Of a DNA stretch of 64,000 nt, positions 1 through 64,000 are shown piece after piece. How positions within the stretch are numbered: the stretch's first letter is position 1; the number at the start of each line of letters is the position of its first letter. A model generated the notes under the pieces. The model did no database searches, had not been told where the DNA came from, and saw only the letters and a program-made list of their open reading frames with translations. A program made the position numbers and the translations under genes. Source of the DNA: Candidatus Nomurabacteria bacterium (GTDB lineage: Bacteria > Patescibacteriota > Patescibacteriia > HK-STAS-PATE-3); contig CP060223.1 in NCBI GenBank assembly GCA_023898465.1, positions 576,001 through 640,000 on the forward strand, given 5' to 3'.

Positions 1-357
1 TCGCTCATTAATCCAAAGCGAGGAAGTGCCGACTCCGGCTGCAACGAGAATTATCACAATCACCATAACCCAGGTCCCCCAGGATGACTTGGTGATGAGT
101 GATATTCCTAAGAAGACGATAGCCAGAGGCCACAGCTCCCAGAGATTGAAATGCACATCAACCCAACCGGTCGTCTCTGCTAGATAGAGAAACCCAACAA
201 TAACTAAGGTGATGCCAAAAAGTATGCGCCCAGGATTATGACGATGCAAACGCGACTCGCGCTGCTCCGGTTTTACCTCTGGCTTTGGCGGTGGAGGCGG
301 TGGAGCCTCTTTTCCTAAGGTAGGTGTTTCGTGATTTTGAAGCGGTGTCTCTGTCAT
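1..357 (-). CDS. Membrane protein, N-terminal part only (runs off window start). Pro-rich cytoplasmic N-terminus then TM helices. Immediately downstream of PspC-domain gene.
   Basis: Reverse-complement translation starts with ATG at 357..355 (MTETPLQNHETPTLGKEAPPPPPPKPE... then hydrophobic segments ILFGITLVIVGFLYL, WPLAIVFLGISLI). No stop before position 1. Not in ORF track because it is open-ended. Confidence 0.5.
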   Translation of the reverse strand, partial: MTETPLQNHETPTLGKEAPPPPPPKPEVKPEQRESRLHRHNPGRILFGITLVIVGFLYLAETTGWVDVHFNLWELWPLAIVFLGISLITKSSWGTWVMVIVIILVAAGVGTSSLWINER

Positions 358-360
358 AGC

Positions 361-804
361 TTAGCTCCGTTTCATAAGAATAAAAATGCCGAGAAAAATA
401 AACGTCAAAGGCCAAATACTATGCCACTGCAACCAGGTAAAGGAAAAGAGTTGCCGACTCAACAATACTACACCAAACACCACTACAATGACCCCGAGAA
501 AATTTTGCAACTGATTTGCCTGTCCAGCGTTTTGTACCGCATCAACCTTTTCTTGAATTTCGTTTCCCACCTGTTGCGCGCGCTCACTTAGTGTTGTAGC
601 AGCGTGCGTTGCGCCTTCTAGTGGTATAAGCAGCCAAAGCACAACATAAATAAGCACGCCCGCCCCATCAAAGATGGTAAGCAAGAGAAAGACGATACGA
701 AAAATAACTGGGTCAATGCCAAAGTAGTGTCCTAATCCACCGCAGACGCCTGCCAGCATCCGATGAGTCCGTGATCGTACTAATAGTCGCGTTGAATTAG
801 ACAT
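361..804 (-). CDS. PspC-domain (phage shock protein C family) membrane protein
   Basis: N-terminal motif MLAGVCGGLGHYFGIDPVIFRIVFLLL typical of the PspC domain. Several TM helices follow. Confidence 0.7.
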   Translation of the reverse strand: MSNSTRLLVRSRTHRMLAGVCGGLGHYFGIDPVIFRIVFLLLTIFDGAGVLIYVVLWLLIPLEGATHAATTLSERAQQVGNEIQEKVDAVQNAGQANQLQNFLGVIVVVFGVVLLSRQLFSFTWLQWHSIWPLTFIFLGIFILMKRS

Positions 805-1069
805 GAATTTCCTTTGTCTTTATCCTAGCACAGCTCTATGGACTGGCAATAGGGCTAAAATTGGCGCAAAAAATGACTTGACAAAGATTTTAGCAAGTCT
901 TAATGTCTCTATGTTGTCACAAGTACAACAGGCTCCCTGCGGTGCTCCGCGGGTACAATACACAAGAGATCAATCAGATTTGCGAAGTCGCCCTGCGGGG
1001 TGAATTCACCTGCAAAAGCAGGCTCTCTCGTGTGTTGGCCCAACGTGTATTGCGTGGGGGCCTTTTTCT

Positions 1070-1471
1070 TTACTCAAGTTGTGAAGTACAACTTGGACAA
1101 CGAGTTGCCTGTAGAGGAATTTCTGAAATGCAAAAGCGGCAAGACTTCGTGCTTACTTCTACTTCTTTTGGCTTTTGTAATTTGCTTAACAAGCGAATCA
1201 TAAAGAAAATGACTGCCGCAATAATCAAGAAGTCAATAGCCGCTTGAATAAACATCCCGTAAGTCAAATATACTGGCTCAGCTTCTGTACCGCCAATTTT
1301 TACTTGTAGACCAGAAAAATCTATCCCTCCGCTAATCAAACCAATCACCGGCATAATAATATCAGCGACTAAAGAGCTGACAATCTTACCAAAAGCAGCA
1401 CCAATGATGACCGCAACTGCCAGGTCCATCACGTTGCCGCGCATAATGAAGGCCTTAAAATCCTTTAACAT
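1070..1471 (-). CDS. mscL: Large-conductance mechanosensitive channel MscL, with an unusual C-terminal Cys4 ribbon
   Basis: MLKDFKAFIMRGNVMDLAVAVIIGAAFGKIVSSLVADIIMP is near-identical to the canonical MscL N-terminus/TM1. The C-terminus CRFCISEIPLQATRCPSCTSQLE has CxxC-x10-CxxC. Confidence 0.85.
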   Translation of the reverse strand: MLKDFKAFIMRGNVMDLAVAVIIGAAFGKIVSSLVADIIMPVIGLISGGIDFSGLQVKIGGTEAEPVYLTYGMFIQAAIDFLIIAAVIFFMIRLLSKLQKPKEVEVSTKSCRFCISEIPLQATRCPSCTSQLE

Positions 1472-1492
1472 ACTTTTTCACGATTAATAACA

Positions 1493-3181
1493 CTAACCGG
1501 CACTCGACCCGCCACCGCCGCCTCCGCCACCTGCAAATCCCCCGCCGCCAAATCCTGAGCTCGAAGATGGCGAACTGGCAAGGCTAGTTGCGACGCTGCT
1601 GTTCATAACTGAGACAAGGTGGTCAGTAAAACTCACTGCATTAAATGCTGCGAGTGGGTGTGTTGAATGAAACCACTTCGGCGGCTCAGTATAAATATCA
1701 CGGAAGCGATTCGCCCATTGCTTCTCCACATTAAATACCATGGCATAGGGTAAGAAACGCTCAAAGGTTTGCGGAGTCATGGCAGCAACTCTGAATCGCT
1801 CAGCAGTATGTAAGTAAAGCTTAAATCCTTCAGACCATTCCAACGCATGAATACCCTTCTTGGTTTTTTTAGGCATGACTCGACCAAAAATTACCAGCAG
1901 CAGCGCATACACCCAAGGTACGAAAAGGGTGAAAAAACCGATAGGAATCAAGGCTATAGCTACATAATAATATCGACGACGTATACTGTCTGGACGCACC
2001 GGGAAATAACCATACTCATCTGTGGTAACGCTATAAATACTGCTGGTGATTTCCTTCATATCCTTATAAAAGGAATTCTTCAAATCAGAAAGTGCAACTC
2101 GCTCTCCTGTGCTAAAGAGCTTCTCCATTAATAAAAGCTCATAGGGTTTCAAACTCGTATCATGCGCTACACTCTTGAGGCGAACAAAAGTATACTCCTT
2201 TTTCTTAAACAGTCCCCCTTCTTCATCCTCTTCAATGCGTAAATAACCCCGCACTGCTAAATCAATAATTGTGGCAATAAAATCACGTCGATCCGCCTGC
2301 TCATCGATTAAAGTACCGACGACTGCCGGCGGCGCACCATCGGGTGCTTCATATTGCGGGATAATTGTTACCCTACCCTCGGGGTCACGTCCATGCGCTC
2401 GCCAGCGTGAAATAAGCCAAAGAAGTAATACAAGTGGTGAGGCAATATATATCCAACGGAACCAGTCCCAAAAACTTGACCAAAGGCTGGTTTCCTCCTT
2501 GATAGTTTCAAAAGTTACTTCTCCTTTTGGCCAGCCTGCTACAATCGTCATTTCATCTGATGGTCCAACATCAGAGGTAGTAAAGGTTAACGTATCGCCT
2601 TCTTGCGTATAGGTTGTCCGATCTGCCGTACTGCCTCTGGGTCCGACTAATAATCGCTGCTGCGTATCTTCACTGCCATAGGATTTCGGTAGCACGACTT
2701 TAGCGCTGGCATAATGAATGGGTACTCCACGTTGTGCAGAAACTACATTCCAGTAGAGCTCGTCATGGTCAGCAAAATCACCGATTGCATTATGGGCTCG
2801 GTAATGAAAAGTAATGGATTTTTGTGTAATACCGGCATCTGGTGTTTTAGAGAAATACGCTCGAATGCGTACTTCCTTCGAAGTATTTTGTATATCAACA
2901 TCTGAGGAGGCAAATGCTTTACCGTCCTGGTCGTAAACCTCAATCTCGTCATACCAAATGCCTTTTGTTTTTGGTAGCGTCCTGCCTACCCACGTAAAAG
3001 CACCATGAAAATCAATATCCTGCTGCTCATCTACAATAATACTGGAATCCGTTTCAATAGTAATAGTCGAATCCCATGAACGGAACTCCCAAGTCTTGAT
3101 TTGCGCCTGAACCTGTGAGGTCCATAATAGTCCAATAAGGAGAATAGGAATGAAGCGAAATCGATGGAAAATATTTTGCAT
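1493..3181 (-). CDS. DUF2207-like membrane protein (signal peptide, large extracytoplasmic domain, TM helices, Gly-rich C-terminal tail)
   Basis: N-terminal signal-like MQNIFHRFRFIPILLIGLLWTSQVQA. Internal TM segments. C-terminus GFGGGGFAGGGGGGGGSSAG is characteristic of the DUF2207 family. Confidence 0.55.
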   Translation of the reverse strand: MQNIFHRFRFIPILLIGLLWTSQVQAQIKTWEFRSWDSTITIETDSSIIVDEQQDIDFHGAFTWVGRTLPKTKGIWYDEIEVYDQDGKAFASSDVDIQNTSKEVRIRAYFSKTPDAGITQKSITFHYRAHNAIGDFADHDELYWNVVSAQRGVPIHYASAKVVLPKSYGSEDTQQRLLVGPRGSTADRTTYTQEGDTLTFTTSDVGPSDEMTIVAGWPKGEVTFETIKEETSLWSSFWDWFRWIYIASPLVLLLWLISRWRAHGRDPEGRVTIIPQYEAPDGAPPAVVGTLIDEQADRRDFIATIIDLAVRGYLRIEEDEEGGLFKKKEYTFVRLKSVAHDTSLKPYELLLMEKLFSTGERVALSDLKNSFYKDMKEITSSIYSVTTDEYGYFPVRPDSIRRRYYYVAIALIPIGFFTLFVPWVYALLLVIFGRVMPKKTKKGIHALEWSEGFKLYLHTAERFRVAAMTPQTFERFLPYAMVFNVEKQWANRFRDIYTEPPKWFHSTHPLAAFNAVSFTDHLVSVMNSSVATSLASSPSSSSGFGGGGFAGGGGGGGGSSAG

Positions 3182-3190
3182 GGATGGTCT

Positions 3191-3805
3191 TTATATTTCT
3201 TGTCTACGCTTGCGCTGGAGCCAGGATTGAAACTCTTTATCCTGTTTCATTATCTCTTCAATCTCTCCGCGTAAGTAGTCAGCTTTTTTAAGTTTCGTAT
3301 TTTGAGTTTTCCAATCAAGATAGTGATCAATGGTCGGAGTAATGCGCAAAGTAAATTTAATGCGCGGAATCTCTTTCACTTCCCGCTTCCCAACTGTTTT
3401 GAGGAAGTCACCCAATAACCATTGTAATGAGTCATCCGTATAATAACGTATCTGACAAGTTTTTGGAACCTGCTTTTGATTGAGATATTTCAAGATTTGC
3501 CGGCCAGGACTACCGCGCTCTGATAAAAAGATGGTTGGCTTCTTCTGGGCGACTGCATAGGCAAGTAAATATCCAACTTCCGAGTCAGGAGTTGAGCCCT
3601 CAATCACAATTGCATCCATTGCATCAAGCAAGGTGCCACCTTTTGCTTCTATTTCTTGGGCTGAGGCTGGATCTAGGCTTGTTTCTGGGTGAATAGTGTT
3701 TGAGGAAAGTGCAATATCTGCCTCACGCAAAATGCGTCGTATCATGGCGTAGGCCTGTCGCAATCGTTGAGTGGTCGTATCTGGTCCGTAAAAATACACG
3801 TGCAT
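3191..3805 (-). CDS. Hypothetical protein, possibly nucleoside 2-deoxyribosyltransferase-like fold
   Basis: 204 aa ORF tightly packed between neighbours. Weak resemblance only (IVIEGSTPDSEVGYLLAYAVAQKKPTIFL). No strong motif. Confidence 0.3.
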   Translation of the reverse strand: MHVYFYGPDTTTQRLRQAYAMIRRILREADIALSSNTIHPETSLDPASAQEIEAKGGTLLDAMDAIVIEGSTPDSEVGYLLAYAVAQKKPTIFLSERGSPGRQILKYLNQKQVPKTCQIRYYTDDSLQWLLGDFLKTVGKREVKEIPRIKFTLRITPTIDHYLDWKTQNTKLKKADYLRGEIEEIMKQDKEFQSWLQRKRRQEI

Positions 3806-3806
3806 A

Positions 3807-4805
3807 CTAGTGGTGCAGAATTTCCTTTATCTTTTCTTTAAGTAAGCGCTGCACTTGAGTGGTATTTTTTGCTTGAGCAAAAATCCATGAGCTCAACACA
3901 AAAGCACTGTGATATGGCAGGGTGTGGAGAAGTGGTAAAGAGCTCAATCGATCTTGTTGAGCTTCTTGCTGATAAACTATCACAGGAACTTTACTTTTTT
4001 GCAGTTTTTCTAACGCCGAAACATGAGCTGAACTAAGCTGACTAGCTGGATCAAGCTTCACGAGAACTCCCGGTGCTTTCATTACCTCGCCGCTCAATCG
4101 ATCGGTGATTTGCATACCTGGATGCACATCAATCACCACCATGTCTGAGGCAAAGTCAGTGGCAAATTTCACTGCCCGATTACTCTGTTTCCTGATCGGT
4201 GGGAATAGTTTCAAGCCGAAATCAACTTTACCGAGCAAAATTCCGGACAAGGAACGGAAATACTGTGCATCGGGCGGTGCCACTGTAGTCAATTCAATCG
4301 CGCGATGAATTTGATTACCAAAGACCGCACACACATCACCGAAGGAGTATTCAGCTACATGCAGGGCATTCAAGAGATTATCCTTTTGTCCTAAGCCTCG
4401 TGCATGGGCGAACAGCGCCCGTATGTTTGCCGGCACTTTTGGACGCAGCAAATCATGCGGTGAGGCAGTTAATACGACTGGCTTACCTGTGTTTCCCAGT
4501 GCTGCGCCCAGGGCGGGTGCGGTATAGTGCAGCGTTTCTACTTCATGGCTAATCACAAAGCCGTCGAACTTGGTATAGTTGTCGCTAATCACCCGACCGA
4601 TTGACTGCCACAAGGCTGGCGAAACCCCGGACCCTTCGGCGTTTGCCACGTAGGTTGCATCGATTTCTGCCATGATGCTCAACTCTTGCATTTCTCGCAT
4701 CCAAGCAGCCACCTCGCGCTCACTCTGCACCAGGCGCTTTTTGCCTGGACCATACGACAGCGCTGATCCGCTGACGAGAAGTATAAGAATGCGTGCACGT
4801 TGCAT
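3807..4805 (-). CDS. L-asparaginase-family protein, probably a catalytically degenerate paralog
   Basis: YTKFDGFVISHEVETLHYTAPALGAALGNTGKPVVLTAS aligns with the asparaginase core (YDDYDGFVILHGTDTMAYTA...GKPVIVTGS). The N-terminal TGGTI threonine motif is replaced by VSGSAL and HGTDT by SHEVET. Confidence 0.5.
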   Translation of the reverse strand: MQRARILILLVSGSALSYGPGKKRLVQSEREVAAWMREMQELSIMAEIDATYVANAEGSGVSPALWQSIGRVISDNYTKFDGFVISHEVETLHYTAPALGAALGNTGKPVVLTASPHDLLRPKVPANIRALFAHARGLGQKDNLLNALHVAEYSFGDVCAVFGNQIHRAIELTTVAPPDAQYFRSLSGILLGKVDFGLKLFPPIRKQSNRAVKFATDFASDMVVIDVHPGMQITDRLSGEVMKAPGVLVKLDPASQLSSAHVSALEKLQKSKVPVIVYQQEAQQDRLSSLPLLHTLPYHSAFVLSSWIFAQAKNTTQVQRLLKEKIKEILHH

Positions 4806-4897
4806 GAGGTGTGTATTTACGCCGTCGTAACTATTTTAGAGACGGCGCTTTATTATACCCAAAAACTCCCCCTTTGGTCAAAACACTATACTTTACG

Positions 4898-6268
4898 TTA
4901 TGACCTCAGCCACTCTCTCCCCTGTCGTACGAGCAGCTCTTCTGCTTCCTCGGGGTCCTGGAGAAGCTCACGTACCACGCGCTCAAGTCGCACTGATTGC
5001 GAACCCTTCACCAATACGATGTCATGCAGACCTACTACCGAGCGGAGAAAAACCACTGCAGCTTTTGCGTCGGGAAACTCGTGCACTTCCTCCTCAGGAA
5101 AACCTGCTTCACGTGCTGCAGCTGCGATCTTGGCACCCAGCTTGCCAACGGTCACGAGAATATCGGCATGTCCTTTTACCGTCTTTCCAATTTCAGCATG
5201 TGCGTCATCAGTGTATTCCCCCAGCTCAGCCATATCACCTAACACCACAATACGGCGGAAAAAAGTAGCGGATTCAATGGTCTCAGATTTTTTTAATGGT
5301 CCAGTTGTAAGGTGATGTCGCAAATCCTTGGACAAATCACTGATCAACTGAAGTGCCGCAGTCACTGCACGTGGCGAGGCATTATATGAATCATCAATCA
5401 GGAGAGAACGCTTCTGACCTTTGAGTAAACGAGTGCGGCCACGTGGCGGGACGAAATGACGAAAGGCCTCAGCGATGTCGCGCAGATCCATACCATAGGC
5501 AAGTGCCACGCATGTTGCAGCTAGGGCGCTGGAAATAATTGCCTGCCCTACACTTCCTCGCAGCTCCAATGTTGCACTCTTATCCTCAAAATGTACTACG
5601 CAGCGCATGCCCTCGATGCTGGGAAACGCTTCAAATGATTCCTGCTTCCCATACAAGAAACCTACCTCGGTTGCCTGAACGTCAGCTTCTGCGTGAATGC
5701 CATAGCTCAGCACCCGCGACTTGGTCAGTTTATGAAATTCTAAGACTCGCTCATCATCTGCATTGAGAATGGTGTAGCCATCATCTTCTGTGCTTTTTGC
5801 CAGGACCGACTTTTCCTCTGCTACCTTCTCAACTGATCCAAAAAATTCCGTGTGCACTGGAGCAACTGCGGTGACAACACTTACCCGTGGTCGCGCAATG
5901 CTACAGAGATAGCTAATATCGCCCGGATGATCAGCGCCCATTTCTAGTATCAAGACTTCAGGGAAAGGACGACGTTGCAAAAGTAGCTTTGTCGCTTTGA
6001 TAAAAATTCCTAGCCAGGCAAAAGGGTTCCGACCGCCGCTCTTCGCGTCAATAATCGCCAGAGGTAAGCCAAGCTCGTTATTCAAGTTACCCTGACTCCG
6101 TCGCACCGCAAAAGCCCCGCTCATGACAGTGAAAATTGCTTCTTTGGTACTGGTTTTTCCAACGCTGCCCGTAATCGCCACCACATCGGGTTGATACTTA
6201 GCTAGGATTTTCCGTGCATACCAGGCTAGGATGCGCTGCACATACTGCTGGAGCTTTGAGATAGACAT
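4898..6268 (-). CDS. murF: UDP-N-acetylmuramoyl-tripeptide--D-alanyl-D-alanine ligase
   Basis: Mur ligase P-loop VVAITGSVGKTSTKE. Middle and C-terminal Mur ligase domains (LLIDDSYNASP). 456 aa. Confidence 0.9.
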   Translation of the reverse strand: MSISKLQQYVQRILAWYARKILAKYQPDVVAITGSVGKTSTKEAIFTVMSGAFAVRRSQGNLNNELGLPLAIIDAKSGGRNPFAWLGIFIKATKLLLQRRPFPEVLILEMGADHPGDISYLCSIARPRVSVVTAVAPVHTEFFGSVEKVAEEKSVLAKSTEDDGYTILNADDERVLEFHKLTKSRVLSYGIHAEADVQATEVGFLYGKQESFEAFPSIEGMRCVVHFEDKSATLELRGSVGQAIISSALAATCVALAYGMDLRDIAEAFRHFVPPRGRTRLLKGQKRSLLIDDSYNASPRAVTAALQLISDLSKDLRHHLTTGPLKKSETIESATFFRRIVVLGDMAELGEYTDDAHAEIGKTVKGHADILVTVGKLGAKIAAAAREAGFPEEEVHEFPDAKAAVVFLRSVVGLHDIVLVKGSQSVRLERVVRELLQDPEEAEELLVRQGREWLRS

Positions 6269-6310
6269 ATAGAGTAGTATAGCATTATCACCCTAGCGAT
6301 AAATGCACAT

Positions 6311-6339
6311 CTTGACAATTCTCAGGAAAATATATAGTA
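6311..6339 (+). promoter_or_regulatory. Sigma70-like promoter (TTGACA-17-TAGTAT) in long gene-free region
   Basis: cTTGACAattctcaggaaaatataTAGTATacgg read directly. Roughly 80 nt downstream lies a hairpin plus T-tract. Confidence 0.4.
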
Positions 6340-6390
6340 TACGGCCGAAAACCAAAAAAAGAATACGCTCTCTTCTACTCCCCCGGCGGG

Positions 6391-6432
6391 CCTCCAGACT
6401 ACTTCTCTGGAGGCCCCCTTTCTTTATTCTTT
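6391..6432 (+). terminator. Intrinsic terminator-like hairpin GGGCCTCCAGA...TCTGGAGGCCC followed by CTTTCTTTATTCTTT
   Basis: Perfect 11-bp inverted repeat with 8-nt loop followed by a T-rich run. Roughly 80 nt downstream of the promoter-like hexamers at 6311-6339. Confidence 0.45.
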
Positions 6433-6453
6433 ACTAAAAAGACTTTGCATGGT

Positions 6454-6877
6454 TTGACAGTAAAAAAGTGAAAGGTATAAGCTGACAACGGAAACGGCCC
6501 GGACGTGTGGAGATGCTTCAAGATAGGGGTCGTAGTCCATGCCCAAAAATCGCACATTCGCATGGAGGAGGGGTAGAGGGTAATTCAGAAGCCGTCCGGG
6601 CACTTTGCCGGATCGTGAACCCTCCAGTCGGAGCCTCGGAATCGGTGTGCGTGATTGCCGGGGCTTTTTTATTGACAAAAAATTTCCATTTGTTACTATG
6701 GCTGCATCGCACCTTCCCGCTCCTTTTTTCAACTTCCTAGCAGCTGATTCAGCTGCATTCGCGTTCGCTCTACGGACTTCCCCTTTCTCTGTTCTCACTG
6801 CTCCCTCCTGTCTTCCGTGTTCTGGCTTCGCGTCTCGTTCTCCCAGCCAGGTGCAACATTGTACCTGGCTTTCTTTT
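6454..6877 (+). ncRNA. Candidate non-coding RNA region. Promoter TTGACA-16-TATAAG at 6454-6481, a long-range helix (GGCCCGGACG at 6496-6505 pairing CGUCCGGGC at 6592-6600), a 150-nt CU-rich tract, and a terminator hairpin CCAGGTGCAACATTGTACCTGG plus T-run at 6847-6877.
   Basis: No credible ORF across about 600 bp. The 124-aa minus ORF 6424..6798 translates to low-complexity R/A-rich junk. Promoter and terminator hexamers/hairpins read directly. Identity of the RNA is unknown. Confidence 0.3.
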
Positions 6878-7410
6878 TAAAAATCTACAGCAGCCAAATA
6901 TCTCGCTGTATTCACATTTCGTACAGTCATGTACTTATACAGCTTTGACCCAATCACTTTACTCAACTGACTTTTATTCAGGTTCTCTTTTTTTACGTGC
7001 CAGACAATCGCACCTTTTATATAACGCAAGTCCATATACTCTTTTTTCATTGGTAACTCATCAAGAGTTTTCTTATCATCAACTTCAGGGAAAAGGAAAG
7101 CTACATCGGTCTTTTGTGTCTGATGATCGTTCTGCCAAGTCTGAGGAATTGCTGCCACGATTTTCTTCACCTCAGCTTGTGTCTTGATTAACACGGGGAT
7201 AGGAAAGCCAAATTCATTTACTAGGGCTTTTGTCAGCGCTGACTGAATATCCTTACTCTTCCCTTTTGCATTAAAAAGAATGTTGCCAGAATTTATGTAA
7301 GTTGAAACATCCGTGTAACCCAAACTCCCACACAACTCCTTGAGTCGCTTCATTTCTACTTTGTTATTCCCGCCAACATTAATGCCGCGGAGGAGGGCTA
7401 TGTATCTCAT
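6877..7410 (-). CDS. DUF1697-family protein
   Basis: N-terminus MRYIALLRGINVGGNNKVEMKRLKEL matches the DUF1697 signature (YIALLRGINVGG). Confidence 0.6.
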   Translation of the reverse strand: MRYIALLRGINVGGNNKVEMKRLKELCGSLGYTDVSTYINSGNILFNAKGKSKDIQSALTKALVNEFGFPIPVLIKTQAEVKKIVAAIPQTWQNDHQTQKTDVAFLFPEVDDKKTLDELPMKKEYMDLRYIKGAIVWHVKKENLNKSQLSKVIGSKLYKYMTVRNVNTARYLAAVDF

Positions 7411-7973
7411 TGATTGATCACCAAAAACTTCTGCTCAGGAATTTTAAGAATTTCGCACGGCTCTCCAAAACTCTCAAGACCTTCAAGCTTATCTTGTTTG
7501 TCTTCCGACCAATGGACAAACACTTTCACATTTAAGATCCCCAAACCTTGGTGAAATTTCTGACTATCAACATGATAAAAATATCGCGATAACATTTGCG
7601 CCCCAGCGGATGATCCTGCTACTGTTTTTCCCTGCCACAACTCTACCAGCATAGGCACCTTCCGCATATGTTCCAAAAGTACTAATGTCTCACCGCCAAT
7701 AGTATAAATTGCATCAGCGTTCTTAATCTGCTCAATAAAAGTCTGTGTATTCTCGGACGCCATAACAAAGTGTATAGATTTCTCCAGAGCAACTACAGAA
7801 AATCGTTCTTTGGTTAAATCAAAAAATTCTTTCCAGAGGCTTTTATCACGTGCAAAGGGAATAAACAACACAGTAGGCTCGCTCGGTACATCCTTTAAAA
7901 TTTCCTGCACGTAAGCTCGATTATCTACAGTATCATATTTTAGCGCACCACCGTGCAGTATATATTTTGTCAT
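7407..7973 (-). CDS. Peptidase S51 (peptidase E/cyanophycinase-like) family protein
   Basis: 188 aa with the GGETLVLL...GSSAGA pattern (nucleophile Ser in a GxSAG context) typical of S51 dipeptidase E. Confidence 0.5.
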   Translation of the reverse strand: MTKYILHGGALKYDTVDNRAYVQEILKDVPSEPTVLFIPFARDKSLWKEFFDLTKERFSVVALEKSIHFVMASENTQTFIEQIKNADAIYTIGGETLVLLEHMRKVPMLVELWQGKTVAGSSAGAQMLSRYFYHVDSQKFHQGLGILNVKVFVHWSEDKQDKLEGLESFGEPCEILKIPEQKFLVINQ

Positions 7974-7993
7974 ACGTTAAACCTTTTCGACAT

Positions 7994-8512
7994 TTATTTT
8001 CTCCCGACATTCTCATCCATGTCTTTGCCTCCAATAAAAGACAAAACATCAAAATCAGGATCAAGCAACTTTACTAAATCAAGGTCAGGACGATTCATTA
8101 TTTCCACGCCTGGCATTTTTTCACCTCTAGACAACGCCTTTTTTAGTTCTTCAAATTCCTCTTTATCCAAGACAAAATCAACATCGCCCACCTCGGTGTG
8201 CTGATCTGGTTTACGAATATAGAGATAGGTATAGGTGGTCTCCGGAATATCACCTTGGGCAGGAATAACAATGGGCTCATGGAGACGATAATATTTTTGA
8301 TTCCAATTATCAGATTCTTTTGTCAGCTCCTGGCGAACTTTTGTGAGATAGCTATACTCGTCATCGTCATGGCAAAATATTCCGAGATTACCTGCCACTG
8401 GTAAATATCTGCCAAAATTTTTTTTACATAACTCAAAACACTTAAGGTGAGTATATGTTATCGCTTGTATCAATTGCTCTTTGTCTTGGATTGGACTAAA
8501 TCGATACTGCAT
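7994..8512 (-). CDS. Hypothetical protein (172 aa), no recognisable domain
   Basis: ORF with coding-like composition in the ftsI-murF interval. No motif recognised. Confidence 0.4.
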   Translation of the reverse strand: MQYRFSPIQDKEQLIQAITYTHLKCFELCKKNFGRYLPVAGNLGIFCHDDDEYSYLTKVRQELTKESDNWNQKYYRLHEPIVIPAQGDIPETTYTYLYIRKPDQHTEVGDVDFVLDKEEFEELKKALSRGEKMPGVEIMNRPDLDLVKLLDPDFDVLSFIGGKDMDENVGRK

Positions 8513-8578
8513 GATTTCTGCTATAGAACTTCCTTTACAATACGCAGCTGAAGATGGCCATCTTCAGCTGCGGTTGAG

Positions 8579-10336
8579 TTACTCCCCAACTACACTCGGC
8601 GGAACTTCGAAGTAATTCAAGAGGAACTTCGCAATATCGCCGAATAAAGGCGCAGCAGTGCTCTCGGCAAATTTCACGTCCTTAGGATCCACAATCTTGG
8701 TCACCATGACAAACTTCGGGTCCTCGACCGGACCGAAACCGGCGAAGGAGCCAATGGTGCGATTAGGATCATAGCCCGGACCGTCAGTGCGTGGAATCTG
8801 CGCCGTACCTGTTTTACCGGCAATGTAATATCCTGGCACAGCCGCTCTCGTACCGTGACCATTCTTCACTACATTTACGAGCATGGCTGATACTGTGGTT
8901 GAGGTTTTTGGATCCAACACTTGTCGTACAGCTGTGGGGTGAGTTTTCACATGGAAGTCATTTGGCTTCACAATTTCATCAACGATGTATGGTTTATACA
9001 AAGTTCCCCCATTTGCAATAGCTGCATAGGCCGCGGCCAGCTGCAAAGGCGTGGCGGTGATACCTTGACCAAAAGAAGCGGTGTCAACGTAAATGTCACG
9101 TCCGCTGGCCAGCTCTCCGAGATTACCAGCCGACTCATTACCAAGCTCAACACCAGTCTGCTCACCAAAACCAAAGCGCTTCACATAGTCATAAAAAACG
9201 TCGTTCCCGGCCTGTTGCGCAGCAAAAATTGCTCCGGTGTTTAGAGATTTTTCCAACACCTCGGTCATTGTTTGCGTACCGTATGTTTTATCGTCGGAAT
9301 TCCGAATCGTGAAGCCGCCAACCTCTACACTTCCTTCATCAACATAAGTGGTTTCCGGTGTAACCTTGCCAGTATCAACCGCGGTCGCCATGGTAATGGG
9401 CTTGAAAATCGATCCAGGCTCATAAGGACTAATGGCCGGATTAAGAAAAACATCCAAGTCAGTCACCTCGTTGTAATGATTCGGATCAAAGTCAGGATAA
9501 CCGCACATGGCCAATATGGCACCGCTATCTGGATCAAGTATAACCACCGCCCCACTCTCAGCCCCGTGCTTCAGTACGGCTTCTTGAAGCTTCGTGCACA
9601 CAGTGTATTCCAGGGTACGGTCAATGGTAAGGATGAGATCATCACCATCTTTAGCATCTTGGATAAATCGATCGCCGACGGTAATCCAACGACCGGCCGC
9701 GTCGCGCTCAGCTTGCAAATAACCCTGTTGACCAGCCAGCTCTTCATCAAAATAACCTTCCAGTCCATACTGTCCTTTTTTCACATCCTCTGACATGCCA
9801 AGGAAACCAAGGATTTGGCTGGCCAGACTTCCCTCTGGATAAAGGCGTCCCTTTTCACTAATGAAAGAGATGCCATCAATCTCTAATGCCTCAATTTTTT
9901 CTTTGGTAGCAACGCTTATATTATGCTCAATCGGTTCATAGACATCGTCGCTTTTTGATAATCGAGCAAGTAATGTTTCTTTATCAAGCGTGATGAAACT
10001 TTCAAGCTTTTCGGTCACATCCTCCGGATCTTCAATTCGCTTTGGCACAGCATATACTAGGAAGCGTTCCTCATTGGTAGCCAGTGGAAAAAGCTGCCCA
10101 TCTGAATAGCGATCGTGCGCGTAAATTTCTCCACGATCTGGTAAAAGCCGTTGCTCAATTTCGTGCTGACCAGAGGCCAGCGCTTCGTAGAACCCGTGCG
10201 CTAAAACCTGCAGCGTGAATAGACGAACTACTAAAATACTCGAAAAGCCAAATAACAAAATAAGCAGCACGGTGAGACGATCAAGTCGCCATCTTGGCTG
10301 CTGTTGTCGTGGTCGATTGCGTCCGTACCGCGTCAT
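8579..10336 (-). CDS. ftsI: Penicillin-binding protein 2/FtsI-like class B transpeptidase
   Basis: N-terminal TM anchor. Transpeptidase motifs SIFKP (SxxK), SLN and KTG(T). 585 aa. Located downstream of ftsL. Confidence 0.85.
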   Translation of the reverse strand: MTRYGRNRPRQQQPRWRLDRLTVLLILLFGFSSILVVRLFTLQVLAHGFYEALASGQHEIEQRLLPDRGEIYAHDRYSDGQLFPLATNEERFLVYAVPKRIEDPEDVTEKLESFITLDKETLLARLSKSDDVYEPIEHNISVATKEKIEALEIDGISFISEKGRLYPEGSLASQILGFLGMSEDVKKGQYGLEGYFDEELAGQQGYLQAERDAAGRWITVGDRFIQDAKDGDDLILTIDRTLEYTVCTKLQEAVLKHGAESGAVVILDPDSGAILAMCGYPDFDPNHYNEVTDLDVFLNPAISPYEPGSIFKPITMATAVDTGKVTPETTYVDEGSVEVGGFTIRNSDDKTYGTQTMTEVLEKSLNTGAIFAAQQAGNDVFYDYVKRFGFGEQTGVELGNESAGNLGELASGRDIYVDTASFGQGITATPLQLAAAYAAIANGGTLYKPYIVDEIVKPNDFHVKTHPTAVRQVLDPKTSTTVSAMLVNVVKNGHGTRAAVPGYYIAGKTGTAQIPRTDGPGYDPNRTIGSFAGFGPVEDPKFVMVTKIVDPKDVKFAESTAAPLFGDIAKFLLNYFEVPPSVVGE

Positions 10337-10348
10337 AGCACCTAGGCT

Positions 10349-10708
10349 TTAACGACGGGCAAAGGCGGAATCGGTCGGACTAAGATATTCAATATGCGCC
10401 ACTTCGGTTAAGCCGAGCTGGCCACTTGCTTCCTGGACTGCACTCAGAGATTGCAGCTCAGTCGCCTCTACTTCCAGGCGACGATTTTCTTTACGCAACT
10501 CATCTACTCGATTTTCCAGCGTCTTGATTTCGAAACCAGTTGTCGCCACATTGTTAATCAACGCTAAATAGGCTCCCCCACCAATCACTGCGAGCGTCAC
10601 CGTTAACACGGTAATTGCAGTGAGGCGCAGCTTCAATGTACGAAGCAGCGTACCTGCTAAGCGTTGAGAAATGGTGCTTTGTTGAGTTGTGCGATCGTAA
10701 TAGGTCAT
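10349..10708 (-). CDS. ftsL: Cell division protein FtsL-like (small bitopic coiled-coil protein)
   Basis: 119 aa, single TM (LTAITVLTVTLAVIGGGAYLALI) followed by coiled coil (RVDELRKENRRLEVEATELQ). Position between rsmH and ftsI. Confidence 0.65.
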   Translation of the reverse strand: MTYYDRTTQQSTISQRLAGTLLRTLKLRLTAITVLTVTLAVIGGGAYLALINNVATTGFEIKTLENRVDELRKENRRLEVEATELQSLSAVQEASGQLGLTEVAHIEYLSPTDSAFARR

Positions 10709-11658
10709 TGGATTTTTTCTGCTACTCGGAGTTTAGCGCTCCTGGAACGTGAATTGTGCGCAATCTCATCCTGACCCGGCACGACTGGTTTCTTGGTCAG
10801 CACCTGCAATGAAGCATGGTGATTGCACGTGCAGACCGGTTGTTGGGCAGGACAGATGCAGTCTGTTGATTCGCGCCGGAAGAAACGCTTCACGATCCTA
10901 TCCTCTAGCGAGTGATAACTGAGGACCGCGATGCGACCGCCGGGTTGAAGCAAGTGAACTACTTCTGGTAAAACGCGCGCGAGGACGTCGAGCTCGTCAT
11001 TGACTTTAATGCGAAGCGCTTGGAAGACTTGCGTCGCAGGGTGAATGCGCGATCGCCCTCGCTTGGGTTTTACCTTATCTATACAGGCGACAAGTTGTGG
11101 AATGTGCGTGAAGGGATTTTTTTGACGCTCGGTAACGATTGCTCGAGCAATGCGACCAGCTGCTGACTCTTCCCCGTACTCTTTGAATATTTTTTTTAGC
11201 TCTTGCTCAGATGCGGTATTGAGGATATCGGCAGCCGTTGCTTGTGCGCTGGTCGGATCAAAGCGGAAATCGAGAGGCGCGGAACTTAGAAAGGAAAATC
11301 TTGATGCGAGAGCTTCGATTGCCAGTGAAGAGAGACCAAGGTCCAATAGAACACCGCGTAGTTGAATATCTGGGAATTGTTCATGGATGCGCTGTGCTGC
11401 GTGAACAAAATTATCATGCAGGAGATGAGTGCGCTGGCTATACTTCTGTAAACGCGCCTTGGCTATATCCAGTGTGACTGGATCCGCCTCTACTCCAATG
11501 AGTATTCCCTTTGGAGCTGTGCGCTCAAGCATTGCTTCAGCGTGCCCTCCCCCACCTAGAGTCAGATCAAGCACCGTATCGCCTGAACCTAGGTTGAGGA
11601 GCGCTAATGTTTCGTTGAGAAGAACAGGAATGTGTCCGCGGCCGGATTGGGCAGGCAT
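10705..11658 (-). CDS. rsmH: 16S rRNA (cytosine1402-N4)-methyltransferase RsmH (MraW)
   Basis: HIPVLLNETL, DLTLGGGGHAEAML SAM-binding motif. Start set at the internal Met (MPAQSGRGHIPVLL) so it abuts the mraZ stop. The annotated longer ORF would overlap mraZ by about 85 nt. Confidence 0.85.
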   Translation of the reverse strand: MPAQSGRGHIPVLLNETLALLNLGSGDTVLDLTLGGGGHAEAMLERTAPKGILIGVEADPVTLDIAKARLQKYSQRTHLLHDNFVHAAQRIHEQFPDIQLRGVLLDLGLSSLAIEALASRFSFLSSAPLDFRFDPTSAQATAADILNTASEQELKKIFKEYGEESAAGRIARAIVTERQKNPFTHIPQLVACIDKVKPKRGRSRIHPATQVFQALRIKVNDELDVLARVLPEVVHLLQPGGRIAVLSYHSLEDRIVKRFFRRESTDCICPAQQPVCTCNHHASLQVLTKKPVVPGQDEIAHNSRSRSAKLRVAEKIQ

Positions 11659-11659
11659 C

Positions 11660-12103
11660 TTAGACACCGATTTCACCAAGCGCCTCGGCAATATCACCGC
11701 TGGACTTCTCGGTTTTGGTCTTATAAGCGGCCCAAGCAGTTTCATCCCAGAGTTCCAGGCGGTTGTACAAGCCAGCTACCACTACCTTCTTCTTCATAGT
11801 GGCGTACTTGCGCAAGTAATCAGGCAACATGATGCGCCCCTGCTTATCAATCTCCACATCCATGGCCCCAGCCAGCATTAAGCGTGAAAAAGCGCGGGTG
11901 TTTGCTTGAGCAATTGGCAAATTCGCTAACTTGTCAGCTAACTTCTCCCACTCTTGTTGTGGATACAAGAAAAGACAGTTGTCCAAGCCTCGGGTGACGA
12001 CTGCCCCTTTGCTGAGTGCTTCACGGAATTTTCGAGGTACTGCGAGGCGACCTTTTTCATCAATCGCGTGGTAGTACTCTCCGATAAACATGCTGGTGGT
12101 CAT
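11660..12103 (-). CDS. mraZ: Transcriptional regulator MraZ
   Basis: Tandem MraZ repeats. N-terminus MFIGEYYHAIDEKGRLAVPRKFRE (DxxGR motif). First gene of the dcw cluster. Confidence 0.85.
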   Translation of the reverse strand: MTTSMFIGEYYHAIDEKGRLAVPRKFREALSKGAVVTRGLDNCLFLYPQQEWEKLADKLANLPIAQANTRAFSRLMLAGAMDVEIDKQGRIMLPDYLRKYATMKKKVVVAGLYNRLELWDETAWAAYKTKTEKSSGDIAEALGEIGV

Positions 12104-12119
12104 TTCTGGCTTTTTTCGT

Positions 12120-12303
12120 TATCCACATTAGGGAAGGGTTATCCCCACATTTATCCACTTCTCACCCTTCTTTAACCATTTTACCCCACTTCCTGGTTTT
12201 CGTCAACCACTTTAAAAACCACAAGAATTAGGCGTATTGGTCAAGAAAATGGTGAAATAGCACAATTTCAAGAAATAACGTTACACTTAGGCACTTCCCC
12301 ACT
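12120..12303 (-). promoter_or_regulatory. mraZ leader with GTGG(G) direct repeats (putative MraZ boxes), also matching the DnaA-box consensus TTATCCACA, plus a TTGACG-17-TAAAAT promoter
   Basis: Plus-strand TTATCCACA at 12120-12128, TTATCCCCACA at 12140-12150, TTATCCACT at 12152-12160, CCCCACT at 12184-12190 and 12297-12303. On the mraZ strand these read (A/T)GTGG(G)GATAA. The promoter (reverse complement) is gtggTTGACGaaaaccaggaagtggggTAAAAT. Confidence 0.45.
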
Positions 12304-12421
12304 TCGACCTCAGGAAGATGTACGTCAAAAATGACAAACTTGACCTTTTGCTGAGCCTTTGTAAACTGCCGACACTAAGGAATTCTTTGCACTTTCACAA
12401 TCTACTAGGAGGAGAGCGACA

Positions 12422-14323
12422 ATGTGCGGGATTATTGGGTACACGGGAAGCCGGTCGGCTCTCCCCCTCTTGTTTGAAGGGATTGAAAGTCTGCAACACC
12501 GGGGTTACGACTCTGGTGGGGTGGGACTACAAACAGACAGCAGCTTGACCCTGATTCGAGCTCTGGGAAAGCCTGAAAACCTCAGCAGTAAGCTGGAGGA
12601 AAGAGGGCACTGGAACCCTCAGAGTCCTGCGATGCGGTCACGCTGTGGCATCGGCCACACACGTTGGGCTACGCACGGTGAACCATCGGTCGTCAACGCA
12701 CATCCACACGCGTCGCGGGATGGCCACTATGCAGTGGTGCACAATGGGACAATCGACAACTTGGAAGCGATCCGAAAACAACTGTTAACCTGGCTGCCTG
12801 GCTTGGAGCTTTTCTCCGAAACTGATACCGAGCTACTCGCTCATATGGTCATGTACTTTGTTGATAAAGAACATGATCTGATCAGAGCAGTCCAGCTCAC
12901 CGGGTGCCTGATTGAGGGGGCAAACGCCTTCGCGGTCATATCAAGCAGAAACCCTGGATGTATTGCGGCCTTCCGTCGCGGTAGCCCGCTCTTGTTTGCT
13001 AAACTCGAGCACGGCTATCTCTTGGCTTCTGACCAGGCTGCTATCCTTCCTCACAGTTCCAGCTACAGCTGGCTCGAGGATGGTGATGTCCTCTTCTTGA
13101 GTCCGGATGAAGATCCGCGAGTTCTGGATGCTGACGACTACGATGTGGTACGGGAAAGCATCAATATCGAGGAGAGCATGCGCCAGAGTAGTCGAGGAGA
13201 TCACCCTCACTTCATGCTCGCCGAGATCATGGGACAACCCGTAACGATTCAACGGACCATCGAGGGACGAATTCAAGACGGAGGAAAGCCGCTGATCAGG
13301 CTCGGCGGCATGATCGACATCCGTGAATGGGTAGGACATGATCTGTCTGAGATACTTTTGACAGGATGTGGCACGTCCTGGTTTGCAGCTCAAGTGGGAA
13401 AGCGATGGCTAAACCAGCTCGGCTTCCGGGCTGAGGCACCCCTAGCTTCGGAGCTCTTCCGAAGCTTCCAGGGTGTTGATCGAGGCACGCTAGTCATCCC
13501 CTTCTCACAGTCCGGAGAAACCCATGACACCAATCAAGCGGTCAAGTGGGTCAAGGAGCGGGACGCGAAAGTCTGGAGTATCTGCAACGTGGTTGGATCA
13601 GCACTTACTCGCATGAGTAATGCTGGTATGTACCTGAGAGTTGGCCAGGAGACCGGAGTGGCCTCCACTAAGGCCTTCACCAGCCAAGTCGTCGCAGCGA
13701 CTTTGACCGGGCTAGCGCTCGTCCAAGAACGCGAGCCCGACAGACTTCACACTCCTGAGATCAAGGCTGTGATTCAGGCGATTCTGGATTTGCCTCGGCA
13801 GATTCAGAACGTGCTTGATCAAGCAGCGAAGATCCGAGAAGTTGCTGAATCCATTGCATCAAGCACCGGGGCCTACTTCCTGGGTACTGGCTATAGTCTT
13901 TGCGCAGCACGTGAAGGCGCTCTCAAGCTCAAGGAGATTTCCTATATTCATGCCGAGGCCTATCCGGTCGCGGAAATGAAACACGGGCCCATCGCCTTGA
14001 TCGACGAGAACATGCCAGTGATCTTCGTGGCCGTGGATGAAGGAGGACCCAAAGAATGGGCCCAGAGCCTTGGAAGCAACATCAGCGAGGTTCGTGCTCG
14101 AAAGGGCCAGATCATCGTGATTGCGGAAGAGGACTCCGAGCTCGCTGGCACAATTCTCAGTGAGGGCTCTGGTCAGGTACTGTACACTCCCAAGACCGTT
14201 GGTGTACTCACGCCTGTGCTGAGTGCCGTCGTCATGCAGCTCCTGGCCTACTACGCTGCAGCTGAGTTGGGACGCGAGATCGATCAACCTCGCAACTTGG
14301 CCAAAGTGGTCACCGTAGCCTAA
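12422..14323 (+). CDS. glmS: Glutamine--fructose-6-phosphate aminotransferase (isomerising)
   Basis: MCGIIGY (catalytic Cys2). Two SIS domains. 633 aa. RBS AGGAGG upstream. Confidence 0.92.
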   Translation: MCGIIGYTGSRSALPLLFEGIESLQHRGYDSGGVGLQTDSSLTLIRALGKPENLSSKLEERGHWNPQSPAMRSRCGIGHTRWATHGEPSVVNAHPHASRDGHYAVVHNGTIDNLEAIRKQLLTWLPGLELFSETDTELLAHMVMYFVDKEHDLIRAVQLTGCLIEGANAFAVISSRNPGCIAAFRRGSPLLFAKLEHGYLLASDQAAILPHSSSYSWLEDGDVLFLSPDEDPRVLDADDYDVVRESINIEESMRQSSRGDHPHFMLAEIMGQPVTIQRTIEGRIQDGGKPLIRLGGMIDIREWVGHDLSEILLTGCGTSWFAAQVGKRWLNQLGFRAEAPLASELFRSFQGVDRGTLVIPFSQSGETHDTNQAVKWVKERDAKVWSICNVVGSALTRMSNAGMYLRVGQETGVASTKAFTSQVVAATLTGLALVQEREPDRLHTPEIKAVIQAILDLPRQIQNVLDQAAKIREVAESIASSTGAYFLGTGYSLCAAREGALKLKEISYIHAEAYPVAEMKHGPIALIDENMPVIFVAVDEGGPKEWAQSLGSNISEVRARKGQIIVIAEEDSELAGTILSEGSGQVLYTPKTVGVLTPVLSAVVMQLLAYYAAAELGREIDQPRNLAKVVTVA

Positions 14324-14341
14324 ACATCGCACCTTAACCTG

Positions 14342-14383
14342 GCCCGCTTCGAGTAAAATCGAGAAGCGGGCTTTACTTTTTTA
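14342..14383 (+). terminator. Intrinsic terminator after glmS
   Basis: GCCCGCTTCGAGTAAAATCGAGAAGCGGGC hairpin followed by TTTACTTTTTTAT. Confidence 0.7.
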
Positions 14384-14484
14384 TAAAGCAGACGTAGTTT
14401 TTACATAGACATCCATGCTTGAAGGTATATTTTAGTGTTAATAATTTTGCTTACTAGCGCCTCACTTAGACCATTGCCACGTGT

Positions 14485-15651
14485 ATGAAAAAACTCATTC
14501 TCATAGTCACCCTCTTCGGCCTTATCCTCCCTTTTGCCATCCAAGCCCAAGATCAAGCTGATGCTATACCTGATCAAGTGATTAATGTAGCAGAAGATGA
14601 ACTATTTCAAGCAAAGGTCATACAAATATTGGATGCGCGAGAAGTTGACTCCCCTGACGGTGAGACCTACCAACAGCAAAATTTACTTCTCGAGGGCACC
14701 AAAGGAGAATGGAAAGGTAAACAAGTAACGATTGAGGGAATTTCTGATATCCAAATTGTGAATAGTCTCATTTTTAAAAAAGGAGATCAGGTTATTGTTG
14801 CGGCCAGTCCTAGTCCTGATGGTGAAGTGCGATATTACCTGGTTGATGCGGTTCGCAGTCCTTCACTGACCTGGTTAACCATCCTTTTTGTAATTATCGT
14901 GCTCATTATCGGAAAATGGAAAGGACTGCGTGCGCTCATAGTGCTGGGATTAAGTGCAGCGGTGATTCTCTGGTACATTGTGCCGCAGATATTAAAAGGA
15001 GCTGATCCCCTGGTAATCAGTGTTGTTGGTGGTGCAGTAATTATGGCTTTAGCAATTTTCTTCACTGAAGGTTATAACCGGCACGCTCGCCTAGCTTACT
15101 TCAGCATTCTCATCCTACTGGCGATTCTTTTACTCTTATCAAAATTCTTTACTCTGGCCGCTCATCTCACCGGATTAGCAAGTGAAGAAGCAATTTTTAT
15201 CAGCGCGCTACAGGGTGGGATAAATGTAGAGGGCCTCTTACTCGCTGGAATGATTATCGGTACCCTTGGTGCACTGGATGACGTTATCCTCAATCAAATT
15301 GCTGTAGTGGATGAATTACGCGAAAGTAATCCGGAACTCAGCACAAAAGAGTTGCACAAAAAAGCCATGCGCGTTGGCACGACCCATATCTCATCAATTG
15401 TAAACACGCTCTTCCTGGCCTATGCTGGCGCCTCACTCCCCCTCCTTGTGCTCTTCTCAGTGCATGAAGCACCTTTTCTCTCTTTCAGCGATGTTATCAA
15501 CAGTGAAGTCATCGCAACAGAGATCGTGCGTACTTTAGTGGGTAGTATAGTGCTTGTCTTAGCTGTTCCGCTAGCCACCTTCTTAGCAGTGCGCTTCTAT
15601 GACAAAACGCATCCAACGCATGGACAAGAAGCTAATGCTGAGGCAAGATAA
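14485..15651 (+). CDS. YibE/F-like polytopic membrane protein with N-terminal signal peptide and extracytoplasmic domain
   Basis: Signal peptide MKKLILIVTLFGLILPFAIQA, a roughly 100 aa soluble domain, then about 8 TM helices. Architecture fits the YibE/F family. Confidence 0.45.
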   Translation: MKKLILIVTLFGLILPFAIQAQDQADAIPDQVINVAEDELFQAKVIQILDAREVDSPDGETYQQQNLLLEGTKGEWKGKQVTIEGISDIQIVNSLIFKKGDQVIVAASPSPDGEVRYYLVDAVRSPSLTWLTILFVIIVLIIGKWKGLRALIVLGLSAAVILWYIVPQILKGADPLVISVVGGAVIMALAIFFTEGYNRHARLAYFSILILLAILLLLSKFFTLAAHLTGLASEEAIFISALQGGINVEGLLLAGMIIGTLGALDDVILNQIAVVDELRESNPELSTKELHKKAMRVGTTHISSIVNTLFLAYAGASLPLLVLFSVHEAPFLSFSDVINSEVIATEIVRTLVGSIVLVLAVPLATFLAVRFYDKTHPTHGQEANAEAR

Positions 15652-15675
15652 AGACGTTTATAAATATTCAACTCT

Positions 15676-15939
15676 ATGGATAAAACCTACAAAAACTGTC
15701 AAAGCTGCTCAATGCCCCTCAAAAGCGATAAAAACGGTGGCGGCACCAACGCTGATGGATCGAAAAGTACTATGTACTGCAGCTTATGCTATCAAAATGG
15801 CCAATTTGTAAACCCGGACTGGACTGCGCAGCAAATGCAGGACTTTGTAAAAGGAAAAATGAAGGAAATGGGTTTCCCAGGCTTCATGGCCGGATTTTTC
15901 ACTCGCGGCATACCAAAGTTAGAACGCTGGAAGCAGTAA
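15676..15939 (+). CDS. Putative zinc-ribbon domain protein
   Basis: CQSC...17...CSLC Cys4 arrangement then conserved-looking tail MQDFVKGKMKEMGFPGFMAGFF. 87 aa. Confidence 0.5.
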   Translation: MDKTYKNCQSCSMPLKSDKNGGGTNADGSKSTMYCSLCYQNGQFVNPDWTAQQMQDFVKGKMKEMGFPGFMAGFFTRGIPKLERWKQ

Positions 15940-15955
15940 TAAGTTCACTAAGGAT

Positions 15956-17053
15956 ATGACTGCATACACGAAAAAACGCATACTCCTCATTTTAACCGGC
16001 GGCACGATTGCTGGAAATGTAGCGAGTAATGAAATTACCAAGCAAGAGAAATCTCAACCAGACAGCTTCCTGTCAATTTTGAAAGACTCCACTGAAATCG
16101 TCAAACGAAATTGGAGTATTGAGATTGAAGCCAGCACCAAGGAACTGTTTAATGTTGATAGCTCTGATATGCTACCGGCCAACTGGTCCGCTATGGCTGA
16201 GACTATTGCTGAAAACTACGACGAGTATGATGCCTTTATTATCCTCCACGGTACAAATACTATGGGCTATACTGGCGCCGCCCTGTCATTTGCATTGGAG
16301 AATGTGAACAAACCGGTTATTTTAACGGGTGCACAGGTTCCACTGGGTTACCTGGGCTCGGACGCAACTACCAACTTAGTAAACTCACTTCGTTTAGCAG
16401 TCTGGGGCTATCACCCGATCAAAGGGGTGATGGCTGTATTTGGTAGTAAAATTATTGCCGGTACGCGAATTAAAAAAGGCACGGATTTTGACTACGATCC
16501 CTATAGCTCCTTTATTGCCGGAGCCCTAGGGCAGATTGGTCGATTCATTCGCATTAACGATGCGGCGCTTGATAAATATATTAGCTACTTGTCAAAAAGT
16601 AAGCCTCTGGCAATTCAAGCCCGGGTGCTTAGTGTGAAAAAGGACTTTGACACAAAGAGCATTGCCTCGCTTACTGAATTTCCCGGAATGTCACCTGACA
16701 TCTTCCAGACCCTGGTTGAGCAAAATGGCATTAAGGCTTTTGTGTTCCGGGCTTTTGGGGCTGGTGATGCCAGTCAGCATCTCTTCAAAGGCTTTGAGTA
16801 TTTGAAAGAAAAGCAAATTCCAATCGTGGTTACCTCTCAAGCCCCGCAAGGTGTGGCTAGTTTCCAGGTAAACGAATCTGGAAAACAACTCAAGGACCGA
16901 GATCTGGCTATCCCCGCCTATGATATGAGCATTGAGTCCATCACAACAAAGTTGGCTTGGCTCTTAGCGCAGGGTATAAGCTACGAACAGATCAAATCTA
17001 AGATGCTCGAAGACCTCCACGGCGAGATCAATATCGAGAACGAATTACTCTAA
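15956..17053 (+). CDS. ansA: L-asparaginase (type I, cytoplasmic-like)
   Basis: ILLILTGGTIAG (catalytic Thr motif), ILHGTNTMGYTGAALSF, KPVILTGAQ. Confidence 0.8.
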   Translation: MTAYTKKRILLILTGGTIAGNVASNEITKQEKSQPDSFLSILKDSTEIVKRNWSIEIEASTKELFNVDSSDMLPANWSAMAETIAENYDEYDAFIILHGTNTMGYTGAALSFALENVNKPVILTGAQVPLGYLGSDATTNLVNSLRLAVWGYHPIKGVMAVFGSKIIAGTRIKKGTDFDYDPYSSFIAGALGQIGRFIRINDAALDKYISYLSKSKPLAIQARVLSVKKDFDTKSIASLTEFPGMSPDIFQTLVEQNGIKAFVFRAFGAGDASQHLFKGFEYLKEKQIPIVVTSQAPQGVASFQVNESGKQLKDRDLAIPAYDMSIESITTKLAWLLAQGISYEQIKSKMLEDLHGEINIENELL

Positions 17054-17186
17054 TAGCAAAATTCGTTAGCACCTCCCCTTTCGCTGCTTTTTCATAACTC
17101 CGCGAAGTAGCACCTTCACGGAAGTTTACCCACATCCTGAACGCGGTAGCTCAGGAAGTTGTTAGCAATGTACCGCTTTACACATT

Positions 17187-19280
17187 CTACCCTCTTCCCC
17201 TAGACCGTCGCTGCTTCTTCTCCTCAAGCAAAATGTCGAGGACGCTTTTTGGCTCACCATCACTATCCATTTCAATGAAGAAATCATCAGGTGATCCCCG
17301 CTCCTCTGTCAGGGTCAGCTCTTCGTAGAGGTGCTCAGGCAGCTCGGTGATAAATGGAGACGGTCGCTGCATGTACATGGCAGTTGAGCGCATATTTACG
17401 CCGATGGAATAACTGAGGAAGAGATGCGTCTTAGCGCGAGTCACCGCAACATAGAAGAGGCGTCGCTCTTCTTCAATTCCACCCTCTTCTTTTAGGGCTC
17501 GAGGATTTGGAAAAGATCCATCATTGCAGCTGATAACAAAGACAACGTCCCACTCCAGACCTTTTGCCTGATGGATAGAGCTGACCACCATTGCCTCATC
17601 CTCACTTGCTGCGCCCGTTTCAGTGACCACGCCAAAAGATTCTTGCAAAGAAACTTCAGCTAAGAATTCGCTCAGCTTTTCATAGCGTTCAGCAAAACGA
17701 GCCAACTCAAGCAAGTCATCAATACGTTCATTCGCGTTAGGATAGGTCACCTGCAGATATTCCCGATACTCGCCTTTGGCTAATTCCTGAATCAAATCAT
17801 TTGGCGCTCGCTTCTCGTGCTGCAAAAGTTTCTTCAAGGTCTTTTGAAAACTGCGGAAACCCTCGCTGGAGCGTTGCGTTAAGGCTTTTTCGCAGGCAGC
17901 GCCGGCCAGCTCCTCAGCACTCGGCAGATCACTCAAACATTCGCGCCATAGCTTTACTCCGGTTTCCACCCCGATGCCGGGATAGAGCTGAATCACGCGT
18001 AAGAAAGCTACCTCATCGCGAGGATTATCAAGGAGTTTTAAGTAGGCTAACAAATCTTTAATATGCGCGCGTTCAAAAAAGCGCAAACCCCCGCGATAAT
18101 CATACGGGATATCCCGGCGTGTTAATTCAAATTCCAGCGACTGTGATTGATACGACGCGCGGAATAATACGGCGATGTTTTGCAAAGGAATCCCCTCTTC
18201 ACGGAACTCCAGGACACGCTGAGCAATGAATTCAGCCTCTTGTTCGCTGGAGCTGGCCGGCACAACCAAAGGCTTCACTACCCCGTGACGAATCGGATGG
18301 AGTGTTTTTTCAAACTGATCAGGGTTATGTCGGATCACATCATTCGCTACTTCTAATACCGGCTTGATCGAACGGTAATTTGTTTCTAGCTTAAAGGTTT
18401 GGCAATTAGGATACTGCTGCGGGAAATCTAAAATATTCTGCACCGTCGCCCCGCGAAAAGCGTAAATGCTCTGCGCGTCATCACCCACCACTAACAAATT
18501 CCCATGCACCGAAGCAAGTTGGCGTACAATTGATGACTGCAGACGATTTGTATCCTGGTACTCGTCGACCAAAACGTATTTGAATTGTGTGGCTAACTTT
18601 TCACGAATATCAGGCCGTGTCTGTAGGAGTTGATCCAGCAAGTAGAGCATGTCATCGAAATCTACCAGGTGATTTTTCTTTTTTCGCTTCACATACTGCT
18701 TCTGCACCGCCTCTAACTTATCCTCTAATTGGAGGAAGCTTGAAAAGCGCTTTTCTAATATATCGCGTAAATCGGACTGCGTATTAATGCAAAGACTGAG
18801 AATACTCTTCACCACAGCTGCCGAAGGAAATCGCTTACCCTTCGTATCAATACCCTCTTCTTTCACACACACATTGATGAGTGACTTAGCGTCCTCTTCA
18901 TCCAGGATAGTGAAATTAGGCGGGAAGCCAATTGCGTTCCCAAAACGGCGCAAAAGGATATTTGCAATGTGATGGAAAGTGCCGCCCCATAGGCCTTTCG
19001 GGTAAGCACCCAGCAACTCCTCCACTCGAGTCAACATTTCTCGTGAGGCTTTATTCGTAAAAGTAACTAAAAGGATGTTATCAGCCTTTACACCTTGCTC
19101 AAGAAGGTAAGCTACTCTATAGACAATAGTGCGGGTTTTGCCGGATCCAGCACCTGCTAACACCAAAACTGGCCCGTCCCCTCTCTGCACCACATCCAGC
19201 TGCTCCTGATTCAGCTCTTCTTTATAATTGACCTTCAAGGTACTCGGGTCTGTCGATTTGCGAATCACATATTCTGCCAT
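17187..19280 (-). CDS. uvrD: ATP-dependent DNA helicase, UvrD/PcrA/Rep family
   Basis: Walker A VLAGAGSGKTRT. DEYQDTN motif. 697 aa. UvrD-like C-terminal domain. Confidence 0.88.
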   Translation of the reverse strand: MAEYVIRKSTDPSTLKVNYKEELNQEQLDVVQRGDGPVLVLAGAGSGKTRTIVYRVAYLLEQGVKADNILLVTFTNKASREMLTRVEELLGAYPKGLWGGTFHHIANILLRRFGNAIGFPPNFTILDEEDAKSLINVCVKEEGIDTKGKRFPSAAVVKSILSLCINTQSDLRDILEKRFSSFLQLEDKLEAVQKQYVKRKKKNHLVDFDDMLYLLDQLLQTRPDIREKLATQFKYVLVDEYQDTNRLQSSIVRQLASVHGNLLVVGDDAQSIYAFRGATVQNILDFPQQYPNCQTFKLETNYRSIKPVLEVANDVIRHNPDQFEKTLHPIRHGVVKPLVVPASSSEQEAEFIAQRVLEFREEGIPLQNIAVLFRASYQSQSLEFELTRRDIPYDYRGGLRFFERAHIKDLLAYLKLLDNPRDEVAFLRVIQLYPGIGVETGVKLWRECLSDLPSAEELAGAACEKALTQRSSEGFRSFQKTLKKLLQHEKRAPNDLIQELAKGEYREYLQVTYPNANERIDDLLELARFAERYEKLSEFLAEVSLQESFGVVTETGAASEDEAMVVSSIHQAKGLEWDVVFVISCNDGSFPNPRALKEEGGIEEERRLFYVAVTRAKTHLFLSYSIGVNMRSTAMYMQRPSPFITELPEHLYEELTLTEERGSPDDFFIEMDSDGEPKSVLDILLEEKKQRRSRGRG

Positions 19281-19632
19281 AGCTCACGTATCCTAGCATA
19301 TCCCTATCTCAACAGAAAATAGAAAGGGGCAACTCCTCAGAGTCACCCCATGAATCTCAGCAGCGGCGACCGGATCCGTAATAGGATTCCTTTTCAGCTC
19401 GAGTCGCCTGGCGGCAATGATCGAAGGGGTGCAAACTGCACTCCAACCAGACACCTCAACTGCCAGTGAGTTGCATGGTCCCCTTGCAATCCTTGACCGG
19501 GCACTGATCACCCCTCTTCACTTCATCGAAGTTGGGCTTCCCTGCGTCCTCTTGAACAGCCGCGTTTCCCATGATCCCCTCCTCAGAACGTGAGTATTGA
19601 GAACAAGTGAACAAAAAAACACTAGCACGAGA

Positions 19633-19678
19633 TGAAAAAAAAGAAAAAGCCTCAGTGCAAACGCATGAGGCTTGGTAA
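19633..19678 (-). terminator. Intrinsic terminator (minus strand). Hairpin AGCCTCATGCGTTTGCACTGAGGCT followed by TTTTTCTTTTTTTT.
   Basis: Plus strand shows aaaaaaaagaaaaagcctcagtgcaaacgcatgaggct. Read on the minus strand the U-tract follows the 8-bp stem. Confidence 0.6.
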
Positions 19679-19679
19679 A

Positions 19680-20440
19680 GGTTTGACCCGGGACAGTGCG
19701 CACGCAAACGTGCTGCCAGGGACACCGCCCCGGGTCCGGGCGTGGCTCTCAGCCAAAAAAGGATCGTATACAGATCCTAGCGCGAGCGCTTCGTTAGGTC
19801 AAATAAAGAAAAAGGCCCCGTCACTACTACATTGGATGTGTAGCGTGACGGGGCCTGCGCCGGCGCGTAGGAGCGGCGGCGTGAATCGGCCTATCAGCGA
19901 ACCCGGCGGGCGTTTGCAGCGAGTGCTGTTCCCAATGGGTCGACCGCGGATGGCCGAAGTGTGCGGACCGGAGAGGGCGCGTCCCGGCGACAAAAAGTGT
20001 CGTCGAGGCGAAACCGACTAGCCGGTCGCGATGAATGTAATCAGAGATCAAGCCGTCAAAGGACGGTATGCTTCGTTCGAGCTGATGAGACCCTGCATCA
20101 GTGACAGGTGGTCACAACCGGGTCTTCCGATGAAAAGCTGTGACCATCGACTCCCACTTAGCGTTCACGCCGTTGATGCTGCGCATCATCATTGGTGCGC
20201 CGCTTCATGGGGCGAGTTAGGGCAGGACCGATGGTCCTACCCGCAAAGCTAGGTCGGATGTCCGTGGGTCATTCGTTCCTCCTTCTGCCCCTAACGCGTG
20301 TCAGGGGCGGGGTCCGCGCCGTCCGTCAGGCGCGTCGCCGGCCGTCGAGGGCGATCGTCGCGATGGTCGTCGTCGAATCGTAATAGGCGCTGCGGAGCGA
20401 AGTCGGGGGTCCATGGAGATTCATCTCGGACTCCTTTCGG
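19680..20440. other. GC-rich (about 60-65%) non-coding island with no credible ORF. Candidate structured ncRNA or degraded foreign DNA.
   Basis: Composition contrasts with the 45-48% GC neighbours. All ORFs here are short, overlapping and R/P/A-rich. Minus-strand terminator-like hairpins at 19814-19855 and 19761-19777 and a promoter-like TTGACC-17-TAGGAT (minus) at 19802-19774. Confidence 0.4.
19801..19855 (-). terminator. Intrinsic terminator (minus strand). GGCCCCGTCAC...GTGACGGGGCC followed by TTTTTCTTTATTT.
   Basis: 11-bp perfect stem read directly. The T-tract lies on the minus strand (plus-strand aaataaagaaaaa at 19801-19813). Confidence 0.6.
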
Positions 20441-20638
20441 TTCGCGGTGATATCGTCTGGCGACACCACCATCCACGTACTCTCTCAAACATCTCTGGTT
20501 GTTGAGGTGCAAGTTGGGTCGCTTCTCGCTAACCAACGGGAAGACACTAGCACAGCTCAAGAAATATGTCAACCCCAGGGGCTCAATAAATTTTCTGCAA
20601 ACAAAAATAAAATCAAAAAAGTCCAATAAAAAGCCCTC

Positions 20639-20666
20639 TTGACATTCGGTTTTTCTTCGGTATATC
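20639..20666 (+). promoter_or_regulatory. lexA promoter (TTGACA-16-TATATC) with the 16-mer TTCGGTTTTTCTTCGG occupying the spacer. Candidate LexA operator.
   Basis: cTTGACAtTTCGGTTTTTCTTCGGTATATCatagtcacATG. The identical 16-mer recurs at 21321-21336. Confidence 0.5.
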
Positions 20667-20674
20667 ATAGTCAC

Positions 20675-21301
20675 ATGACCGTTGTACTACCAAAGAAGAA
20701 ACAAGAGCTCCTGAAATACCTTCAGGAATATATTACTGAACATAGCTACGCCCCTACCCTGACCGAGATAGCGAAAAAGTTTGGCGTGTCCTCACTTGCT
20801 ACGATTCACGAGCATCTCGCCTTTTTAGAGGAGAACGGCTTTATCCGTCGTGATAAGCAACAAGCCCGTGGAATTACCCTGCTCAATCCAGAGGATAACG
20901 CTACGCAAAGTGAAAGCGCCTTGAATACAATAGAATTACCAATCGTTGGGGTTATCACCGCAGGTGCACCAATTGAGGCTATTGAGGATCGCGACCGCAC
21001 GCTTTCCGTCCCCCAGGAAATCGCTGGCCGTAAAAACGCCTATGTATTAAAGGTGCGCGGCGATTCTATGATTGAAAGTCTCATTGCTGACGGTGATTTC
21101 GTTGTTGTAGAAAAAACTGAATACGCAAAAGATGGTGACACTGTTGTAGCAATGCTAGAGGACGGCACCGCTACCTTAAAGAAATTCTTTAAGCATAAGA
21201 GCTATATTCGCCTACAACCAGCTAACAAGGCATATGCACCAATTAAAGTACCATCCGTAGTTATTCAAGGACGCGTACTTGGTGTCATGCGCAAAATGTA
21301 A
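20675..21301 (+). CDS. lexA: LexA repressor (S24 peptidase family)
   Basis: N-terminal wHTH (LTEIAKKFGVSSLATIHEHLAFLEENGFI). C-terminal S24 domain with GDSM (Ser nucleophile) and a later Lys. Start moved to the internal Met at 20675 because the promoter lies inside the longer annotated ORF. Confidence 0.85.
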   Translation: MTVVLPKKKQELLKYLQEYITEHSYAPTLTEIAKKFGVSSLATIHEHLAFLEENGFIRRDKQQARGITLLNPEDNATQSESALNTIELPIVGVITAGAPIEAIEDRDRTLSVPQEIAGRKNAYVLKVRGDSMIESLIADGDFVVVEKTEYAKDGDTVVAMLEDGTATLKKFFKHKSYIRLQPANKAYAPIKVPSVVIQGRVLGVMRKM

Positions 21302-21320
21302 TTTTTATTTATCTTTTATC

Positions 21321-21336
21321 TTCGGTTTTTCTTCGG
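21321..21336 (+). promoter_or_regulatory. Second copy of TTCGGTTTTTCTTCGG, 3 nt upstream of the Y-family polymerase start codon
   Basis: tatcTTCGGTTTTTCTTCGGcctATG. Exact 16/16 identity to the lexA promoter element. Confidence 0.45.
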
Positions 21337-21339
21337 CCT

Positions 21340-22527
21340 ATGAAACCCTCCCCTCTTATCAAGCGTTATATCCACGTCCGTTTAAATAGTTTTCTCGCTA
21401 GTATTGTTGAGAGAGAAAACCCCAAACTACAGGGTCGGCCTATTGTAATAAGCGAAATGCATAATAATGAAGAACGCGTGCTGAGTTGTAATATCCCAGC
21501 AAAAAAGCTAGGCATCCAAAAGGGCGATACAATTTTACAGGCAAAGAAGCGCTGTACTTGGGTGGCGGTATTTCCTAGTGACATTGAATTAGCAAAAACC
21601 TATGCGAAAGAGTTTATTGCCCTACTCTGTCGATTTTCCACTAAGGTCTATCCGCATAATCGTTTAGACGAAGCCTACATTGAGCTAGACGTCAGTGGAA
21701 TTGCTGCAAGCTCTCCAGAGGAGTTTGCGGCAACTATCCAGCGAAGCATTAAGGTACAACTTGGTTTAAATGCTAGCATTGGAATTGCACGCACTCGTTC
21801 GGTTGCCTGGAGCGCTGCACTGCATAAGCAGCCCGAAGGGATTACCAGTGTGCCTATTGGTAGTGAGCGCGCTTTTCTTTACCCTCTTCCACTTACTCAG
21901 CTCTACTCGCTGGGACAGCGCTCACGCGAATACCTCCTCTCGCATGGTATTCGGACTATTGGCCAACTAGCTGCTTGCTCCAGTAATTGGTTAGTGGAAC
22001 AGTTTGGCAGTGCAGGATATGAGCTACTTCAGTTAGGTCATGGCCAGGATATAAAAGAAGTGAAAACGCCAACTTTACAGAAGTCTATTTCGCGCTCACT
22101 TCGCTTCGAGGCTCCAACAAGTAATCCTGCATTAATTGAAACTACAGTAGCTCACTTAAGTGAAAAGGCTCTTCGTACGCTCCAAAAGCAGGGTCGACGT
22201 GCTGAGACCGTGGTGCTGCAAGTGACCGACATTTACGGTCGCTCACACCAAAGTCATGCAAAACTTTCTAGCTCACGAAACTCATTCCAAAAAGGACTTT
22301 ACAGTGTTTTTCGTCATCTTACCGCTCAGGTGAGCGCTATTCGTTCTATTGCCGTGCAGCTGCACACGTTGCTAGAAACACCGCAGGAGCAACCAAATCG
22401 TGTATGGCAAAGTCAGCCGGTACAATCAGCTATTTTAGGTCTAGAGTGGAGATCGGGTCAGCGGGCCAGAAAAGCAGCAAGATCAGGCAGCTTGGTGCAG
22501 TTACCACTACTCGGTATGAGCGCTTAG
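21340..22527 (+). CDS. Y-family DNA polymerase homolog (DinB/ImuB-like) lacking the first catalytic Asp motif
   Basis: N-terminus YIHVRLNSFLASIVERENPKLQGRPIVIS aligns to the DinB IHVDMDCFFAAVE...GKPVAV, but DMD is replaced by RLN. The second acidic motif is retained (LDEAYIELD). 395 aa. Confidence 0.65.
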   Translation: MKPSPLIKRYIHVRLNSFLASIVERENPKLQGRPIVISEMHNNEERVLSCNIPAKKLGIQKGDTILQAKKRCTWVAVFPSDIELAKTYAKEFIALLCRFSTKVYPHNRLDEAYIELDVSGIAASSPEEFAATIQRSIKVQLGLNASIGIARTRSVAWSAALHKQPEGITSVPIGSERAFLYPLPLTQLYSLGQRSREYLLSHGIRTIGQLAACSSNWLVEQFGSAGYELLQLGHGQDIKEVKTPTLQKSISRSLRFEAPTSNPALIETTVAHLSEKALRTLQKQGRRAETVVLQVTDIYGRSHQSHAKLSSSRNSFQKGLYSVFRHLTAQVSAIRSIAVQLHTLLETPQEQPNRVWQSQPVQSAILGLEWRSGQRARKAARSGSLVQLPLLGMSA

Positions 22528-22925
22528 CGTTTTTTGGGAAGTATTATGTTTGGCTCCCCACTATAGCGTGGAGTGAGCGCTTGCTTCTTTGCTAAGCGAG
22601 CCAATCCGCTATGCAATGTTTCGGGATCTACACCATCTACGGTAGCGATCGGAATTTTATGCACATAACCTAAAGACAAGGCAACGCTCATACATGCGCG
22701 CATGAGCGAGAAGCGACCAACCCCTTCAGTAACAAAAATTCCTGAGAGTGTTTTTGGTTCTACTTTTGCTTTTTTTAAAAGCGCTTCAACTAACTTTAGT
22801 GCGCTGGCGCTTTTTTCGCGAGACAGCAAGAAAGAATCCTTATAGATAATCTTCTGACCATCGTAAAGACTAGCAATGATATATTCAGACTGACTGCTGT
22901 CGAGTACTAGATACTTTTTCTTCAT
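22524..22925 (-). CDS. tsaB: tRNA threonylcarbamoyladenosine biosynthesis protein TsaB (YeaZ-like, N-terminal domain only)
   Basis: YLVLDSSQSEYIIASLYDGQ...SGIFVTEGVGRFSLMRACMSVALSLGYVHKIPIATV matches the TsaB/Kae1-fold N-terminus (LAIDTS..., GPGSFTGLRIG...). About 134 aa. Confidence 0.6.
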   Translation of the reverse strand: MKKKYLVLDSSQSEYIIASLYDGQKIIYKDSFLLSREKSASALKLVEALLKKAKVEPKTLSGIFVTEGVGRFSLMRACMSVALSLGYVHKIPIATVDGVDPETLHSGLARLAKKQALTPRYSGEPNIILPKKR

Positions 22926-23577
22926 GCGCTTTAACTGCATCATCTTTCTTTATCTCTGTCTTTTGTCGCATCGTTACACCTAAACGATCAATCATAACTA
23001 TGCGTTTATTTTCCAGAATATGGAAAATGAAGCGATCAGTTAAATCATTGCGATACTGAAACTCACGGGCCGAGAAAACAGTATAGCGTAATTGCGAGCT
23101 AACTTCCTTTTGCAATACCCCAAGCAACTTCTTTAACTTTGCTTTATTTATCTTACCTACAAGTAAAACATCTGTGAGCGTATTTGGAATTCCGGTAAAT
23201 ACTCCAGTAAGTACTAATAGTTTAACTGAACCTATCTTACTAATCGCATCCAGGAAGCTTTTTTGCAGAACTACCTGCGACTTAAGGAAGAGAGATTGCA
23301 GCTCACTGTAGAGAACAAAATCGGTGTTCACGCGGTAGTATTTTTTCCTATCTTCCACCTTTGACTCCAGTATATCTAATCGCTCCAAATGCTCTAGCTC
23401 CCGTCTGATTGAGTTCATGTGCTCATCTAAGGTGCGACAAATTTCCCGCACAAAGTACCATTCCTCTGGATGTAGGAAGAAAAGCCGTAGTAGCTTGGCT
23501 CGAGTTCTTGATCCAAATATGTGTTCAAGCATGGTTTTGACTGACTTGTCGGGAATAAGCGTTTTTAGTATAGTCAA
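22885..23577 (-). CDS. Winged-helix (ArsR/MarR-like) transcriptional regulator with C-terminal extension
   Basis: N-terminus LEHIFGSRTRAKLLRLFFLHPEEWYFVREICRTLDEHMNSIRRELEHLERLDIL is a typical wHTH. Confidence 0.5.
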   Translation of the reverse strand: MTILKTLIPDKSVKTMLEHIFGSRTRAKLLRLFFLHPEEWYFVREICRTLDEHMNSIRRELEHLERLDILESKVEDRKKYYRVNTDFVLYSELQSLFLKSQVVLQKSFLDAISKIGSVKLLVLTGVFTGIPNTLTDVLLVGKINKAKLKKLLGVLQKEVSSQLRYTVFSAREFQYRNDLTDRFIFHILENKRIVMIDRLGVTMRQKTEIKKDDAVKAHEEKVSSTRQQSV

Positions 23578-23641
23578 AAGCGGTTATAGCCGCAAGGAGG
23601 ACCTAGCTGTCGCTTCAGCGGAATACGCCTGAAATAGCCTT

Positions 23642-25879
23642 ATGGCGCAGCTATCACATACACTAGAAAAAGTACTACTTTGCGACCCGGAGCGAAATAC
23701 CTCTTTGGTCCATATTCATGTACCAGAAAGCACCCCTGTCGAATTCCGTACACTGGGGCAGCTTTTCTTTATTGTAGAAATCGATCGGCAGCTCCCAATT
23801 AACCAAGAGCTGGTAGGTGTTGTCGAGGAAGAAATGCAAAAAGCCTACTATCAGACTGCTCAGCTCAGAGTAGAGCCGGCCTTTGAACAAGCTCTACAGC
23901 ACGTGAACGAACAACTCTACCAACTTATTGAGGGTGGCGTTACTGAATGGCTAGAGCACTTCAATATTGTGGTCGGTATAGTGAAGGATGATCTCATCCT
24001 TTTTGCCCATCTCGGCAATATCAGCGCAGTGCTTATACATGGAGGTCGCGTAACTGACATCATTGCGAACGCGGGACGTGAGCGTGAAAAAGTGAATCCT
24101 TTAAAAATCTTTTCAACGGTAGTATCGGGCACAATTACCGATGGCGACCACATCCTCTTCTATACTCCTAGCGTCCTTGACTATCTCTCGCAGGAAAAAT
24201 TAAAGAGAATTGTGCTTGAACGAACACCGGACGAAGCCGTGCATCAGCTTGATGTGCTACTTGATGAGGCTTCACACCACGCCGCTTTTGGGCTCCTGTT
24301 ATTACACTCGACTCGAGAGCGAGAAACCGTACATCTGCAAACCACTCGGACCACTACCCCACGCGCTCCGATGCATACACAGTCCTCAATGGAGCACTTG
24401 ATCGCCCGAGAACGTTCGACTGATCGCTTGCTTGCACCGTCCTTCTGGTTAACGGCACGACAAATCACCAGCGCAATTACGCAAAATATTCGATCAACAT
24501 TTGGACGCATTCGATCAACGCAGAAAACAACTCGTCGACCCTACTTAGGCACGGAACATAGCTCCCCTGCTTCAGAGTATGCTATGCCGCAGCGTGAGAG
24601 CTCCGGCACAAAAGCTGGATTACAATCAATTGCTCGTATATCGACTCGTAGCGGTAAAGCAGTAGGTCGATCATTGCAAAGTACTTTTGCCAAGCGACAA
24701 CAATGGTTTGATTTCTTGAAGGCGGTACCGAGCGGGCTAGGTCGAGTAACGAACCGTTTTGTACGAAACTTTTTAGCATGGAGCTTTACTCGAAAAGCAA
24801 TTTTCTTTGCAATTATCATTGTGCTCTTCTTTTTTGCCCAGAGCATCGTGAGTATTGGTCGGCGCGGAGCAGTAGAAGAAGCTCAACGACAAGAAACTGA
24901 GGCGGTGGCAGCAATTGAAGAAAAGACTTTTCAAGCCGAGGCATCACTTAGCTACGAAGATGAGGCACGAGCCAATACCCTACTCGATGAAGCCGAGGCC
25001 CTGATTGCTGCGCTAGAAAATAAAGACACTGACGCGGTGCGTAGTGCACAGAATGAAATAAATACCTTACGCGAACAAGCGAACCGAGTAGTACGAATCA
25101 GCGAGCCAACAACGCTGGCCGATCTTAGTCAGCAAGACGGCTTTACCTCTACTCGCTTTATCAACGCGCTAGCAGATACCCTTTATCTGCCAGACCAGAA
25201 TGGTTCGAAGATGTGGGCCGTTGATGGTAATGGCAACGTTGTAGGGATTGATACAGGAATAGATGGTCTAGGGGCGCCAACAATGTCGGCCCTCCAGGGC
25301 GGTCAAAGCATTATTGTGTATCACGACAACGGTGCGGTCTATGCAATAAACGCTGCAAATACCATTCAACTTCTCAGCTTTACTCCCCCGTCGGAAAGTA
25401 AAGACTTTGTCGCGATGTCTACGTATCAATCGCGAGTATACATTCTCGACAAACTAAATAATCAAATTTATCGCTCACTCCAGGGTAGTGCTGCTATTGG
25501 GACTGCAAGTGAATGGCTCGATGCTAACTATGATCTTTCTCAAAGCGTCGATCTAGCAGTTGATGGCACAATCTATGTTGCTGATGAATCTGGTGCAGTG
25601 CGAGAATTCTCTCAAGGAACTCAAGACGACTTCACTCTGCAAGACATCACACCGGCCGTGAATCACATTGATCGAATTTGGACTGATGCTGAGGCAAACA
25701 ATCTGTACATCCTTGATCGTAATGAAAAGCGTTTACTAGTCTTCACGAAGAATGGTCGACTCCGACAGCAATACACCTCGGAGGCTTGGGATGATCTGAG
25801 GGCTATGAGTATAGATGAGGCGAATGATATCGCCTATCTCCTCAGCGGTACTAAAATATATACACTCGAACTACAGTAA
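23642..25879 (+). CDS. Large membrane protein. N-terminal PP2C/SpoIIE-like phosphatase-like domain, a central TM helix, and a C-terminal beta-propeller-like (NHL/YVTN-type) repeat region.
   Basis: 745 aa. Central TM FFAIIIVLFFFAQSIV. C-terminal repeated motifs (IYVADESGAV, LYILDRNEKRLLVF). The N-terminal domain assignment is tentative. Confidence 0.4.
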   Translation: MAQLSHTLEKVLLCDPERNTSLVHIHVPESTPVEFRTLGQLFFIVEIDRQLPINQELVGVVEEEMQKAYYQTAQLRVEPAFEQALQHVNEQLYQLIEGGVTEWLEHFNIVVGIVKDDLILFAHLGNISAVLIHGGRVTDIIANAGREREKVNPLKIFSTVVSGTITDGDHILFYTPSVLDYLSQEKLKRIVLERTPDEAVHQLDVLLDEASHHAAFGLLLLHSTRERETVHLQTTRTTTPRAPMHTQSSMEHLIARERSTDRLLAPSFWLTARQITSAITQNIRSTFGRIRSTQKTTRRPYLGTEHSSPASEYAMPQRESSGTKAGLQSIARISTRSGKAVGRSLQSTFAKRQQWFDFLKAVPSGLGRVTNRFVRNFLAWSFTRKAIFFAIIIVLFFFAQSIVSIGRRGAVEEAQRQETEAVAAIEEKTFQAEASLSYEDEARANTLLDEAEALIAALENKDTDAVRSAQNEINTLREQANRVVRISEPTTLADLSQQDGFTSTRFINALADTLYLPDQNGSKMWAVDGNGNVVGIDTGIDGLGAPTMSALQGGQSIIVYHDNGAVYAINAANTIQLLSFTPPSESKDFVAMSTYQSRVYILDKLNNQIYRSLQGSAAIGTASEWLDANYDLSQSVDLAVDGTIYVADESGAVREFSQGTQDDFTLQDITPAVNHIDRIWTDAEANNLYILDRNEKRLLVFTKNGRLRQQYTSEAWDDLRAMSIDEANDIAYLLSGTKIYTLELQ

Positions 25880-25883
25880 AGCA

Positions 25884-25912
25884 AACGCCGGGCATCTTGC
25901 CCGGCGTTTTTT
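25884..25912. terminator. Bidirectional intrinsic terminator between convergent genes
   Basis: AACGCCGGGCATCTTGCCCGGCGTT hairpin with TTTTTTG on plus and A/T-rich flank on minus. Confidence 0.7.
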
Positions 25913-25932
25913 GATTCGAGATTGAAGTGGAA

Positions 25933-26376
25933 TTACTTCAGAGTTACCTTAGCTCCGGCTTCTTCCAATTTCTTCTTCAGATCGTCAGCCTCTTCTTTGG
26001 TAGCACCTTCTTTGATCATCTTTGGTGCACCGTCGACGAGATCCTTGGCTTCTTTCAAGCCCTTCTGGGTCACTTCACGGACGACCTTGATGACAGCAAT
26101 CTTGTTGCCACCGGCTTCGGTCAACTCGACATCAAAGGAGGACTTCTCCTCTGCAGCACCGGCGTCTCCACCGGCAGCTGGCATACCAGCCATCATGACT
26201 GGAGCAGCTTGAGCTGATACTCCGAATTTATCTTCCAGCACTTTGACGAGCTCAGAGAGTTCAACCACGTTGAGCTTCTCGATTTGCTCGACCAATGCCT
26301 TAAACTTTTCTGGTACTTCAACAGCCTTGTCTTCCTTTGATTCCTCGGCTGCTGGTGTTGCGTTTTCTTCTGACAT
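25933..26376 (-). CDS. rplL: 50S ribosomal protein L7/L12
   Basis: [39 protein letters not shown]...[10 protein letters not shown] is a canonical L7/L12 C-terminal domain. Confidence 0.92.
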
Positions 26377-26410
26377 AGTCGTAGTAAGAATAAATTAGCG
26401 AATAAAAATG

Positions 26411-26938
26411 TTAAGCTGATTTTTGATCTTTGATTGCACTGAGGACAGTGACCAAACCGCGGATATTGCCTTGGAGTACATTGACGAATCCAGACAATGG
26501 AGCTTGGATCGTGCGAACCAATTGGCCAAGGAGCTGCTGCCGTGATGGCAACTTAGACAAGGCTTCAATTGATGCGGCATTGATAAGATTTCCTTCGAGG
26601 TAGCCGCCCAAGAATTGGACGCTCTCGTGCTCTTTACGGAAATCAGCCAAGGCTTTTGCGGTTTCCACTTCATCACCGAATCCAAAAGTGATACTGATCG
26701 GCTGGTTAATTTCCTCGATACCCAGCGTCTCGTGTCCCTTTTCACCAAACACCTTTTTTAATAAGGTCTTTTTGGCTACGTGATACTCTCCACCAACATC
26801 GTAAACTGCTTGACGAAGTTTTTGCTCATCTCCAACTTGGAGTCCAGAGAATGAGGTGAAAACGGCCAAACTTGCTCGGTCGAGCTGCTCACGCAATTCG
26901 GCTAAATCCTGCTCTTTTTTGGCTTTTGATTTGCTCAT
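26411..26938 (-). CDS. rplJ: 50S ribosomal protein L10
   Basis: Internal Met start MSKSKAKKEQDLAELREQLDRASLAVFTSFSGLQV is typical of L10. The annotated upstream extension is probably leader. Located immediately upstream of rplL. Confidence 0.85.
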   Translation of the reverse strand: MSKSKAKKEQDLAELREQLDRASLAVFTSFSGLQVGDEQKLRQAVYDVGGEYHVAKKTLLKKVFGEKGHETLGIEEINQPISITFGFGDEVETAKALADFRKEHESVQFLGGYLEGNLINAASIEALSKLPSRQQLLGQLVRTIQAPLSGFVNVLQGNIRGLVTVLSAIKDQKSA

Positions 26939-27112
26939 AGTGAGATAAGATGAATAAAGAAGCGGTCTTCCGAGACCGCCTGCACTTCCCCACATTTGGG
27001 GAGAAGATTGGCTACCTCGGTAAGGTGATGGTTGAATCCGCCCTAGAGCGGACCTTACGGTCTTTGGTAGATAAATTGTCAAAACCTAGACTAGCAATCT
27101 CTCCGTATACTG

Positions 27113-27811
27113 TCAAGTAAAAATGCGTGTACCATGAAATGCCTTACCCTGGAGGGCTAATTTTACCTGCTCTAAACGCTTCCCCTGCAAAATATCCACT
27201 TCTAAGCCGTGCTTTTGGGCCAAAGCACTTGCTCGAGGATCAAATGGCGAGCTTAAACGCGGTGTCCACTTCTTAGGGATTATTTTCCTATACTCTTTCC
27301 AGTTCACTTGCCCAAGCGCTTTTGCGTCCTTATACTTCTTGGGATCCTTGGTATACACATAGGGAATGTCGGACAAATTGAGAATACGAGTGGCCCCTAG
27401 AGCAATTGCCATCTGCACAGCATCCATATCTGTTGAATGCCCTGGGACATAGCCTCCCCCTAGGAGAATCGGCCGCAACATCTTTGGCGGCTTCTCAGGA
27501 TTATCAATGAGGGTGGTATTTGCGTATGCACCAAAAATGCTACGGAGAAGATGCGCATGTACCTTCGTCGTGGCAATACCTATCCAGTCCAGATCAACTG
27601 CTTTGACGGTGGCGAGCTTCCGAGCTGCTTCATTGTAACGTTTGTTTGTCTTCCCTCCCCCGGTAATAATAACAAAGCGCTGACCTTGCCGTACAAAGCT
27701 CAAAATCAATTGACGAAACTTTTTTAAAAACGTGACATCTATTTCATCAGGCACAATCAGTGACCCGCCTAGTGAAATAATGCTTACTGGTTGTGTGGGC
27801 TGTTTTTTCAT
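27113..27811 (-). CDS. pyrH: Amino-acid-kinase family protein, probably UMP kinase (archaeal-like form)
   Basis: ISLGGS, VIITGGG and TDMDAVQMAIALGA motifs of the carbamate/UMP kinase fold. Confidence 0.55.
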   Translation of the reverse strand: MKKQPTQPVSIISLGGSLIVPDEIDVTFLKKFRQLILSFVRQGQRFVIITGGGKTNKRYNEAARKLATVKAVDLDWIGIATTKVHAHLLRSIFGAYANTTLIDNPEKPPKMLRPILLGGGYVPGHSTDMDAVQMAIALGATRILNLSDIPYVYTKDPKKYKDAKALGQVNWKEYRKIIPKKWTPRLSSPFDPRASALAQKHGLEVDILQGKRLEQVKLALQGKAFHGTRIFT

Positions 27812-28824
27812 TCTAGGTATTTCTGAACATTTACTGAATGCTCGGCAAATGTTTTTGCAAAATGCGCAACGTCATCTGCATCGGTTAAGAAATAGTAGTA
27901 CTCATTTGGAATGGGCTGAAGGGCTGAGGTGATTGCATCGAGACCGGGATTGGAAATAGGACCAGGCGGCAATCCTTGATATTTATAAGTGTTGTATGGA
28001 CTATCAACCGAGGTATCAAAACCATCATTGCCGGTAACATACTTCACCGTTACATCCGACTGAAGCGCTTGCCCAATCTCTAAACGACGGAGGAATAAAT
28101 CTGCCGCCAATCTCCTATCCTCGGTTTTTTGTAATTCTTTTTCAATAATTGAGGCAAGTGTCAGCATTTCGTAAAAACTATATCCGTATTGATCAGCTTC
28201 AGCACGTAATTCAACCGGGACTTTTTCCGCAAAAGTATCAAGTAATTTTACTGTCACATCCTCTGCTGTTGCATTCTTAAAGAAGCGATAAGTATCTGGA
28301 AAGAGAAAGCCTTCAAGCGTGCCATTCACTGGTACATCAGCCAAGAAATCGTATGGACGATTTGCATCATTAAAAGCAAGGAGAAAGGTCTTGCGTAACT
28401 CATCAGCTGACTTGTCCTGCACTTCGGCAAATGCATCGCCGAGCTGCTGAGCGATTTGTTCCTTTGTTAAGCCCTCTCGTAATCGCACAAGGATTTCATC
28501 AGCCAACACATCCCCGTCGCTTAACCTCTCCGTGATTTCAGCAACACTCAAATCAGTATTTAGGACATAGGTGCCTGCCTGCAAGTCACTTTGCACGCCT
28601 TGCAGCTTCACATAGAGACGAAAAACATTTGTGCTGCGAATAAGGCCAGCCCCTTTTAAGGTGTCAGCGATATTTTGCACACTATCCCCTTGCGCAATCA
28701 CAATAGTCTTATCCTCTGCTTCACTAGAAACTGCGCGTAAACCATTTTGATACCAAAACACACCGGTAAGTGTCAGTAGAATAACAGCGCTAAGAAAAAA
28801 AAGAAGCCTAAAACGTGTATGCAT
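27808..28824 (-). CDS. mltG: Endolytic murein transglycosylase MltG (YceG family)
   Basis: N-terminal TM, then conserved C-terminal NTYKYQGLPPGPISNPG motif of YceG/MltG. Confidence 0.8.
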   Translation of the reverse strand: MHTRFRLLFFLSAVILLTLTGVFWYQNGLRAVSSEAEDKTIVIAQGDSVQNIADTLKGAGLIRSTNVFRLYVKLQGVQSDLQAGTYVLNTDLSVAEITERLSDGDVLADEILVRLREGLTKEQIAQQLGDAFAEVQDKSADELRKTFLLAFNDANRPYDFLADVPVNGTLEGFLFPDTYRFFKNATAEDVTVKLLDTFAEKVPVELRAEADQYGYSFYEMLTLASIIEKELQKTEDRRLAADLFLRRLEIGQALQSDVTVKYVTGNDGFDTSVDSPYNTYKYQGLPPGPISNPGLDAITSALQPIPNEYYYFLTDADDVAHFAKTFAEHSVNVQKYLE

Positions 28825-28835
28825 AGCGTGACAAC

Positions 28836-29921
28836 TTAAAGGTAACGTTCAAGCGAGCGATCTTTCAAAACCTCAACTAAGTTTTTTACCTCCGCGGAAA
28901 GCTGCTTCGGCACCACCAAAACCGCATCCTTCGTATCAACTACCACCATATCACGCAAGCCTACTCCGGCAACTAATCGTCCACTATCGGAAAAAAGAAG
29001 ACTGCGTTTCGTATCGTGAGTCACAACTTTACCGCGCGTAGCGTTTTGTTGTGCACCCTGCAGGAGTAAGTCGTGAATAAGATACCACTTACCGGTATCA
29101 CTCCAACCTAGATTGCCGGACACCACACCCATTTGTTCAACATATTGCGCAATCGCCTCCTCGATTGAAGCGGCGCGCATTGCCGTGTATTCCCTCTTCA
29201 GCACTGAAGCAAAACGACGAGTCCCCTGCGCTGCACTTATCCGACGCAAGCGCGAAGTCATTAAGGGTTGGTAAGTTTCAAAGTAAGAAAGTATGGTCGA
29301 GGACTTCCATATGTACTGACCAGTGTGCGCAAAAAACTTTGGATTGCGCATAATTCGATTCAACATGGTCGACTTTGGCTTTTCAACCCACCGTTTTGCA
29401 AGATGAAAGGATTGACCATATATTTTGCCAATACTTTTTCCTAGCTCGATATAACTTAAGCCTGAATCAGGTTTTTCAACTTGGGCCGCTACCGCTAAGG
29501 CGTAAAAAGGTTTTTCGTGTAAAAATTTCTCTGCAGCGCGCAAAAGATTGCGAAACTTTTCCACATTGGTAAACACATCGTCAACAGTTAAGCTGGCAAT
29601 GACTGGATCCTCTTCTTTTGACAGTTTTTGAATAAGGACCGATTCGAGCCCAATAGCCGGACCGGTATTACGACTTACCGGCTCGACAATAATATTATCT
29701 TTGGGTAAACGAGGAAGGATTTTGCGGACAGTCGACTCAAATCCTGGACCAATAGAGACAAAGAGATCACGGGATGAGCCCAATAATGGCTTAATTTCCT
29801 CGTATTTTTGCCGTAAAAGCGAATGTTGGCCTAATAATGGGAGAAACTGCTTAGGATGTTTTTTCCGGGATAATGGCCACAATCGAGTACCAGAACCGCC
29901 GGCGCGAATAACTATTTTCAT
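28836..29921 (-). CDS. Mannose-1-phosphate guanylyltransferase-like sugar nucleotidyltransferase
   Basis: MKIVIRAGGSGTRLWPLSRKKHPKQF (G-x-G-T-R-L nucleotidyltransferase signature). Confidence 0.7.
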   Translation of the reverse strand: MKIVIRAGGSGTRLWPLSRKKHPKQFLPLLGQHSLLRQKYEEIKPLLGSSRDLFVSIGPGFESTVRKILPRLPKDNIIVEPVSRNTGPAIGLESVLIQKLSKEEDPVIASLTVDDVFTNVEKFRNLLRAAEKFLHEKPFYALAVAAQVEKPDSGLSYIELGKSIGKIYGQSFHLAKRWVEKPKSTMLNRIMRNPKFFAHTGQYIWKSSTILSYFETYQPLMTSRLRRISAAQGTRRFASVLKREYTAMRAASIEEAIAQYVEQMGVVSGNLGWSDTGKWYLIHDLLLQGAQQNATRGKVVTHDTKRSLLFSDSGRLVAGVGLRDMVVVDTKDAVLVVPKQLSAEVKNLVEVLKDRSLERYL

Positions 29922-30463
29922 ATGAGTTTCCTTCGCATAATGATTTCATAGGCTCGGAGGATAGGAAGCGCCCAATCAGCGCTAGGGATCTCGCCGTCTA
30001 ATGCCAGACGGGCTGCTTTTCGCAATGGAATACAGCGCAAGACATTAGGTTCATCGTCTGGATTCTCTCGTTGTTTCAGAGTAATGTCCCTGGCTAAATA
30101 CAAAAAGCGATCCCATTTCCACGACCCTCCGCCGTGGTAATCATAAAGCAAACTAAGTTTTTTCGCCTTAATGCCCGTTTCCTCATAGAGTTCACGAAGT
30201 GCGGCATGGCGCGGTGTCTCCCCTTGTTCCACCTTCCCGCCCGGCAGACGTAGAGCCGTCTTCTGAATTCCTATTCGGTATTCCTCTATCAAATACACGT
30301 TTTTCTTCTTATCCACCGCTACAACATTCACTGACGATGGTCGCTCCATCACCTCACGTGTTACTCGACGACCATCTGGCAATGTGACAAAAGCAGTACG
30401 GAGTGTAAATAAGGAACCCCGGAAGACTACTTTTGACGAAAGTTCTTGTTCAATGTTTGGCAT
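29918..30463 (-). CDS. NUDIX hydrolase
   Basis: Nudix box GGKVEQGETPRHAALRELYEETGI. Confidence 0.8.
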   Translation of the reverse strand: MPNIEQELSSKVVFRGSLFTLRTAFVTLPDGRRVTREVMERPSSVNVVAVDKKKNVYLIEEYRIGIQKTALRLPGGKVEQGETPRHAALRELYEETGIKAKKLSLLYDYHGGGSWKWDRFLYLARDITLKQRENPDDEPNVLRCIPLRKAARLALDGEIPSADWALPILRAYEIIMRRKLI

Positions 30464-30555
30464 AGGCGCTGAGTATCTTAGTATACCAGAATTTTATGCA
30501 CTCACCTATTTTACCTACTAGCGCTTCGCGATATTAAAGACGCTTAAGCTAGGGT

Positions 30556-30586
30556 TGACAAAAATAGTAATGTTGTGCTATAAACC
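30556..30586 (+). promoter_or_regulatory. Sigma70-like promoter TTGACA-18-TATAAA upstream of the surface-protein/sortase operon
   Basis: gggTTGACAaaaatagtaatgttgtgcTATAAAcc read directly. Confidence 0.4.
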
Positions 30587-30708
30587 TATGTCATGCTATG
30601 CTATTTACCAGCGTGAATTCCATGTTGTACGTGGTACTCAACATTCACTCTCAATTACACATTTCGGCATCATAGCCGCCTTTTTCAATACCATTAACTC
30701 TGTAAATT

Positions 30709-33081
30709 ATGCGAATCTTCGCACTAAAAACACTACGTCTCCTTAGTACTCCAGCCCGCAGCATTCTTGTGGGTGGACTTATTTTCGGTTTAATCGCCCA
30801 GCCACTGCTATCGGCTGCTGCGGTCCTGCCTCTTGATCAGGATGGTTCTGAGGGCGGTGGCGGTGGAATCGCCCCACAAACACAAGGCACTGACCAGCTT
30901 GTATTCGAAAAAACCTTTGATACAAACAGCCCTGCTGGAATGGCGAACTACATTCTTTCTTATGAGAATACAGGCGCTGTGCCGGTCTATAACGCTGTAG
31001 TCACTGACACCTTGCCTGATGAATTGCAATATCTCAGCTCAACTCCAAGCGGAAATGAAGCCGGTGGGGTTATTAAGTGGGATTTAGGCACTTTGGGCGC
31101 TGGTGTTTCGGGTGAAATTTATCTAAGCACAGTCATCGATAATGAAGCACTTGAGAACTGCGCTGACCTAACCAACACGGCCAATTTACAGGCAAAGCGA
31201 CCCGACACAACTCCGGTTGATCATCGTTTTGATATTACGGTCACTTCCACGGAAAATTTCTGCCCAATGGCGCCAGATCTCAGCATTACCAAGACCATTG
31301 TTGAGGAACAGCTTGGCTACATCGATTACACTCTCACCTATGAGAATAACGGTGACTGGCCAGCTTACAATGTGGAGATTCGGGATGTCCTGCCAAGCGG
31401 TTTAGCTGATATGGAAATCGATCCCCAACCAACTTTGGATGGAAATGACGCCGTATGGAACATTGATGCTATTCAGCCTGGTGATGGCGATACGATTTCA
31501 TTCCGCGTATGGTTTGACGCAAGTCAAGCTACTTGTGGTCCAATCGTAAATACCGCAACCATTACTCAACAAGACGGTCCTACACTGCAGGCCCAATATC
31601 GTGAGCGCAACCTCTCAAACAACGAGAGTCAAGTCAGCACTCAGCAGATCTATGGCATCTGTACTGGCACCATCCAGGGTCAGAAATGGAATGATGAAGA
31701 TGCAAATGGCATCTGGGACAATGCTGAAACAGGACTTGAGGGTTGGACTATCAACCTCCTGACTTCCTGCTCTCAGGATTTTGACGACTATAATTACGAC
31801 AGCACGAATGATGTTATTGATCTCGGTGACTTTGTTGGCTGGACCGATCACTACGTGCACAACATGGCTGATGCCGATCTTAACCAAGATGGCATCCTCA
31901 GTAAGCTTGACTTAAGCTGTCTCGGGATTTGGTTTAATAACGGACCAATCACTGATAGCATGTCTCTCGTCGCAAGTGACGTTACTGATGCTAATGGCAA
32001 CTATGTTTTTGACGGATTAGAAAAAGGTAGCTACTGGCTAAATGAAACTATGCAAGACGGATGGGAACAAAGCTTCCCTCTTCTTGATCCGATTGGTCCG
32101 TACAGCATTATCAGCGATGGCCAAGTGTTACAAGGAAGTGACTTTGGTAACCACGTAATTGATGATGGTGATAATCAAGGAGAGCGAACTCCTGTTATCA
32201 CACTAGAGAAAGAGGCTCTGGCAAATGCTAGCGCAAGTGGTGCTAATGTTTCCTATCTCTTAAACTACACCGTTGCTGATGCTACAGCTACAAATCTGGT
32301 CTTGGTAGATCAACTGCCACAGTACACAAACTTTATTAGCGCAAGTGACAGCGGCGTCTATGATGCAAATGCGCGAACAGTGACATGGAGCCTCGGCACA
32401 GTGAATCCAGGCAGCTATTCTGTTTCCATCACCTTAGCGCTTGATGACACAATCCCGGATGGCACCGTGGTAACAAACACTGCCCTACTCTCCGGTGACC
32501 GACTTACCCAAATCCAGGATAATGCAGAAGTGACTGTTTCATCTCAACCAGTCTTAAGCGTTGAAAAATTAGTAAACGTAAGTACAGCAAAAACTGGCGA
32601 AACTCTGCTCTATACTGTTCGCATTAGCAACGAGGGTAGCGATGTTGCTCATAATGTTAGCTTGAGCGATGTACTGCCACAAGGATTCCTCACTACTGAA
32701 AATAGCCTCGCCTCCTTCACTAAGAATTTGGGCGACCTGGCAGTTGGTGATTCCATTAGCACCTCATATGAAGTAACAGTCGGCAACAGCGTAAGCAGCG
32801 GTGACTATGTAAACACTGCAACAGCCAGAGCTGACAACGCTGACCCAGTGACAGCAACTGCTACGGTAAGCGTCAGTGCTGGTCAAGTACTTGGCGTCTC
32901 TGATGAAGCAAGTACAGAAGATACCAACACCGCGCAAGGTCAGGTGTTAGGTGCTGAGGACACGCTGCCAGAAACAGGTGCAGGAGTTATGGACTACCTC
33001 CTCCTCATCCTTGCTTCAGTAATTATTGTAGCTGGCGCGCTCACACTCCGCCGCAGCTACAGCCGCAGCCACCTTAACTAA
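30709..33081 (+). CDS. Cell-surface protein with DUF11/CnaB-like repeats and C-terminal LPxTG sorting signal
   Basis: Signal peptide. Repeated Thr/Asn-rich beta domains. C-terminal LPETGAG then hydrophobic helix and RRSYSRSHLN positive tail. Confidence 0.75.
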   Translation: MRIFALKTLRLLSTPARSILVGGLIFGLIAQPLLSAAAVLPLDQDGSEGGGGGIAPQTQGTDQLVFEKTFDTNSPAGMANYILSYENTGAVPVYNAVVTDTLPDELQYLSSTPSGNEAGGVIKWDLGTLGAGVSGEIYLSTVIDNEALENCADLTNTANLQAKRPDTTPVDHRFDITVTSTENFCPMAPDLSITKTIVEEQLGYIDYTLTYENNGDWPAYNVEIRDVLPSGLADMEIDPQPTLDGNDAVWNIDAIQPGDGDTISFRVWFDASQATCGPIVNTATITQQDGPTLQAQYRERNLSNNESQVSTQQIYGICTGTIQGQKWNDEDANGIWDNAETGLEGWTINLLTSCSQDFDDYNYDSTNDVIDLGDFVGWTDHYVHNMADADLNQDGILSKLDLSCLGIWFNNGPITDSMSLVASDVTDANGNYVFDGLEKGSYWLNETMQDGWEQSFPLLDPIGPYSIISDGQVLQGSDFGNHVIDDGDNQGERTPVITLEKEALANASASGANVSYLLNYTVADATATNLVLVDQLPQYTNFISASDSGVYDANARTVTWSLGTVNPGSYSVSITLALDDTIPDGTVVTNTALLSGDRLTQIQDNAEVTVSSQPVLSVEKLVNVSTAKTGETLLYTVRISNEGSDVAHNVSLSDVLPQGFLTTENSLASFTKNLGDLAVGDSISTSYEVTVGNSVSSGDYVNTATARADNADPVTATATVSVSAGQVLGVSDEASTEDTNTAQGQVLGAEDTLPETGAGVMDYLLLILASVIIVAGALTLRRSYSRSHLN

Positions 33082-33087
33082 GAAACA

Positions 33088-34101
33088 ATGCGTACACGGC
33101 AAAACCTCACTGTCATCCTTATCACTTTAGGCCTTCTGACAGGAGGTTTTGCTTCTGCGCAGAGCATCGAGCGGCCAACCCAAACGCAAGTTCCAATTGT
33201 ACAGTTAGCGCTAGATGGCCCAAGCCAAGTAGATGCTGGGGCTACTTTTACCTACACACTTCGCTACTCAATTAGCGATTTCAGCACGAGTAATGTTGTC
33301 CTCTCTTTAGCGCTCCCGGCCCGAGCTATTCTGCTTGAGAATAGTGGTAATGGCGCAATCAACGATGTGACGCAAAGTGTAGAATGGAGTTACTCAAACA
33401 AGGAAATTGGCGACTATACCGAGACTGCCACATTTAGCGCCTTAACACCTGCGCCAAATGGTACGGAAATATCTTTTCAGGCAACACTAGACAGTGACGA
33501 GACTGAGGTAATTTCCGCGCAAGCAAACAGCGCAATAATGTCGAGCCCTAAGCTTGAATATCGCTCTCAGCTTTCCTCCCCTATTCTCCAGCCTGGTGGT
33601 GAAATAACCGTAACACTCACTATTGATAATTCTGGTTCTGATGATGCAAATGGTGTGCAATTACATGAAGTACTTCCAGAAGGACTGCATTCCGCTGATC
33701 AAGGAGAGTTGTCATACTCACTCGGCACAATTCCAGCTGGTCAGCAGGTCGAAGTAAGTTATCCGGTGCGCGCTGATGCAGGATTACTCAATCAAGAATA
33801 TATTGGCAAGTTAGCGTTAAGTGCTACAAATGTAGCAATGCAAACATCTGACCATATTTATATTGTTCGGCAGCCTCTCGTTCTAGGAGCAGAGGCTGAG
33901 GCTCTAAATCAAACAAGTCAGGAGTCTGCAGCTCAAGAAGGACAAGTACTCGGCGCAGAGACTGAGTTAAGTCCAACAGGTATGAGCTTCTGGGATTGGC
34001 TACTCATCTATGCTGCCGCTCTCTTATTAGCCCTAGGTGTAACGACTCTTATTTTCGCCCCTCACAGTAAAGAACACGATAAGCGCATTGAAGAAAAATA
34101 A
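33088..34101 (+). CDS. Cell-surface protein with variant sorting signal (LSPTG)
   Basis: Signal peptide. DUF11-like repeats. C-terminal LSPTGMSFWDWLLIYAAALLLALGV then charged tail. Confidence 0.65.
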   Translation: MRTRQNLTVILITLGLLTGGFASAQSIERPTQTQVPIVQLALDGPSQVDAGATFTYTLRYSISDFSTSNVVLSLALPARAILLENSGNGAINDVTQSVEWSYSNKEIGDYTETATFSALTPAPNGTEISFQATLDSDETEVISAQANSAIMSSPKLEYRSQLSSPILQPGGEITVTLTIDNSGSDDANGVQLHEVLPEGLHSADQGELSYSLGTIPAGQQVEVSYPVRADAGLLNQEYIGKLALSATNVAMQTSDHIYIVRQPLVLGAEAEALNQTSQESAAQEGQVLGAETELSPTGMSFWDWLLIYAAALLLALGVTTLIFAPHSKEHDKRIEEK

Positions 34102-34793
34102 TGCCAAGCGATACCAAGGCCTCGGGGGAGCTCAAACAAACTAAGCAGAGCAGTAAGGCAATGCCACAGATTGGATGGAGTCAGCGACGACTTCGCACAG
34201 TGCGTATTCTGGCTATTGTACTTATTCTTATTGGAATTGGCGTTATCCTCTACCCCTTCTTCCCTGCCATTCGCTACGAGCTTTTTCATCCAGAACCCGC
34301 ATATCCCTACAGCACTAAACTACAAGAAACGAATGTCGAGGAAAATGGTGGACACCTCCCAGACGTTGCTGATACACTCCCCTCAGAAAGCCGCCTCGTC
34401 ATCCCAAAAATTGGGGTGAACATGCAGATTGTTGAAGGAGAGAATGAGTCCGCACTTTTCCGCGGATCATGGCGTTTGCCGCAAACTTCGACACCTGAAA
34501 AAGGCGGCAATACAGTCCTGACTGTGCATCGCTTCCAGTATCTCGCCGGACCCAATACCCTCGCCCTGGCTGATCGTTTAGAGGCTGGCGATATCGTGAT
34601 AGTGTATTGGAAAGGACAGGATGGACAAGTAAAAGAGTACGACTACCAAATAAGCAAAACGTATTTAGTCGACCCGCACCAGGTGGAAATCCTCGACAAC
34701 ACTGAGGAGCCTAAACTCACACTTTTCACCTGCGCCCCAATGTTTTCAACCAAACAACGACTCGTTATTGACGGAGCATTAATAGAAAATTAA
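34101..34793 (+). CDS. srt: Sortase (transpeptidase)
   Basis: N-terminal TM anchor. Conserved catalytic H (TVLTVHRFQY) and the TLxTC active-site motif (LTLFTCAP). Confidence 0.8.
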   Translation: MPSDTKASGELKQTKQSSKAMPQIGWSQRRLRTVRILAIVLILIGIGVILYPFFPAIRYELFHPEPAYPYSTKLQETNVEENGGHLPDVADTLPSESRLVIPKIGVNMQIVEGENESALFRGSWRLPQTSTPEKGGNTVLTVHRFQYLAGPNTLALADRLEAGDIVIVYWKGQDGQVKEYDYQISKTYLVDPHQVEILDNTEEPKLTLFTCAPMFSTKQRLVIDGALIEN

Positions 34794-34805
34794 CTATTCA
34801 CCGAT

Positions 34806-35879
34806 ATGGCTATGACTAAACCGCAAACTGTTGGAGGGATGCGAACAATGTCGTGGCGAACTATGCTGAAAAGCATATTCATCGCTGCGTTCGTCTTAGT
34901 AAGTGCCAGCTGGACAAGCACCGTCCTGGCTGAAGAGGCAAATATTGACCTCGTAATCTCCCCTACTCAAGCAGGGATCACGGCGGGAGAAAGTATGCAA
35001 TTCAGCCTGCAGGCCACTAATCGCGATACTGGTGCAAGCTGGGATGCAACTAACTACGCGAGCTTTAGCACTACCGATCCAACCGGCACAATCACTGGGG
35101 GTCTTTATCAGGCTCGCAGTGCCGGGACCTGGACTATTAACGCTGACTACTCCGGCCGTACTATCAGCACGAAGGTAAATGTCACACCTGGCCCTGTTCA
35201 GCACATCGTAATTGATCCGAACTCTTATCCTGAGTATGTCACCGTGACGAAAGTGAAACAGTTCAGCGCTCGAGCCTATGACGCTTGGAATAACCAAATT
35301 TCAAATCCTGAGCTTCGTTGGTCATTAAGCGGAAATATCGGCACCCTCAGTACTGAGGGAGTCTTTACTGCTACGCAAGTTGGCGAAGGCACTATAACCG
35401 TAAGTTCTGAAACTGTCAGCGCCAAAGTAGACGTGGTTGGTCAAACCGCTCGAGTGGTAAATACAAATGTAAGCACTAGTAATGCCAACACATCAAATAG
35501 CAATGTGAGTGAAGAAAATGAGAGTACAAGCGGTGAAGTACTCGGTGAAAATGATGAAATGACTGGTGATGAAGAAATGATGACTGATGAGGAAGCGAAC
35601 GAAGCAAGTTGCTGGGATATCCACTGGTGGGGATGGCTACTCACTATGATCGTTTACTTCGTTCTCCTCTACGGATTCTACTACATGGTTCGAGGCACTG
35701 ATGACAGCTGGATCTGGATTGGACCCGTAGTTCTTACTGCCGCGGCTCTGGCAATCTTCTTTGCCTTCCGCTGCGACGGCACTGCAGCCTGGTTCCCCTG
35801 GCTAAGTATCATCGGCGGACTCTTGATCACGCTTTTCCGCCCATTAAAGTTCGTACCAAAAAACGGCGACTCTCTCTAA
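34806..35879 (+). CDS. Surface/membrane protein with Big_2-like Ig domains and C-terminal TM helices
   Basis: Signal peptide. Ig-like repeats. Acidic linker. C-terminal multi-helix hydrophobic region. Confidence 0.5.
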   Translation: MAMTKPQTVGGMRTMSWRTMLKSIFIAAFVLVSASWTSTVLAEEANIDLVISPTQAGITAGESMQFSLQATNRDTGASWDATNYASFSTTDPTGTITGGLYQARSAGTWTINADYSGRTISTKVNVTPGPVQHIVIDPNSYPEYVTVTKVKQFSARAYDAWNNQISNPELRWSLSGNIGTLSTEGVFTATQVGEGTITVSSETVSAKVDVVGQTARVVNTNVSTSNANTSNSNVSEENESTSGEVLGENDEMTGDEEMMTDEEANEASCWDIHWWGWLLTMIVYFVLLYGFYYMVRGTDDSWIWIGPVVLTAAALAIFFAFRCDGTAAWFPWLSIIGGLLITLFRPLKFVPKNGDSL

Positions 35880-35896
35880 TTCGTCGCTACAAAAAA

Positions 35897-35921
35897 CCCT
35901 GGCAGAGCGTCAGGGTTTTTT
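35897..35921. terminator. Bidirectional terminator between convergent genes
   Basis: AAAAAACCCTGGCAGAGCGTCAGGGTTTTTTG. Confidence 0.7.
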
Positions 35922-35933
35922 GTTTGTCGCTTT

Positions 35934-36749
35934 TTAAAGCCAGAATATGATAAGCAAGATGCCGAGTGCGATACGATACCAGGCAAATCCTCGTAAGGTG
36001 TGTGACTGAAAAAAACGAAGTAGGAAACGAATAGCAATAAGACCGGTAATGAAGGAGCTGGCAAAACCTAAAAGCATAGTAAATATCTCTTGACTGTCTA
36101 CGCCCTGGGATGCAAGCTCAGCTAAAACCTTCACTGCAGCCGCAAAGACAATCGGGACAGATAGCAAAAAGGAAAAGCGAGCTGCATCATAGTGACGTAA
36201 TCCAAGGAAGCGTCCTGCCACAATAGTGCTACCTGAACGGGAAATACCAGGCACCAGGGCTAAAGCTTGTGCTAAGCCAATCCAAATAACATCTTTAAAG
36301 GCAATGCTCTCCCCTGTGCGATTAGCCTCCTGACGATCTGCCCAGAAGAAAAAGAGACCGCCGATGAATAAAGTTACCCCAACGGAAACAGCGCTCCGGA
36401 ATGTATCAGCTAAGAAGGATTCAAAAAATAATCCAACGAGAGCGGCCGGAATACTGCCTACCACGAGATACCAAAACATACGACGTTCACGTGAATCTGA
36501 TTGATCAGGCCTCCGTGTTATTGATCGAATTCCTGCTAAGAAAATACGCCAAAGGTCGCGACGGAAAAAAACCAACAAGGCACATAAGGTACCCACGTGA
36601 AGAGCAACATCAAAAGCTAAAGCATCAGCAGCTGAAAAATCAGGCCAAATAGCATGGAGTACGACAAGATGACCAGAGCTCGATATTGGAAAGAATTCAG
36701 TAACCCCCTGCACTAGACCAAAGAGAATCGACAAGAGCGCATCAAACAT
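35934..36749 (-). CDS. uppP: Undecaprenyl-diphosphatase (BacA/UppP)
   Basis: MFDALLSILFGLVQGVTEFFPISSSGHLVVL is the canonical UppP N-terminus. Confidence 0.9.
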   Translation of the reverse strand: MFDALLSILFGLVQGVTEFFPISSSGHLVVLHAIWPDFSAADALAFDVALHVGTLCALLVFFRRDLWRIFLAGIRSITRRPDQSDSRERRMFWYLVVGSIPAALVGLFFESFLADTFRSAVSVGVTLFIGGLFFFWADRQEANRTGESIAFKDVIWIGLAQALALVPGISRSGSTIVAGRFLGLRHYDAARFSFLLSVPIVFAAAVKVLAELASQGVDSQEIFTMLLGFASSFITGLIAIRFLLRFFQSHTLRGFAWYRIALGILLIIFWL

Positions 36750-36761
36750 AGAAAAGTAAAC

Positions 36762-37631
36762 TTAATGAAGTACCTGACATTTGGGGCAATAGTGGGCTGA
36801 GCGTCCACCTATTTTTTCCCGCTTCAATATGGTACCACATTGGTGACAGTTTTGCCCGTCTCTACCATAGGCATGTAGATATTTTTGCATGCTTCCTCCC
36901 ATACCTTTCCCTTTACCAAAGTGGTGAAAGGTCGTCCCCTTTTTAGTCACGGCTAACTTTATTATTCTGAGTATTGCCCGATACAAGGCTAATAATTCTT
37001 GATTATTTAGACTGACCACTCGACGTCGTGGATGAACCCTAGCCGCGTAATTTACTTCATCGGCATATATATTACCCAGACCAGCCAAAACTCTCTGGTC
37101 CAATAGCGCATCTTTAATTCTCGCTTTAGGATGTCGATGTAGTCGTTCCAAAAAAGTCTGGAAGCGAAGCTGTTGATTAGGTTCAGGACCTAAGCCTAAA
37201 GATTGAAACCACGTAGCTAATTGACCAGTCTTACGACAATGCAGGTAGGCAAAGCGACGCTGATCATTAAAAAATAGTTGCGTGTTGTCGGAAAGCAAAA
37301 ACACAGCCCCAGTGAAGGTATTTGGCAAATTTTGCAAACCATTGTGAATTGGATGTCCCCCAACCCTTATTACACCTTCCGCGTTGCGATGAATAAGCTG
37401 GCCAGTCATTTTTAAATGCACACAAAGGGTGTAGCCATTATCAAGCTCTAGTAAAAATATTTTTGCTCGTCTTTTTACTGCGGTGATTTTTGCATGTACG
37501 GCGCGCTTAACTGAATATGGAGATTCTTTCACTAACTTCGGATGAAATATTTGGATAGATAAAATCTCCCGGTTTTTTAATACGGGCTGTAAAACTCGTC
37601 GGAGTGTCTCGACTTCCGGTAACTCAGGCAT
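36762..37631 (-). CDS. mutM: Formamidopyrimidine-DNA glycosylase
   Basis: MPELPEVE N-terminus (catalytic Pro2, Glu3). C-terminal zinc finger CHQCG...CPKCQ. Confidence 0.88.
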   Translation of the reverse strand: MPELPEVETLRRVLQPVLKNREILSIQIFHPKLVKESPYSVKRAVHAKITAVKRRAKIFLLELDNGYTLCVHLKMTGQLIHRNAEGVIRVGGHPIHNGLQNLPNTFTGAVFLLSDNTQLFFNDQRRFAYLHCRKTGQLATWFQSLGLGPEPNQQLRFQTFLERLHRHPKARIKDALLDQRVLAGLGNIYADEVNYAARVHPRRRVVSLNNQELLALYRAILRIIKLAVTKKGTTFHHFGKGKGMGGSMQKYLHAYGRDGQNCHQCGTILKREKIGGRSAHYCPKCQVLH

Positions 37632-37637
37632 CCAAGA

Positions 37638-37973
37638 CTACTCGCTACTCAATCCTAAATCGCTCAACTGCAACTCGACCCACTCTCCACTTTCTGGGTC
37701 CTGGCGAAAGAGTTGCAAGAAATCAACTGTCTCGGTGTCGCTATACTCTTTTTCAATCTGCACATCTCCACCAATGCGCTTTGATACAATCGCCTTCTCT
37801 CCCACAAATCGTCCGCGTACGCTACGACTTAATTTCATGTTTCCTTGGGGGCCACGAAAAATAAGTGTCTCGGTAGCACCGTGTCCATCCTCGTCTGGCT
37901 CAGTCGACCTCGACTGTAAATCCAGCTTCTCCTCTATCATCTCACAAATTTCTTCCCATTTTTCATCAAGCAT
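37638..37973 (-). CDS. Hypothetical acidic small protein
   Basis: 111 aa, no motif recognised. Translationally coupled to the upstream receiver gene. Confidence 0.35.
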   Translation of the reverse strand: MLDEKWEEICEMIEEKLDLQSRSTEPDEDGHGATETLIFRGPQGNMKLSRSVRGRFVGEKAIVSKRIGGDVQIEKEYSDTETVDFLQLFRQDPESGEWVELQLSDLGLSSE

Positions 37974-38448
37974 ATTGTTTTTCTTCTGGACTCAATTTGT
38001 TATGCTCCTGATTTGCCCGCTCCTCTGCTTCTAAAAATCCAGCTATTTTTGGATCAACTTCCAATTTCGGAATCTTGCCTGCCAGGAAATCACGCACTCG
38101 ACTCACTAAAGCATGAGGGTCGAAATTTGACTTCACAATAAAATCATTACCACCTAGGTATGCCACACGCTGCTGACTTACCATATCCCCTAAGTTTGAA
38201 ATTACCATAATAGGCAATTTCTTTGTCTCAGGATCTGCACGCAAAATTCTAATTACCTCATAGCCGTCAATTTTAGGCATGAGTAAATCAGCTAAAACTA
38301 AATCTGGCTTAAACTCCTTTACCTCCGCTAATACTCGAGAAGCATCAGCTAAGGCTAGTACGGTAAAACCTGACTTCTCGAAAAGTACCCGGTAGAGTCG
38401 TCGGATCGTTTCAGTGTCTTCGAGAATAAGAATTCGTGTTGTAGCCAT
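37966..38448 (-). CDS. Single-domain response regulator (CheY-like receiver)
   Basis: ILILEDTE...DLVLADLLMPKIDGYEV...MVISNLGD receiver signature, no output domain. Confidence 0.75.
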   Translation of the reverse strand: MATTRILILEDTETIRRLYRVLFEKSGFTVLALADASRVLAEVKEFKPDLVLADLLMPKIDGYEVIRILRADPETKKLPIMVISNLGDMVSQQRVAYLGGNDFIVKSNFDPHALVSRVRDFLAGKIPKLEVDPKIAGFLEAEERANQEHNKLSPEEKQYA

Positions 38449-38498
38449 ATATTTTCCTCCTGGAATTAGGATATCAAATGAATGCGTTCATGACCAGC

Positions 38499-39284
38499 TT
38501 ACTTGTCTTCGGGCAGCTCATTTTTCTCGATTTTTTGGAGAATTTTTGCCCAGGGTAATTTTACCAAGGCATAAATCAAAAAAACGAAAAGAAGAAATAA
38601 AAATGCATTCATTATTACGCTGCCAAGGGAAATTTCTGTGCTAAATACCACATCATGAGCAAAAAGACCCAGAATCGCAATGCCTAGTCCTGCAAGAATC
38701 TTGCCAAAAAGCATGGCGGGTATCAGGTGCCAGAGTGGATAACGTATCATACCCAAGGGTAAAGTGAGCATATCATCGGGTAGAGGTAAACTAGCAAAAG
38801 CAACAATCAAGACTTGAGTTACTACAGGGCGACGATGCACAAAGGCTCTAATAGCCTGATAAGAAGCTGGTCTTTTCCTTTTAAATAGACTTGAGCCAGA
38901 CCACCCCACACCATAACTCACTAATTCGCCCAGGGTTGCCCCCAGGCCGGTCAAAATACCTAGCCAAAGTGGATGGAGACCAAAAGCGGCCAGGAAAAAA
39001 ACGACCGCCGCATACGGTAAAGGACTAAAAACAGTAATATTGCCAATTATGGAAACAATGAAGGTGCCGAGATATCCATACCGAATAGCAGCATCTTGCC
39101 AAGCCTCTGACCACTCAGCCACGCTTCTCTGTGTAGCTGGGTGGGTAAGGAAGAAAACGCTCGCCCCAACAATACAAAGAAAGGAAATTAGTAAAAACCA
39201 CTCTTCCGCGCCCCAGTGTTTTTCAAACACGCCGAAGATATAGCGCTGTTGCTTCTCAGGATTTTCCCTTTTTTCCTCGTCCAC
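38499..39284 (-). CDS. DedA/TVP38-family membrane protein
   Basis: Polytopic. VTT-like core (FSPLPYAAVVFFLAAFGLHPLWLGILTGLGATLGELVSYGVG). Confidence 0.5.
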   Translation of the reverse strand: MDEEKRENPEKQQRYIFGVFEKHWGAEEWFLLISFLCIVGASVFFLTHPATQRSVAEWSEAWQDAAIRYGYLGTFIVSIIGNITVFSPLPYAAVVFFLAAFGLHPLWLGILTGLGATLGELVSYGVGWSGSSLFKRKRPASYQAIRAFVHRRPVVTQVLIVAFASLPLPDDMLTLPLGMIRYPLWHLIPAMLFGKILAGLGIAILGLFAHDVVFSTEISLGSVIMNAFLFLLFVFLIYALVKLPWAKILQKIEKNELPEDK

Positions 39285-40560
39285 GCTTTTGTCGATAACT
39301 AATATAATAGCGACGACCGGCTAGGCGGGCTGGTAAATAACTTTGTTTCCCCTCTTCTGCATCATAGTCATGCGAGTATTTGTAATCACGTCCATAACCT
39401 AAATCTTTCATTAGACTGGTTGGCGCATTACGTAAGTGTAAAGGCACGGCCTCGTTCATACTCTCACGCACATCCTTTTGCGCACGTAATAATGCTTGAT
39501 AGGTACTATTATTCTTAGGGGCGAGAGCGAGCGCAATCGCACAATGCGAGAGATTAAGGGCGCATTCTGGCAAGCCAATGCTTTGAACTGCTTGAAAGGC
39601 GGCAATAGCCAGCGGCAACGCATTTGGATCAGCTAATGACACATCCTCGGAAGCAAAAATAACCATACGACGAGCAATGAAAAGTGGGTCCTGGCCGACT
39701 TCCAACATTCGCGCAAGCCAATAGACGGCTCCATCTGGATCAGACCCACGCATCGATTTAATAAAAGCAGAAATAATGTTGTAGTGTTCCTCGCCCTTTT
39801 TATCAAAAAGCAGATGTCGTTTTTGTATAGCACTTTGCACATGCGCTAAGGTGAGATGCCGCACTCCTTTTGCATCAGGCGCCGCAGTTTTGACGGCGAT
39901 CTCTAAGCTATTAAGCAGGGCGCGAGCATCTCCATTAGCTTCTCCGAGGAGGAAATCAACGGCCTTGGGTGCAAGTTTTGCCTTATACTCTCCATACCCT
40001 CGCAACTTATCACTCAGTGCACGTTTCAACAGCTTTGCTAAATCCTCAGGGCTATGTCGCTCTAAAACATATACCTGACATCGAGAAAGAAGCGGGGCAA
40101 TAATTTCGAAAGAGGGATTTTCGGTCGTGGCACCAATTAACACAATTTCACCATTTTCAACATGTGGCAAAAAAGCATCTTGCTGGGCTTTATTCCAGCG
40201 ATGAATTTCATCCACAAAAAGAATAGTCCGACGACCATGAAATCGCCAGTCATCGCCAGCTTGCTGAACCACTTTACGCAAATCAGCAATGCCCGAAGTA
40301 ACGGCAGACATCTGGATAAATTTTGCCTGAGTCTGCTCAGCAATCAATCGAGCGAGCGTGGTTTTACCCGACCCGGGCGGCCCCCAGAGAATCATGGAAT
40401 AGAGCTCGTCGTTCTGAATCGCCTGCCGTAGGGCCGCTTCCTCTCCGGCCACCTGCTCCTGACCTAGGAACTCAGTAAAGCTCTTTGGCCGCATCCTATC
40501 AGCTAAAGGAGCAGTTCGATCTCGCTCAGGTGCGCGTGCATTCGTAAATAAGTCTTCCAT
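39256..40560 (-). CDS. rarA: Replication-associated recombination protein A (AAA+ ATPase RarA/MgsA)
   Basis: [18 protein letters not shown] Walker A. Walker [21 protein letters not shown]. MgsA C-terminal helical domain. Confidence 0.85.
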
Positions 40561-40612
40561 AGTACAACCGAAGAATAGCCAAAAACAGCCTTCCTGGCAA
40601 CGCCTGCCTTAG

Positions 40613-41293
40613 CTATTGAGGAAGGTTTTTCTGCTCAGGGTTAACCGGATAGACGTATGAAATAGCCTGGCCACTTAACCACCACGCAAAGCTCGCTACC
40701 ACGATTCCGGCTAATGGATCAAGCACATAGTGTTGCTTCAGGAGTACAGTGGAGAGGATGATGCTAAGTCCCAGTACTATGAAGAACGCTCGCCAATAAC
40801 GATTTCGCACTATGGTCAATGTCGAGAGCAATAATATGACAGTGGTGTAGGTATGACCTGATGGGAAGGAATTATACCGTCTCCCCTGCCCATAGACCCA
40901 CTTCAAAATTTGGTCAAAGCCGTTTTGAACTTCCAGATCTGGGCGTGGAACAGTTGATTGATAGCTTAAATAAATTATGTAAGCCATTACCACCGCGAAG
41001 AGCATGGCAAGCATGAAGCGAAGGTAGGCTTTTGGAAGTCGCCACAAGGTCCAAAGCACATAGGCTGCGCCCCAGCCAAAAAAGCCAAACACATAGACAA
41101 TGACAAATTCTGACACAATGGGAAGCTGATCATCAATAGGCAGCTTAAATGAATGCACTGTCCCCCAGGCTTGATTGATCGGAAAATATAGGGAAAAAAT
41201 TCCAGCCATTAAAACAAGAATTGCAAAACGACCTATGGGCGTACTTAGGTCGATGAAAAGCTTAGGTGATGTTTTTTTCTGCATGTGATTCAT
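40613..41293 (-). CDS. PAP2-family lipid phosphatase
   Basis: PAP2 motifs PSGHT and the KQHYVLDPLAG-type H...D motif. Polytopic membrane protein. Confidence 0.6.
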   Translation of the reverse strand: MNHMQKKTSPKLFIDLSTPIGRFAILVLMAGIFSLYFPINQAWGTVHSFKLPIDDQLPIVSEFVIVYVFGFFGWGAAYVLWTLWRLPKAYLRFMLAMLFAVVMAYIIYLSYQSTVPRPDLEVQNGFDQILKWVYGQGRRYNSFPSGHTYTTVILLLSTLTIVRNRYWRAFFIVLGLSIILSTVLLKQHYVLDPLAGIVVASFAWWLSGQAISYVYPVNPEQKNLPQ

Positions 41294-41979
41294 GAGCCGA
41301 AGCGACGTTGCCGCTTTTGAAAGTCTTGGATCACTCGAATAATATCACGTCGAGTCACGGCTGGCCAATGCTTCTTGAGAAAGAAAAATTCGGCGTATTC
41401 TGCTTGCCACAAGAGATAACCTGAGCTGCGCTGCTCGCCCGAAGTTCTTAGGATCAAGTCCGGCGACGGTAAATCTGGCTGATATAAATACTGGGCAATG
41501 GTTTTTTGATCTATCTTTTCAGCAGGAATTTTCTCCTTTACAATTTTTTTCACTGCATCAACAATCTCATTCCTCCCGCCATAATTCAAACAAAGCTGCA
41601 CAATACCTCGTTTGTTCTGAGCGGTCTTCTCTATAGCTGCCTGAAGTAGTTTTTGTAGCTTATTAGGAAATTCATCCATGCGACCAGACACACGGAGCTG
41701 GATACCCTGCTCATGAAAGCGATCAATCCGATCAGTTAATAGATGAGCAAACATGGCCAAGAGATATTGAACCTCACGTTTCGGGCGTGTCCAGTTTTCC
41801 GATGAAAAGCCCCAGAAGGTCATCACTTTTACGCCCTGGTCAATTGCCGCAAAACAAACCTCTTCGGTCACGTCAGCCCCACGACGGTGTCCTTCTAAGC
41901 TTGGCAAATGATTATCCTTTGCCCAGCGTCGGTTTCCGTCAGGGATAATCGCGATATGTTGGGGAACTTTCTGCGTCAT
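41290..41979 (-). CDS. uppS: Isoprenyl transferase (undecaprenyl diphosphate synthase)
   Basis: HIAIIPDGNRRWAK cis-prenyltransferase signature. Confidence 0.9.
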   Translation of the reverse strand: MTQKVPQHIAIIPDGNRRWAKDNHLPSLEGHRRGADVTEEVCFAAIDQGVKVMTFWGFSSENWTRPKREVQYLLAMFAHLLTDRIDRFHEQGIQLRVSGRMDEFPNKLQKLLQAAIEKTAQNKRGIVQLCLNYGGRNEIVDAVKKIVKEKIPAEKIDQKTIAQYLYQPDLPSPDLILRTSGEQRSSGYLLWQAEYAEFFFLKKHWPAVTRRDIIRVIQDFQKRQRRFGS

Positions 41980-41981
41980 AA

Positions 41982-43079
41982 TTAAGCAGTACGATATACA
42001 CTTATATCGGCTAACACCGACAGCATGCTAGCACAATCAGCATCAATGTGTCGACTTTTTTGTAAAACTTGCTTGGCTTTCTCGGCCTGCGCATTTGCCA
42101 TGCTCTGCACCTCTTCCAGCGCCTTTGTCTTCCCGATAATGCGACGGACCTCTTTTATCTCTGTCTGCGTACGAACTGATTTTGCAAAAAGCGCATCAAG
42201 ATTCTGTCTATCTCGCTGTTTCAATTTTTTTCGGGCCCTTAAAATAATTTCGGTTACCTTCCCCTCTCGTATATCGTTCGAGGGTTTGCCACTGTGACGT
42301 TGCGGAGTAAAGCCCAATAAATCATCAGCTAATTGAAAACCAACGCCCACCGGGATCGCATAATGTTGAAGGTCTCGACGAGTCGCTGAATTCGCCCCTG
42401 CTAAAATTGCCCCCATGGTAAGTGGTAGCGAAAAAGTATATGAGGCAGTTTTCAGCTCTGCTATCGTCGTAATGACATTTTTATTTGTCCTATGCAACCA
42501 GGATTGCTCAATATCCATAAACTCGCCTACATAGGTTTCATGCTGAAGGCTTTTGAGTAAATACACAATCGCCTCCTGAAGCTTTTGAGCTGGCCAGCGC
42601 ATTAACATGAGATAGCGGAAAGCAAGTAGTGACGCATAATTTCCAGTAAACATTGCCATACTTACCCCTCGATGGTGTTTATCAGCACGGCTACCCGGAA
42701 TTGTCTTGCGAAAAGCCTCATGAACAGTTGATCCACCTCTACGAAATTCATCTCGATCAGCAATATCATCTAGGATAAGTAGGTAGTTATGCACTATCTC
42801 GATTACCGCAGCGAGTTGGGCTAGTTTTTTGGGAGCCCTCTTCCCTGTGCTTTCGTAGCCCAAATACACCAACATCGCGCGAACTCGTTTACTTGCCGGA
42901 CGCATAGTAAATTCCCTAAGCAGGTGAAAGCCTTGCTGAAGCGTTGGAGAATGCACTTTTTGCATGTGCACTGACTCGGCCTGAAAAATTTGTTTCAGGG
43001 CTTGATCAGTCTCTTGTCGAATGCGTATTTGCTTTTGCTTGAATCTGAGGGCAGCAGATGAATCTGATCGTGTGCTCAC
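41982..43079 (-). CDS. Polyprenyl synthetase (trans-isoprenyl diphosphate synthase)
   Basis: First and second aspartate-rich motifs LILDDIADRDEFRRG and GFQLADDLLG. Confidence 0.8.
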   Translation of the reverse strand: MSTRSDSSAALRFKQKQIRIRQETDQALKQIFQAESVHMQKVHSPTLQQGFHLLREFTMRPASKRVRAMLVYLGYESTGKRAPKKLAQLAAVIEIVHNYLLILDDIADRDEFRRGGSTVHEAFRKTIPGSRADKHHRGVSMAMFTGNYASLLAFRYLMLMRWPAQKLQEAIVYLLKSLQHETYVGEFMDIEQSWLHRTNKNVITTIAELKTASYTFSLPLTMGAILAGANSATRRDLQHYAIPVGVGFQLADDLLGFTPQRHSGKPSNDIREGKVTEIILRARKKLKQRDRQNLDALFAKSVRTQTEIKEVRRIIGKTKALEEVQSMANAQAEKAKQVLQKSRHIDADCASMLSVLADISVYRTA

Positions 43080-43118
43080 AATGAATCTTGCTAATTACTA
43101 ATTTTTATTTCCCTTCCC

Positions 43119-43195
43119 TGGTCGGGGTGGGGAGACTCGAACTCCCGACCTCAGCGACCCGAACGCTGCGCGCTAGCCAACTGCGCTACACCCCG
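43119..43195 (-). tRNA. tRNA-Pro (anticodon CGG), CCA encoded
   Basis: Reverse complement CGGGGTGTAGCGCAGTTGGCTAGCGCGCAGCGTTCGGGTCGCTGAGGTCGGGAGTTCGAGTCTCCCCACCCCGACCA. Anticodon loop UUCGGGU. Standard cloverleaf. Confidence 0.9.
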
Positions 43196-43298
43196 AACAG
43201 AGAGAGAAAGGGCTCAAATAAGCCATATGCAAATCAACCAGCACATCCTAGCAACCCTAGCTCAAATGGTCAAAATGACCCAAAACTCAAGCTCTGGG

Positions 43299-43976
43299 CT
43301 AGAAGGAGAAACTCTGGGCAGTATCCTCAAAAATCTGATACTCGCTTGTGTCAGGCGCAAAATCAGTCAGCAGCACAAAAGTGTAGGCTCCTCGACTCAC
43401 GACATAACCGCGTTGTTCGCCATCAATACTTAGCATATGTGCATTTAACTGCACTTGGACGCCTAGGCTCTCGGTGTCATCAAGCTGAATGTAAGCGCGG
43501 TCGGAAAATTCTGCTTCTATTGCACTGGTCGGAAATACCTGCACCGCAAAGACTCGCCTATCCCCTGAACGGAGCGACCACTCGCTATACAAATTTCCCG
43601 AGACTGTGCTTGAGGCCACTGCAGTCAAATCTGTAGCCTGCGGGCCATACAATACTGAATAACCAAATTCAGGATTACGATAGGCGTTATCTGGTAATGA
43701 ACTTGAGGTGTCGACCGTGCTTGGCGTTGAGGTATCATCAACAGTCGTATTAGTATTTGCGCTATCGATGTTAAGGTTTTGATTGGCTGCTGTATTGGTA
43801 TTTGAAGTGTTTGCTACATTACCGTTTTCATTCGCAGCGTCTTGCGCTGGTCGCAAAACAAAATAATACAAAGCCCCAGCCGCAGCTACTGCCACAATCA
43901 AAATAAGCGTTATCACAAGAGGACTCATGGAGTGATGAGTCGTGTTTTGAGACTGCTGACCTGTTTGATTTGCCAT
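43299..43976 (-). CDS. Membrane-anchored secreted protein with Thr/Asn-rich low-complexity linker
   Basis: N-terminal TM LVITLILIVAVAAAGALYYFVL, then NTSNTNTAANQN... linker and a C-terminal globular domain. Start moved to the internal Met. Confidence 0.4.
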   Translation of the reverse strand: MANQTGQQSQNTTHHSMSPLVITLILIVAVAAAGALYYFVLRPAQDAANENGNVANTSNTNTAANQNLNIDSANTNTTVDDTSTPSTVDTSSSLPDNAYRNPEFGYSVLYGPQATDLTAVASSTVSGNLYSEWSLRSGDRRVFAVQVFPTSAIEAEFSDRAYIQLDDTESLGVQVQLNAHMLSIDGEQRGYVVSRGAYTFVLLTDFAPDTSEYQIFEDTAQSFSF

Positions 43977-44040
43977 ATTCCCCCTACGATACCCCATTAA
44001 TTAATACTGCTTTATTATAGCAGAATGGTCATTCATGGGT

Positions 44041-44751
44041 CTACTCAAGGCTAGGTTGTAACCATTGCTCGGTCTTAATCACCTCTCTATTAAGCCCTAT
44101 TTCAACAAGTAAGCGAATAAAGCTTTGGACAAATTCCGGAGATCCACATAAGAAACATTCACTCTCCGTTAAATCCGGCACAAGTGCTAATAGACGCTCT
44201 TTTGTAAATCTTCCCAGTTCCCAATTCCGAGCAGACTGACTCGCTCTGGTTAATGTAACTGCAACTCTTATATTTGACTGGTCTTGCTTCCAGGTGAGGA
44301 GCTCATCTTGAAAAATAACATCCTCCTCCTCTCGGGCGCTATAACAAAGTGTAATAGGCCCAACATCCTGGGCAGCTAGAGAACGAAGCATCGACCGAAC
44401 CGGAGCAATACCTGTACCGCCGACTAAAAAGAAAAGGGGTCGGTCAATTTTTTCAGGTAAGCGAAATTTTCCCATTGGTGCACTTAAATGCAAGGTGTCC
44501 CCCACTTTGGCATTGTGTAATGCAGTGGTTATCTTCCCGGTCTTCTCAACAGTAATTTCTAAATTACTATCACTTGGAGCGGATGAAAAAGAAAAAGGTC
44601 GAGCCGGGATTCCACTCTCAGGAACGCTTACCATGGTAAAGGCGCCTGGAACAAAAGTATAAGGCTGTTCTTCGATAAGTGACATGCCAATGGTTTTTAC
44701 CGTCGGCGTCTCCTGTCGCGTGCTAACGATTTTAACTGGGAAGGAATTCAT
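44041..44751 (-). CDS. Oxidoreductase with FAD-binding and NAD(P)-binding domains (ferredoxin-NADP reductase-like)
   Basis: RPFSFSS (RxYS FAD motif). LFFLVGGTGIAPVRSML NAD-binding motif. Confidence 0.65.
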   Translation of the reverse strand: MNSFPVKIVSTRQETPTVKTIGMSLIEEQPYTFVPGAFTMVSVPESGIPARPFSFSSAPSDSNLEITVEKTGKITTALHNAKVGDTLHLSAPMGKFRLPEKIDRPLFFLVGGTGIAPVRSMLRSLAAQDVGPITLCYSAREEEDVIFQDELLTWKQDQSNIRVAVTLTRASQSARNWELGRFTKERLLALVPDLTESECFLCGSPEFVQSFIRLLVEIGLNREVIKTEQWLQPSLE

Positions 44752-45914
44752 GCTCGCCGCAGACTAAGTACGTTTGCTAAGAAAAGAAGACTGAGTAATC
44801 CGGAAAAAGTAAAAAGGAATGGAAGCGGTGCTACGCTAAGTAAAACAGCGGCCAACAATGGCGCAGTCACTTGCCCTAAGCCCATTGCAGAACGAAAAAC
44901 ACTTAATCGCTCTACATCACGCTCTCCAGCTCGGCGAAAAAAAGCCGCAAAGGTAATCTGCTCGATGAAGCTTGTTCCGATTACCCCGATAAATAATCCT
45001 GCAATAATCCAGGGAAGGCTCGGGCCAAAGCCATAAAGAAAGCCTACCACACTTAATATACTGAAACCGGTAATAAGAAATGCTCGCTCCCCTTTTTTAT
45101 CAGCCCATCGGCCGATTGGATACTCAAGCACCACCCATGGAATAGCTGACAAGGAATAGAGTAGACCAAGATTAGCCACTGATAATCCATGACTGGTGAG
45201 GAGTACTGGTAGGAAATACCAAGTAGCGTACAGAAAATACAAACCAAATAATGCAAAATAAATCCGGGCAAGCTCTCTTTCTCGAAAAAACATTTTCAGA
45301 GATGTCCAGAAATTTTCATTCTCTGTCACAACCACCTCATGGTCATATGGTCGAAGTTCAAAAAACAGAATAAAGGCGATAAGTGTTATTAACGCTGCGG
45401 CAACAAAAACCGCCGGAAGGTCAAATCGCGTAGCTACCGCGCCGCCAATAAAAGGTGCCAACACAACACCAAGGTTCACAAATACACCTAGCTTACCCTC
45501 ATTGCCTGAGAGATGCTGAGCGTCTGAATTATGTTTCACATATAAATGCACATTAAACCAGACAAGTGTTACCGCAAAGGTATACAGAGAAAAAATAACC
45601 ACCAAAACCACGATATGACCGATATATCCCATGAGGAACAAGGCGATCGTGGTAAGTCCTAGGAAAAAAATCAATGCTCGCTGCTCATGCAGCTTTCGAA
45701 TAATTCGACCACCTAATAAGTTGGCTACAATACTGACAGTGAAAGAGGCTGAAATGATTAACCCAACAAACTGAAGCGGAACAAGGGTTTTTAAGTAGAG
45801 TGCCAAAAAAGGCTCAATAGTTGCAATGCCCAGAGCTGTTAAAAAGCTCAACGCATAAATAGCCCCGAGAGGTTGAGTTGGACGCAGGCGAAACCGTAGG
45901 TGCATTCTCGACAT
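44748..45914 (-). CDS. MFS transporter
   Basis: About 12 TM helices. MFS-like loop motif GRWADKKGER. Start set at the internal Met (MSRMHLRF). The upstream extension would overlap the divergent gene. Confidence 0.6.
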   Translation of the reverse strand: MSRMHLRFRLRPTQPLGAIYALSFLTALGIATIEPFLALYLKTLVPLQFVGLIISASFTVSIVANLLGGRIIRKLHEQRALIFFLGLTTIALFLMGYIGHIVVLVVIFSLYTFAVTLVWFNVHLYVKHNSDAQHLSGNEGKLGVFVNLGVVLAPFIGGAVATRFDLPAVFVAAALITLIAFILFFELRPYDHEVVVTENENFWTSLKMFFRERELARIYFALFGLYFLYATWYFLPVLLTSHGLSVANLGLLYSLSAIPWVVLEYPIGRWADKKGERAFLITGFSILSVVGFLYGFGPSLPWIIAGLFIGVIGTSFIEQITFAAFFRRAGERDVERLSVFRSAMGLGQVTAPLLAAVLLSVAPLPFLFTFSGLLSLLFLANVLSLRRA

Positions 45915-45990
45915 AACGATGGCATTGTAGCGAGAAGCGACTCGCCAAGCAAGTAGGAGGCACAACCCCACTATGCTATAGTCACCACAT

Positions 45991-46599
45991 ATGCACCACA
46001 ATACTATTGCCCTCGATATCGTACTTTTTCCACCGGAGGAAATCGCCAAAGAGGCAAAGTCTTACAATGAGGAATTGTTGCAGCAAAATCCAGCGGGTTT
46101 ATGTTTAGACGCCACACACCTTCCTCATATGACGCTTATGCAGCTCTATGCAAACTCTGAGAAGCTGCCCGACATAGTAGACAGTATTAGGACCATCAGT
46201 CATCAATTCCAAGCACTGCCTTTACGAATAAATGGCATCAAGGGAATAGCGTTAGAAAATGAACGTGCTTTTTTCCTTACATTGGACCCACAGCCAGAGC
46301 TCTTCCGACTCCACCGTGATCTCATGAATAAACTTCAAACGTATGAAGTAGCGACTGATGCAAAGGCATTTCTACTTGATGCGGATGAGGAAGCTCGACC
46401 GAGCACTCTAGCCTATACCAAAAACTTCCGTGAGCAGGTAAGTTTTGATCACTTTGATCCTCATATAACCATTGGAACTGGTGAACAAATAGACTTTCGC
46501 AACCCAATGGAATTCCTAGCTAGTCAACTAGCAATCTGTCATCTAGGAAATTTCAATACCTGCCGAAAAATACTTTGGGAAACCCAATTAGGTAGATAG
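45991..46599 (+). CDS. 2H phosphoesterase superfamily protein (LigT/2'-5' RNA ligase-like)
   Basis: Two H-x-T-x motifs (HMTLMQ and HITIGT) at the expected spacing. Confidence 0.6.
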   Translation: MHHNTIALDIVLFPPEEIAKEAKSYNEELLQQNPAGLCLDATHLPHMTLMQLYANSEKLPDIVDSIRTISHQFQALPLRINGIKGIALENERAFFLTLDPQPELFRLHRDLMNKLQTYEVATDAKAFLLDADEEARPSTLAYTKNFREQVSFDHFDPHITIGTGEQIDFRNPMEFLASQLAICHLGNFNTCRKILWETQLGR

Positions 46600-46632
46600 T
46601 GCAGATGCCACGCTAAAGGAGACTGAAGCGAT

Positions 46633-47871
46633 TTAGCGCTTTCTTTGATGAAGAAGGAGTTTCCAGGATAGCTTCTCGGTATACTCCATTGAGCCAATGC
46701 GAAACATCGCAAAAGCAAGATACAGACCAATCACAATGTAGAGGAACACTGCAGCAACGCCTAGGAGTAATTCCCCTATTCCTATTGCATCCACTGATGA
46801 ACGGAATAAGAGAACGAGCGGTGCGGTGAATGGAAAAAAGCTAAAGAAGCGAGCAATAGATCCACCAGGATCAGTCGCTAAAATACTCGCGAGATAAATC
46901 GGCAGAATTGAAAGCATAATAAAGATCGAGGAAAACTGTTGCGCATCTCGATAGTTTGGCATTGCCGCACCCACGCCAACCATAATACTCGCAATGAAGA
47001 AGAAGCCGGAAAAAACAAAGTACAGAGCAATAAGTATTTGTCCAAAGGAAATGTGAACCATTGACCAATTAATGTCGATCAGGGTTGCACTAGACACCAT
47101 GCCAATAGCGAGAATAATAGCGCTCAGAGTGAGGAGTTGTGTAAGCGCCACTGCGGTGAGTCCAAGCAACTTCCCCCATAACAATGTCCGCATTGGCACG
47201 ATTGAGCGAACAATCTCAATCATGCGATTTTCCTTTTCCTCAGAAATACTCATCAACATATAACTTGAGGACATCATCACGAGCAGGAAGTATATTACGA
47301 CAGCCACGATCGGCAGAACCAAGCTCTCAATTCCTCCTTGCACAACATCGCCGTCTTTGTAGAGTGTATGCGTTACCGCTATATCACTGTTAAATAACTC
47401 TATTTCCTGGTTATCACCTACTTTAGAAAGTATGCTTTGCTTTAATAAGTTTTTTGCTAAGTCATCAAAACGCCCGCGAGTTGCAAAGCTGGTATCCTCA
47501 ACCACCAACTCAACTTGTTTCGTCTCAGTCACATTTGCAGGCACAATAATCGCTGCATCCGCCTGCTTGTCTTGAACTGCGCTCCGGGCAGCGCTTGCAT
47601 CCATCGTCGAAACAATGGCACCCTGATAGTACTCTGGAAGAATAATCCCTGACTCATCAACAACGAGTATCTCTTTAGCATTTTTTACTTGCTCTTGGAT
47701 TTTCTTTTCTGCTGAACTGGCCGAGAGAGTTGATACGAGTAAGAGCACTACATAGAGCGCCGGAATAAGGAATATGACTGCCCAAAAAGATTTTTTGCGA
47801 ACAATTTTCCACCACTCCCGAAACGCAATAATCCAAAGCTTAGATTGCATTGTCTTGTTGGATACGAACAA
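46633..47871 (-). CDS. ABC-2 family transporter permease
   Basis: N-terminal TM, large extracytoplasmic loop, then about 5 C-terminal TM helices. Adjacent to an ABC ATPase. Confidence 0.6.
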   Translation of the reverse strand: MFVSNKTMQSKLWIIAFREWWKIVRKKSFWAVIFLIPALYVVLLLVSTLSASSAEKKIQEQVKNAKEILVVDESGIILPEYYQGAIVSTMDASAARSAVQDKQADAAIIVPANVTETKQVELVVEDTSFATRGRFDDLAKNLLKQSILSKVGDNQEIELFNSDIAVTHTLYKDGDVVQGGIESLVLPIVAVVIYFLLVMMSSSYMLMSISEEKENRMIEIVRSIVPMRTLLWGKLLGLTAVALTQLLTLSAIILAIGMVSSATLIDINWSMVHISFGQILIALYFVFSGFFFIASIMVGVGAAMPNYRDAQQFSSIFIMLSILPIYLASILATDPGGSIARFFSFFPFTAPLVLLFRSSVDAIGIGELLLGVAAVFLYIVIGLYLAFAMFRIGSMEYTEKLSWKLLLHQRKR

Positions 47872-48742
47872 AAATTTCCTGCAATGAAGGTAGAGCTAAG
47901 GAAAAATGAGAAACTGCAACATTTTGCTCAATTAAATAGCGCAGCACACTCTCTGGATTTACTTCAGGGCGTAAGGTTAACCGCGCAGCATCATTACCAA
48001 GCTCCACTTCATACAATTCTGCATTCCTTGGAAAATCACCCTTATAGCGTACATCCACCATTCGCTCACCAAAGCTTTCCTTCACTTCTCGGACACCTCC
48101 GTAGAGGACGCGCTTGCCATTCTTTAACATAACTAATCGATCGGCAATCCGTTCTACCTCATCCATGAGGTGAGTAATGAAGACTATGGTACTCCCCTGC
48201 GCTTTTAATCCATCCAACAAATCCATAAGTAGTGATCGGTTCACAGGGTCTAAGCCGCGGGTCGGCTCATCAAGTATGAGCAACTTTGGCTGATTAAGTA
48301 TGGCAATGCCTAGCTGTACCTTTTGCTGCTGTCCAGAAGAGAGACGCTTAATGCGCTCGTTCTTCTTATCAATCAGACCCACACGCTCTAAATATTCTTC
48401 GCTCTGCTTCTTAGCTTCCATTGAGCTCATCCCTCGCAGCTCGCCAAAATACTTGAGCGTCTCATATACACTCGCATCTGAATACAACCCCCGCTCCTCT
48501 GGGAGATAACCAACTTTCGGTGCCAGGGCTGGACCATAGTCTTGGTCAAAAATCCTCATGACACCCTTACTCGGCGTAAGTAAACCTAAGAGGCAACGAA
48601 TAGTCGTTGTCTTACCTGATCCGTTTGCACCGAGAAAAGCAAAGGTCTCTCCTGCGCCAACCTCAAAAGAGAGGTCACGAACAACCTCTTTTGATCCAAA
48701 TGATTTTGCAAAACCTTCGATGCGAATAACTGAATCACTCAT
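47840..48742 (-). CDS. ABC transporter ATP-binding protein
   Basis: Walker A GANGSGKTT, signature LSSGQQQKV, Walker B LILDEPT. Confidence 0.88.
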   Translation of the reverse strand: MSDSVIRIEGFAKSFGSKEVVRDLSFEVGAGETFAFLGANGSGKTTTIRCLLGLLTPSKGVMRIFDQDYGPALAPKVGYLPEERGLYSDASVYETLKYFGELRGMSSMEAKKQSEEYLERVGLIDKKNERIKRLSSGQQQKVQLGIAILNQPKLLILDEPTRGLDPVNRSLLMDLLDGLKAQGSTIVFITHLMDEVERIADRLVMLKNGKRVLYGGVREVKESFGERMVDVRYKGDFPRNAELYEVELGNDAARLTLRPEVNPESVLRYLIEQNVAVSHFSLALPSLQEIFVRIQQDNAI

Positions 48743-48803
48743 ATGCTTCCACGCTTCACCGTAACAAGCATAGCCTAACAAAACAGACCGAAAGATTCAA
48801 GTA

Positions 48804-49178
48804 CTAGACGCCGAGTTTCGTTTTCACTTTTTCAACTAAATCTTCTAGCTTCCAGTCTGCCTTTACGAGAAAATCAAAAACCTTATTCTCAAGCGCTTTC
48901 TGCACTTTGTCAGCATCATTTAAGTTGGTCAACATCATAACCGGCACGTCGCTCCCCCACTCATCATCCCGTAATTGTGACAACATGGTAATCCCATCCA
49001 TCTTAGGCATGACAATATCGAGCAGAATGAGGTCAGGATGTTCCTGCATTGCTACTGATAGTCCCTGTATACCATCACTAGCTCGAAGCACTGTAAACTT
49101 TTCATGCTCTAACTTATCACCGAGTGCCCGAAGTAATGCTGAATCATCTTCAACAACGAGAATTTTTTTTACTGGCAT
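48804..49178 (-). CDS. Single-domain response regulator (receiver only), paralog 1
   Basis: ILVVEDD...DLILLDIVMPKMDGITM...MMLTNL. 124 aa. Confidence 0.8.
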   Translation of the reverse strand: MPVKKILVVEDDSALLRALGDKLEHEKFTVLRASDGIQGLSVAMQEHPDLILLDIVMPKMDGITMLSQLRDDEWGSDVPVMMLTNLNDADKVQKALENKVFDFLVKADWKLEDLVEKVKTKLGV

Positions 49179-49180
49179 AA

Positions 49181-49555
49181 TTATTTTAACCCTTCCTTAA
49201 TTTTTTTAATTATATCTTCTAAAGTCCATTCTGATTTCACTATAAACTGACTCACCCCGCCGGCGATTGCCTTATCTTTTTCCCCGGCATAATCTAAATT
49301 GGTCAATATCATGACTTTGACATTTTTACCCCAATCATCCTCACGGAGTTTTTCCAACATTGTCATCCCGTCCATCTTAGGCATGACAATATCGAGCAGG
49401 ATGAGATCGGGATGTTTACTAAAGGCAACATTTAAACCCGCCATACCATCAGGAGCCTCCAAGCAAGTGTACTTTTCTTTTGACAACTTTTGACAAAGCG
49501 CCTGACGAATTGACGGATCATCCTCGATAACCAGTATTGTTTTTGTACTCTGCAT
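49181..49555 (-). CDS. Single-domain response regulator (receiver only), paralog 2, tandem duplicate of the previous
   Basis: ILVIEDD...DLILLDIVMPKMDGMTM...MILTNL. 124 aa. Roughly 50% identical to its neighbour. Confidence 0.8.
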   Translation of the reverse strand: MQSTKTILVIEDDPSIRQALCQKLSKEKYTCLEAPDGMAGLNVAFSKHPDLILLDIVMPKMDGMTMLEKLREDDWGKNVKVMILTNLDYAGEKDKAIAGGVSQFIVKSEWTLEDIIKKIKEGLK

Positions 49556-49557
49556 AG

Positions 49558-49956
49558 TTACTCCTTAAGGTCTAACGAGCGCTCGATTGCATCGACAATT
49601 GCATCGAGTCGATGGTCGGTTTTAGTGAAATAATTTTGAATACCAAGTTGAAGATAGGCTTTTTGCGCATCAGCACTTGCAGTATTTGAAACGACAAAAA
49701 CTGGGATATTTTTCCAGCGGGAATCTTCAGCCTTTATCTTTGCCAGGAAATGAAGGCCATTATCACTTCCTAATAAATAATGATCTAGCCAAATCACATC
49801 AATACGATCAATCTCTTCAATGTAATGCAAGGCCTGTTCAGATGTTCGGGCGCATACTACAGAAAAATCTCGACTTTCAAGTTTTTTTTGGATTGCGCTG
49901 GCGAGAGGGCGCTCATCCTCAACTACAAGTATAACCTTATCAATTTTTTGTACCAT
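49558..49956 (-). CDS. Single-domain response regulator (receiver only), divergent third copy
   Basis: VILVVEDERPL...DVIWLDHYLLGSDNGLHFLAKIK...VFVVSN. 132 aa. Confidence 0.7.
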   Translation of the reverse strand: MVQKIDKVILVVEDERPLASAIQKKLESRDFSVVCARTSEQALHYIEEIDRIDVIWLDHYLLGSDNGLHFLAKIKAEDSRWKNIPVFVVSNTASADAQKAYLQLGIQNYFTKTDHRLDAIVDAIERSLDLKE

Positions 49957-49965
49957 AGCGTAATA

Positions 49966-52389
49966 TTATGAACTTATTAAACCCTTATTTCCCTGCTGTG
50001 CTCGCATACCTTTAATAGGCAGACTTACTAAAAATGTCGTACCCTTTCCCTCTTCTGAAACAAAGCTGATTTTCCCTCCGGCCATTTCTACGACCGCTTT
50101 TGCAATATAGAGACCTAGACCAGTACCGTCTGTCTCCCTTACTTTTACATTATCAGCTCGGAAAAGTTTTGTGAAGATCTTATCTTGCTGTTTCTGAGGT
50201 ATGCCATAACCGTTATCTTTAATTTCCACGATGGCATTTTTTTGTTCAAGATACATTTTAACCCAAATTTTACCTTTTTCGGGGGTATACTTTACTGCAT
50301 TGCTAAGGAGATTATCAAACACTATCTGAATCAATTTTGGATCAAGATGGATTAATGGGATCCCCTTTTTAGTTTGCATCACTAACTTAATTTCTTTTTC
50401 ATTGATCATTGGTTGAAGTAGCGACGCGCTCACTCGACACAGCTCGGTAATATCCGTTGGTTGAGGATCTACAGCTAAAGTTCCTAGCTCTATGCGAGAG
50501 ACATTTAATAATGCATTTACCAAATCCACCATGCGTTGATTACCGTGGTATATTTCCTTCACATATTCAAGCTGATTTTTTTTCAGCTTACCCACGTCAC
50601 CATCTAGCAGCATTTCAGCATACCAATTAATCGCTGAAATAGGCGTACGTAATTGATGAGAAGCTAGAGAAACAAACTCAGTTTTTGCTCGATCGATTTC
50701 TTTTTCCTTTGTAATATCTCTTTCAATACCTACAAAGAATAACACATTGTTATCGTCATCTAATACCGGACTAACTGTCACCGATGCTTCATATATCTCA
50801 CCGTTCTTGCGCTTATTTTTTACCTCACCTTTAAAAGTAAGCTTCTTTTGAAAAATTGTAGTCCAAAACTTGCTATAAAATGCTTTTGGCATGAGGCCGC
50901 CCCAAAGCTCTCGCCCACCCGCCTTCTTACCTATTATCTCATTGGCTGAAAAACCAGTTATTTTTGTTGTTGCGTCATTAGCATATACAATAATCCCATC
51001 CGGATTTGTAATTACTATTTGATCGGAAGCCTGATCTACCGCTAAGCCAAATTTCTTTAAGTCCTGAGCTAAGAGTAAGGATCGATCTTTTTCTTGCTTC
51101 ACATCCTTCAGAGACTGGGTTAGTTTAGCTTTTGATTCAGCTAAACCTTTTTTTTGACGCTCTACAAGGGTGAGATTTCGACTAAGTTCAGCGGTACGAT
51201 CTGCTACTCTTTTTTCTAAAGTACTGCGATTCTTTTCTACTACGCCACGCATTTTCTCAAACGATTTTGCTAAGAGAGAAATCTCGTTGCTTGCACTAAA
51301 ACGATTAAGCGGTAGAGGTTTTGAAAAATTATTTTGCGCTATGGCATTAGATGCCTCAGTGAGGGTGCGCAACGGTGAGGTGATAAGGCTCGCGAGCAGA
51401 AAAGTGATCGCGGTAATGGCAATAAGACTTAACACACCAATCCGAATCGCCTCATTACTAAGCACGGTGACTGGTGCGAACAAACTACTCTCCGTGTACA
51501 CAGAGATGAGCGCCCAATAACGTTCAGGATGAGCTGGGTCATAAAAAACCTTCTTCCAAGTACGGAACTCTTGATCATCGCTATCTCGCTCAATCGCCTC
51601 ATCAAACGCGGCTACACGATCCTTCATTTCTGGATGAAGTACAAAATAATTTGCTCGGTTAGGCAGGACAAAGCCGTAAAGCAAATAAGAATCCGGATGT
51701 ATAAGTATATTTCCCTCACTATCAATGAGGACCTCGTACTGAGTTTCGGTGCTTACACTTCGGAGACCTTCCTGAATAACATCATTTGCATGCAAGTTGA
51801 GCACAACATAGCCCTCAATGACTTTAGTCTCGTCGTTTCGAACCTTGGCTACAACTCTCAGCACTGGCACATAGGGCTCTTGTATTTTTCCATACGCGAT
51901 ATTTAAATCATATGGGGAAATGAAAACATCAGTATTAGAACTTTGCGCTTCCTGAAAGTACTCCCACGCTGATTCATCCTCAAGTTGAGATCCTTCTACT
52001 ATTTGAACAACCCCGTTATCTCCGTCTACACGCACCATCTCTTTGCCATCCAGATCGAGATACTTTATACGAAAAATTCTTGGGTCGGCCTTTAGAAAAG
52101 ATTGAAATATTTGTTGAGTCTCGGTAATCGCCTGAGTACGAGCCTCGTTTTCACTGCCTGGTAATTTTGTGAGGCTTGGATAATCACGCAAAGAAAGCAC
52201 AAGGCGGTAATACGTTTCTAGTTCATCTTCCACATGTACAGCCTCTGACTCCACTACCCCTTTTTCTTGTTCTAAGATTCTGGCTTCTAAATTTGTCCTA
52301 GCCTGAAAAAATACTAAAAACCCCAGCACAAGCATAGGAATAGCAGCGAGTACTAGAAATATGAGCGCAAGTCGTATTCGTATACCCAT
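49966..52389 (-). CDS. Sensor histidine kinase: TM, periplasmic sensor (Cache-like), TM, HAMP, PAS, HisKA, HATPase_c
   Basis: Two TM helices flanking a roughly 280-aa extracytoplasmic domain. H-box SHQLRTPISAI. G-boxes DNGYGIP and GTGLGLYIAK. Confidence 0.85.
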   Translation of the reverse strand: MGIRIRLALIFLVLAAIPMLVLGFLVFFQARTNLEARILEQEKGVVESEAVHVEDELETYYRLVLSLRDYPSLTKLPGSENEARTQAITETQQIFQSFLKADPRIFRIKYLDLDGKEMVRVDGDNGVVQIVEGSQLEDESAWEYFQEAQSSNTDVFISPYDLNIAYGKIQEPYVPVLRVVAKVRNDETKVIEGYVVLNLHANDVIQEGLRSVSTETQYEVLIDSEGNILIHPDSYLLYGFVLPNRANYFVLHPEMKDRVAAFDEAIERDSDDQEFRTWKKVFYDPAHPERYWALISVYTESSLFAPVTVLSNEAIRIGVLSLIAITAITFLLASLITSPLRTLTEASNAIAQNNFSKPLPLNRFSASNEISLLAKSFEKMRGVVEKNRSTLEKRVADRTAELSRNLTLVERQKKGLAESKAKLTQSLKDVKQEKDRSLLLAQDLKKFGLAVDQASDQIVITNPDGIIVYANDATTKITGFSANEIIGKKAGGRELWGGLMPKAFYSKFWTTIFQKKLTFKGEVKNKRKNGEIYEASVTVSPVLDDDNNVLFFVGIERDITKEKEIDRAKTEFVSLASHQLRTPISAINWYAEMLLDGDVGKLKKNQLEYVKEIYHGNQRMVDLVNALLNVSRIELGTLAVDPQPTDITELCRVSASLLQPMINEKEIKLVMQTKKGIPLIHLDPKLIQIVFDNLLSNAVKYTPEKGKIWVKMYLEQKNAIVEIKDNGYGIPQKQQDKIFTKLFRADNVKVRETDGTGLGLYIAKAVVEMAGGKISFVSEEGKGTTFLVSLPIKGMRAQQGNKGLISS

Positions 52390-52410
52390 AAAACCCCTCT
52401 TATGAGCTAA

Positions 52411-53094
52411 TTATCGCTCCTTTTTACGGAAATCGTAACGCAAGCAGCCCTCGCAGCTGCAATTAAGAAAATTTGTCATACTGGCTAAACGTCGACCAAG
52501 GAGCCGGGCTACCTTCTTATCGCCCTGACTCAACTTCTTCTCTCCTCGATGCCCACTTACAAAAATACCCCCATATGGACTGCCGGCATCAAAATCAACA
52601 CCCTCCCCTTGTACTGGATAAGGGATACCTACTGGAATCATGCCTAGATTTAATAAAGGAATAATCAATGAAAGTAATGTTGCTTCTTCACCAGAGTGAA
52701 TACTACCACCTGAACAGAATACTGCAGCTGGCTTATTCACCAACTTCCCCTCTAACCATATAGGTGATAAACCATCAAGGAATTGCTTCAACTGAGAAGC
52801 AAAAGAACCAAAATGCACCGGGGTTCCCAGCGCGACTCCATCAGCGTTAATAAAATCGTCTAAACTTGCTTCAGGGAACTCTTTAGTCAAGCTATTATGC
52901 ACTTTTTTTAACTTTGGGTTTTTTCGAAAAAAAGAAGCGGGCAAAAGCTCGGGAACTCTCATTACCTTCACTTCAACATCACCTATCTCTCGTGCTCCCT
53001 GCGCAATAATTTTAGCCAACTCTGCTGTCTTACCGGTAAAACTATAAAAAAGCACGAGCACTGAAAGCTTTTTTGTATGAATTTTTGTTTGCAT
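52411..53094 (-). CDS. Flavodoxin-like NAD(P)H:quinone oxidoreductase (WrbA-like)
   Basis: LVLFYSFTGKTAELAK flavodoxin-fold FMN-binding N-terminus. WrbA-like length. Confidence 0.6.
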   Translation of the reverse strand: MQTKIHTKKLSVLVLFYSFTGKTAELAKIIAQGAREIGDVEVKVMRVPELLPASFFRKNPKLKKVHNSLTKEFPEASLDDFINADGVALGTPVHFGSFASQLKQFLDGLSPIWLEGKLVNKPAAVFCSGGSIHSGEEATLLSLIIPLLNLGMIPVGIPYPVQGEGVDFDAGSPYGGIFVSGHRGEKKLSQGDKKVARLLGRRLASMTNFLNCSCEGCLRYDFRKKER

Positions 53095-53196
53095 AGATGA
53101 ATTGTAGCTTTTGCTAATAAAAAAAGCAAAATTGACTTTTTCATAAGGATAACATAAGCTCCTAATGACTTACATTTCCTACATGTATGACATAAT

Positions 53197-53448
53197 ATGA
53201 AGACCATGAAAAATACACATCATGATGCTCACCACTTCTTTGGAACGACCACGCTAGGTGAAAAAGGTCAGGTGGTAATACCGGCCGAGACGAGAAAGGC
53301 GCTGAATTTAAAGCCAGGCGACAAACTGCTAGTCTTTGGCATGGGTAAAAATATGATCACGCTGACAAAGTTTGAACAGCTCGAGAAATTTACCAATATT
53401 ATGAGCAAGCGACTCGACGGCCTGCGTAAAATCCTCCGAGACGCTTAA
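53197..53448 (+). CDS. AbrB/MazE/SpoVT-family DNA-binding protein
   Basis: Swapped-hairpin motif GQVVIPAETRKALNLKPGDKLLVF. His-rich N-terminus. 83 aa. Directly upstream of the ABC exporter pair. Confidence 0.6.
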   Translation: MKTMKNTHHDAHHFFGTTTLGEKGQVVIPAETRKALNLKPGDKLLVFGMGKNMITLTKFEQLEKFTNIMSKRLDGLRKILRDA

Positions 53449-53449
53449 T

Positions 53450-55216
53450 ATGCGCACACTCCTCCGCTTCGTCCGTCCTTATACATGGACCATAGTTTTA
53501 TTGGTTGGCTTTGTGTATGCCAGCGTGGCTGCCAACCTGGCTTTGCCCGATTATATGGCCAATATTATTAATAATGGCATTGTGGGTAAGGATATTGGCC
53601 TGGTCTGGCGAACAGGGTTGGAGATGCTCGCAATATCACTTGGTGGAGCAGCGGCCAGCTTCTTTGTTACCCTACTCGCCTCTCGTATTGCCAGTGGGTT
53701 TTCCCGTGACGTGCGAGAAGCGCTTTTTAGTAAGATCGAAAGCTTTTCTTTAAGCGAATTTAATACCTTCTCAACCGCTTCACTCATTACCCGCTCAACA
53801 AACGATGTCCAACAGTTGCAAACGGTGCTAGTCATCCTCCTACGTATGGCCCTAATGGCGCCAATTATGGGTATCTGGGCGATTATTAAAGCCTACACAA
53901 ACGCTCCGTCAATGACCTGGCTCATGGGTCTAGCAGTCGGTGTATTATTAGTGATTATTTCAGTTATTCTGGCTATTGCGATTCCGAAGTTTACTGCCCT
54001 GCAAAAGTTAGTTGATAAGTTAAACCTTGTTACTCGCGAGTTACTCACTGGACTTCGGGTTATCCGGGCCTTTCACCGCGAAGAAGCTGAGGAAACAAAA
54101 TTTGATAAAGCGAATGTTGAGCTTACGCAGCTTAACCTCTTTGTGAATCGACTCATGATCCTCCTGCAGCCAATTATGATATTCATCATGAATGTTACTA
54201 CATTGGCAATTGTTTGGTATGGCGCAAAGTTAGTTGATGCAGGAGACCTCCAAATCGGTCAAATGATTGCCTTTATGCAGTATGCCATGCAGGCCGTCTT
54301 TGCTTTCCTGTTGATCACTATGGTCTTTATTATGGTCCCTCGGGCTTCTGTCTCGGCTAAGCGCATTGGCGAAGTATTACGAACCAAGGCCACTATTCTT
54401 GACCCGGAAAAACCTGAGCAAGTTGAAAAACTGCAAAACGGAAAAGTGGAATTTGACCACGTTACCTTTTCCTACGGCCAAGCTGACACTCCTGTGCTGC
54501 ACGATATTTCCTTCACCGCTGAATCAAATCAAACCACGGCCTTTATCGGAAGTACTGGGAGCGGCAAGTCTACTTTGATCAACCTTATCCCCCGCTTTTA
54601 TGATGTGAGCTCCGGGGCTATTCGTATCGATGGTCTAGATATTCGACAACTACGCCAAGAGGATCTCTACAGTCGGATCGGTTTTGTTCCACAGAAGGGC
54701 GTCTTATTCTCCGGCACGGTGCGTAGTAATCTCACCTATGGGGCTCCAGATGCCAGTGAAGAGGAAATTCGCCGAGTTGCCCACATTGCCCAAGCTGATG
54801 AATTCATTGAGAAACTTGAAGGTGCTTATGGCGCGCCTATTTCTCAGGGCGGTACAAATGTTTCCGGTGGACAAAAACAACGCCTCTCCATCGCCCGAGC
54901 AATTCTGCATAAGCCACTCATCTATATCTTCGATGATAGTTTTTCAGCACTTGATTTCGCCACAGACGCAAAATTACGAAATGCGCTACGCAATGAGACA
55001 AGAAACAAAACGGTCTTGATTGTTGCCCAACGCATTAGCACTATTATGAATGCTGACAAGATTGTCGTGTTAAACGAAGGTCGGATTGTTGGACAAGGCA
55101 AGCACGCTGAGCTCATGGAAACTTGCCAAGTCTATCGTGAGATCGCACTATCTCAACTCTCAGAGGAAGAACTACAGGGCTCAGGAATAAAGACACTAAG
55201 TGCAGCAAACGCATGA
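53450..55216 (+). CDS. ABC exporter, fused permease-ATPase (type I exporter), subunit 1 of a heterodimeric pair
   Basis: Six TM helices then an NBD with Walker A GSTGSGKST, signature VSGGQKQRLSIARA and Walker B IYIFDDSFSALD. Confidence 0.88.
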   Translation: MRTLLRFVRPYTWTIVLLVGFVYASVAANLALPDYMANIINNGIVGKDIGLVWRTGLEMLAISLGGAAASFFVTLLASRIASGFSRDVREALFSKIESFSLSEFNTFSTASLITRSTNDVQQLQTVLVILLRMALMAPIMGIWAIIKAYTNAPSMTWLMGLAVGVLLVIISVILAIAIPKFTALQKLVDKLNLVTRELLTGLRVIRAFHREEAEETKFDKANVELTQLNLFVNRLMILLQPIMIFIMNVTTLAIVWYGAKLVDAGDLQIGQMIAFMQYAMQAVFAFLLITMVFIMVPRASVSAKRIGEVLRTKATILDPEKPEQVEKLQNGKVEFDHVTFSYGQADTPVLHDISFTAESNQTTAFIGSTGSGKSTLINLIPRFYDVSSGAIRIDGLDIRQLRQEDLYSRIGFVPQKGVLFSGTVRSNLTYGAPDASEEEIRRVAHIAQADEFIEKLEGAYGAPISQGGTNVSGGQKQRLSIARAILHKPLIYIFDDSFSALDFATDAKLRNALRNETRNKTVLIVAQRISTIMNADKIVVLNEGRIVGQGKHAELMETCQVYREIALSQLSEEELQGSGIKTLSAANA

Positions 55217-57294
55217 GCGACCAAGAACGTAAAACCCAAAACAGCGGAGCTAGCACCCAATCTGGTCGTCCTATGATGCGACCAATGGGTGGTGGCAACC
55301 CTATGGCAATGATGCAGGCCGCAGCGAAGCCAAAAAACTTCAAGCGGACTATGCGTCAACTCGCCACCTATCTTAAGCCGTATTGGAAAAAGATTATTCT
55401 GGTACTAGTCTTGGCCATGGCGAGCACGGTTTTCTTAATCGCTAGCCCAAAAATACTCGGGCGTATGACCAATCAAGTAGTGGATGATTTTGTAGATGTC
55501 ACTGTATATAAGCAGCTGGTGGCAAAACTCCCGGCCGGTACTACTTTCCCAGAAGGTACTACCGGGGCTGATGTGCTCGCCCAACTCCCTCCCGAAACTA
55601 TTGAAAGCATGCCTGATTTTGCGAAAAGCGCATTAGAAAAACTGGACTTATCACAGGCCCCAAGTTTTCACTATGACATACTGCGCAACATTGCGCTTGA
55701 ACTCATGATCCTCTACCTCTTAAGCGCGCTTTTTAGCTACATACAAGGATGGATTATTACCGACGTATCGCAGAAAGTTACTTATCAGTTTCGTCGCGAT
55801 ATTTCCACAAAGATTGGCCGGATGCCTTTACGCTATTTTGATAAAACAACTCATGGTGAAGTACTTAGTCGAGTAACGAATGATGTCGATACCGTGAGTC
55901 AAACTCTCAATCAATCATTAGCGCAAATTATTACCGCCGTCACAGCGCTGATTGGCATACTTATCATGATGTTCTCGATCAGTTGGGAAATGACTCTCGT
56001 GTCTTTAGTCACCCTGCCAATGAGTTTTGGATTGCTTCGCGTCATTGTTGTGCGCTCGCAGCGTTTCTTTAAGCAGCAGCAAGATACGCTTGGACATTTG
56101 AATGGACATATCGAGGAAATGTTTAGCGGCCACACCGTTATGAAAGTGTTTAATGGTCAGAAGCGTTCGGTGGCCAAATTCACTAAAAATAATGACGAGC
56201 TCTATGGGAGTGCCTGGAAGTCGCAATTCCTTTCTGGGCTCCTCTTCCCGCTTACCAACTTTGTCGGCAACTTGGGCTATGTTGGCGTGACCGTCGTTGG
56301 CGGCTATTTAGCTCTGCATGGTCGGGTGAACATTGGCGATATCCAGGCCTTTATCCAATACGTCAACCAATTCAATCAACCAATTATCCAAACCGCAAAT
56401 GCGGCAAATGTGCTGCAGTCCACAGCTGCTTCAGCTGAGCGGGTATTTGAATTCCTGGCTGAAGAAGAGCAGAGCCCTGAAGCTCATCTGGAGAAAAAAG
56501 TATCGCAGGTCACCGGATCGGTCGAGTTTGAAGATGTAGTTTTTGGCTACACTCCAGGGCAAACGATTATTAAGAATTTCACTGCGCATATCAAAGCTGG
56601 TCAACGGGTAGCCATCGTAGGTCCGACCGGTGCAGGTAAAACCACCATCGTGAACTTGCTTATGCGCTTCTATAATGTAGACAGTGGGACTATTAAAATT
56701 GATGGAATCGACACACGCACAATGTCGCGCGCTGAAGTCCGAGAGCTCTTTGGTATGGTATTACAAGACACTTGGCTCTTCCATGGCACGATTAGAGAAA
56801 ACCTCCTCTACGGCAAGCCACAGGCAAGTGAAGAAGAGCTCATCGAAGCTGCGAAGGCCGCGCATGTTGATCACTTCATCCACTCACTCCCCCATGGCTA
56901 TGACATGGTACTTGATGAAGAGGCGAATAATATCTCGCAAGGTGAAAAACAATTACTCACCATTGCACGAGCAATGCTCATTAAATCACCAATGTTGATA
57001 TTAGATGAGGCGACCAGCTCGGTTGATACTCGCACCGAGATCCTTATTCAAAAGGCTATGGATCGACTGATGCATGCAAAGACAAGCTTCATTATCGCCC
57101 ATCGTCTGTCCACTATTAAGAATGCTGACCTCATCTTAGTCATGCGTGATGGTAATATTGTTGAGCAAGGCAAGCACGAGGAACTGCTCAAGCAGCAAGG
57201 CTTCTACGCCTCTCTCTACAACAGTCAGTTCGTGGCACCACTGATCGAAGAAGCAGAGCCCGTCACTCAAAAGCTGCATTCAGTCCCGGCCTAG
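55213..57294 (+). CDS. ABC exporter, fused permease-ATPase, subunit 2, with Met/Gly/Pro-rich N-terminal extension
   Basis: Walker A GPTGAGKTT, signature ISQGEKQLLTIARA, Walker B LILDEATSSVD. 4-bp overlap with subunit 1. Confidence 0.88.
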   Translation: MSDQERKTQNSGASTQSGRPMMRPMGGGNPMAMMQAAAKPKNFKRTMRQLATYLKPYWKKIILVLVLAMASTVFLIASPKILGRMTNQVVDDFVDVTVYKQLVAKLPAGTTFPEGTTGADVLAQLPPETIESMPDFAKSALEKLDLSQAPSFHYDILRNIALELMILYLLSALFSYIQGWIITDVSQKVTYQFRRDISTKIGRMPLRYFDKTTHGEVLSRVTNDVDTVSQTLNQSLAQIITAVTALIGILIMMFSISWEMTLVSLVTLPMSFGLLRVIVVRSQRFFKQQQDTLGHLNGHIEEMFSGHTVMKVFNGQKRSVAKFTKNNDELYGSAWKSQFLSGLLFPLTNFVGNLGYVGVTVVGGYLALHGRVNIGDIQAFIQYVNQFNQPIIQTANAANVLQSTAASAERVFEFLAEEEQSPEAHLEKKVSQVTGSVEFEDVVFGYTPGQTIIKNFTAHIKAGQRVAIVGPTGAGKTTIVNLLMRFYNVDSGTIKIDGIDTRTMSRAEVRELFGMVLQDTWLFHGTIRENLLYGKPQASEEELIEAAKAAHVDHFIHSLPHGYDMVLDEEANNISQGEKQLLTIARAMLIKSPMLILDEATSSVDTRTEILIQKAMDRLMHAKTSFIIAHRLSTIKNADLILVMRDGNIVEQGKHEELLKQQGFYASLYNSQFVAPLIEEAEPVTQKLHSVPA

Positions 57295-57905
57295 GCTCTC
57301 CCTTGTAGTCCAATGAGAGTGAGATAAGTGAGTAGTGATGCGATATTAGCTAAAAAGGTAATGAGGCCCCACTTAGCCCACTTCTGCTGGGACTTTTTAA
57401 AATCTTCCACACTTGCCCATCGATTTGCCTTCCATGCCATTTCATTTCCTTTGATACCCATAACTATCCACCATACATAATTAATCAATGGGATGTATGC
57501 AAAAAAACCAAACCAAACTCGATATGCGATGCTCCATGCCGGAGTAAGAAATGCGGCTGCCCAATTCCATCCTTTTACTTCTTCTGGCACTTGAGCTAAC
57601 TCATCCCCTGAACGAGCGTCATACCCCGACAAAACCACTTTCTCTTTCCGACGAAAATATACAACACAAACTATGACACCAACTATGGTGGCAGGCACCA
57701 TTAAAAGTATAAGCACGCTAAGTGTCAATTGAATTGGCACAAGTATATCCTCTCTGTCTTGTAAGAGGTACACTGTTACGCTCCAAATAAAAATTAAAAC
57801 AGCTACTAAAAGTTGTGGAATAAAAAATGCTAAAGCGCCCTTTACACGATTTCGATAAGGTACTTCTATATACTCTTGTGCTTTTGTGGTTTTTCTTTCA
57901 GCCAT
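57291..57905 (-). CDS. Hypothetical polytopic membrane protein
   Basis: Four predicted TM helices. Last gene of a 4-gene minus-strand membrane-protein operon. Confidence 0.4.
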   Translation of the reverse strand: MAERKTTKAQEYIEVPYRNRVKGALAFFIPQLLVAVLIFIWSVTVYLLQDREDILVPIQLTLSVLILLMVPATIVGVIVCVVYFRRKEKVVLSGYDARSGDELAQVPEEVKGWNWAAAFLTPAWSIAYRVWFGFFAYIPLINYVWWIVMGIKGNEMAWKANRWASVEDFKKSQQKWAKWGLITFLANIASLLTYLTLIGLQGRA

Positions 57906-57916
57906 GAATATTCAAC

Positions 57917-58114
57917 CTAAAAATAACGACTGGCGATTTTGTAGCCAGCCCAAATACCGAGTATACCACCTATCCCACTAAACACAGTCGCGGTAAACGA
58001 AAGCCAACTTACTCCCCAAAGTCCGGGAATGGCGCCGCCAATCGTCGTACCCAGGATCGCACCGATCATGACAAAGGGTTTTTTATTCACTGTATTCCTA
58101 GTTAATAAACTCAC
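57917..58114 (-). CDS. Small glycine-zipper membrane protein (65 aa)
   Basis: GAILGTTIGGAIPGLWG and GIGGILGIWAG glycine-zipper helices. Confidence 0.4.
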   Translation of the reverse strand: MSLLTRNTVNKKPFVMIGAILGTTIGGAIPGLWGVSWLSFTATVFSGIGGILGIWAGYKIASRYF

Positions 58115-58862
58115 TGAGTTCCTGCTCCCCTCCTAGTGGGGTCACCATAGCGGGCAGAGAACCAAGTAGATAGGCCGCGTTATCAGTGTATTGCAAATCA
58201 TCAATACGGAAACCAGGAACTGCAGCAATCTCTCGATTAAGCACGTCTTGAGCAGCTTCTTCGATTTGATTATAGTATTTCTCTGGCACAGTCAGACGGC
58301 CAACTTTGGCTTTTTGTAAATTCAAGGAAACCGATTGAGTGCCAGTGCGCGTTACGTCTACATCAACATAGACCGGTGCTTTGATATAGGGCGAAACAAA
58401 AGCGGAAATCTCCATGCCGCCTTCGCGAAAGCGAACTTGAATGTCACGGACAAAACGCCCATCGCCATGATAGTGTTGAATAAAAGCTGTCACCTCTTCG
58501 GAACTATGTTCATCGTCAATGGCCACCTGACCCGCAAAGCTTTTATTTTGTGACCAATAAAATGTACCTGGCTCAGCCTCAATCATCATCGGATTATCCG
58601 CTAAGGCACTGGCTAAATCGGCTTCGGTAGGATGGACCCCTAAATCAATCGGCTTATCAGAGCCAAAGAGTTGTGTCAGACCTGGGATATGCCATACGCC
58701 TGAATACCCTAGGGCCAGGAGAGGCAATATTATCAATACCACCACGAGAGTCACGAGCGTCCATCGTAAGCGATGACGCTTTGGTTTAGGTAGTGATTCC
58801 TGATGCTCGCCCTGTGGCAGCTCATGTGCAGGATTGAGATCAGCTTTTACTTCATTTGGCAT
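58098..58862 (-). CDS. Membrane-anchored protein with extracytoplasmic domain, hypothetical
   Basis: N-terminal TM LVTLVVVLIILPLLALGY followed by a roughly 200 aa domain. Confidence 0.4.
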   Translation of the reverse strand: MPNEVKADLNPAHELPQGEHQESLPKPKRHRLRWTLVTLVVVLIILPLLALGYSGVWHIPGLTQLFGSDKPIDLGVHPTEADLASALADNPMMIEAEPGTFYWSQNKSFAGQVAIDDEHSSEEVTAFIQHYHGDGRFVRDIQVRFREGGMEISAFVSPYIKAPVYVDVDVTRTGTQSVSLNLQKAKVGRLTVPEKYYNQIEEAAQDVLNREIAAVPGFRIDDLQYTDNAAYLLGSLPAMVTPLGGEQELSEFIN

Positions 58863-58931
58863 ACTCGTTTAGTAAATTCTAAGACCTCCTTAGGTATTGT
58901 GCCCTGAGAGGCTCCTTTGGTCAATTCTCTC

Positions 58932-59297
58932 CTAGGTGAATAAAAATCGCAGGACCAACAATAGCGCCCCAAGTACACATAACACCGCCCAATTGCGAAA
59001 ACCGTAAGGAGCGTATCGCTTGCCAGCCACTAATTCAAATAATGTCTTTTCATCACCGTAGCGAGCGTGCACAACCCCCAAGGGACAATTTCCATGATTC
59101 AACATCACAATAATCCACTGCCCTGCAAGTAGGGCTATACTGGCAATCGTCCATAAATTAAGCGCCCGGAAAAGACCTGAGTACCAAAGATACCCAGTGG
59201 CTAAAGTCATGCTTATGCCAATAATAAAATGACCAAAGCGCACCACATATACCATTCGCTGATAAGGCTTTGCGGACGACACTGTATTCATATACAT
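58932..59297 (-). CDS. Small membrane protein (possibly DUF2784-like)
   Basis: Three TM helices and an HGNCPLG motif. First gene downstream of RNA element A. Confidence 0.4.
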   Translation of the reverse strand: MYMNTVSSAKPYQRMVYVVRFGHFIIGISMTLATGYLWYSGLFRALNLWTIASIALLAGQWIIVMLNHGNCPLGVVHARYGDEKTLFELVAGKRYAPYGFRNWAVLCVLGALLLVLRFLFT

Positions 59298-59299
59298 AT

Positions 59300-59494
59300 C
59301 CTAGCACAAAGCAGGATGCAAACGCCGAAGACTTGGGCCCGAAGGGTTAAGTCTTCTAGGGGGCCCCGCTGCAAACCAAGGACCTCGAGCCTGCCGAGAG
59401 GGACTGTTTGCAGTGGGGAAAAGGGACATCCTTGCAAAGGGCGCAGTGAAGACAATTTGTTGTCGTCACGGAGCCCACAGCAAGTGATGGCCCG
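59300..59494 (-). ncRNA. Conserved structured RNA element, copy A. Immediately 3' of tRNA-Trp and 5' of a membrane-protein operon.
   Basis: Shares blocks with copy B (60221-60456). Conserved core ATGTCCCTTT..AAACAGTC.CT.TCG.CAGGCTCGAG.TCCTTGGTTT and 3' motif CCCAAGTCTTCGGCGTTTGCA. Stems differ by compensatory changes (CUGCAAAC/GUUUGCAG here, UUUGAAAC/GUUUCAAA in B). Confidence 0.5.
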
Positions 59495-59568
59495 TGGCAG
59501 GGGCGGAAGGTGTCGAACCCTCGTTACCGGTTTTGGAGACCGGTGTTCTACCGTTGAACTACGCCCCC
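59495..59568 (-). tRNA. tRNA-Trp (anticodon CCA), CCA encoded
   Basis: Reverse complement GGGGGCGTAGTTCAACGGTAGAACACCGGTCTCCAAAACCGGTAACGAGGGTTCGACACCTTCCGCCCCTGCCA. Anticodon loop CUCCAAA. Confidence 0.9.
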
Positions 59569-59592
59569 ACAGATTCGTAGAATCAATGAAGA

Positions 59593-59748
59593 CTATTTTG
59601 TCTCTTTATGGAGAGTATGCTTTTTGCACCACTTACAGTGCTTTTTCATCTCAAGTCGACCTTTGAGGGTCTTCTTGTTTTTGAAGCTGTGATAGTTGGT
59701 GCGCTTGCACACCGTGCATTCCAGCTTAATAAGATTATCTTGGGACAT
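59593..59748 (-). CDS. rpmG: 50S ribosomal protein L33
   Basis: [51 protein letters not shown] matches the L33 pattern (C-x2-C...C-x2-C, KETK end). Absent from the supplied ORF track because it is 51 aa. Confidence 0.85.
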
Positions 59749-59787
59749 AGCAGTATATTATTTATGCGTATATTCTTGCCGACCGCC

Positions 59788-59863
59788 TGGAGCCGATGGT
59801 CGGATTCGAACCGACGACCTTCACTTTACAAAAGTGTTGCTCTACCAACTGAGCTACATCGGC
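59788..59863 (-). tRNA. tRNA-Thr (anticodon UGU), CCA encoded
   Basis: Reverse complement GCCGATGTAGCTCAGTTGGTAGAGCAACACTTTTGTAAAGTGAAGGTCGTCGGTTCGAATCCGACCATCGGCTCCA. Confidence 0.88.
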
Positions 59864-59880
59864 GCCCGGCGCTTGGCAAG

Positions 59881-60189
59881 TTATGAAAGCTCTAAGCGAG
59901 GAAAAATATCGATGGCTGGTTCTTCATAAGGGTGCGCCTGCTTCAACGCTATTATTACCTCCTCTACTTTTTCCTTATGACAGAGCATGCGAATCACTTC
60001 CTCTTCCACAATCTCTTCCTGACCAATCTCCCCTATGGCAGGATGCGCTCCCTCTTGCGGGATGAAACGTCCAGTAGTGCGATAGCTTCCACTACAGTGT
60101 GAATAGTTGCCCATCTTCCCTGCGCCAGCATCACCCATTGCCTTACGAACTGCATCAGCTTGGGGCACTGGCACCGAGGTGCGAATCAT
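59881..60189 (-). CDS. Hypothetical small protein (about 103 aa), occupying the position where tuf sits in the conserved Thr-Tyr-(Gly)-Thr-tuf-rpmG-Trp-secE arrangement
   Basis: MIRTSVPVPQADAVRKAMGDAGAGKMGNY...HPYEEPAIDIFPRLE. Start chosen at the internal Met because the longer ORF N-terminus is encoded by RNA element B. Confidence 0.4.
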   Translation of the reverse strand: MIRTSVPVPQADAVRKAMGDAGAGKMGNYSHCSGSYRTTGRFIPQEGAHPAIGEIGQEEIVEEEVIRMLCHKEKVEEVIIALKQAHPYEEPAIDIFPRLELS

Positions 60190-60220
60190 AACGTATTCTG
60201 ATTCTTGAAGTGACATAAGG

Positions 60221-60456
60221 AATAGAGTGCAAACGCCGAAGACTTGGGATTTTTGGGGCTCCATTTGAAACCAAGGATCTCGAGCCTGTCGAAAGAGACT
60301 GTTTCAAATGAGGAAAGGGACATGCGCCGTAAGGGCTTTCAAACGCCGAGCGCTTGGGCCGACAGGTTAAGTGCGAGGCGTAAAGGCACACGCTGGCAAA
60401 GGGTGGAGTGTTCTCGTTTTAACGAGGACACGCAACCCGCAGCCAGCGATGGGCCG
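60221..60456 (-). ncRNA. Conserved structured RNA element, copy B. Immediately 3' of tRNA-Tyr and 5' of the small hypothetical gene.
   Basis: See copy A. Contains an extra roughly 45-nt insertion carrying a third copy of the CCCAAG..TCGGCGTTTG motif. Small hairpin CUCGUU-AAAA-CGAG covaries with GACAA-CAAA-UUGUC in A. Confidence 0.5.
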
Positions 60457-60543
60457 TGGTGGGCCGGGTAGGATTCGAACCTACGAAGGCGCAAGGCCAG
60501 CAGATTTACAGTCTGCCCCCGTTGACCGCTTGGGTACCGACCC
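60457..60543 (-). tRNA. tRNA-Tyr (anticodon GUA) with long variable arm, CCA encoded
   Basis: Reverse complement GGGTCGGTACCCAAGCGGTCAACGGGGGCAGACTGTAAATCTGCTGGCCTTGCGCCTTCGTAGGTTCGAATCCTACCCGGCCCACCA. Confidence 0.9.
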
Positions 60544-60571
60544 TCATGTGAGGAAATGATCTCACCACTCC

Positions 60572-60647
60572 TGGAGCCGATGAGCGGATTTGAACCGCTG
60601 ACCTACTCCTTACCATGGAGTTGCTCTACCAACTGAGCTACATCGGC
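60572..60647 (-). tRNA. tRNA-Thr (anticodon GGU), CCA encoded
   Basis: Reverse complement GCCGATGTAGCTCAGTTGGTAGAGCAACTCCATGGTAAGGAGTAGGTCAGCGGTTCAAATCCGCTCATCGGCTCCA. 5' half identical to the other tRNA-Thr. Confidence 0.88.
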
Positions 60648-60694
60648 ACAATGTAGCACCAGAAGTAATAAGACCATTATTTTTTATGAATGAA

Positions 60695-61552
60695 CTACAG
60701 TGCTTTTACCTGCTCATCAAATTCACTAAGGCGCTGATTTTCCGGATTCACTTCCTTAAGCTTATCAAAGACTCGTATAGCGAGTAGCTTCTTCTTTGCC
60801 TCAATGGCTAGCTCAAGCGTGCCGTGAAGAAACTTAGGATTATTTGGCATGAGCTCCAAAGCGCTTTCGCAACTATCTACCGCATCATCGTACTCACCCA
60901 AGCCTCGTTGTGCCATGCAAAGATCGTAACGGAGTTCGGCCATTTCTGAGCTGTAACCACCGATGTTTTGACTTGGCTGACCATTTGGCTGCTGAACACC
61001 TTTTACCTGATAGGTACGCTGAGCTAAATCAAGCGCATGACGGAAAACATCTCTGGCTTGTGCGTGCTCTTTCATTCGCAGATACACATCACCGAGAATT
61101 CGATACGCATCAATACTCTTCGGCTCAATCGCGATAGCTTCGATACAGCGCTGCTCAGCCTCACTATATTGCTCGTTCTTACTTAGGCTTTCCGCTTCTT
61201 CGATGAGTAAGACCACTTTACGCTGCGCTTCAGCTCGCTCACTTGGAGATCGCTCTGAGTGCGCTCGCTGGCGATACTGTCGTTCAATGGATTGTAAACG
61301 GGCGTAGAAACTTCGAGCCGCTCCCCTACCTCGATTCACTAGACCATGCAATCTTCCAATAGTCTTTTCATGCACTCCATCAAGTTTACGCTGCAAGCGG
61401 CGCTCGATCAGATCAAGCTTACGCTGTGTCTCCTGCTCACTCTTAATCTTACGCGTATCAATCGATGTGAGGCTCGGAAGCTTTCGAAACAGTACCACCG
61501 CAATGACGGCGATACCGGCAACGATCAGGATAATGAGTGCGATGTCGAGCAC
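60695..61552 (-). CDS. Membrane-anchored TPR-repeat protein
   Basis: N-terminal TM IALIILIVAGIAVIAVVLF. Coiled-coil region. Several TPR-like repeats (AIAIEPKSIDAYRILGDVYLRMKEHAQA...). Confidence 0.55.
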   Translation of the reverse strand: MLDIALIILIVAGIAVIAVVLFRKLPSLTSIDTRKIKSEQETQRKLDLIERRLQRKLDGVHEKTIGRLHGLVNRGRGAARSFYARLQSIERQYRQRAHSERSPSERAEAQRKVVLLIEEAESLSKNEQYSEAEQRCIEAIAIEPKSIDAYRILGDVYLRMKEHAQARDVFRHALDLAQRTYQVKGVQQPNGQPSQNIGGYSSEMAELRYDLCMAQRGLGEYDDAVDSCESALELMPNNPKFLHGTLELAIEAKKKLLAIRVFDKLKEVNPENQRLSEFDEQVKAL

Positions 61553-61562
61553 GTGGGTAGGA

Positions 61563-62144
61563 TTATAACTCGAAACGAATGAAGCGACCTATTTGAATAT
61601 TTTCCCCAAACTTTGTAACCGCTTCAGCAACGTATTCCTCAACCGTCTTGCTATCGTCCATAATGAGAGGCTGCTTCATGAAACAGATTTCACTATAGAA
61701 ACGGGCAAGCTTTCCATCAATAATCTTCTGCACAATCTGCTCTGGCTTACCTTCAATATCTTTTGAAGTAGCAGCCAATTCGCGCTCCCTTGCTACCAAA
61801 TCCTCTGGAGCATCCTCTGGTCGTAAACACTGTGGGTTAGCAGCTGCGATGTGCATTGCCAGCTCATACGCAAAACGTTGGAAATCATCAGTCCGTGAAA
61901 CAAAATCTGTTTCGCAGCTTACCTCAACCATGGCGCCAATTCGCTTATTTGCATGAATGTAAGAAGCAACCACACCTTCTTTTGTCTCGCGTCCCTGCTT
62001 TTTCACAGCTCGGGCCTGTCCCTTCTTGCGGAGAACGAGTAAGGCAGCCTCATAATCATCTTTAGCTTCCGTTAAAGCTTCTTTTGCTTCAACTACACCG
62101 GCGCCGGTTTCTTCTCGTAATTTTTTAATGAGTGCTAAGTCCAT
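61563..62144 (-). CDS. tsf: Elongation factor Ts (short form)
   Basis: N-terminal UBA-like LIKKLREETGAGVVEAKEAL, then the EF-Ts dimerisation core. Downstream of rpsB as usual. Confidence 0.88.
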   Translation of the reverse strand: MDLALIKKLREETGAGVVEAKEALTEAKDDYEAALLVLRKKGQARAVKKQGRETKEGVVASYIHANKRIGAMVEVSCETDFVSRTDDFQRFAYELAMHIAAANPQCLRPEDAPEDLVARERELAATSKDIEGKPEQIVQKIIDGKLARFYSEICFMKQPLIMDDSKTVEEYVAEAVTKFGENIQIGRFIRFEL

Positions 62145-62161
62145 GAATACGTACCTAGAGA

Positions 62162-62950
62162 TTAATTATCGTTGGAGCTATCCTTTTGCTTATCCTCTAC
62201 TTCGGCAGCTGCCTCTTCCTTCGCAGCCTCCGCTTTCTTCTCTTTGGTTTCGCTTACCTGGATATCAGCCTTTTGCTTACCAGAGAGGATTTCATCAGTC
62301 ATGACACTGAGGATAAGATCAAGCGCTTTGGTGGCGTCATCATTTGAAGGAATCGGATACGTAACGCCCTTAGGGTTTACATTAGTATCGACTATGGCGA
62401 TTACCGGAATGCCGACCTTCAAAGCTTCTTTCATGGCGGTGCGCTCTTGCTTCACATCAACGATGAAGACTGCGGCTGGCAAGGCATCAAGCGTGCTGAT
62501 ACCACCTACGAGACCTTCTAAACGTTCCAGCTCTTCTTTGAAGCCTAATTGCTCGCGCTTGGTATAACGGCCTAGCTGACCGCCTTCTACTTCTGATTTC
62601 AACTTCTTATATTTGGCAATCACGCGGCTAACAGTTGGGAAATTGGTGAAAGTTCCACCAATCCAACGATTCGTCACATAAGGCATGCCTACGCGTTGCG
62701 CTTCACGCTCTACAATTGCCTTGGCTTGTCGCTTGGTACCAATGTAAAGGACCTTGCCTCCCTTGGCTGCTAACTCACCAGCAAAATTGGCGGCTCGCTC
62801 CAAACGCTCCTTGGTCTGCTCGAGATCAAGGATATAAATGCCATTTCGAGCAGCAAAAATGAATGGTTTCATTTTTGGATGCCAACGGCTGACCTGGTGG
62901 CCAAAGTGTACACCAGCTTTCAATAACTCTGAGAGGGTAACTTCTCGCAT
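62162..62950 (-). CDS. rpsB: 30S ribosomal protein S2
   Basis: LLKAGVHFGHQVSRWHPKMKPFIF is the canonical S2 N-terminus. Start set at the second Met. Confidence 0.9.
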   Translation of the reverse strand: MREVTLSELLKAGVHFGHQVSRWHPKMKPFIFAARNGIYILDLEQTKERLERAANFAGELAAKGGKVLYIGTKRQAKAIVEREAQRVGMPYVTNRWIGGTFTNFPTVSRVIAKYKKLKSEVEGGQLGRYTKREQLGFKEELERLEGLVGGISTLDALPAAVFIVDVKQERTAMKEALKVGIPVIAIVDTNVNPKGVTYPIPSNDDATKALDLILSVMTDEILSGKQKADIQVSETKEKKAEAAKEEAAAEVEDKQKDSSNDN

Positions 62951-63229
62951 ATTGTTTCCTTTCATCCTATCTGGATAGTTCTCTCAATGACTATCTCAGT
63001 AGGTCCACTATCGACCTAGCGGCTGGGACCTCGGCATGAGGCAGGATCCAGTCGACAGTCTTAGCTGGGTGGCTAAAGGGTCGATATGAGTGATAAATAA
63101 CGAATAAATGAACGGTGTAGACTCTACCATAGAAGCAAAAATCCCGCAAGGGTGGCTCAGGGGCTTCTGGAGACTTGCAAAGTATTCCCTATTCTGCTAA
63201 GCTTAGCCACGCTTTTCCTAAGAAATGCT

Positions 63230-63514
63230 ATGAAAAAATCCATCCACCCAAACTATACACACGAAAGCAAGGTTATCTGTGCTTGCGGTAATACCTTTAG
63301 CACCGGCTCTACCCAGGATGAAATTCGTGTAGAAATTTGCTCAAATTGCCACCCTTTTTACACTGGTAAGCAAAAACTCGTTGATACGGCCCGCCGTATT
63401 GACCGCTTTAACCGTCTCCGGGAAAAAACCGAAACGGTCAGCGCTGCCCGCAAAACCAAGCAAGCTACAAAGGCAAAGCCAGCAAAGAAGACAGACGAAA
63501 AGAAGAGCAAATAG
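63230..63514 (+). CDS. rpmE: 50S ribosomal protein L31
   Basis: [23 protein letters not shown]...[12 protein letters not shown] is the L31 signature. Start moved to the internal Met. The upstream extension lacks an RBS context. Confidence 0.85.
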
Positions 63515-63547
63515 CTGCTTGGCGGTATTACTCCCGCCTCAAAAACT

Positions 63548-64000
63548 ATGGACACGCAGCTTCAGCAACTTCGCACCCGTCATCAGGAACTCGCCGTTCA
63601 GCTTCAGCAACCGGAGCTCATGCAAAACCCGGACAAGCTTCGCACACTTTCAAAAGAGTTTGCCGAGCTTAGTGAAGTCGTGAACTTAGCTGATCAGCTT
63701 GATCAGGTGCATTCTTCGCTTACGCAAACGCAGGAAAGTCTCAAGGATGAACAGGATCCTGAGATGCTTGCCCTTGGTGAAGAGGAGATCGCCAAACTGA
63801 ATGCCCAGAGAGATGAGCTACAGCAAAAACTCAATGCGGAATTAAACCCACCTGACCCACTGGATAAGAAGGACGTTATTGTGGAAATTCGGGCCGGGGC
63901 TGGCGGTGATGAAGCGGCTCTTTTTGCGGCTGAGCTTTTCCGCGCCTATGCACGCTACGCCGAAGAGCATGATTGGAGCACTACCCTACTCTCGATGAGT
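63548..64000 (+). CDS. prfA: Peptide chain release factor 1, N-terminal part (runs off window end)
   Basis: MDTQLQQLRTRHQELAVQLQQPELMQNPDKLRTLSKEFAEL and later IRAGAGGDEAALFAAELFRAY match RF1 domains 1-2. rpmE-prfA adjacency is common. Confidence 0.8.
   Translation, partial: MDTQLQQLRTRHQELAVQLQQPELMQNPDKLRTLSKEFAELSEVVNLADQLDQVHSSLTQTQESLKDEQDPEMLALGEEEIAKLNAQRDELQQKLNAELNPPDPLDKKDVIVEIRAGAGGDEAALFAAELFRAYARYAEEHDWSTTLLSMS

Follow-up and report, generated by a model that had tools for sequence, protein, structure and literature searches.

The stretch of DNA analysed here (64 kb, hereafter the window) belongs to a member of the Patescibacteria with a tiny genome. On its minus strand lie genes for tRNA-Trp and tRNA-Tyr, and the exact 3' end of each carries one copy of a previously undescribed modular hairpin element. 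The encoded CCA of tRNA-Trp is followed at the very next base by element A, and that of tRNA-Tyr by element B (Table 1). An earlier note on this DNA had proposed just such a duplicated structured element directly 3' of the two tRNA genes; the placement of the tRNAs by ARAGORN and Rfam bears this out, as does a BLAST match between the copies, with an E value of 2e-12 over the part comprising modules D2 and D3 and of 1e-3 over the D1 hairpin. A and B are homologous: their alignment, in which the ordered blocks reported as common to both are recovered, has 73% column identity. Shared blocks of 21 and 37 nt occur in the 64-kb window at A and B only and are matched in 0 of 100 shuffles. MFE z-scores are -5.0 for A and -3.8 for B. 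The window holds no further copy.

Where do the elements end? The ATG at 60216 is the probable start of the 111-aa gene downstream of B, because its homologues are 110-111 aa long. Given the likeliest starts of this gene and of the 119-aa gene downstream of A, both elements extend almost to the start codons, rather than stopping 5-60 nt short of them as had been read before. The tail of A contains a Shine-Dalgarno-like motif, AGGA. Neither downstream gene has a Pfam family.

Table 1. Positions of the elements, their modules and the adjoining genes in the window.
Feature	Position	Strand	Evidence
119-aa membrane-protein gene downstream of A, probable start ATG 59291	58932..59291	-	start as in homologue P0121
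Element A	59292..59494	-	
Element A, tail (GGCGUUUGCA...), reaching the probable start codon	59292..59326	-	
Element A, module D3 core	59327..59356	-	fold, alignment, inverted repeat I2
Element A, module D2	59364..59418	-	fold, alignment, inverted repeat I1
Element A, module D1 (72-nt hairpin)	59423..59494	-	fold, alignment, model R1 99 bits
tRNA-Trp (CCA anticodon), encoded CCA	59495..59568	-	ARAGORN; Rfam tRNA 65.3 bits
111-aa gene downstream of B, probable start ATG 60216	59881..60216	-	homologue lengths
Element B	60217..60456	-	
Element B, second unit, D3 3' half and tail (CCCAAGUCUUCGGCGUUUGCA)	60228..60248	-	same block in A identical
Element B, second unit, module D2, outer stem UUUGAAAC/GUUUCAAA	60259..60312	-	fold, alignment, inverted repeat I3
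Element B, second unit, 3' fragment of a different (E-type) D1, GCCCUUACGGCGCAUGUCCC	60317..60336	-	compared with copies E, C
Element B, first unit, complete D3	60343..60381	-	BLAST, alignment
Element B, first unit, module D1	60385..60456	-	fold, alignment, model R1 95 bits
tRNA-Tyr (GTA), encoded CCA	60457..60543	-	ARAGORN, Rfam

Copies in related assemblies

Are A and B peculiar to this genome? A search of related genomes yielded four further copies in three Patescibacteria assemblies: A' (L027), C (L026), and D and E (both L031; E at 11796-11870). All six copies abut the CCA end of a tRNA (Trp, Tyr or Thr), lie on the tRNA strand and start at CCA+1; the set amounts to just five distinct sequences. 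Four related assemblies contribute to it, in each case with the one syntenic tRNA cluster. Since the copies of the relatives occupy the same position, we take the structure to be real, conserved and tied to tRNA ends. In the relatives the locus is also a mobile-DNA hotspot, with cassettes of GIY-YIG and tRNA genes and with nested tRNA genes.

Model R1 of the D1 hairpin, run with filters off over the window and 52 kb of related loci (~116 kb), detected no copy outside tRNA trailers, so that no dispersal over intergenic regions of the BOX or BIME type was seen there. Scans of genome and metagenome contigs with patterns taken from A and B alone returned chance matches only. Viral contigs scanned with D1, D2 and D3 patterns returned nothing, and neither phages nor plasmids were matched by BLASTN.

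A and A' differ by 9 substitutions and 2 gaps in 205 columns (~5%). None of these falls in the first 105 nt, and 5 substitutions lie in the tail, the least conserved part; divergence climbs from D1 through D2/D3 to the tail. In the gene next to A and A', 25 of 58 four-fold sites differ (43%). Individual copies are conserved far above the neutral rate, though they are gained and lost between relatives, their presence varying at orthologous sites. The divergence gradient fits graded in-place constraint better than one recent transfer or insertion; recent spread or gene conversion could account for the near-identity of A and A'. The tRNA-Trp beside A and A' is just 84% identical, which reveals recombination at the locus. 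Subtypes of D1 cross the boundaries of genome and tRNA type: D1 of A, behind tRNA-Trp, is 84% identical to D1 of D, behind tRNA-Thr in L031, and 64% identical to D1 of B in its own genome. Mosaic, stacked and patchy as they are, the copies point to gain, loss and recombination, or to mobility.

Hairpin modules and their covariation

The family is built from three hairpin modules. D1, invariant and the most conserved, is found in every copy, touching the CCA; D2 and D3 are optional. Two helices make up D1, with a 3x3 internal loop (UGY/UUU) between them, conserved U/C bulges and a variable tip, and its base reads directly as GGGNCAU.../...GUGNCCC. D2 of element A has the outer stem CCCC-A-CUGCAAAC/GUUUGCAG-C-GGGG, a conserved 6x6 internal loop (AGUCCC/UCCUUG) and the inner hairpin UCUCGG-CAGGC-UCGAGG. 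The D3 core of A reads GAAGACUU-AA-CCC(UUC)GGG-CCC-AAGUCUUC, and the complete D3 in the first unit of B ACGCC-UC-GCACUU-AA-CC(UGUC)GG-CCC-AAGCGC-UC-GGCGU. What had been taken for a UUCG tetraloop is the D3 loop, a variable stretch of 3-4 nt (UUC, UAC, UAUC).

Copies D and E consist of D1+D3 and A of D1+D2+D3, while B and C are stacks that include truncated units. The two copies of the earlier note are both real, but B is not a single unit: a D1+D3 unit is followed by a 5'-truncated D1+D2+D3 unit. In both B and C a 3' fragment of an E-type D1 stands behind a complete unit; the fragment in B lacks the 5' half. Such variation of modules in order and number is a trait of the BOX/BIME type.

Compensatory changes survive the addition of homologues. 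In the alignment of homologues, 15 of the 25 pairs of D1 show double changes and 98% of cells are paired; none of 500 shuffles did as well, and slid pairing registers were 39-54% paired. D2 has double changes at 6 of 19 pairs and D3 at 6 of 14. The helices first seen in A and B, namely CUGCAAAC/GUUUGCAG versus UUUGAAAC/GUUUCAAA and GACAA/UUGUC versus CUCGU/ACGAG, are likewise real and covary with the four additional homologues. An alternative fold, in which the GUUUGCA tail pairs with the 5' strand of D2, was rejected, as it shows no covariation in B.

Does the structure act in RNA or in DNA? The claim that the inner stem pairs on the minus strand only is weak: among aligned pairs we count 14 G.U and 7 A.C wobble cells, and the stability of the consensus helices is much the same on either strand. 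G.U pairs occupy less than 5% of cells, a share as compatible with DNA palindromes as with RNA. Taken as a whole, the antisense strand folds more stably.

Function and origin of the element

With Rfam 15 covariance models, only tRNAs reach the gathering threshold in the window and the relatives, and lowering the bar to E values of 10 (window) or 1 (L031, L026) gives nothing credible over any copy, in line with the family match that the earlier note had failed to make. A terminator or attenuator, also suggested there for A, was rejected: no U-run follows, and the intrinsic terminator scan (4 hits, versus 2.1 +/- 1.5 in shuffles) does not rise above shuffles. That scan flags the inner D2 hairpin alone, embedded in a longer helix; after D1 stand UUUU, UUUA, UUUC or UCUC and then C-rich sequence.

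The reading that we put forward, with somewhat more doubt than confidence, is that A and B are members of a family of tRNA 3' trailers, made of modular hairpins and restricted to one lineage of 'Ca. Nomurabacteria'-like Patescibacteria, and serve as an RNA processing or insulating signal. All six copies start at CCA+1. Because a promoter would not fit into the spacer and none was detected (no promoter-like site lies inside A or B on the minus strand), the element is probably co-transcribed with the tRNA; judging by its position, it would form both the 3' trailer of the tRNA and the 5' end of the following RNA. Downstream partners vary and some orthologues of the downstream genes have no element, which leaves the tRNA 3' end as the constant partner, and as this is its sole constant partner, D1 most likely works there. 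As a processing or insulating signal defined by its structure, D1 could offer an endonuclease a point of entry beside the CCA, and cleavage would leave a protective 5'-terminal hairpin on the downstream RNA. Sensing for the downstream gene would not be the role of the element. Recombination appears to insert new units at the CCA junction, with older ones shifted downstream, and may likewise account for units being gained, lost and stacked. A difficulty for the trailer model is that a hairpin abutting the CCA would get in the way of 3' exonucleolytic trimming, barring a dedicated endonuclease that cuts at this point.

RNase III hairpins of the phage T7 R1.1 type and 5' stabilisers of the ompA/aprE type leave the downstream RNA, once cleavage has occurred, with a hairpin as its 5' terminus. 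In position and predicted fold D1 resembles these, being a long imperfect hairpin with internal loops between polycistronic units; unlike D1, those sites are not a conserved sequence family at tRNA ends.

Could the element instead be selfish? At the DNA level it may be a hairpin repeat that moves or recombines and has tRNA 3' ends as its target; a transposase or recombinase would then recognise the hairpins as single-stranded DNA or cruciforms, and any effect on RNA would be a by-product. We judge this unlikely, yet deserving of serious attention. Comparable elements are the ends of IS200/IS605, REP/RAYT and integron attC. These and PATEs share several traits with the copies described here, namely a structure kept by compensatory change while sequence drifts, one fixed flank, no terminal inverted repeats or target duplications, and the newest unit beside the fixed site, with older truncated units behind it in our case. 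The fixed 5' junction is as in HUH-type elements, and the nearly exclusive Watson-Crick pairing would work equally on both strands. Further points in favour are the patchy occupancy of orthologous sites, D1 subtypes that cross genomes and tRNA identity, the similarity of A to A' despite the four-fold divergence of the adjacent gene, and the mobile-DNA hotspot with its GIY-YIG and tRNA cassettes at the relatives' locus.

What speaks against mobility is that the 47 ORFs of the window include no transposase, integrase, reverse transcriptase, HUH/Y1 or RAYT gene, that the ~116 kb searched hold no copy away from tRNA trailers, that the units are ORF-less, and that the graded conservation of A and A' favours in-place constraint over a single recent insertion. 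In left ends of the IS608 type the hairpin is set back from the junction, with a guide/spacer between; the foot of D1 lies 1 nt from the junction and leaves no space for these, although the fixed CCA flank, the hairpins and the missing terminal repeats and target duplications are traits of the IS200/IS605 type (PATE/REP). Like an attC site, D1 has two helices, a central unpaired spacer, extrahelical bases and a variable tip. An attC identity was nonetheless rejected, since the R boxes (RYYYAAC/GTTRRRY) are missing and the window has no integrase; UGCAAAC/GUUUGCA of D2 matches just the AAC/GTT core of such boxes. A MITE was rejected as well: the repeat finder gives internal hairpins only, with neither an inverted repeat joining the element ends nor a direct repeat flanking the element.

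PMC3049150 describes pneumococcal BOX (boxA-boxB-boxC), RUP and SPRITE as short, ORF-less, lineage-restricted hairpin modules in variable combinations, which are co-transcribed with neighbouring genes, have extensive secondary structure and vary in presence between close relatives. Short, ORF-less, lineage-restricted, modular and patchy, the element resembles these repeats and the REP/BIME of enterobacteria. The latter are mosaic intergenic hairpin repeats of the same general kind. In contrast to all these repeats, which are dispersed in tens to hundreds of copies over many intergenic regions, the copies described here all sit at tRNA CCA ends and are conserved far above neutral, and the element has no sequence similarity to BOX, RUP, SPRITE or REP/BIME.

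A bolder proposal, to which we give rather little credence, would make D1 (with D3) a dedicated RNA signal for an undescribed form of tRNA 3' finishing or of tRNA/mRNA separation in reduced-genome Patescibacteria, in a module able to spread its own copies to further tRNA ends. Cleavage at the base of the hairpin by a structure-specific nuclease would leave the mature CCA, and new units would enter at the CCA junction in the manner of cassettes.

The element might also be released from the tRNA precursor as a stable, trans-acting sRNA, with its 5' end set by the tRNA processing enzymes, which strikes us as improbable. The E. coli 3'ETS-leuZ sponge provides a precedent: a functional RNA made from the stretch that immediately follows a tRNA in a polycistronic precursor, its 5' end being set by tRNA processing (reviewed in PMC8383071). 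3'ETS-leuZ is short, pairs with Hfq-bound sRNAs and stems from a single locus, whereas here we deal with a multi-copy modular family. The position right after the CCA would define a 5' end, the folds are compact, GC-rich and conserved, and conserved unpaired blocks (AGUCYC/UCCUUG, CUUAACCC..GGGCCCAAG and the C/U-rich linkers) could pair with targets. Yet neither A nor B shows a terminator or a defined 3' end before it runs into the next start codon, modules are optional and in some copies truncated, no target or chaperone is known, and some relatives do entirely without the element.

Does the element regulate the gene that follows? One of the options raised by the earlier note, a cis-regulatory leader, would here be gene-specific (a riboswitch, an attenuator or an r-protein leader); in keeping with it, the element ends at the next start codon. 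Base pairing is possible in copy E between a C/U-rich linker and the GGGGGAG Shine-Dalgarno region, and in A a local hairpin can cover AGGA. Such a role is very improbable, however, because the downstream partners are unrelated: a 111-aa soluble protein follows B, a 119-aa membrane protein follows A, and copy D precedes not a gene but another tRNA. In L005 and L002 the orthologous 111-aa gene lies 25-36 nt past tRNA-Tyr without an element, an orthologous gene in L028 is likewise element-free, and homologues of the 119-aa gene elsewhere (among P0122 and P0124) stand in non-tRNA contexts. The element has no terminator-like expression platform and no Rfam match even at E values up to 10, and the part closest to the gene is its least conserved. 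On these sequence comparisons the leader reading appears already largely refuted.

That the similarity of A and B marks a duplicated coding remnant, or a degenerate tRNA or group I intron fragment, is hardly credible and was rejected: short ORFs do run over both copies, both with ATGTCCCTTT, and gene callers annotate a 145-aa antisense ORF (P0144), but these ORFs lie in different frames, the alignment indels of 1, 16 and 67 nt are not multiples of three, helix substitutions are compensatory, P0144 searched against 1.84 billion protein representatives finds only itself, low-complexity giants and tRNA-antisense artefacts, and covariance models give no tRNA or intron signal inside the elements.

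Returning to the tRNA 3'-trailer reading, what would such a module mean for these bacteria? Patescibacteria have lost many RNA-processing enzymes, and we know of no established maturation route for those of their tRNAs that are co-transcribed with protein genes. A conserved, covarying structure at the CCA end offers a concrete handle on tRNA maturation in this phylum. Should the element prove to be a hairpin repeat with site specificity, we know of no earlier one confined to tRNA 3' ends, and its stacked units would record successive insertions. In view of the nested tRNA genes and GIY-YIG cassettes at the relatives' locus, genetic conflict in the phylum appears to concentrate at tRNA loci. 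The element is a ready candidate for a new Rfam family.

Two related elements behind tRNA genes

Elements A and B, in a Patescibacteria (CPR) genome, both start one base past the encoded CCA of tRNA-Trp and tRNA-Tyr, respectively. The minus-strand order is S2, EF-Ts, TPR protein, tRNA-Thr(GGT), tRNA-Tyr, element B, a 111-aa gene, tRNA-Thr(TGT), L33, tRNA-Trp, element A and a 119-aa membrane-protein gene. An earlier note had described two copies with ordered sequence blocks at these sites. This description stands: A and B align with 73% column identity, BLAST relates their 3' two-thirds at E 2e-12 and the 5' hairpin at 1e-3, and their long common blocks have no further occurrence in the window and were absent from all 100 shuffles. 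Both fold much better than shuffled controls (z = -5.0 and -3.8). The Rfam search proposed in that note, run with Rfam 15 on the window, reported tRNAs alone, with no known element over A or B even at E up to 10; no homologue of A and B matched Rfam either.

Pfam scans of 47 window ORFs brought up housekeeping genes; none of the ORFs was recognised as a transposase, integrase, reverse transcriptase or HUH enzyme. A LexA/Y-family polymerase pair and a DUF11 surface-repeat protein cluster with sortase are unremarkable, yet informative about the organism. Start codons near 60192-60216 and 59291-59297 appear mis-set. Because its homologues measure 110-111 aa, the gene after B probably starts at ATG 60216 (MSLQESEYV...), as opposed to the start of the deposited 102-aa product; its protein is identical in sequence to MAG: hypothetical protein H6760_03175 of Candidatus Nomurabacteria bacterium. 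For the gene after A, ATG 59291 is the most likely start, as in its homologue P0121 (119 aa). Gene callers also predict P0144, a 145-aa ORF on the strand opposite element A and tRNA-Trp; without real homologues, it was rejected as spurious.

Coordinates of features in the window and in related loci (L-numbers)
Feature	Locus	Position	Strand
tRNA-Thr(GGT)	window	60572-60647	-
tRNA-Tyr	window	60457-60543	-
Element B	window	60217-60456	-
D1 of B	window	60385-60456	-
tRNA-Trp	window	59495-59568	-
tRNA-Trp	L027	29-102	
Element A	window	59292-59494	-
D1 of A	window	59423-59494	-
P0144	window	59229-59666	+
LexA/Y-family polymerase pair	window	20639-22527	
DUF11/sortase cluster	window	30709-35879	
Nested tRNAs	L002	2390-2965, 3760-4050	
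Nested tRNAs	L005	2590-2850, 3680-3935	
Nested tRNAs	L026	735-955	
Nested tRNAs	L030	2660-2860	
Nested tRNAs	L031	11150-11795	
GIY-YIG ORF (Pfam E 8e-16)	L031	11292-11530	
GIY-YIG ORF (Pfam E 4e-15)	L002	2617-2862	
Palindromic inserts	L031	11642-11680, 11712-11765	
Palindromic inserts	L005	2770-2835	
Palindromic inserts	L002	2553-2605	
CGGGTTAAAC	L031	12340-12350	
Two tRNA-Trp copies around AEP-primase/helicase and Fic genes	L031	13535-17443	

Further copies and the fold of the modules

Scanning large sequence collections with patterns from A and B alone gave chance matches only; the informative route led through syntenic loci found via neighbouring proteins. Copy A' follows tRNA-Trp in L027 (Logan; 119-aa protein 98% identical), copy C follows tRNA-Tyr in L026 (JGI; 111-aa protein 76% identical), and L031 (GCA_043800725.1; TPR protein 57% identical) carries copies D after tRNA-Thr(GGT) and E after tRNA-Tyr. 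In loci L005 and L002 (74% and 72% identical) the element is missing behind tRNA-Trp and also behind tRNA-Tyr, where a 25-36 nt spacer leads to the orthologue of the 111-aa gene; it is likewise absent after tRNA-Thr(GGT) in L030 and after tRNA-Trp in L031. Each of the six copies lies on the tRNA strand with CCA+1 as its first base. They amount to five distinct sequences, drawn from four related assemblies and a single syntenic tRNA cluster; a D1 covariance model with filters off turned up no others in the 64 kb window or in related loci totalling 52 kb. After tRNA-Thr(TGT) of L031, CGGGTTAAAC agrees with the first five bases of a C/E-type D1 and then ends, which could be the footprint of a lost element or coincidence.

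The 72-nt module D1, present in every copy, is a hairpin of two helices around a 3x3 internal loop (U-R-Y opposite U-Y-N); its tip is variable, and the single U and C bases that interrupt it are conserved. D1 leads into a C/U-rich linker (UUUCC). In D2, a GCAAAC/GUUUGC stem encloses the conserved loop AGUCYC/UCCUUG, and an inner hairpin is optional. In D3, an outer stem is followed by UC, a 6-bp stem, AA, a hairpin of the form CCC-loop-GGG and finally a CCC that is conserved and unpaired. The compensatory changes of the earlier note persisted once more homologues were aligned, with both sides changed in 15/25 pairs of D1, 6/19 of D2 and 6/14 of D3. Standard pairs fill 98% of D1 cells, against 39-54% with the 3' partners slid 1-3 columns, and 0/500 shuffles reached the observed values.

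Module make-up differs between copies: D1+D3 in D and E (about 120 nt), D1+D2+D3 plus a tail in A and A'. In B, a D1+D3 unit comes first, and behind it lie a 3' fragment from an E-type D1 (GCCCUUACGGCGCAUGUCCC), UUUCC, D2 and the 3' half of D3; in C, a complete unit likewise precedes an E-type D1 fragment, here with a minimal D2. The tRNA-Tyr site thus appears to hold a newer unit against CCA and an older E-type unit behind it. Terminal inverted repeats and target duplications were not found for the element, nor was an internal promoter-like site or a U-tract terminator within it, contrary to the terminator-like feature noted earlier.

On which strand does the element act? A U.G pair had been taken to restrict folding to the minus strand; the consensus helices are in fact about equally stable on both, with 14 G.U and 7 A.C cells among 305 in all modules, and the whole antisense strand, being G-rich, forms the more stable fold. 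Structure alone leaves the strand unfixed; constant orientation and CCA abutment suggest the tRNA strand.

Nested tRNAs and cassettes in relatives

Unlike the intact tRNAs of the window, tRNA genes of relatives are nested: an 'outer' tRNA-Thr, -Tyr or -Trp is interrupted by a complete 'inner' tRNA of matching identity, with an 11-12 nt flanking inverted repeat (e.g. cccgcaccttc...gaaggtgcggg). The arrangement, of which the literature searched gave no description, suggests homing cassettes that carry tRNAs, or split/intron tRNAs. A small GIY-YIG nuclease ORF adjoins the inner tRNA-Tyr upstream, within the disrupted outer tRNA-Tyr; a duplicated GGGCAGACT marks the cassette limits, which suggests a nuclease bringing its own replacement tRNA. 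Short GC-rich palindromic inserts (CCACCGCC...GGCGG, TCCCGC...GCGGGA), unrelated in sequence to A and B, occupy the anticodon (tRNA-Tyr, between G34 and U35) and T-loop of outer tRNAs. An AEP-primase/helicase gene and a Fic gene lie between two tRNA-Trp copies, the first without CCA, and look like an island integrated at tRNA-Trp.

Attachment to the tRNA 3' end and its explanations

Does the element belong to the tRNA or to the gene behind it? Its downstream partner is one of two unrelated genes or a tRNA, orthologues of these genes occur without it, and its conservation is lowest nearest the gene and highest in the invariant part touching the tRNA. These observations tie it to the tRNA 3' end, not to the gene. 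We tentatively favor a tRNA 3'-trailer module: co-transcribed with the tRNA, it would present D1 next to CCA as a processing or insulating structure, and gain, loss and stacking of units would result from recombination at the CCA junction.

Between the D1s of A (tRNA-Trp, window) and D (tRNA-Thr, L031) identity is 84%, and only 64% between those of A and B from one genome; D1s of D and E, also from one genome, reach 56%. Subtypes thus cut across genomes and tRNA identity. A and A' differ by 9 substitutions and 2 gaps over 205 columns, with the first 105 nt unchanged; in the adjoining gene 25/58 four-fold degenerate sites differ. Divergence rises from 0% in D1 through about 4% in D2/D3 to about 18% in the tail, a gradient better explained by graded purifying selection on an inherited copy than by one recent transfer. 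The tRNA-Trp directly upstream is only 84% identical between window and L027 (16% differing), beside an element 95% (nt) and a gene 98% (aa) identical, which places a recombination breakpoint at the tRNA/element junction. Since the tRNA itself was clearly exchanged, conversion or recent spread may underlie the A/A' likeness.

The main rival, a site-specific hairpin repeat acting at the DNA level, accounts for the patchiness of copies, the stacking of units and the strand-symmetric, nearly all-Watson-Crick pairing, but no enzyme was identified for it, and we consider it rather doubtful. A processed sRNA acting in trans is improbable. A leader specific to the downstream gene, as the earlier note had envisaged, is very improbable: like a riboswitch, it is disfavored by the tie to the tRNA 3' end. 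A coding remnant, which that note had named as a refuting alternative, is excluded, as is a tRNA remnant.

The element has its location in common with tRNA 3'ETS RNAs. The sole paper found on unusual tRNA loci of this phylum concerns group I introns and mentions neither trailers nor hairpin elements (PMC13011429). Pneumococcal BOX (PMC3049150) and REP/BIME resemble the element in being modular, structured, lineage-restricted and co-transcribed, the last presumed for the element; they are, however, defined by a dispersed distribution, which the element did not show in the sequence scanned with the D1 model. We regard the element as a solid candidate to found a new family of RNA/DNA motifs.

Follow-up and report, generated by a model that had tools for sequence, protein, structure and literature searches.

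A lineage-typical tRNA-rpmG-tRNA-Trp cluster in Patescibacteria with a structured RNA element behind two of its tRNA genes

We analyzed the tRNA-rpmG cluster in a 64 kb window (the whole stretch of DNA studied here) of a 1.08-Mb Patescibacterial genome. This locus is very probably the form that the ancient tRNA-rpmG-tRNA-Trp cluster ordinarily takes in one Patescibacterial family, typical of that lineage, and the small ORF in it encodes a stand-alone PII-like domain. The only thing unusual about it is a structured RNA element immediately behind the 3' end of two tRNA genes. The minus-strand order is tRNA-Thr(GGU), tRNA-Tyr, element B, small ORF, tRNA-Thr(UGU), rpmG, tRNA-Trp, element A and membrane-protein genes, as given in an earlier sequence-only reading of this DNA, and the coordinates of all four tRNAs were reproduced with ARAGORN and the Rfam tRNA model: tRNA-Thr(GGU) at 60572-60647 (Rfam tRNA, 72.2 bits), tRNA-Tyr(GUA) at 60457-60543 (55.3 bits), tRNA-Thr(UGU) at 59788-59863 (73.6 bits) and tRNA-Trp(CCA) at 59495-59568 (65.3 bits). 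The gene for ribosomal protein L33 (rpmG, 51 aa, 59593-59748, minus strand; Pfam Ribosomal_L33, PF00471, E 1e-18) is followed after 24 nt by tRNA-Trp, which keeps the canonical pairing, and an empty 39-nt spacer separates it from tRNA-Thr(UGU). Upstream on the same strand is the block rpsB-tsf-TPR (60695-62965; ORF list and Pfam/NCBIfam profiles), composed of rpsB (62162-62965), tsf (61563-62144) and a TPR protein gene (60695-61552). Downstream, the canonical position of secE-nusG is occupied by four minus-strand ORFs of the ORF list (57291-59297; 121, 254, 65 and 204 aa, the first being 121/119 aa), whose hydrophobic segments were judged by eye; Pfam gave no match above cut-off for any of the four and no confident family.

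The canonical order, tRNA-Thr-Tyr-Gly-Thr-tufB and rpmG-tRNA-Trp-secE-nusG-rplKAJL, was reconstructed for Proteobacteria and Firmicutes, and the set of four tRNAs in the tufB operon varies widely (PMC8046335). Derivation of the locus from this ancient tRNA(Thr-Tyr-Gly-Thr)-tufB / rpmG-tRNA-Trp-secE cluster, already proposed in the sequence-only reading, was upheld: tRNA-Thr, tRNA-Tyr, tRNA-Thr, rpmG and tRNA-Trp keep their relative order on one strand, and the cluster adjoins other translation genes (rpsB, tsf). In contrast to the tufB/secE operons, the window lacks tRNA-Gly, tuf, nusG and rplK-rplA at this locus, secE is not recognized, and an ORF for a PII-like domain lies between tRNA-Tyr and the second tRNA-Thr. 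Another difference is that rplJ-rplL are found elsewhere, as had been noticed, 33 kb off and behind pyrH (rplL, 25933-26376; rplJ, within 26411-27082); pyrH and mltG, rather than rplK-rplA, lie before them. No tblastn match to E. coli EF-Tu, NusG, L11 or L1 was detected in the 64 kb window. SecE queries from B. subtilis and T. maritima had no match in the window either; however, SecE is too short and divergent for tblastn to exclude the gene, and this negative is not decisive. No tRNA-Gly was found, and the 240-nt gap between tRNA-Tyr and the ORF had no tRNA-like remnant even at Rfam E 10, and element B was accordingly rejected as a decayed tRNA-Gly. Slots had also been assigned differently before, with element B in place of glyT and the small ORF in place of tuf. 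In fact the ORF, flanked by tRNA-Tyr and the second tRNA-Thr, fills the glyT slot, and only the empty 39-nt spacer is left where tuf would be.

Gene order around tuf, rpmG and secE is prone to erosion. EF-Tu, NusG and L11 were absent from every Patescibacterial locus examined, and no tuf, nusG or rplK was present within 8-10 kb of the cluster in the family relatives; linkage to tuf and secE-nusG was probably lost before the family diversified. As an observation on synteny the case is minor, the erosion here probably predating the family. The order rpsB-tsf-TPR-tRNA-Thr(GGU)-tRNA-Tyr-ORF-tRNA-Thr(UGU)-rpmG-tRNA-Trp was repeated in three other genomes of the family (L004, L007-L010 and L093), and rpsB, tsf and the TPR gene were found 5' of the tRNA cluster in those relatives for which upstream sequence was recovered. 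TPR proteins of L004, L007 and L093 have only 51-58% amino acid identity to that of the window (80% in a partial contig, L092), and the block is inherited; for the product of the small ORF, amino acid identity is 67-76%. Two short contigs from closer relatives (L011 and L092) contained parts of the same order, and a more distant Patescibacterium (L006) had ORF-tRNA-Thr(UGU)-rpmG-(139 aa)-tRNA-Trp with other genes upstream. The sequence-only reading had described a rearranged locus and had itself named a lineage-wide arrangement as the observation that would contradict this; the arrangement is indeed typical of the lineage and not peculiar to this genome. What varies between relatives is insertions beside or inside tRNA genes, those of the window being two paralogous non-coding mosaic copies.

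The small ORF (59881-60216, minus strand, 111 aa) had been considered an unrelated 103-aa hypothetical protein. Instead, it proved to be a widespread stand-alone domain of the NIF3/YqfO-insert type (COG3323 type), with 1187 homologues. ATG at 60216 (111 aa, MSLQESEYV) is more likely the start codon than ATG at 60189 (103 aa), since homologues begin with MLKESDYVKI. The product is 100% identical to H6760_03175 from a Candidatus Nomurabacteria MAG, whose assembly drew on SRR12358676 and SRR7638773. Its residues 5-97 align to residues 167-259 of PDB 2gx8 (E 1e-25), a match to residues 138-232 of PDB 2nyd was also detected (E 4.5e-8), and an HPYEE motif is invariant in 24 aligned homologues, window protein included. 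A signature motif HPYE and stand-alone inserted domains carrying it are described in PMC8469502. The closest known relative is the stand-alone insert of NIF3/YqfO (DUF34) proteins (COG3323, IPR015867, PII-like/CutA1-like; 2gx8, 2nyd; PMC8469502 and PMC1779786), which it resembles in size (~100-110 aa), in end-to-end alignment with 2gx8 167-259 and in the HPYEE motif; unlike NIF3/YqfO proteins, it has no NIF3 core or dinuclear metal site. Three other identities were rejected. NIF3/DUF34 proper (PF01784) was excluded by the 111 aa spanning the insert only and by the lack of a Pfam NIF3 match. CutA1 scored below the cut-offs (14.7 bits vs 22.4 for Pfam PF03091; 16.5 vs 120 for NCBIfam NF041095), and a tuf fragment was discounted by the lack of an EF-Tu tblastn match at 59881-60264 and of a Pfam GTP_EFTU match.

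This ORF is located directly upstream of a tRNA-Thr gene in many Patescibacteria; for example, tRNA-Thr(CGU) occurs within ~100 nt after it in L005, L012, L013, L016, L030 and L055. Linkage was assessed in ~30 Patescibacterial loci, since the matches listed by the alignment-based search were mostly non-Patescibacterial NIF3 proteins. The excerpted texts of PMC8469502 and PMC1779786 contain no mention of a position directly 5' of tRNA-Thr in Patescibacteria. A small "hypothetical" ORF is given both an identity and a recurrent tRNA-Thr link in Patescibacteria, and this link might direct functional work on the unexplained stand-alone NIF3-insert domains.

Each RNA element fills a complete spacer on the minus strand. 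Element A (59298-59494) extends from the CCA end of tRNA-Trp to the start of the membrane ORF and is composed of SL1 (59423-59494; 95.6 bits with a covariance model, R1), SL2 (59364-59418), SL3 (59327-59356) and a tail (59298-59326). Element B (60217-60456) extends from the CCA end of tRNA-Tyr to the start codon of the small ORF and is built as a mosaic in which SL1, an SL3-like module, one additional SL1 3' half, SL2 and an incomplete SL3 are combined. Its SL1 (60385-60456; R1, 95.8 bits) is a 72-nt irregular hairpin 1 nt after CCA. The SL3-like module, CUUAACC-hairpin-CCCAAG...UCGGCGUUUG (60336-60375), was identified by motif search and is also present in element A and, twice, in L093. SL2 of element B (60259-60313) has a stem, UUUGAAAC/GUUUCAAA, around a conserved AGUC...UCCUUG internal loop, and this stem covaries, the corresponding strands in element A being CUGCAAAC/GUUUGCAG. 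The two elements are homologous (73% column identity) and fold better than all shuffles (z-scores of -3.9 for A and -3.8 for B), which, together with covariation in SL1, bears out the earlier suggestion that they are real structured elements. With Rfam 15, only tRNAs were found at gathering score and nothing credible to E 10 in 58800-60800, and no described RNA family matched the elements in the loci of relatives.

Several further assignments were considered for the elements and rejected. Small ORFs of 42 and 45 aa (start MSL) sit in different frames owing to an indel, and the L011 copy has no ATG, arguing against a coding function. SL1 is trailed by just 3-4 U (CCCUUUUCC / GCCUUUAC), fewer than the run of at least 5 U in 8 nt that would follow the G+C-rich hairpin of an intrinsic terminator; a terminator scan flagged nothing except the small hairpin inside SL2 of element A, and shuffled sequences gave flags at a similar level. 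Pairing of the conserved tail GCGUUUGCA with the 5' strand of SL2 is possible in element A but, by eye, is unsupported by the covarying SL2 of element B. A leader tied to the 121-aa gene was dismissed for element A, as the 71%-identical homologue P0147 lies among kinase, DUF885 and PrcB_C genes in a neighborhood which, judged from protein genes, has no tRNA-rpmG cluster. A phage origin was dropped after blastn against a phage collection gave no match.

SL1 is the constant part of the element. Five copies in three genomes share 27 pairs, with 96% of cells paired and compensatory changes at 16 of the 27; none of 500 shuffles paired as well, and slid controls were 40-53% paired (alifold and pair counts). 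All five copies begin directly after CCA (1 nt after the encoded CCA end). Seven cells are G-U, including one position that is G-U in three of the five copies. The window, L011 and L093 all have the copy between tRNA-Tyr and the ORF, at 56-70% nucleotide identity. In contrast, L004 and L007 have 25-36 nt and no element between tRNA-Tyr and the ORF; the element is dispensable, since these relatives express the same ORF without it. One copy in L093 leads into a disrupted tRNA-Tyr gene and a GIY-YIG ORF, not into a housekeeping mRNA. A strain-level contig (L095) carried an element A that was ~97% identical, behind a different allele of tRNA-Trp. SL1 is an RNA structure backed by covariation, not present in Rfam and always fused to a tRNA 3' end.

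We searched for additional copies in other DNA. Two SL1 copies are present in the 64 kb window, both in the tRNA-rpmG cluster, and model R1 found none in 528 kb of other loci, suggesting that SL1 is not a high-copy repeat in the DNA examined. The exact pattern CAGGCTCGAGNTCCTTGGTTT had no match in genome contigs or metagenome contigs. A pattern with two gaps, CCCTTTN{8,12}AAACAGTCN{5,25}TCCTTGGTTT, matched A, B and L011 and had no match in metagenome or viral contigs; these negatives are weak because the metagenome scan missed the JGI contig L011 itself, the collection evidently being without such short contigs.

Our best guess, which is tentative, is that SL1 helps to process or stabilize RNA transcribed jointly from tRNA and protein genes. 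All 5.7 kb of the same-strand block would be transcribed as tRNA-mRNA co-transcripts and cut by tRNA-processing enzymes, which would leave SL1 as the 5' terminus of the RNA downstream. In that position SL1 may act as a processing determinant, a 5'-terminal stabilizing hairpin or both, possibly also as an RNase III-type site, and it would not be a ligand-sensing regulator. No sigma-70-like promoter was detected on the minus strand of 59300-60900 with an E. coli-type consensus, which may not fit Patescibacteria, and the spacers of the cluster are short (17-47 nt); both observations fit co-transcription. On the other hand, exonucleolytic maturation of the tRNA 3' end could be impeded, not promoted, by a stable hairpin immediately next to CCA. 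Known intercistronic processing and stabilizing elements include the RNase III sites of phage T7 and 5'-terminal stabilizer hairpins of the ompA type, and 3'ETS-leuZ is a tRNA 3' external transcribed spacer. SL1 is similar to these in being a long irregular hairpin with conserved bulges between cistrons of a probably polycistronic transcript, and in beginning 1 nt from the end expected from tRNA 3' processing. It differs in having no sequence similarity to them, in being known from sequence alone and in being part of a modular element confined to one tRNA cluster in three genomes, plus the L095 variant. SL1 could be used to test whether tRNAs and mRNAs are processed together in organisms whose RNA-decay machinery is reduced.

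The elements may, also tentatively, be selfish non-autonomous DNA, that is, hairpin mosaic repeats that insert or recombine at tRNA 3' ends, persist through a mechanism acting on DNA and do nothing for the host. The copy after tRNA-Trp in the window and that after tRNA-Thr(GGU) in L093, which are not orthologous sites, share 84% nucleotide identity vs 72% for rpmG of the same genomes, and extra half-SL1s are present in element B and L011, suggesting duplication or transfer, as selfish DNA would show. Mosaic modules, partial duplications and presence or absence that differs among relatives agree with this, as does the concentration of GIY-YIG ORFs, small hairpin inserts and replaced tRNAs at this locus in relatives; hairpins recognized as DNA would show compensatory change too. 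However, the window has only two copies in 64 kb, and none was found behind tRNA-Pro (the fifth tRNA of the window) or behind the second tRNA-Trp of L093. Next to the elements there was no sign of a transposase, an integrase or a target-site duplication, and the tRNA-Tyr/ORF copy is kept in position in three genomes, down to 56% nucleotide identity, with its structure intact. The G-U pairs slightly favor an RNA on the tRNA strand. Mosaic intergenic repeats of the REP/BIME type likewise have hairpin modules that are present, absent or duplicated by copy, but here there are only two copies in 64 kb, which always abut a tRNA CCA end, the 72-nt SL1 far exceeds such modules in length, and a RAYT-type transposase was not seen.

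Less probable, and in our view unlikely, are cis-regulatory 5' leaders, either riboswitch-like or protein-binding, which would control translation or transcription of the next gene. Each window copy runs up to the start codon of the gene behind it, the use of one leader for two operons is the usual riboswitch pattern, and in the L093 copy before the ORF a pyrimidine tract, CCCCUUUCC, can pair with a Shine-Dalgarno-like sequence (GGGGGAG). However, the genes behind the copies are not related to one another (a PII-like domain, a membrane protein without known family, a tRNA gene), and copy 1 of L093 is not directly before a protein gene. Furthermore, the modules are optional and shuffled, with no aptamer-like constant multi-helix core; no terminator or sequestering hairpin is kept across copies; and no Rfam family was found even at E 10.

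In relatives, the same cluster contains nested tRNA genes riddled with insertions, which lie at 9158-9795 in L093 and at 8783-9048 in L004. In L004 and L093, a small ORF, GIY-YIG-like by eye, lies inside the tRNA-Tyr region beside duplicated or replaced tRNA sequence; by this resemblance the ORFs are putative endonucleases. SegB of phage T4 is a GIY-YIG homing endonuclease in a tRNA gene cluster (PMC2330249), which the arrangement in these two relatives, not that in the window, resembles; the difference is that theirs is on a bacterial chromosome and has a complete replacement tRNA nested in the old gene. When its four insertions were removed, tRNA-Tyr of L093 was again called as tRNA-Tyr by ARAGORN under its own cloverleaf criteria. 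The small hairpin inserts of relatives (TCCCGC...GCGGGA and CCCGGACTNNGATCCGGG) were sought in the window, and both were absent. This concentration of tRNA replacement and insertion in one cluster of related genomes bears on tRNA annotation in Patescibacteria.

A broader idea, which we regard as improbable, is that SL1 and the modules are a new class of tRNA-anchored RNA and belong to a system of tRNA-gene turnover, not described before, in this Patescibacterial family. As such a class, tRNA 3' processing could make the 5' end of the element, which could in turn control the fate of the downstream transcript. In the turnover system, whole tRNA genes could be invaded by cassettes with a replacement tRNA, and small hairpin units could enter the D-loop, anticodon loop and T-loop at exact, constant sites. 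In the most extreme version, the interrupted outer tRNAs could be functional and spliced, that is, bacterial multi-intron tRNAs, such as tRNA-Tyr of L093.

The sequence-only reading was correct that tRNA-Gly and tuf are absent and that no nusG-like gene follows tRNA-Trp. Its further proposal, that tuf, tRNA-Gly and secE-nusG were replaced here and that regulation once exerted by the lost genes or leaders passed to the RNA elements, is very improbable: the documented canonical order (PMC8046335), the missing tRNA-Gly, tuf and nusG with an unrecognized secE, and the elements adjoining two of the missing-gene positions would suit it, but relatives without elements (L004, L007) share the tuf- and nusG-less order, the ORF is in the glyT slot, with just the empty 39-nt spacer in place of tuf, many Patescibacteria have the ORF paired with tRNA-Thr, and regulatory takeover has no supporting sign, with no element in L004/L007 and an L093 copy that precedes a tRNA gene. 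We infer that nothing in the window replaced tuf or secE-nusG.

One additional structural feature was observed at tRNA-Thr(UGU), whose flanks form an inverted repeat (I2; arms 59775-59798 and 59857-59880, 24 nt, 83% complementary) that lengthens the acceptor stem.

The gene order of the cluster was confirmed. ARAGORN and the Rfam tRNA model placed tRNA-Thr(GGU) at 60572-60647, tRNA-Tyr at 60457-60543, tRNA-Thr(UGU) at 59788-59863 and tRNA-Trp at 59495-59568, all on the minus strand and exactly as in the sequence-only reading, and rpmG (59593-59748; Pfam L33, E 1e-18) and the end of the small ORF at 59881 also checked out. As had been stated, rplJ and rplL are away from the cluster (25933-27082); pyrH, mltG and a sugar-nucleotide transferase gene lie in front of them instead of rplK-rplA. 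Immediately 5' of rplJ, the UMP kinase gene (27113-27811) scored 149.9 bits with the archaeal pyrH model TIGR02076 (cut-off 158) and only 38.8 bits, far lower, with the bacterial pyrH model. E. coli EF-Tu, NusG, L11 and L1 had no tblastn matches in the 64 kb, nor did two queries for SecE, a protein too short and divergent for such a search to decide. Aligned with the canonical order Thr-Tyr-Gly-Thr-tuf-rpmG-Trp-secE (PMC8046335), element B, the long spacer 3' of tRNA-Tyr, occupies the glyT slot as proposed; the ORF, which had been assigned to the tuf slot, also falls in the glyT slot, and the tuf slot contains nothing but a 39-nt spacer.

We compared the locus with relatives' contigs, identified through homologs of the ORF product and the TPR protein encoded upstream. 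The order rpsB-tsf-TPR-tRNA-Thr(GGU)-tRNA-Tyr-ORF-tRNA-Thr(UGU)-rpmG-tRNA-Trp was found again in L004 (GCA_964637345.1), in L007-L010 (four JGI contigs of one organism) and in L093 (GCA_043800725.1), which has an HD-domain gene between rpmG and tRNA-Trp; where the sequence was recovered (L004 and L093), rpmE lies upstream of rpsB on the opposite strand. Short contigs of closer relatives carry part of this order, from tRNA-Tyr through rpmG in L011 and from rpsB through tRNA-Tyr in L092. These relatives are not near-identical strains: identity to the window is 51-58% (L004, L007 and L093) or 80% (L092) for the TPR protein and 67-76% for the ORF product. The more distant L006 (GCA_028714495.1) retains ORF-tRNA-Thr(UGU)-rpmG-(139 aa)-tRNA-Trp, with quite different genes upstream. 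In other Patescibacteria (L005, L012, L013, L016, L030 and L055), tRNA-Thr(CGU) lies within approximately 100 nt 3' of the ORF; the ORF and a tRNA-Thr gene thus form an old unit that recurs in Patescibacteria. The genes 3' of tRNA-Trp differ in each genome compared and show no likeness to nusG or rplK, and EF-Tu, NusG and L11 are absent within 8-10 kb in these relatives' loci. The gene order is very probably lineage-typical and inherited, and not the product of a recent replacement at this locus. Thus, the sequence-only reading was correct in its observation, but its proposed significance, a rearranged locus in which RNA elements may have taken over regulatory roles, is unsupported, since the arrangement is typical across the lineage and nothing indicates that tuf or secE-nusG was replaced here. 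Two features are of secondary interest: a structured element of narrow distribution that is fused to tRNA 3' ends and has no entry in Rfam, and the evidence that in related genomes this tRNA cluster is a hotspot where tRNA genes are replaced and insertions occur.

The ORF had been described as an unrelated hypothetical protein of 103 aa. It most likely encodes 111 aa (59881-60216), because its homologs are approximately 110 aa long with the N-terminus MLKESDYVKI, and the window ORF read from the ATG at 60216 is MSLQESEYVMIRT. H6760_03175, on a 1.08-Mb contig of a Candidatus Nomurabacteria MAG, encodes the same protein. Homologs numbered 1187 at E <= 1e-3, and every one of the best matches with a source name was from Patescibacteria. 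Over its whole length the protein aligns to the B. cereus NIF3-related protein 2gx8 (residues 167-259, E 1e-25), and it also aligns to S. aureus SA1388 (residues 138-232). The aligned region is the PII-like domain inserted in NIF3/YqfO proteins (PMC1779786). Stand-alone versions with an HPYE motif have been described as forming their own subgroups within the DUF34 superfamily (PMC8469502), and HPYEE does not vary in our alignment of homologs. Hence, the ORF encodes a conserved small protein from a domain family that is known and widespread. Matches to CutA1 were below the CutA1 cut-offs; the ORF shows no similarity to EF-Tu and is not a tuf remnant.

Element A, the long spacer 3' of tRNA-Trp (59298-59494), and element B (60217-60456) each fill the space between the CCA end of a tRNA and the start codon that follows, and the two are homologous. 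Each folded better than 200 of 200 shuffles (z-scores of -3.9 for A and -3.8 for B), and both are made of three modules. SL1 is an irregular 72-nt hairpin whose first base is 1 nt after the CCA. The SL2 stem shows covariation between the two elements (CUGCAAAC/GUUUGCAG versus UUUGAAAC/GUUUCAAA) and encloses a conserved internal loop, AGUC.../UCCUUG, and SL3 has the form CUUAACC-hairpin-CCCAAG, with UCGGCGUUUG after it. Further homologs of the elements were present 3' of tRNA-Tyr in L011 and, in L093, 3' of both tRNA-Thr(GGU) and the ancestral tRNA-Tyr. Across the five SL1 copies, 96% of cells in the 27 predicted pairs were paired, with compensatory changes in 16 pairs; none of 500 shuffles was as good, and slid partners paired at 40-53%. 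Overlapping short ORFs are not kept in frame, and the elements are therefore non-coding. Rfam 15 gave no match even at E 10, an SL1 covariance model run on the window plus 464 kb of Patescibacterial loci found these five copies and no others, and exact-pattern scans found nothing in genome, metagenome and viral collections, the second of which evidently lacks short contigs like L011. In L095, a strain-level contig, element A is ~97% identical; most changes are in loops or neutral for pairing, one basal SL2 pair is broken, and several substitutions are in the 3' tail. The 119-aa membrane protein of L095 is 98% identical in amino acid sequence to that of the window. The start of this membrane ORF, 3' of element A (59291-59297), is probably its second ATG, at 59291, giving 119 aa beginning MNTV..., because a near-identical homolog has 119 aa and AGGA is located 7-8 nt 5' of that ATG. 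In the L093 copy preceding the ORF (L093 9868-9925), a GGGGGAG Shine-Dalgarno-like sequence lies 7 nt before the AUG, and a pyrimidine tract after SL1 (CCCCUUUCC) is predicted to pair with it, extending SL3; window element B lacks an equivalent Shine-Dalgarno sequence.

All genes from rpsB through a 204-aa ORF are on one strand, with spacers of no more than 47 nt except elements B (240 nt) and A (197 nt) and a single gap of 69 nt, and no sigma-70-like promoter was predicted around the cluster on its strand with an E. coli-type consensus, which may not apply to Patescibacteria. From these features we infer tRNA-mRNA co-transcripts. SL1, lying at the processed end, could then act as a processing determinant and/or as a 5' stabilizing hairpin for the downstream RNA, which is our leading, if tentative, hypothesis. 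An RNA function is favored by the copy between tRNA-Tyr and the ORF, which is in the same position in three genomes and keeps its structure at 56-70% nucleotide identity, by the CCA junction, exact in 5/5 copies, by the low copy number, and by G-U pairs that slightly favor the tRNA strand. About as likely, the elements may be selfish, or at least mobile, DNA: their modules are optional and shuffled (B and the L011 copy carry an extra SL1 3' half), L004 and L007 have the same junction without an element, and SL1 is 84% identical between its tRNA-Trp site in the window and its tRNA-Thr(GGU) site in L093, whereas rpmG is 72% identical between the same genomes. The evidence is against riboswitch-type leaders, since unrelated genes lie downstream of the different copies, a tRNA gene follows one of the copies in L093, and there is neither a constant multi-helix core nor a conserved expression platform.

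The tRNA-Trp preceding the near-identical element A in L095 (L095 1-110, compared with window 59495-59604) represents another allele, whose 5' flank is unrelated, and the breakpoint falls exactly between CCA and CGGGCC. Swapping of tRNA alleles seems to occur between close relatives; the tRNA-Tyr genes of the window and L092 likewise have different acceptor-stem types. Window tRNA-Thr(UGU) lies inside a 24-nt inverted repeat (arms 59775-59798 and 59857-59880, 83% complementary) that begins right after the ORF stop codon and extends the acceptor stem by ~13-17 nt per side. This repeat resembles the closing stems of nested tRNA cassettes in relatives, where L004 (8346-8560, 8783-9048), L007 (about 2741-2975, 3831-4082), L011 (about 731-934) and L093 (9158-9795) contain several intact tRNAs nested in another gene with the same tRNA identity, flanked within the older gene by a closing stem of 10-13 bp. 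Exon identity between the older gene and the window tRNA is still 94-96% in the two clearest cases. A 178-nt insert with a different tRNA-Trp interrupts the outer tRNA-Trp of L004 (71/74 identical) at its anticodon. The outer tRNA-Tyr of L093 (82/87 identical) has four interruptions, in the D-loop, after position 25 (an ORF that to the eye is GIY-YIG-like, and an intact tRNA-Tyr), at anticodon position 34/35 and in the T-loop after GTTC; with the four inserts deleted in silico, ARAGORN calls it tRNA-Tyr. Two explanations fit such outer genes: they are multi-intron tRNAs, or they are pseudogenes whose place has been taken by invading tRNA cassettes. A recent survey of introns in Patescibacterial tRNAs reports group I introns at position 35/36 (PMC13011429); a term search of the survey's text turned up nothing on tRNA nesting.

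Sequence comparison also revealed small, GC-rich, recurrent hairpin units in L004 (7570-7603), L007 (2919-2974) and L093 (9196-9231, 9722-9775), of the form TCCCGC...GCGGGA, often paired with CCACCGC...GCGGGG, and also CCCCGGACTNNGATCCGGGG. They occupy fixed positions in disrupted tRNAs (D-loop, anticodon 34/35 or 35/36, and T-loop after GTTC), and the window has none of them. Small ORFs judged by eye to be like GIY-YIG nucleases (L004 about 7618-7860, L093 about 9301-9540) are located in the tRNA-Tyr region, with partial duplicates or exons of tRNA-Tyr on either side and the intact inner tRNA-Tyr next to them; this by-eye likeness within a tRNA cluster recalls the T4 homing endonuclease SegB (PMC2330249). 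A 480-nt AT-rich insert between tRNA-Thr(UGU) and rpmG of L093 is another sign of insertions in the cluster. It contains a 35-aa ORF (10400-10507) with a weak precomputed match to 23S_rRNA_IVP, a four-helix-bundle, intervening-sequence protein family. Elsewhere in the window, genes for a UvrD-like helicase, a LexA-type repressor (LexA_DNA_bind and Peptidase_S24) and a Y-family polymerase (IMS) are grouped at 17187-22527 and resemble an SOS-type module, here in a Patescibacterial genome of ~1 Mb.
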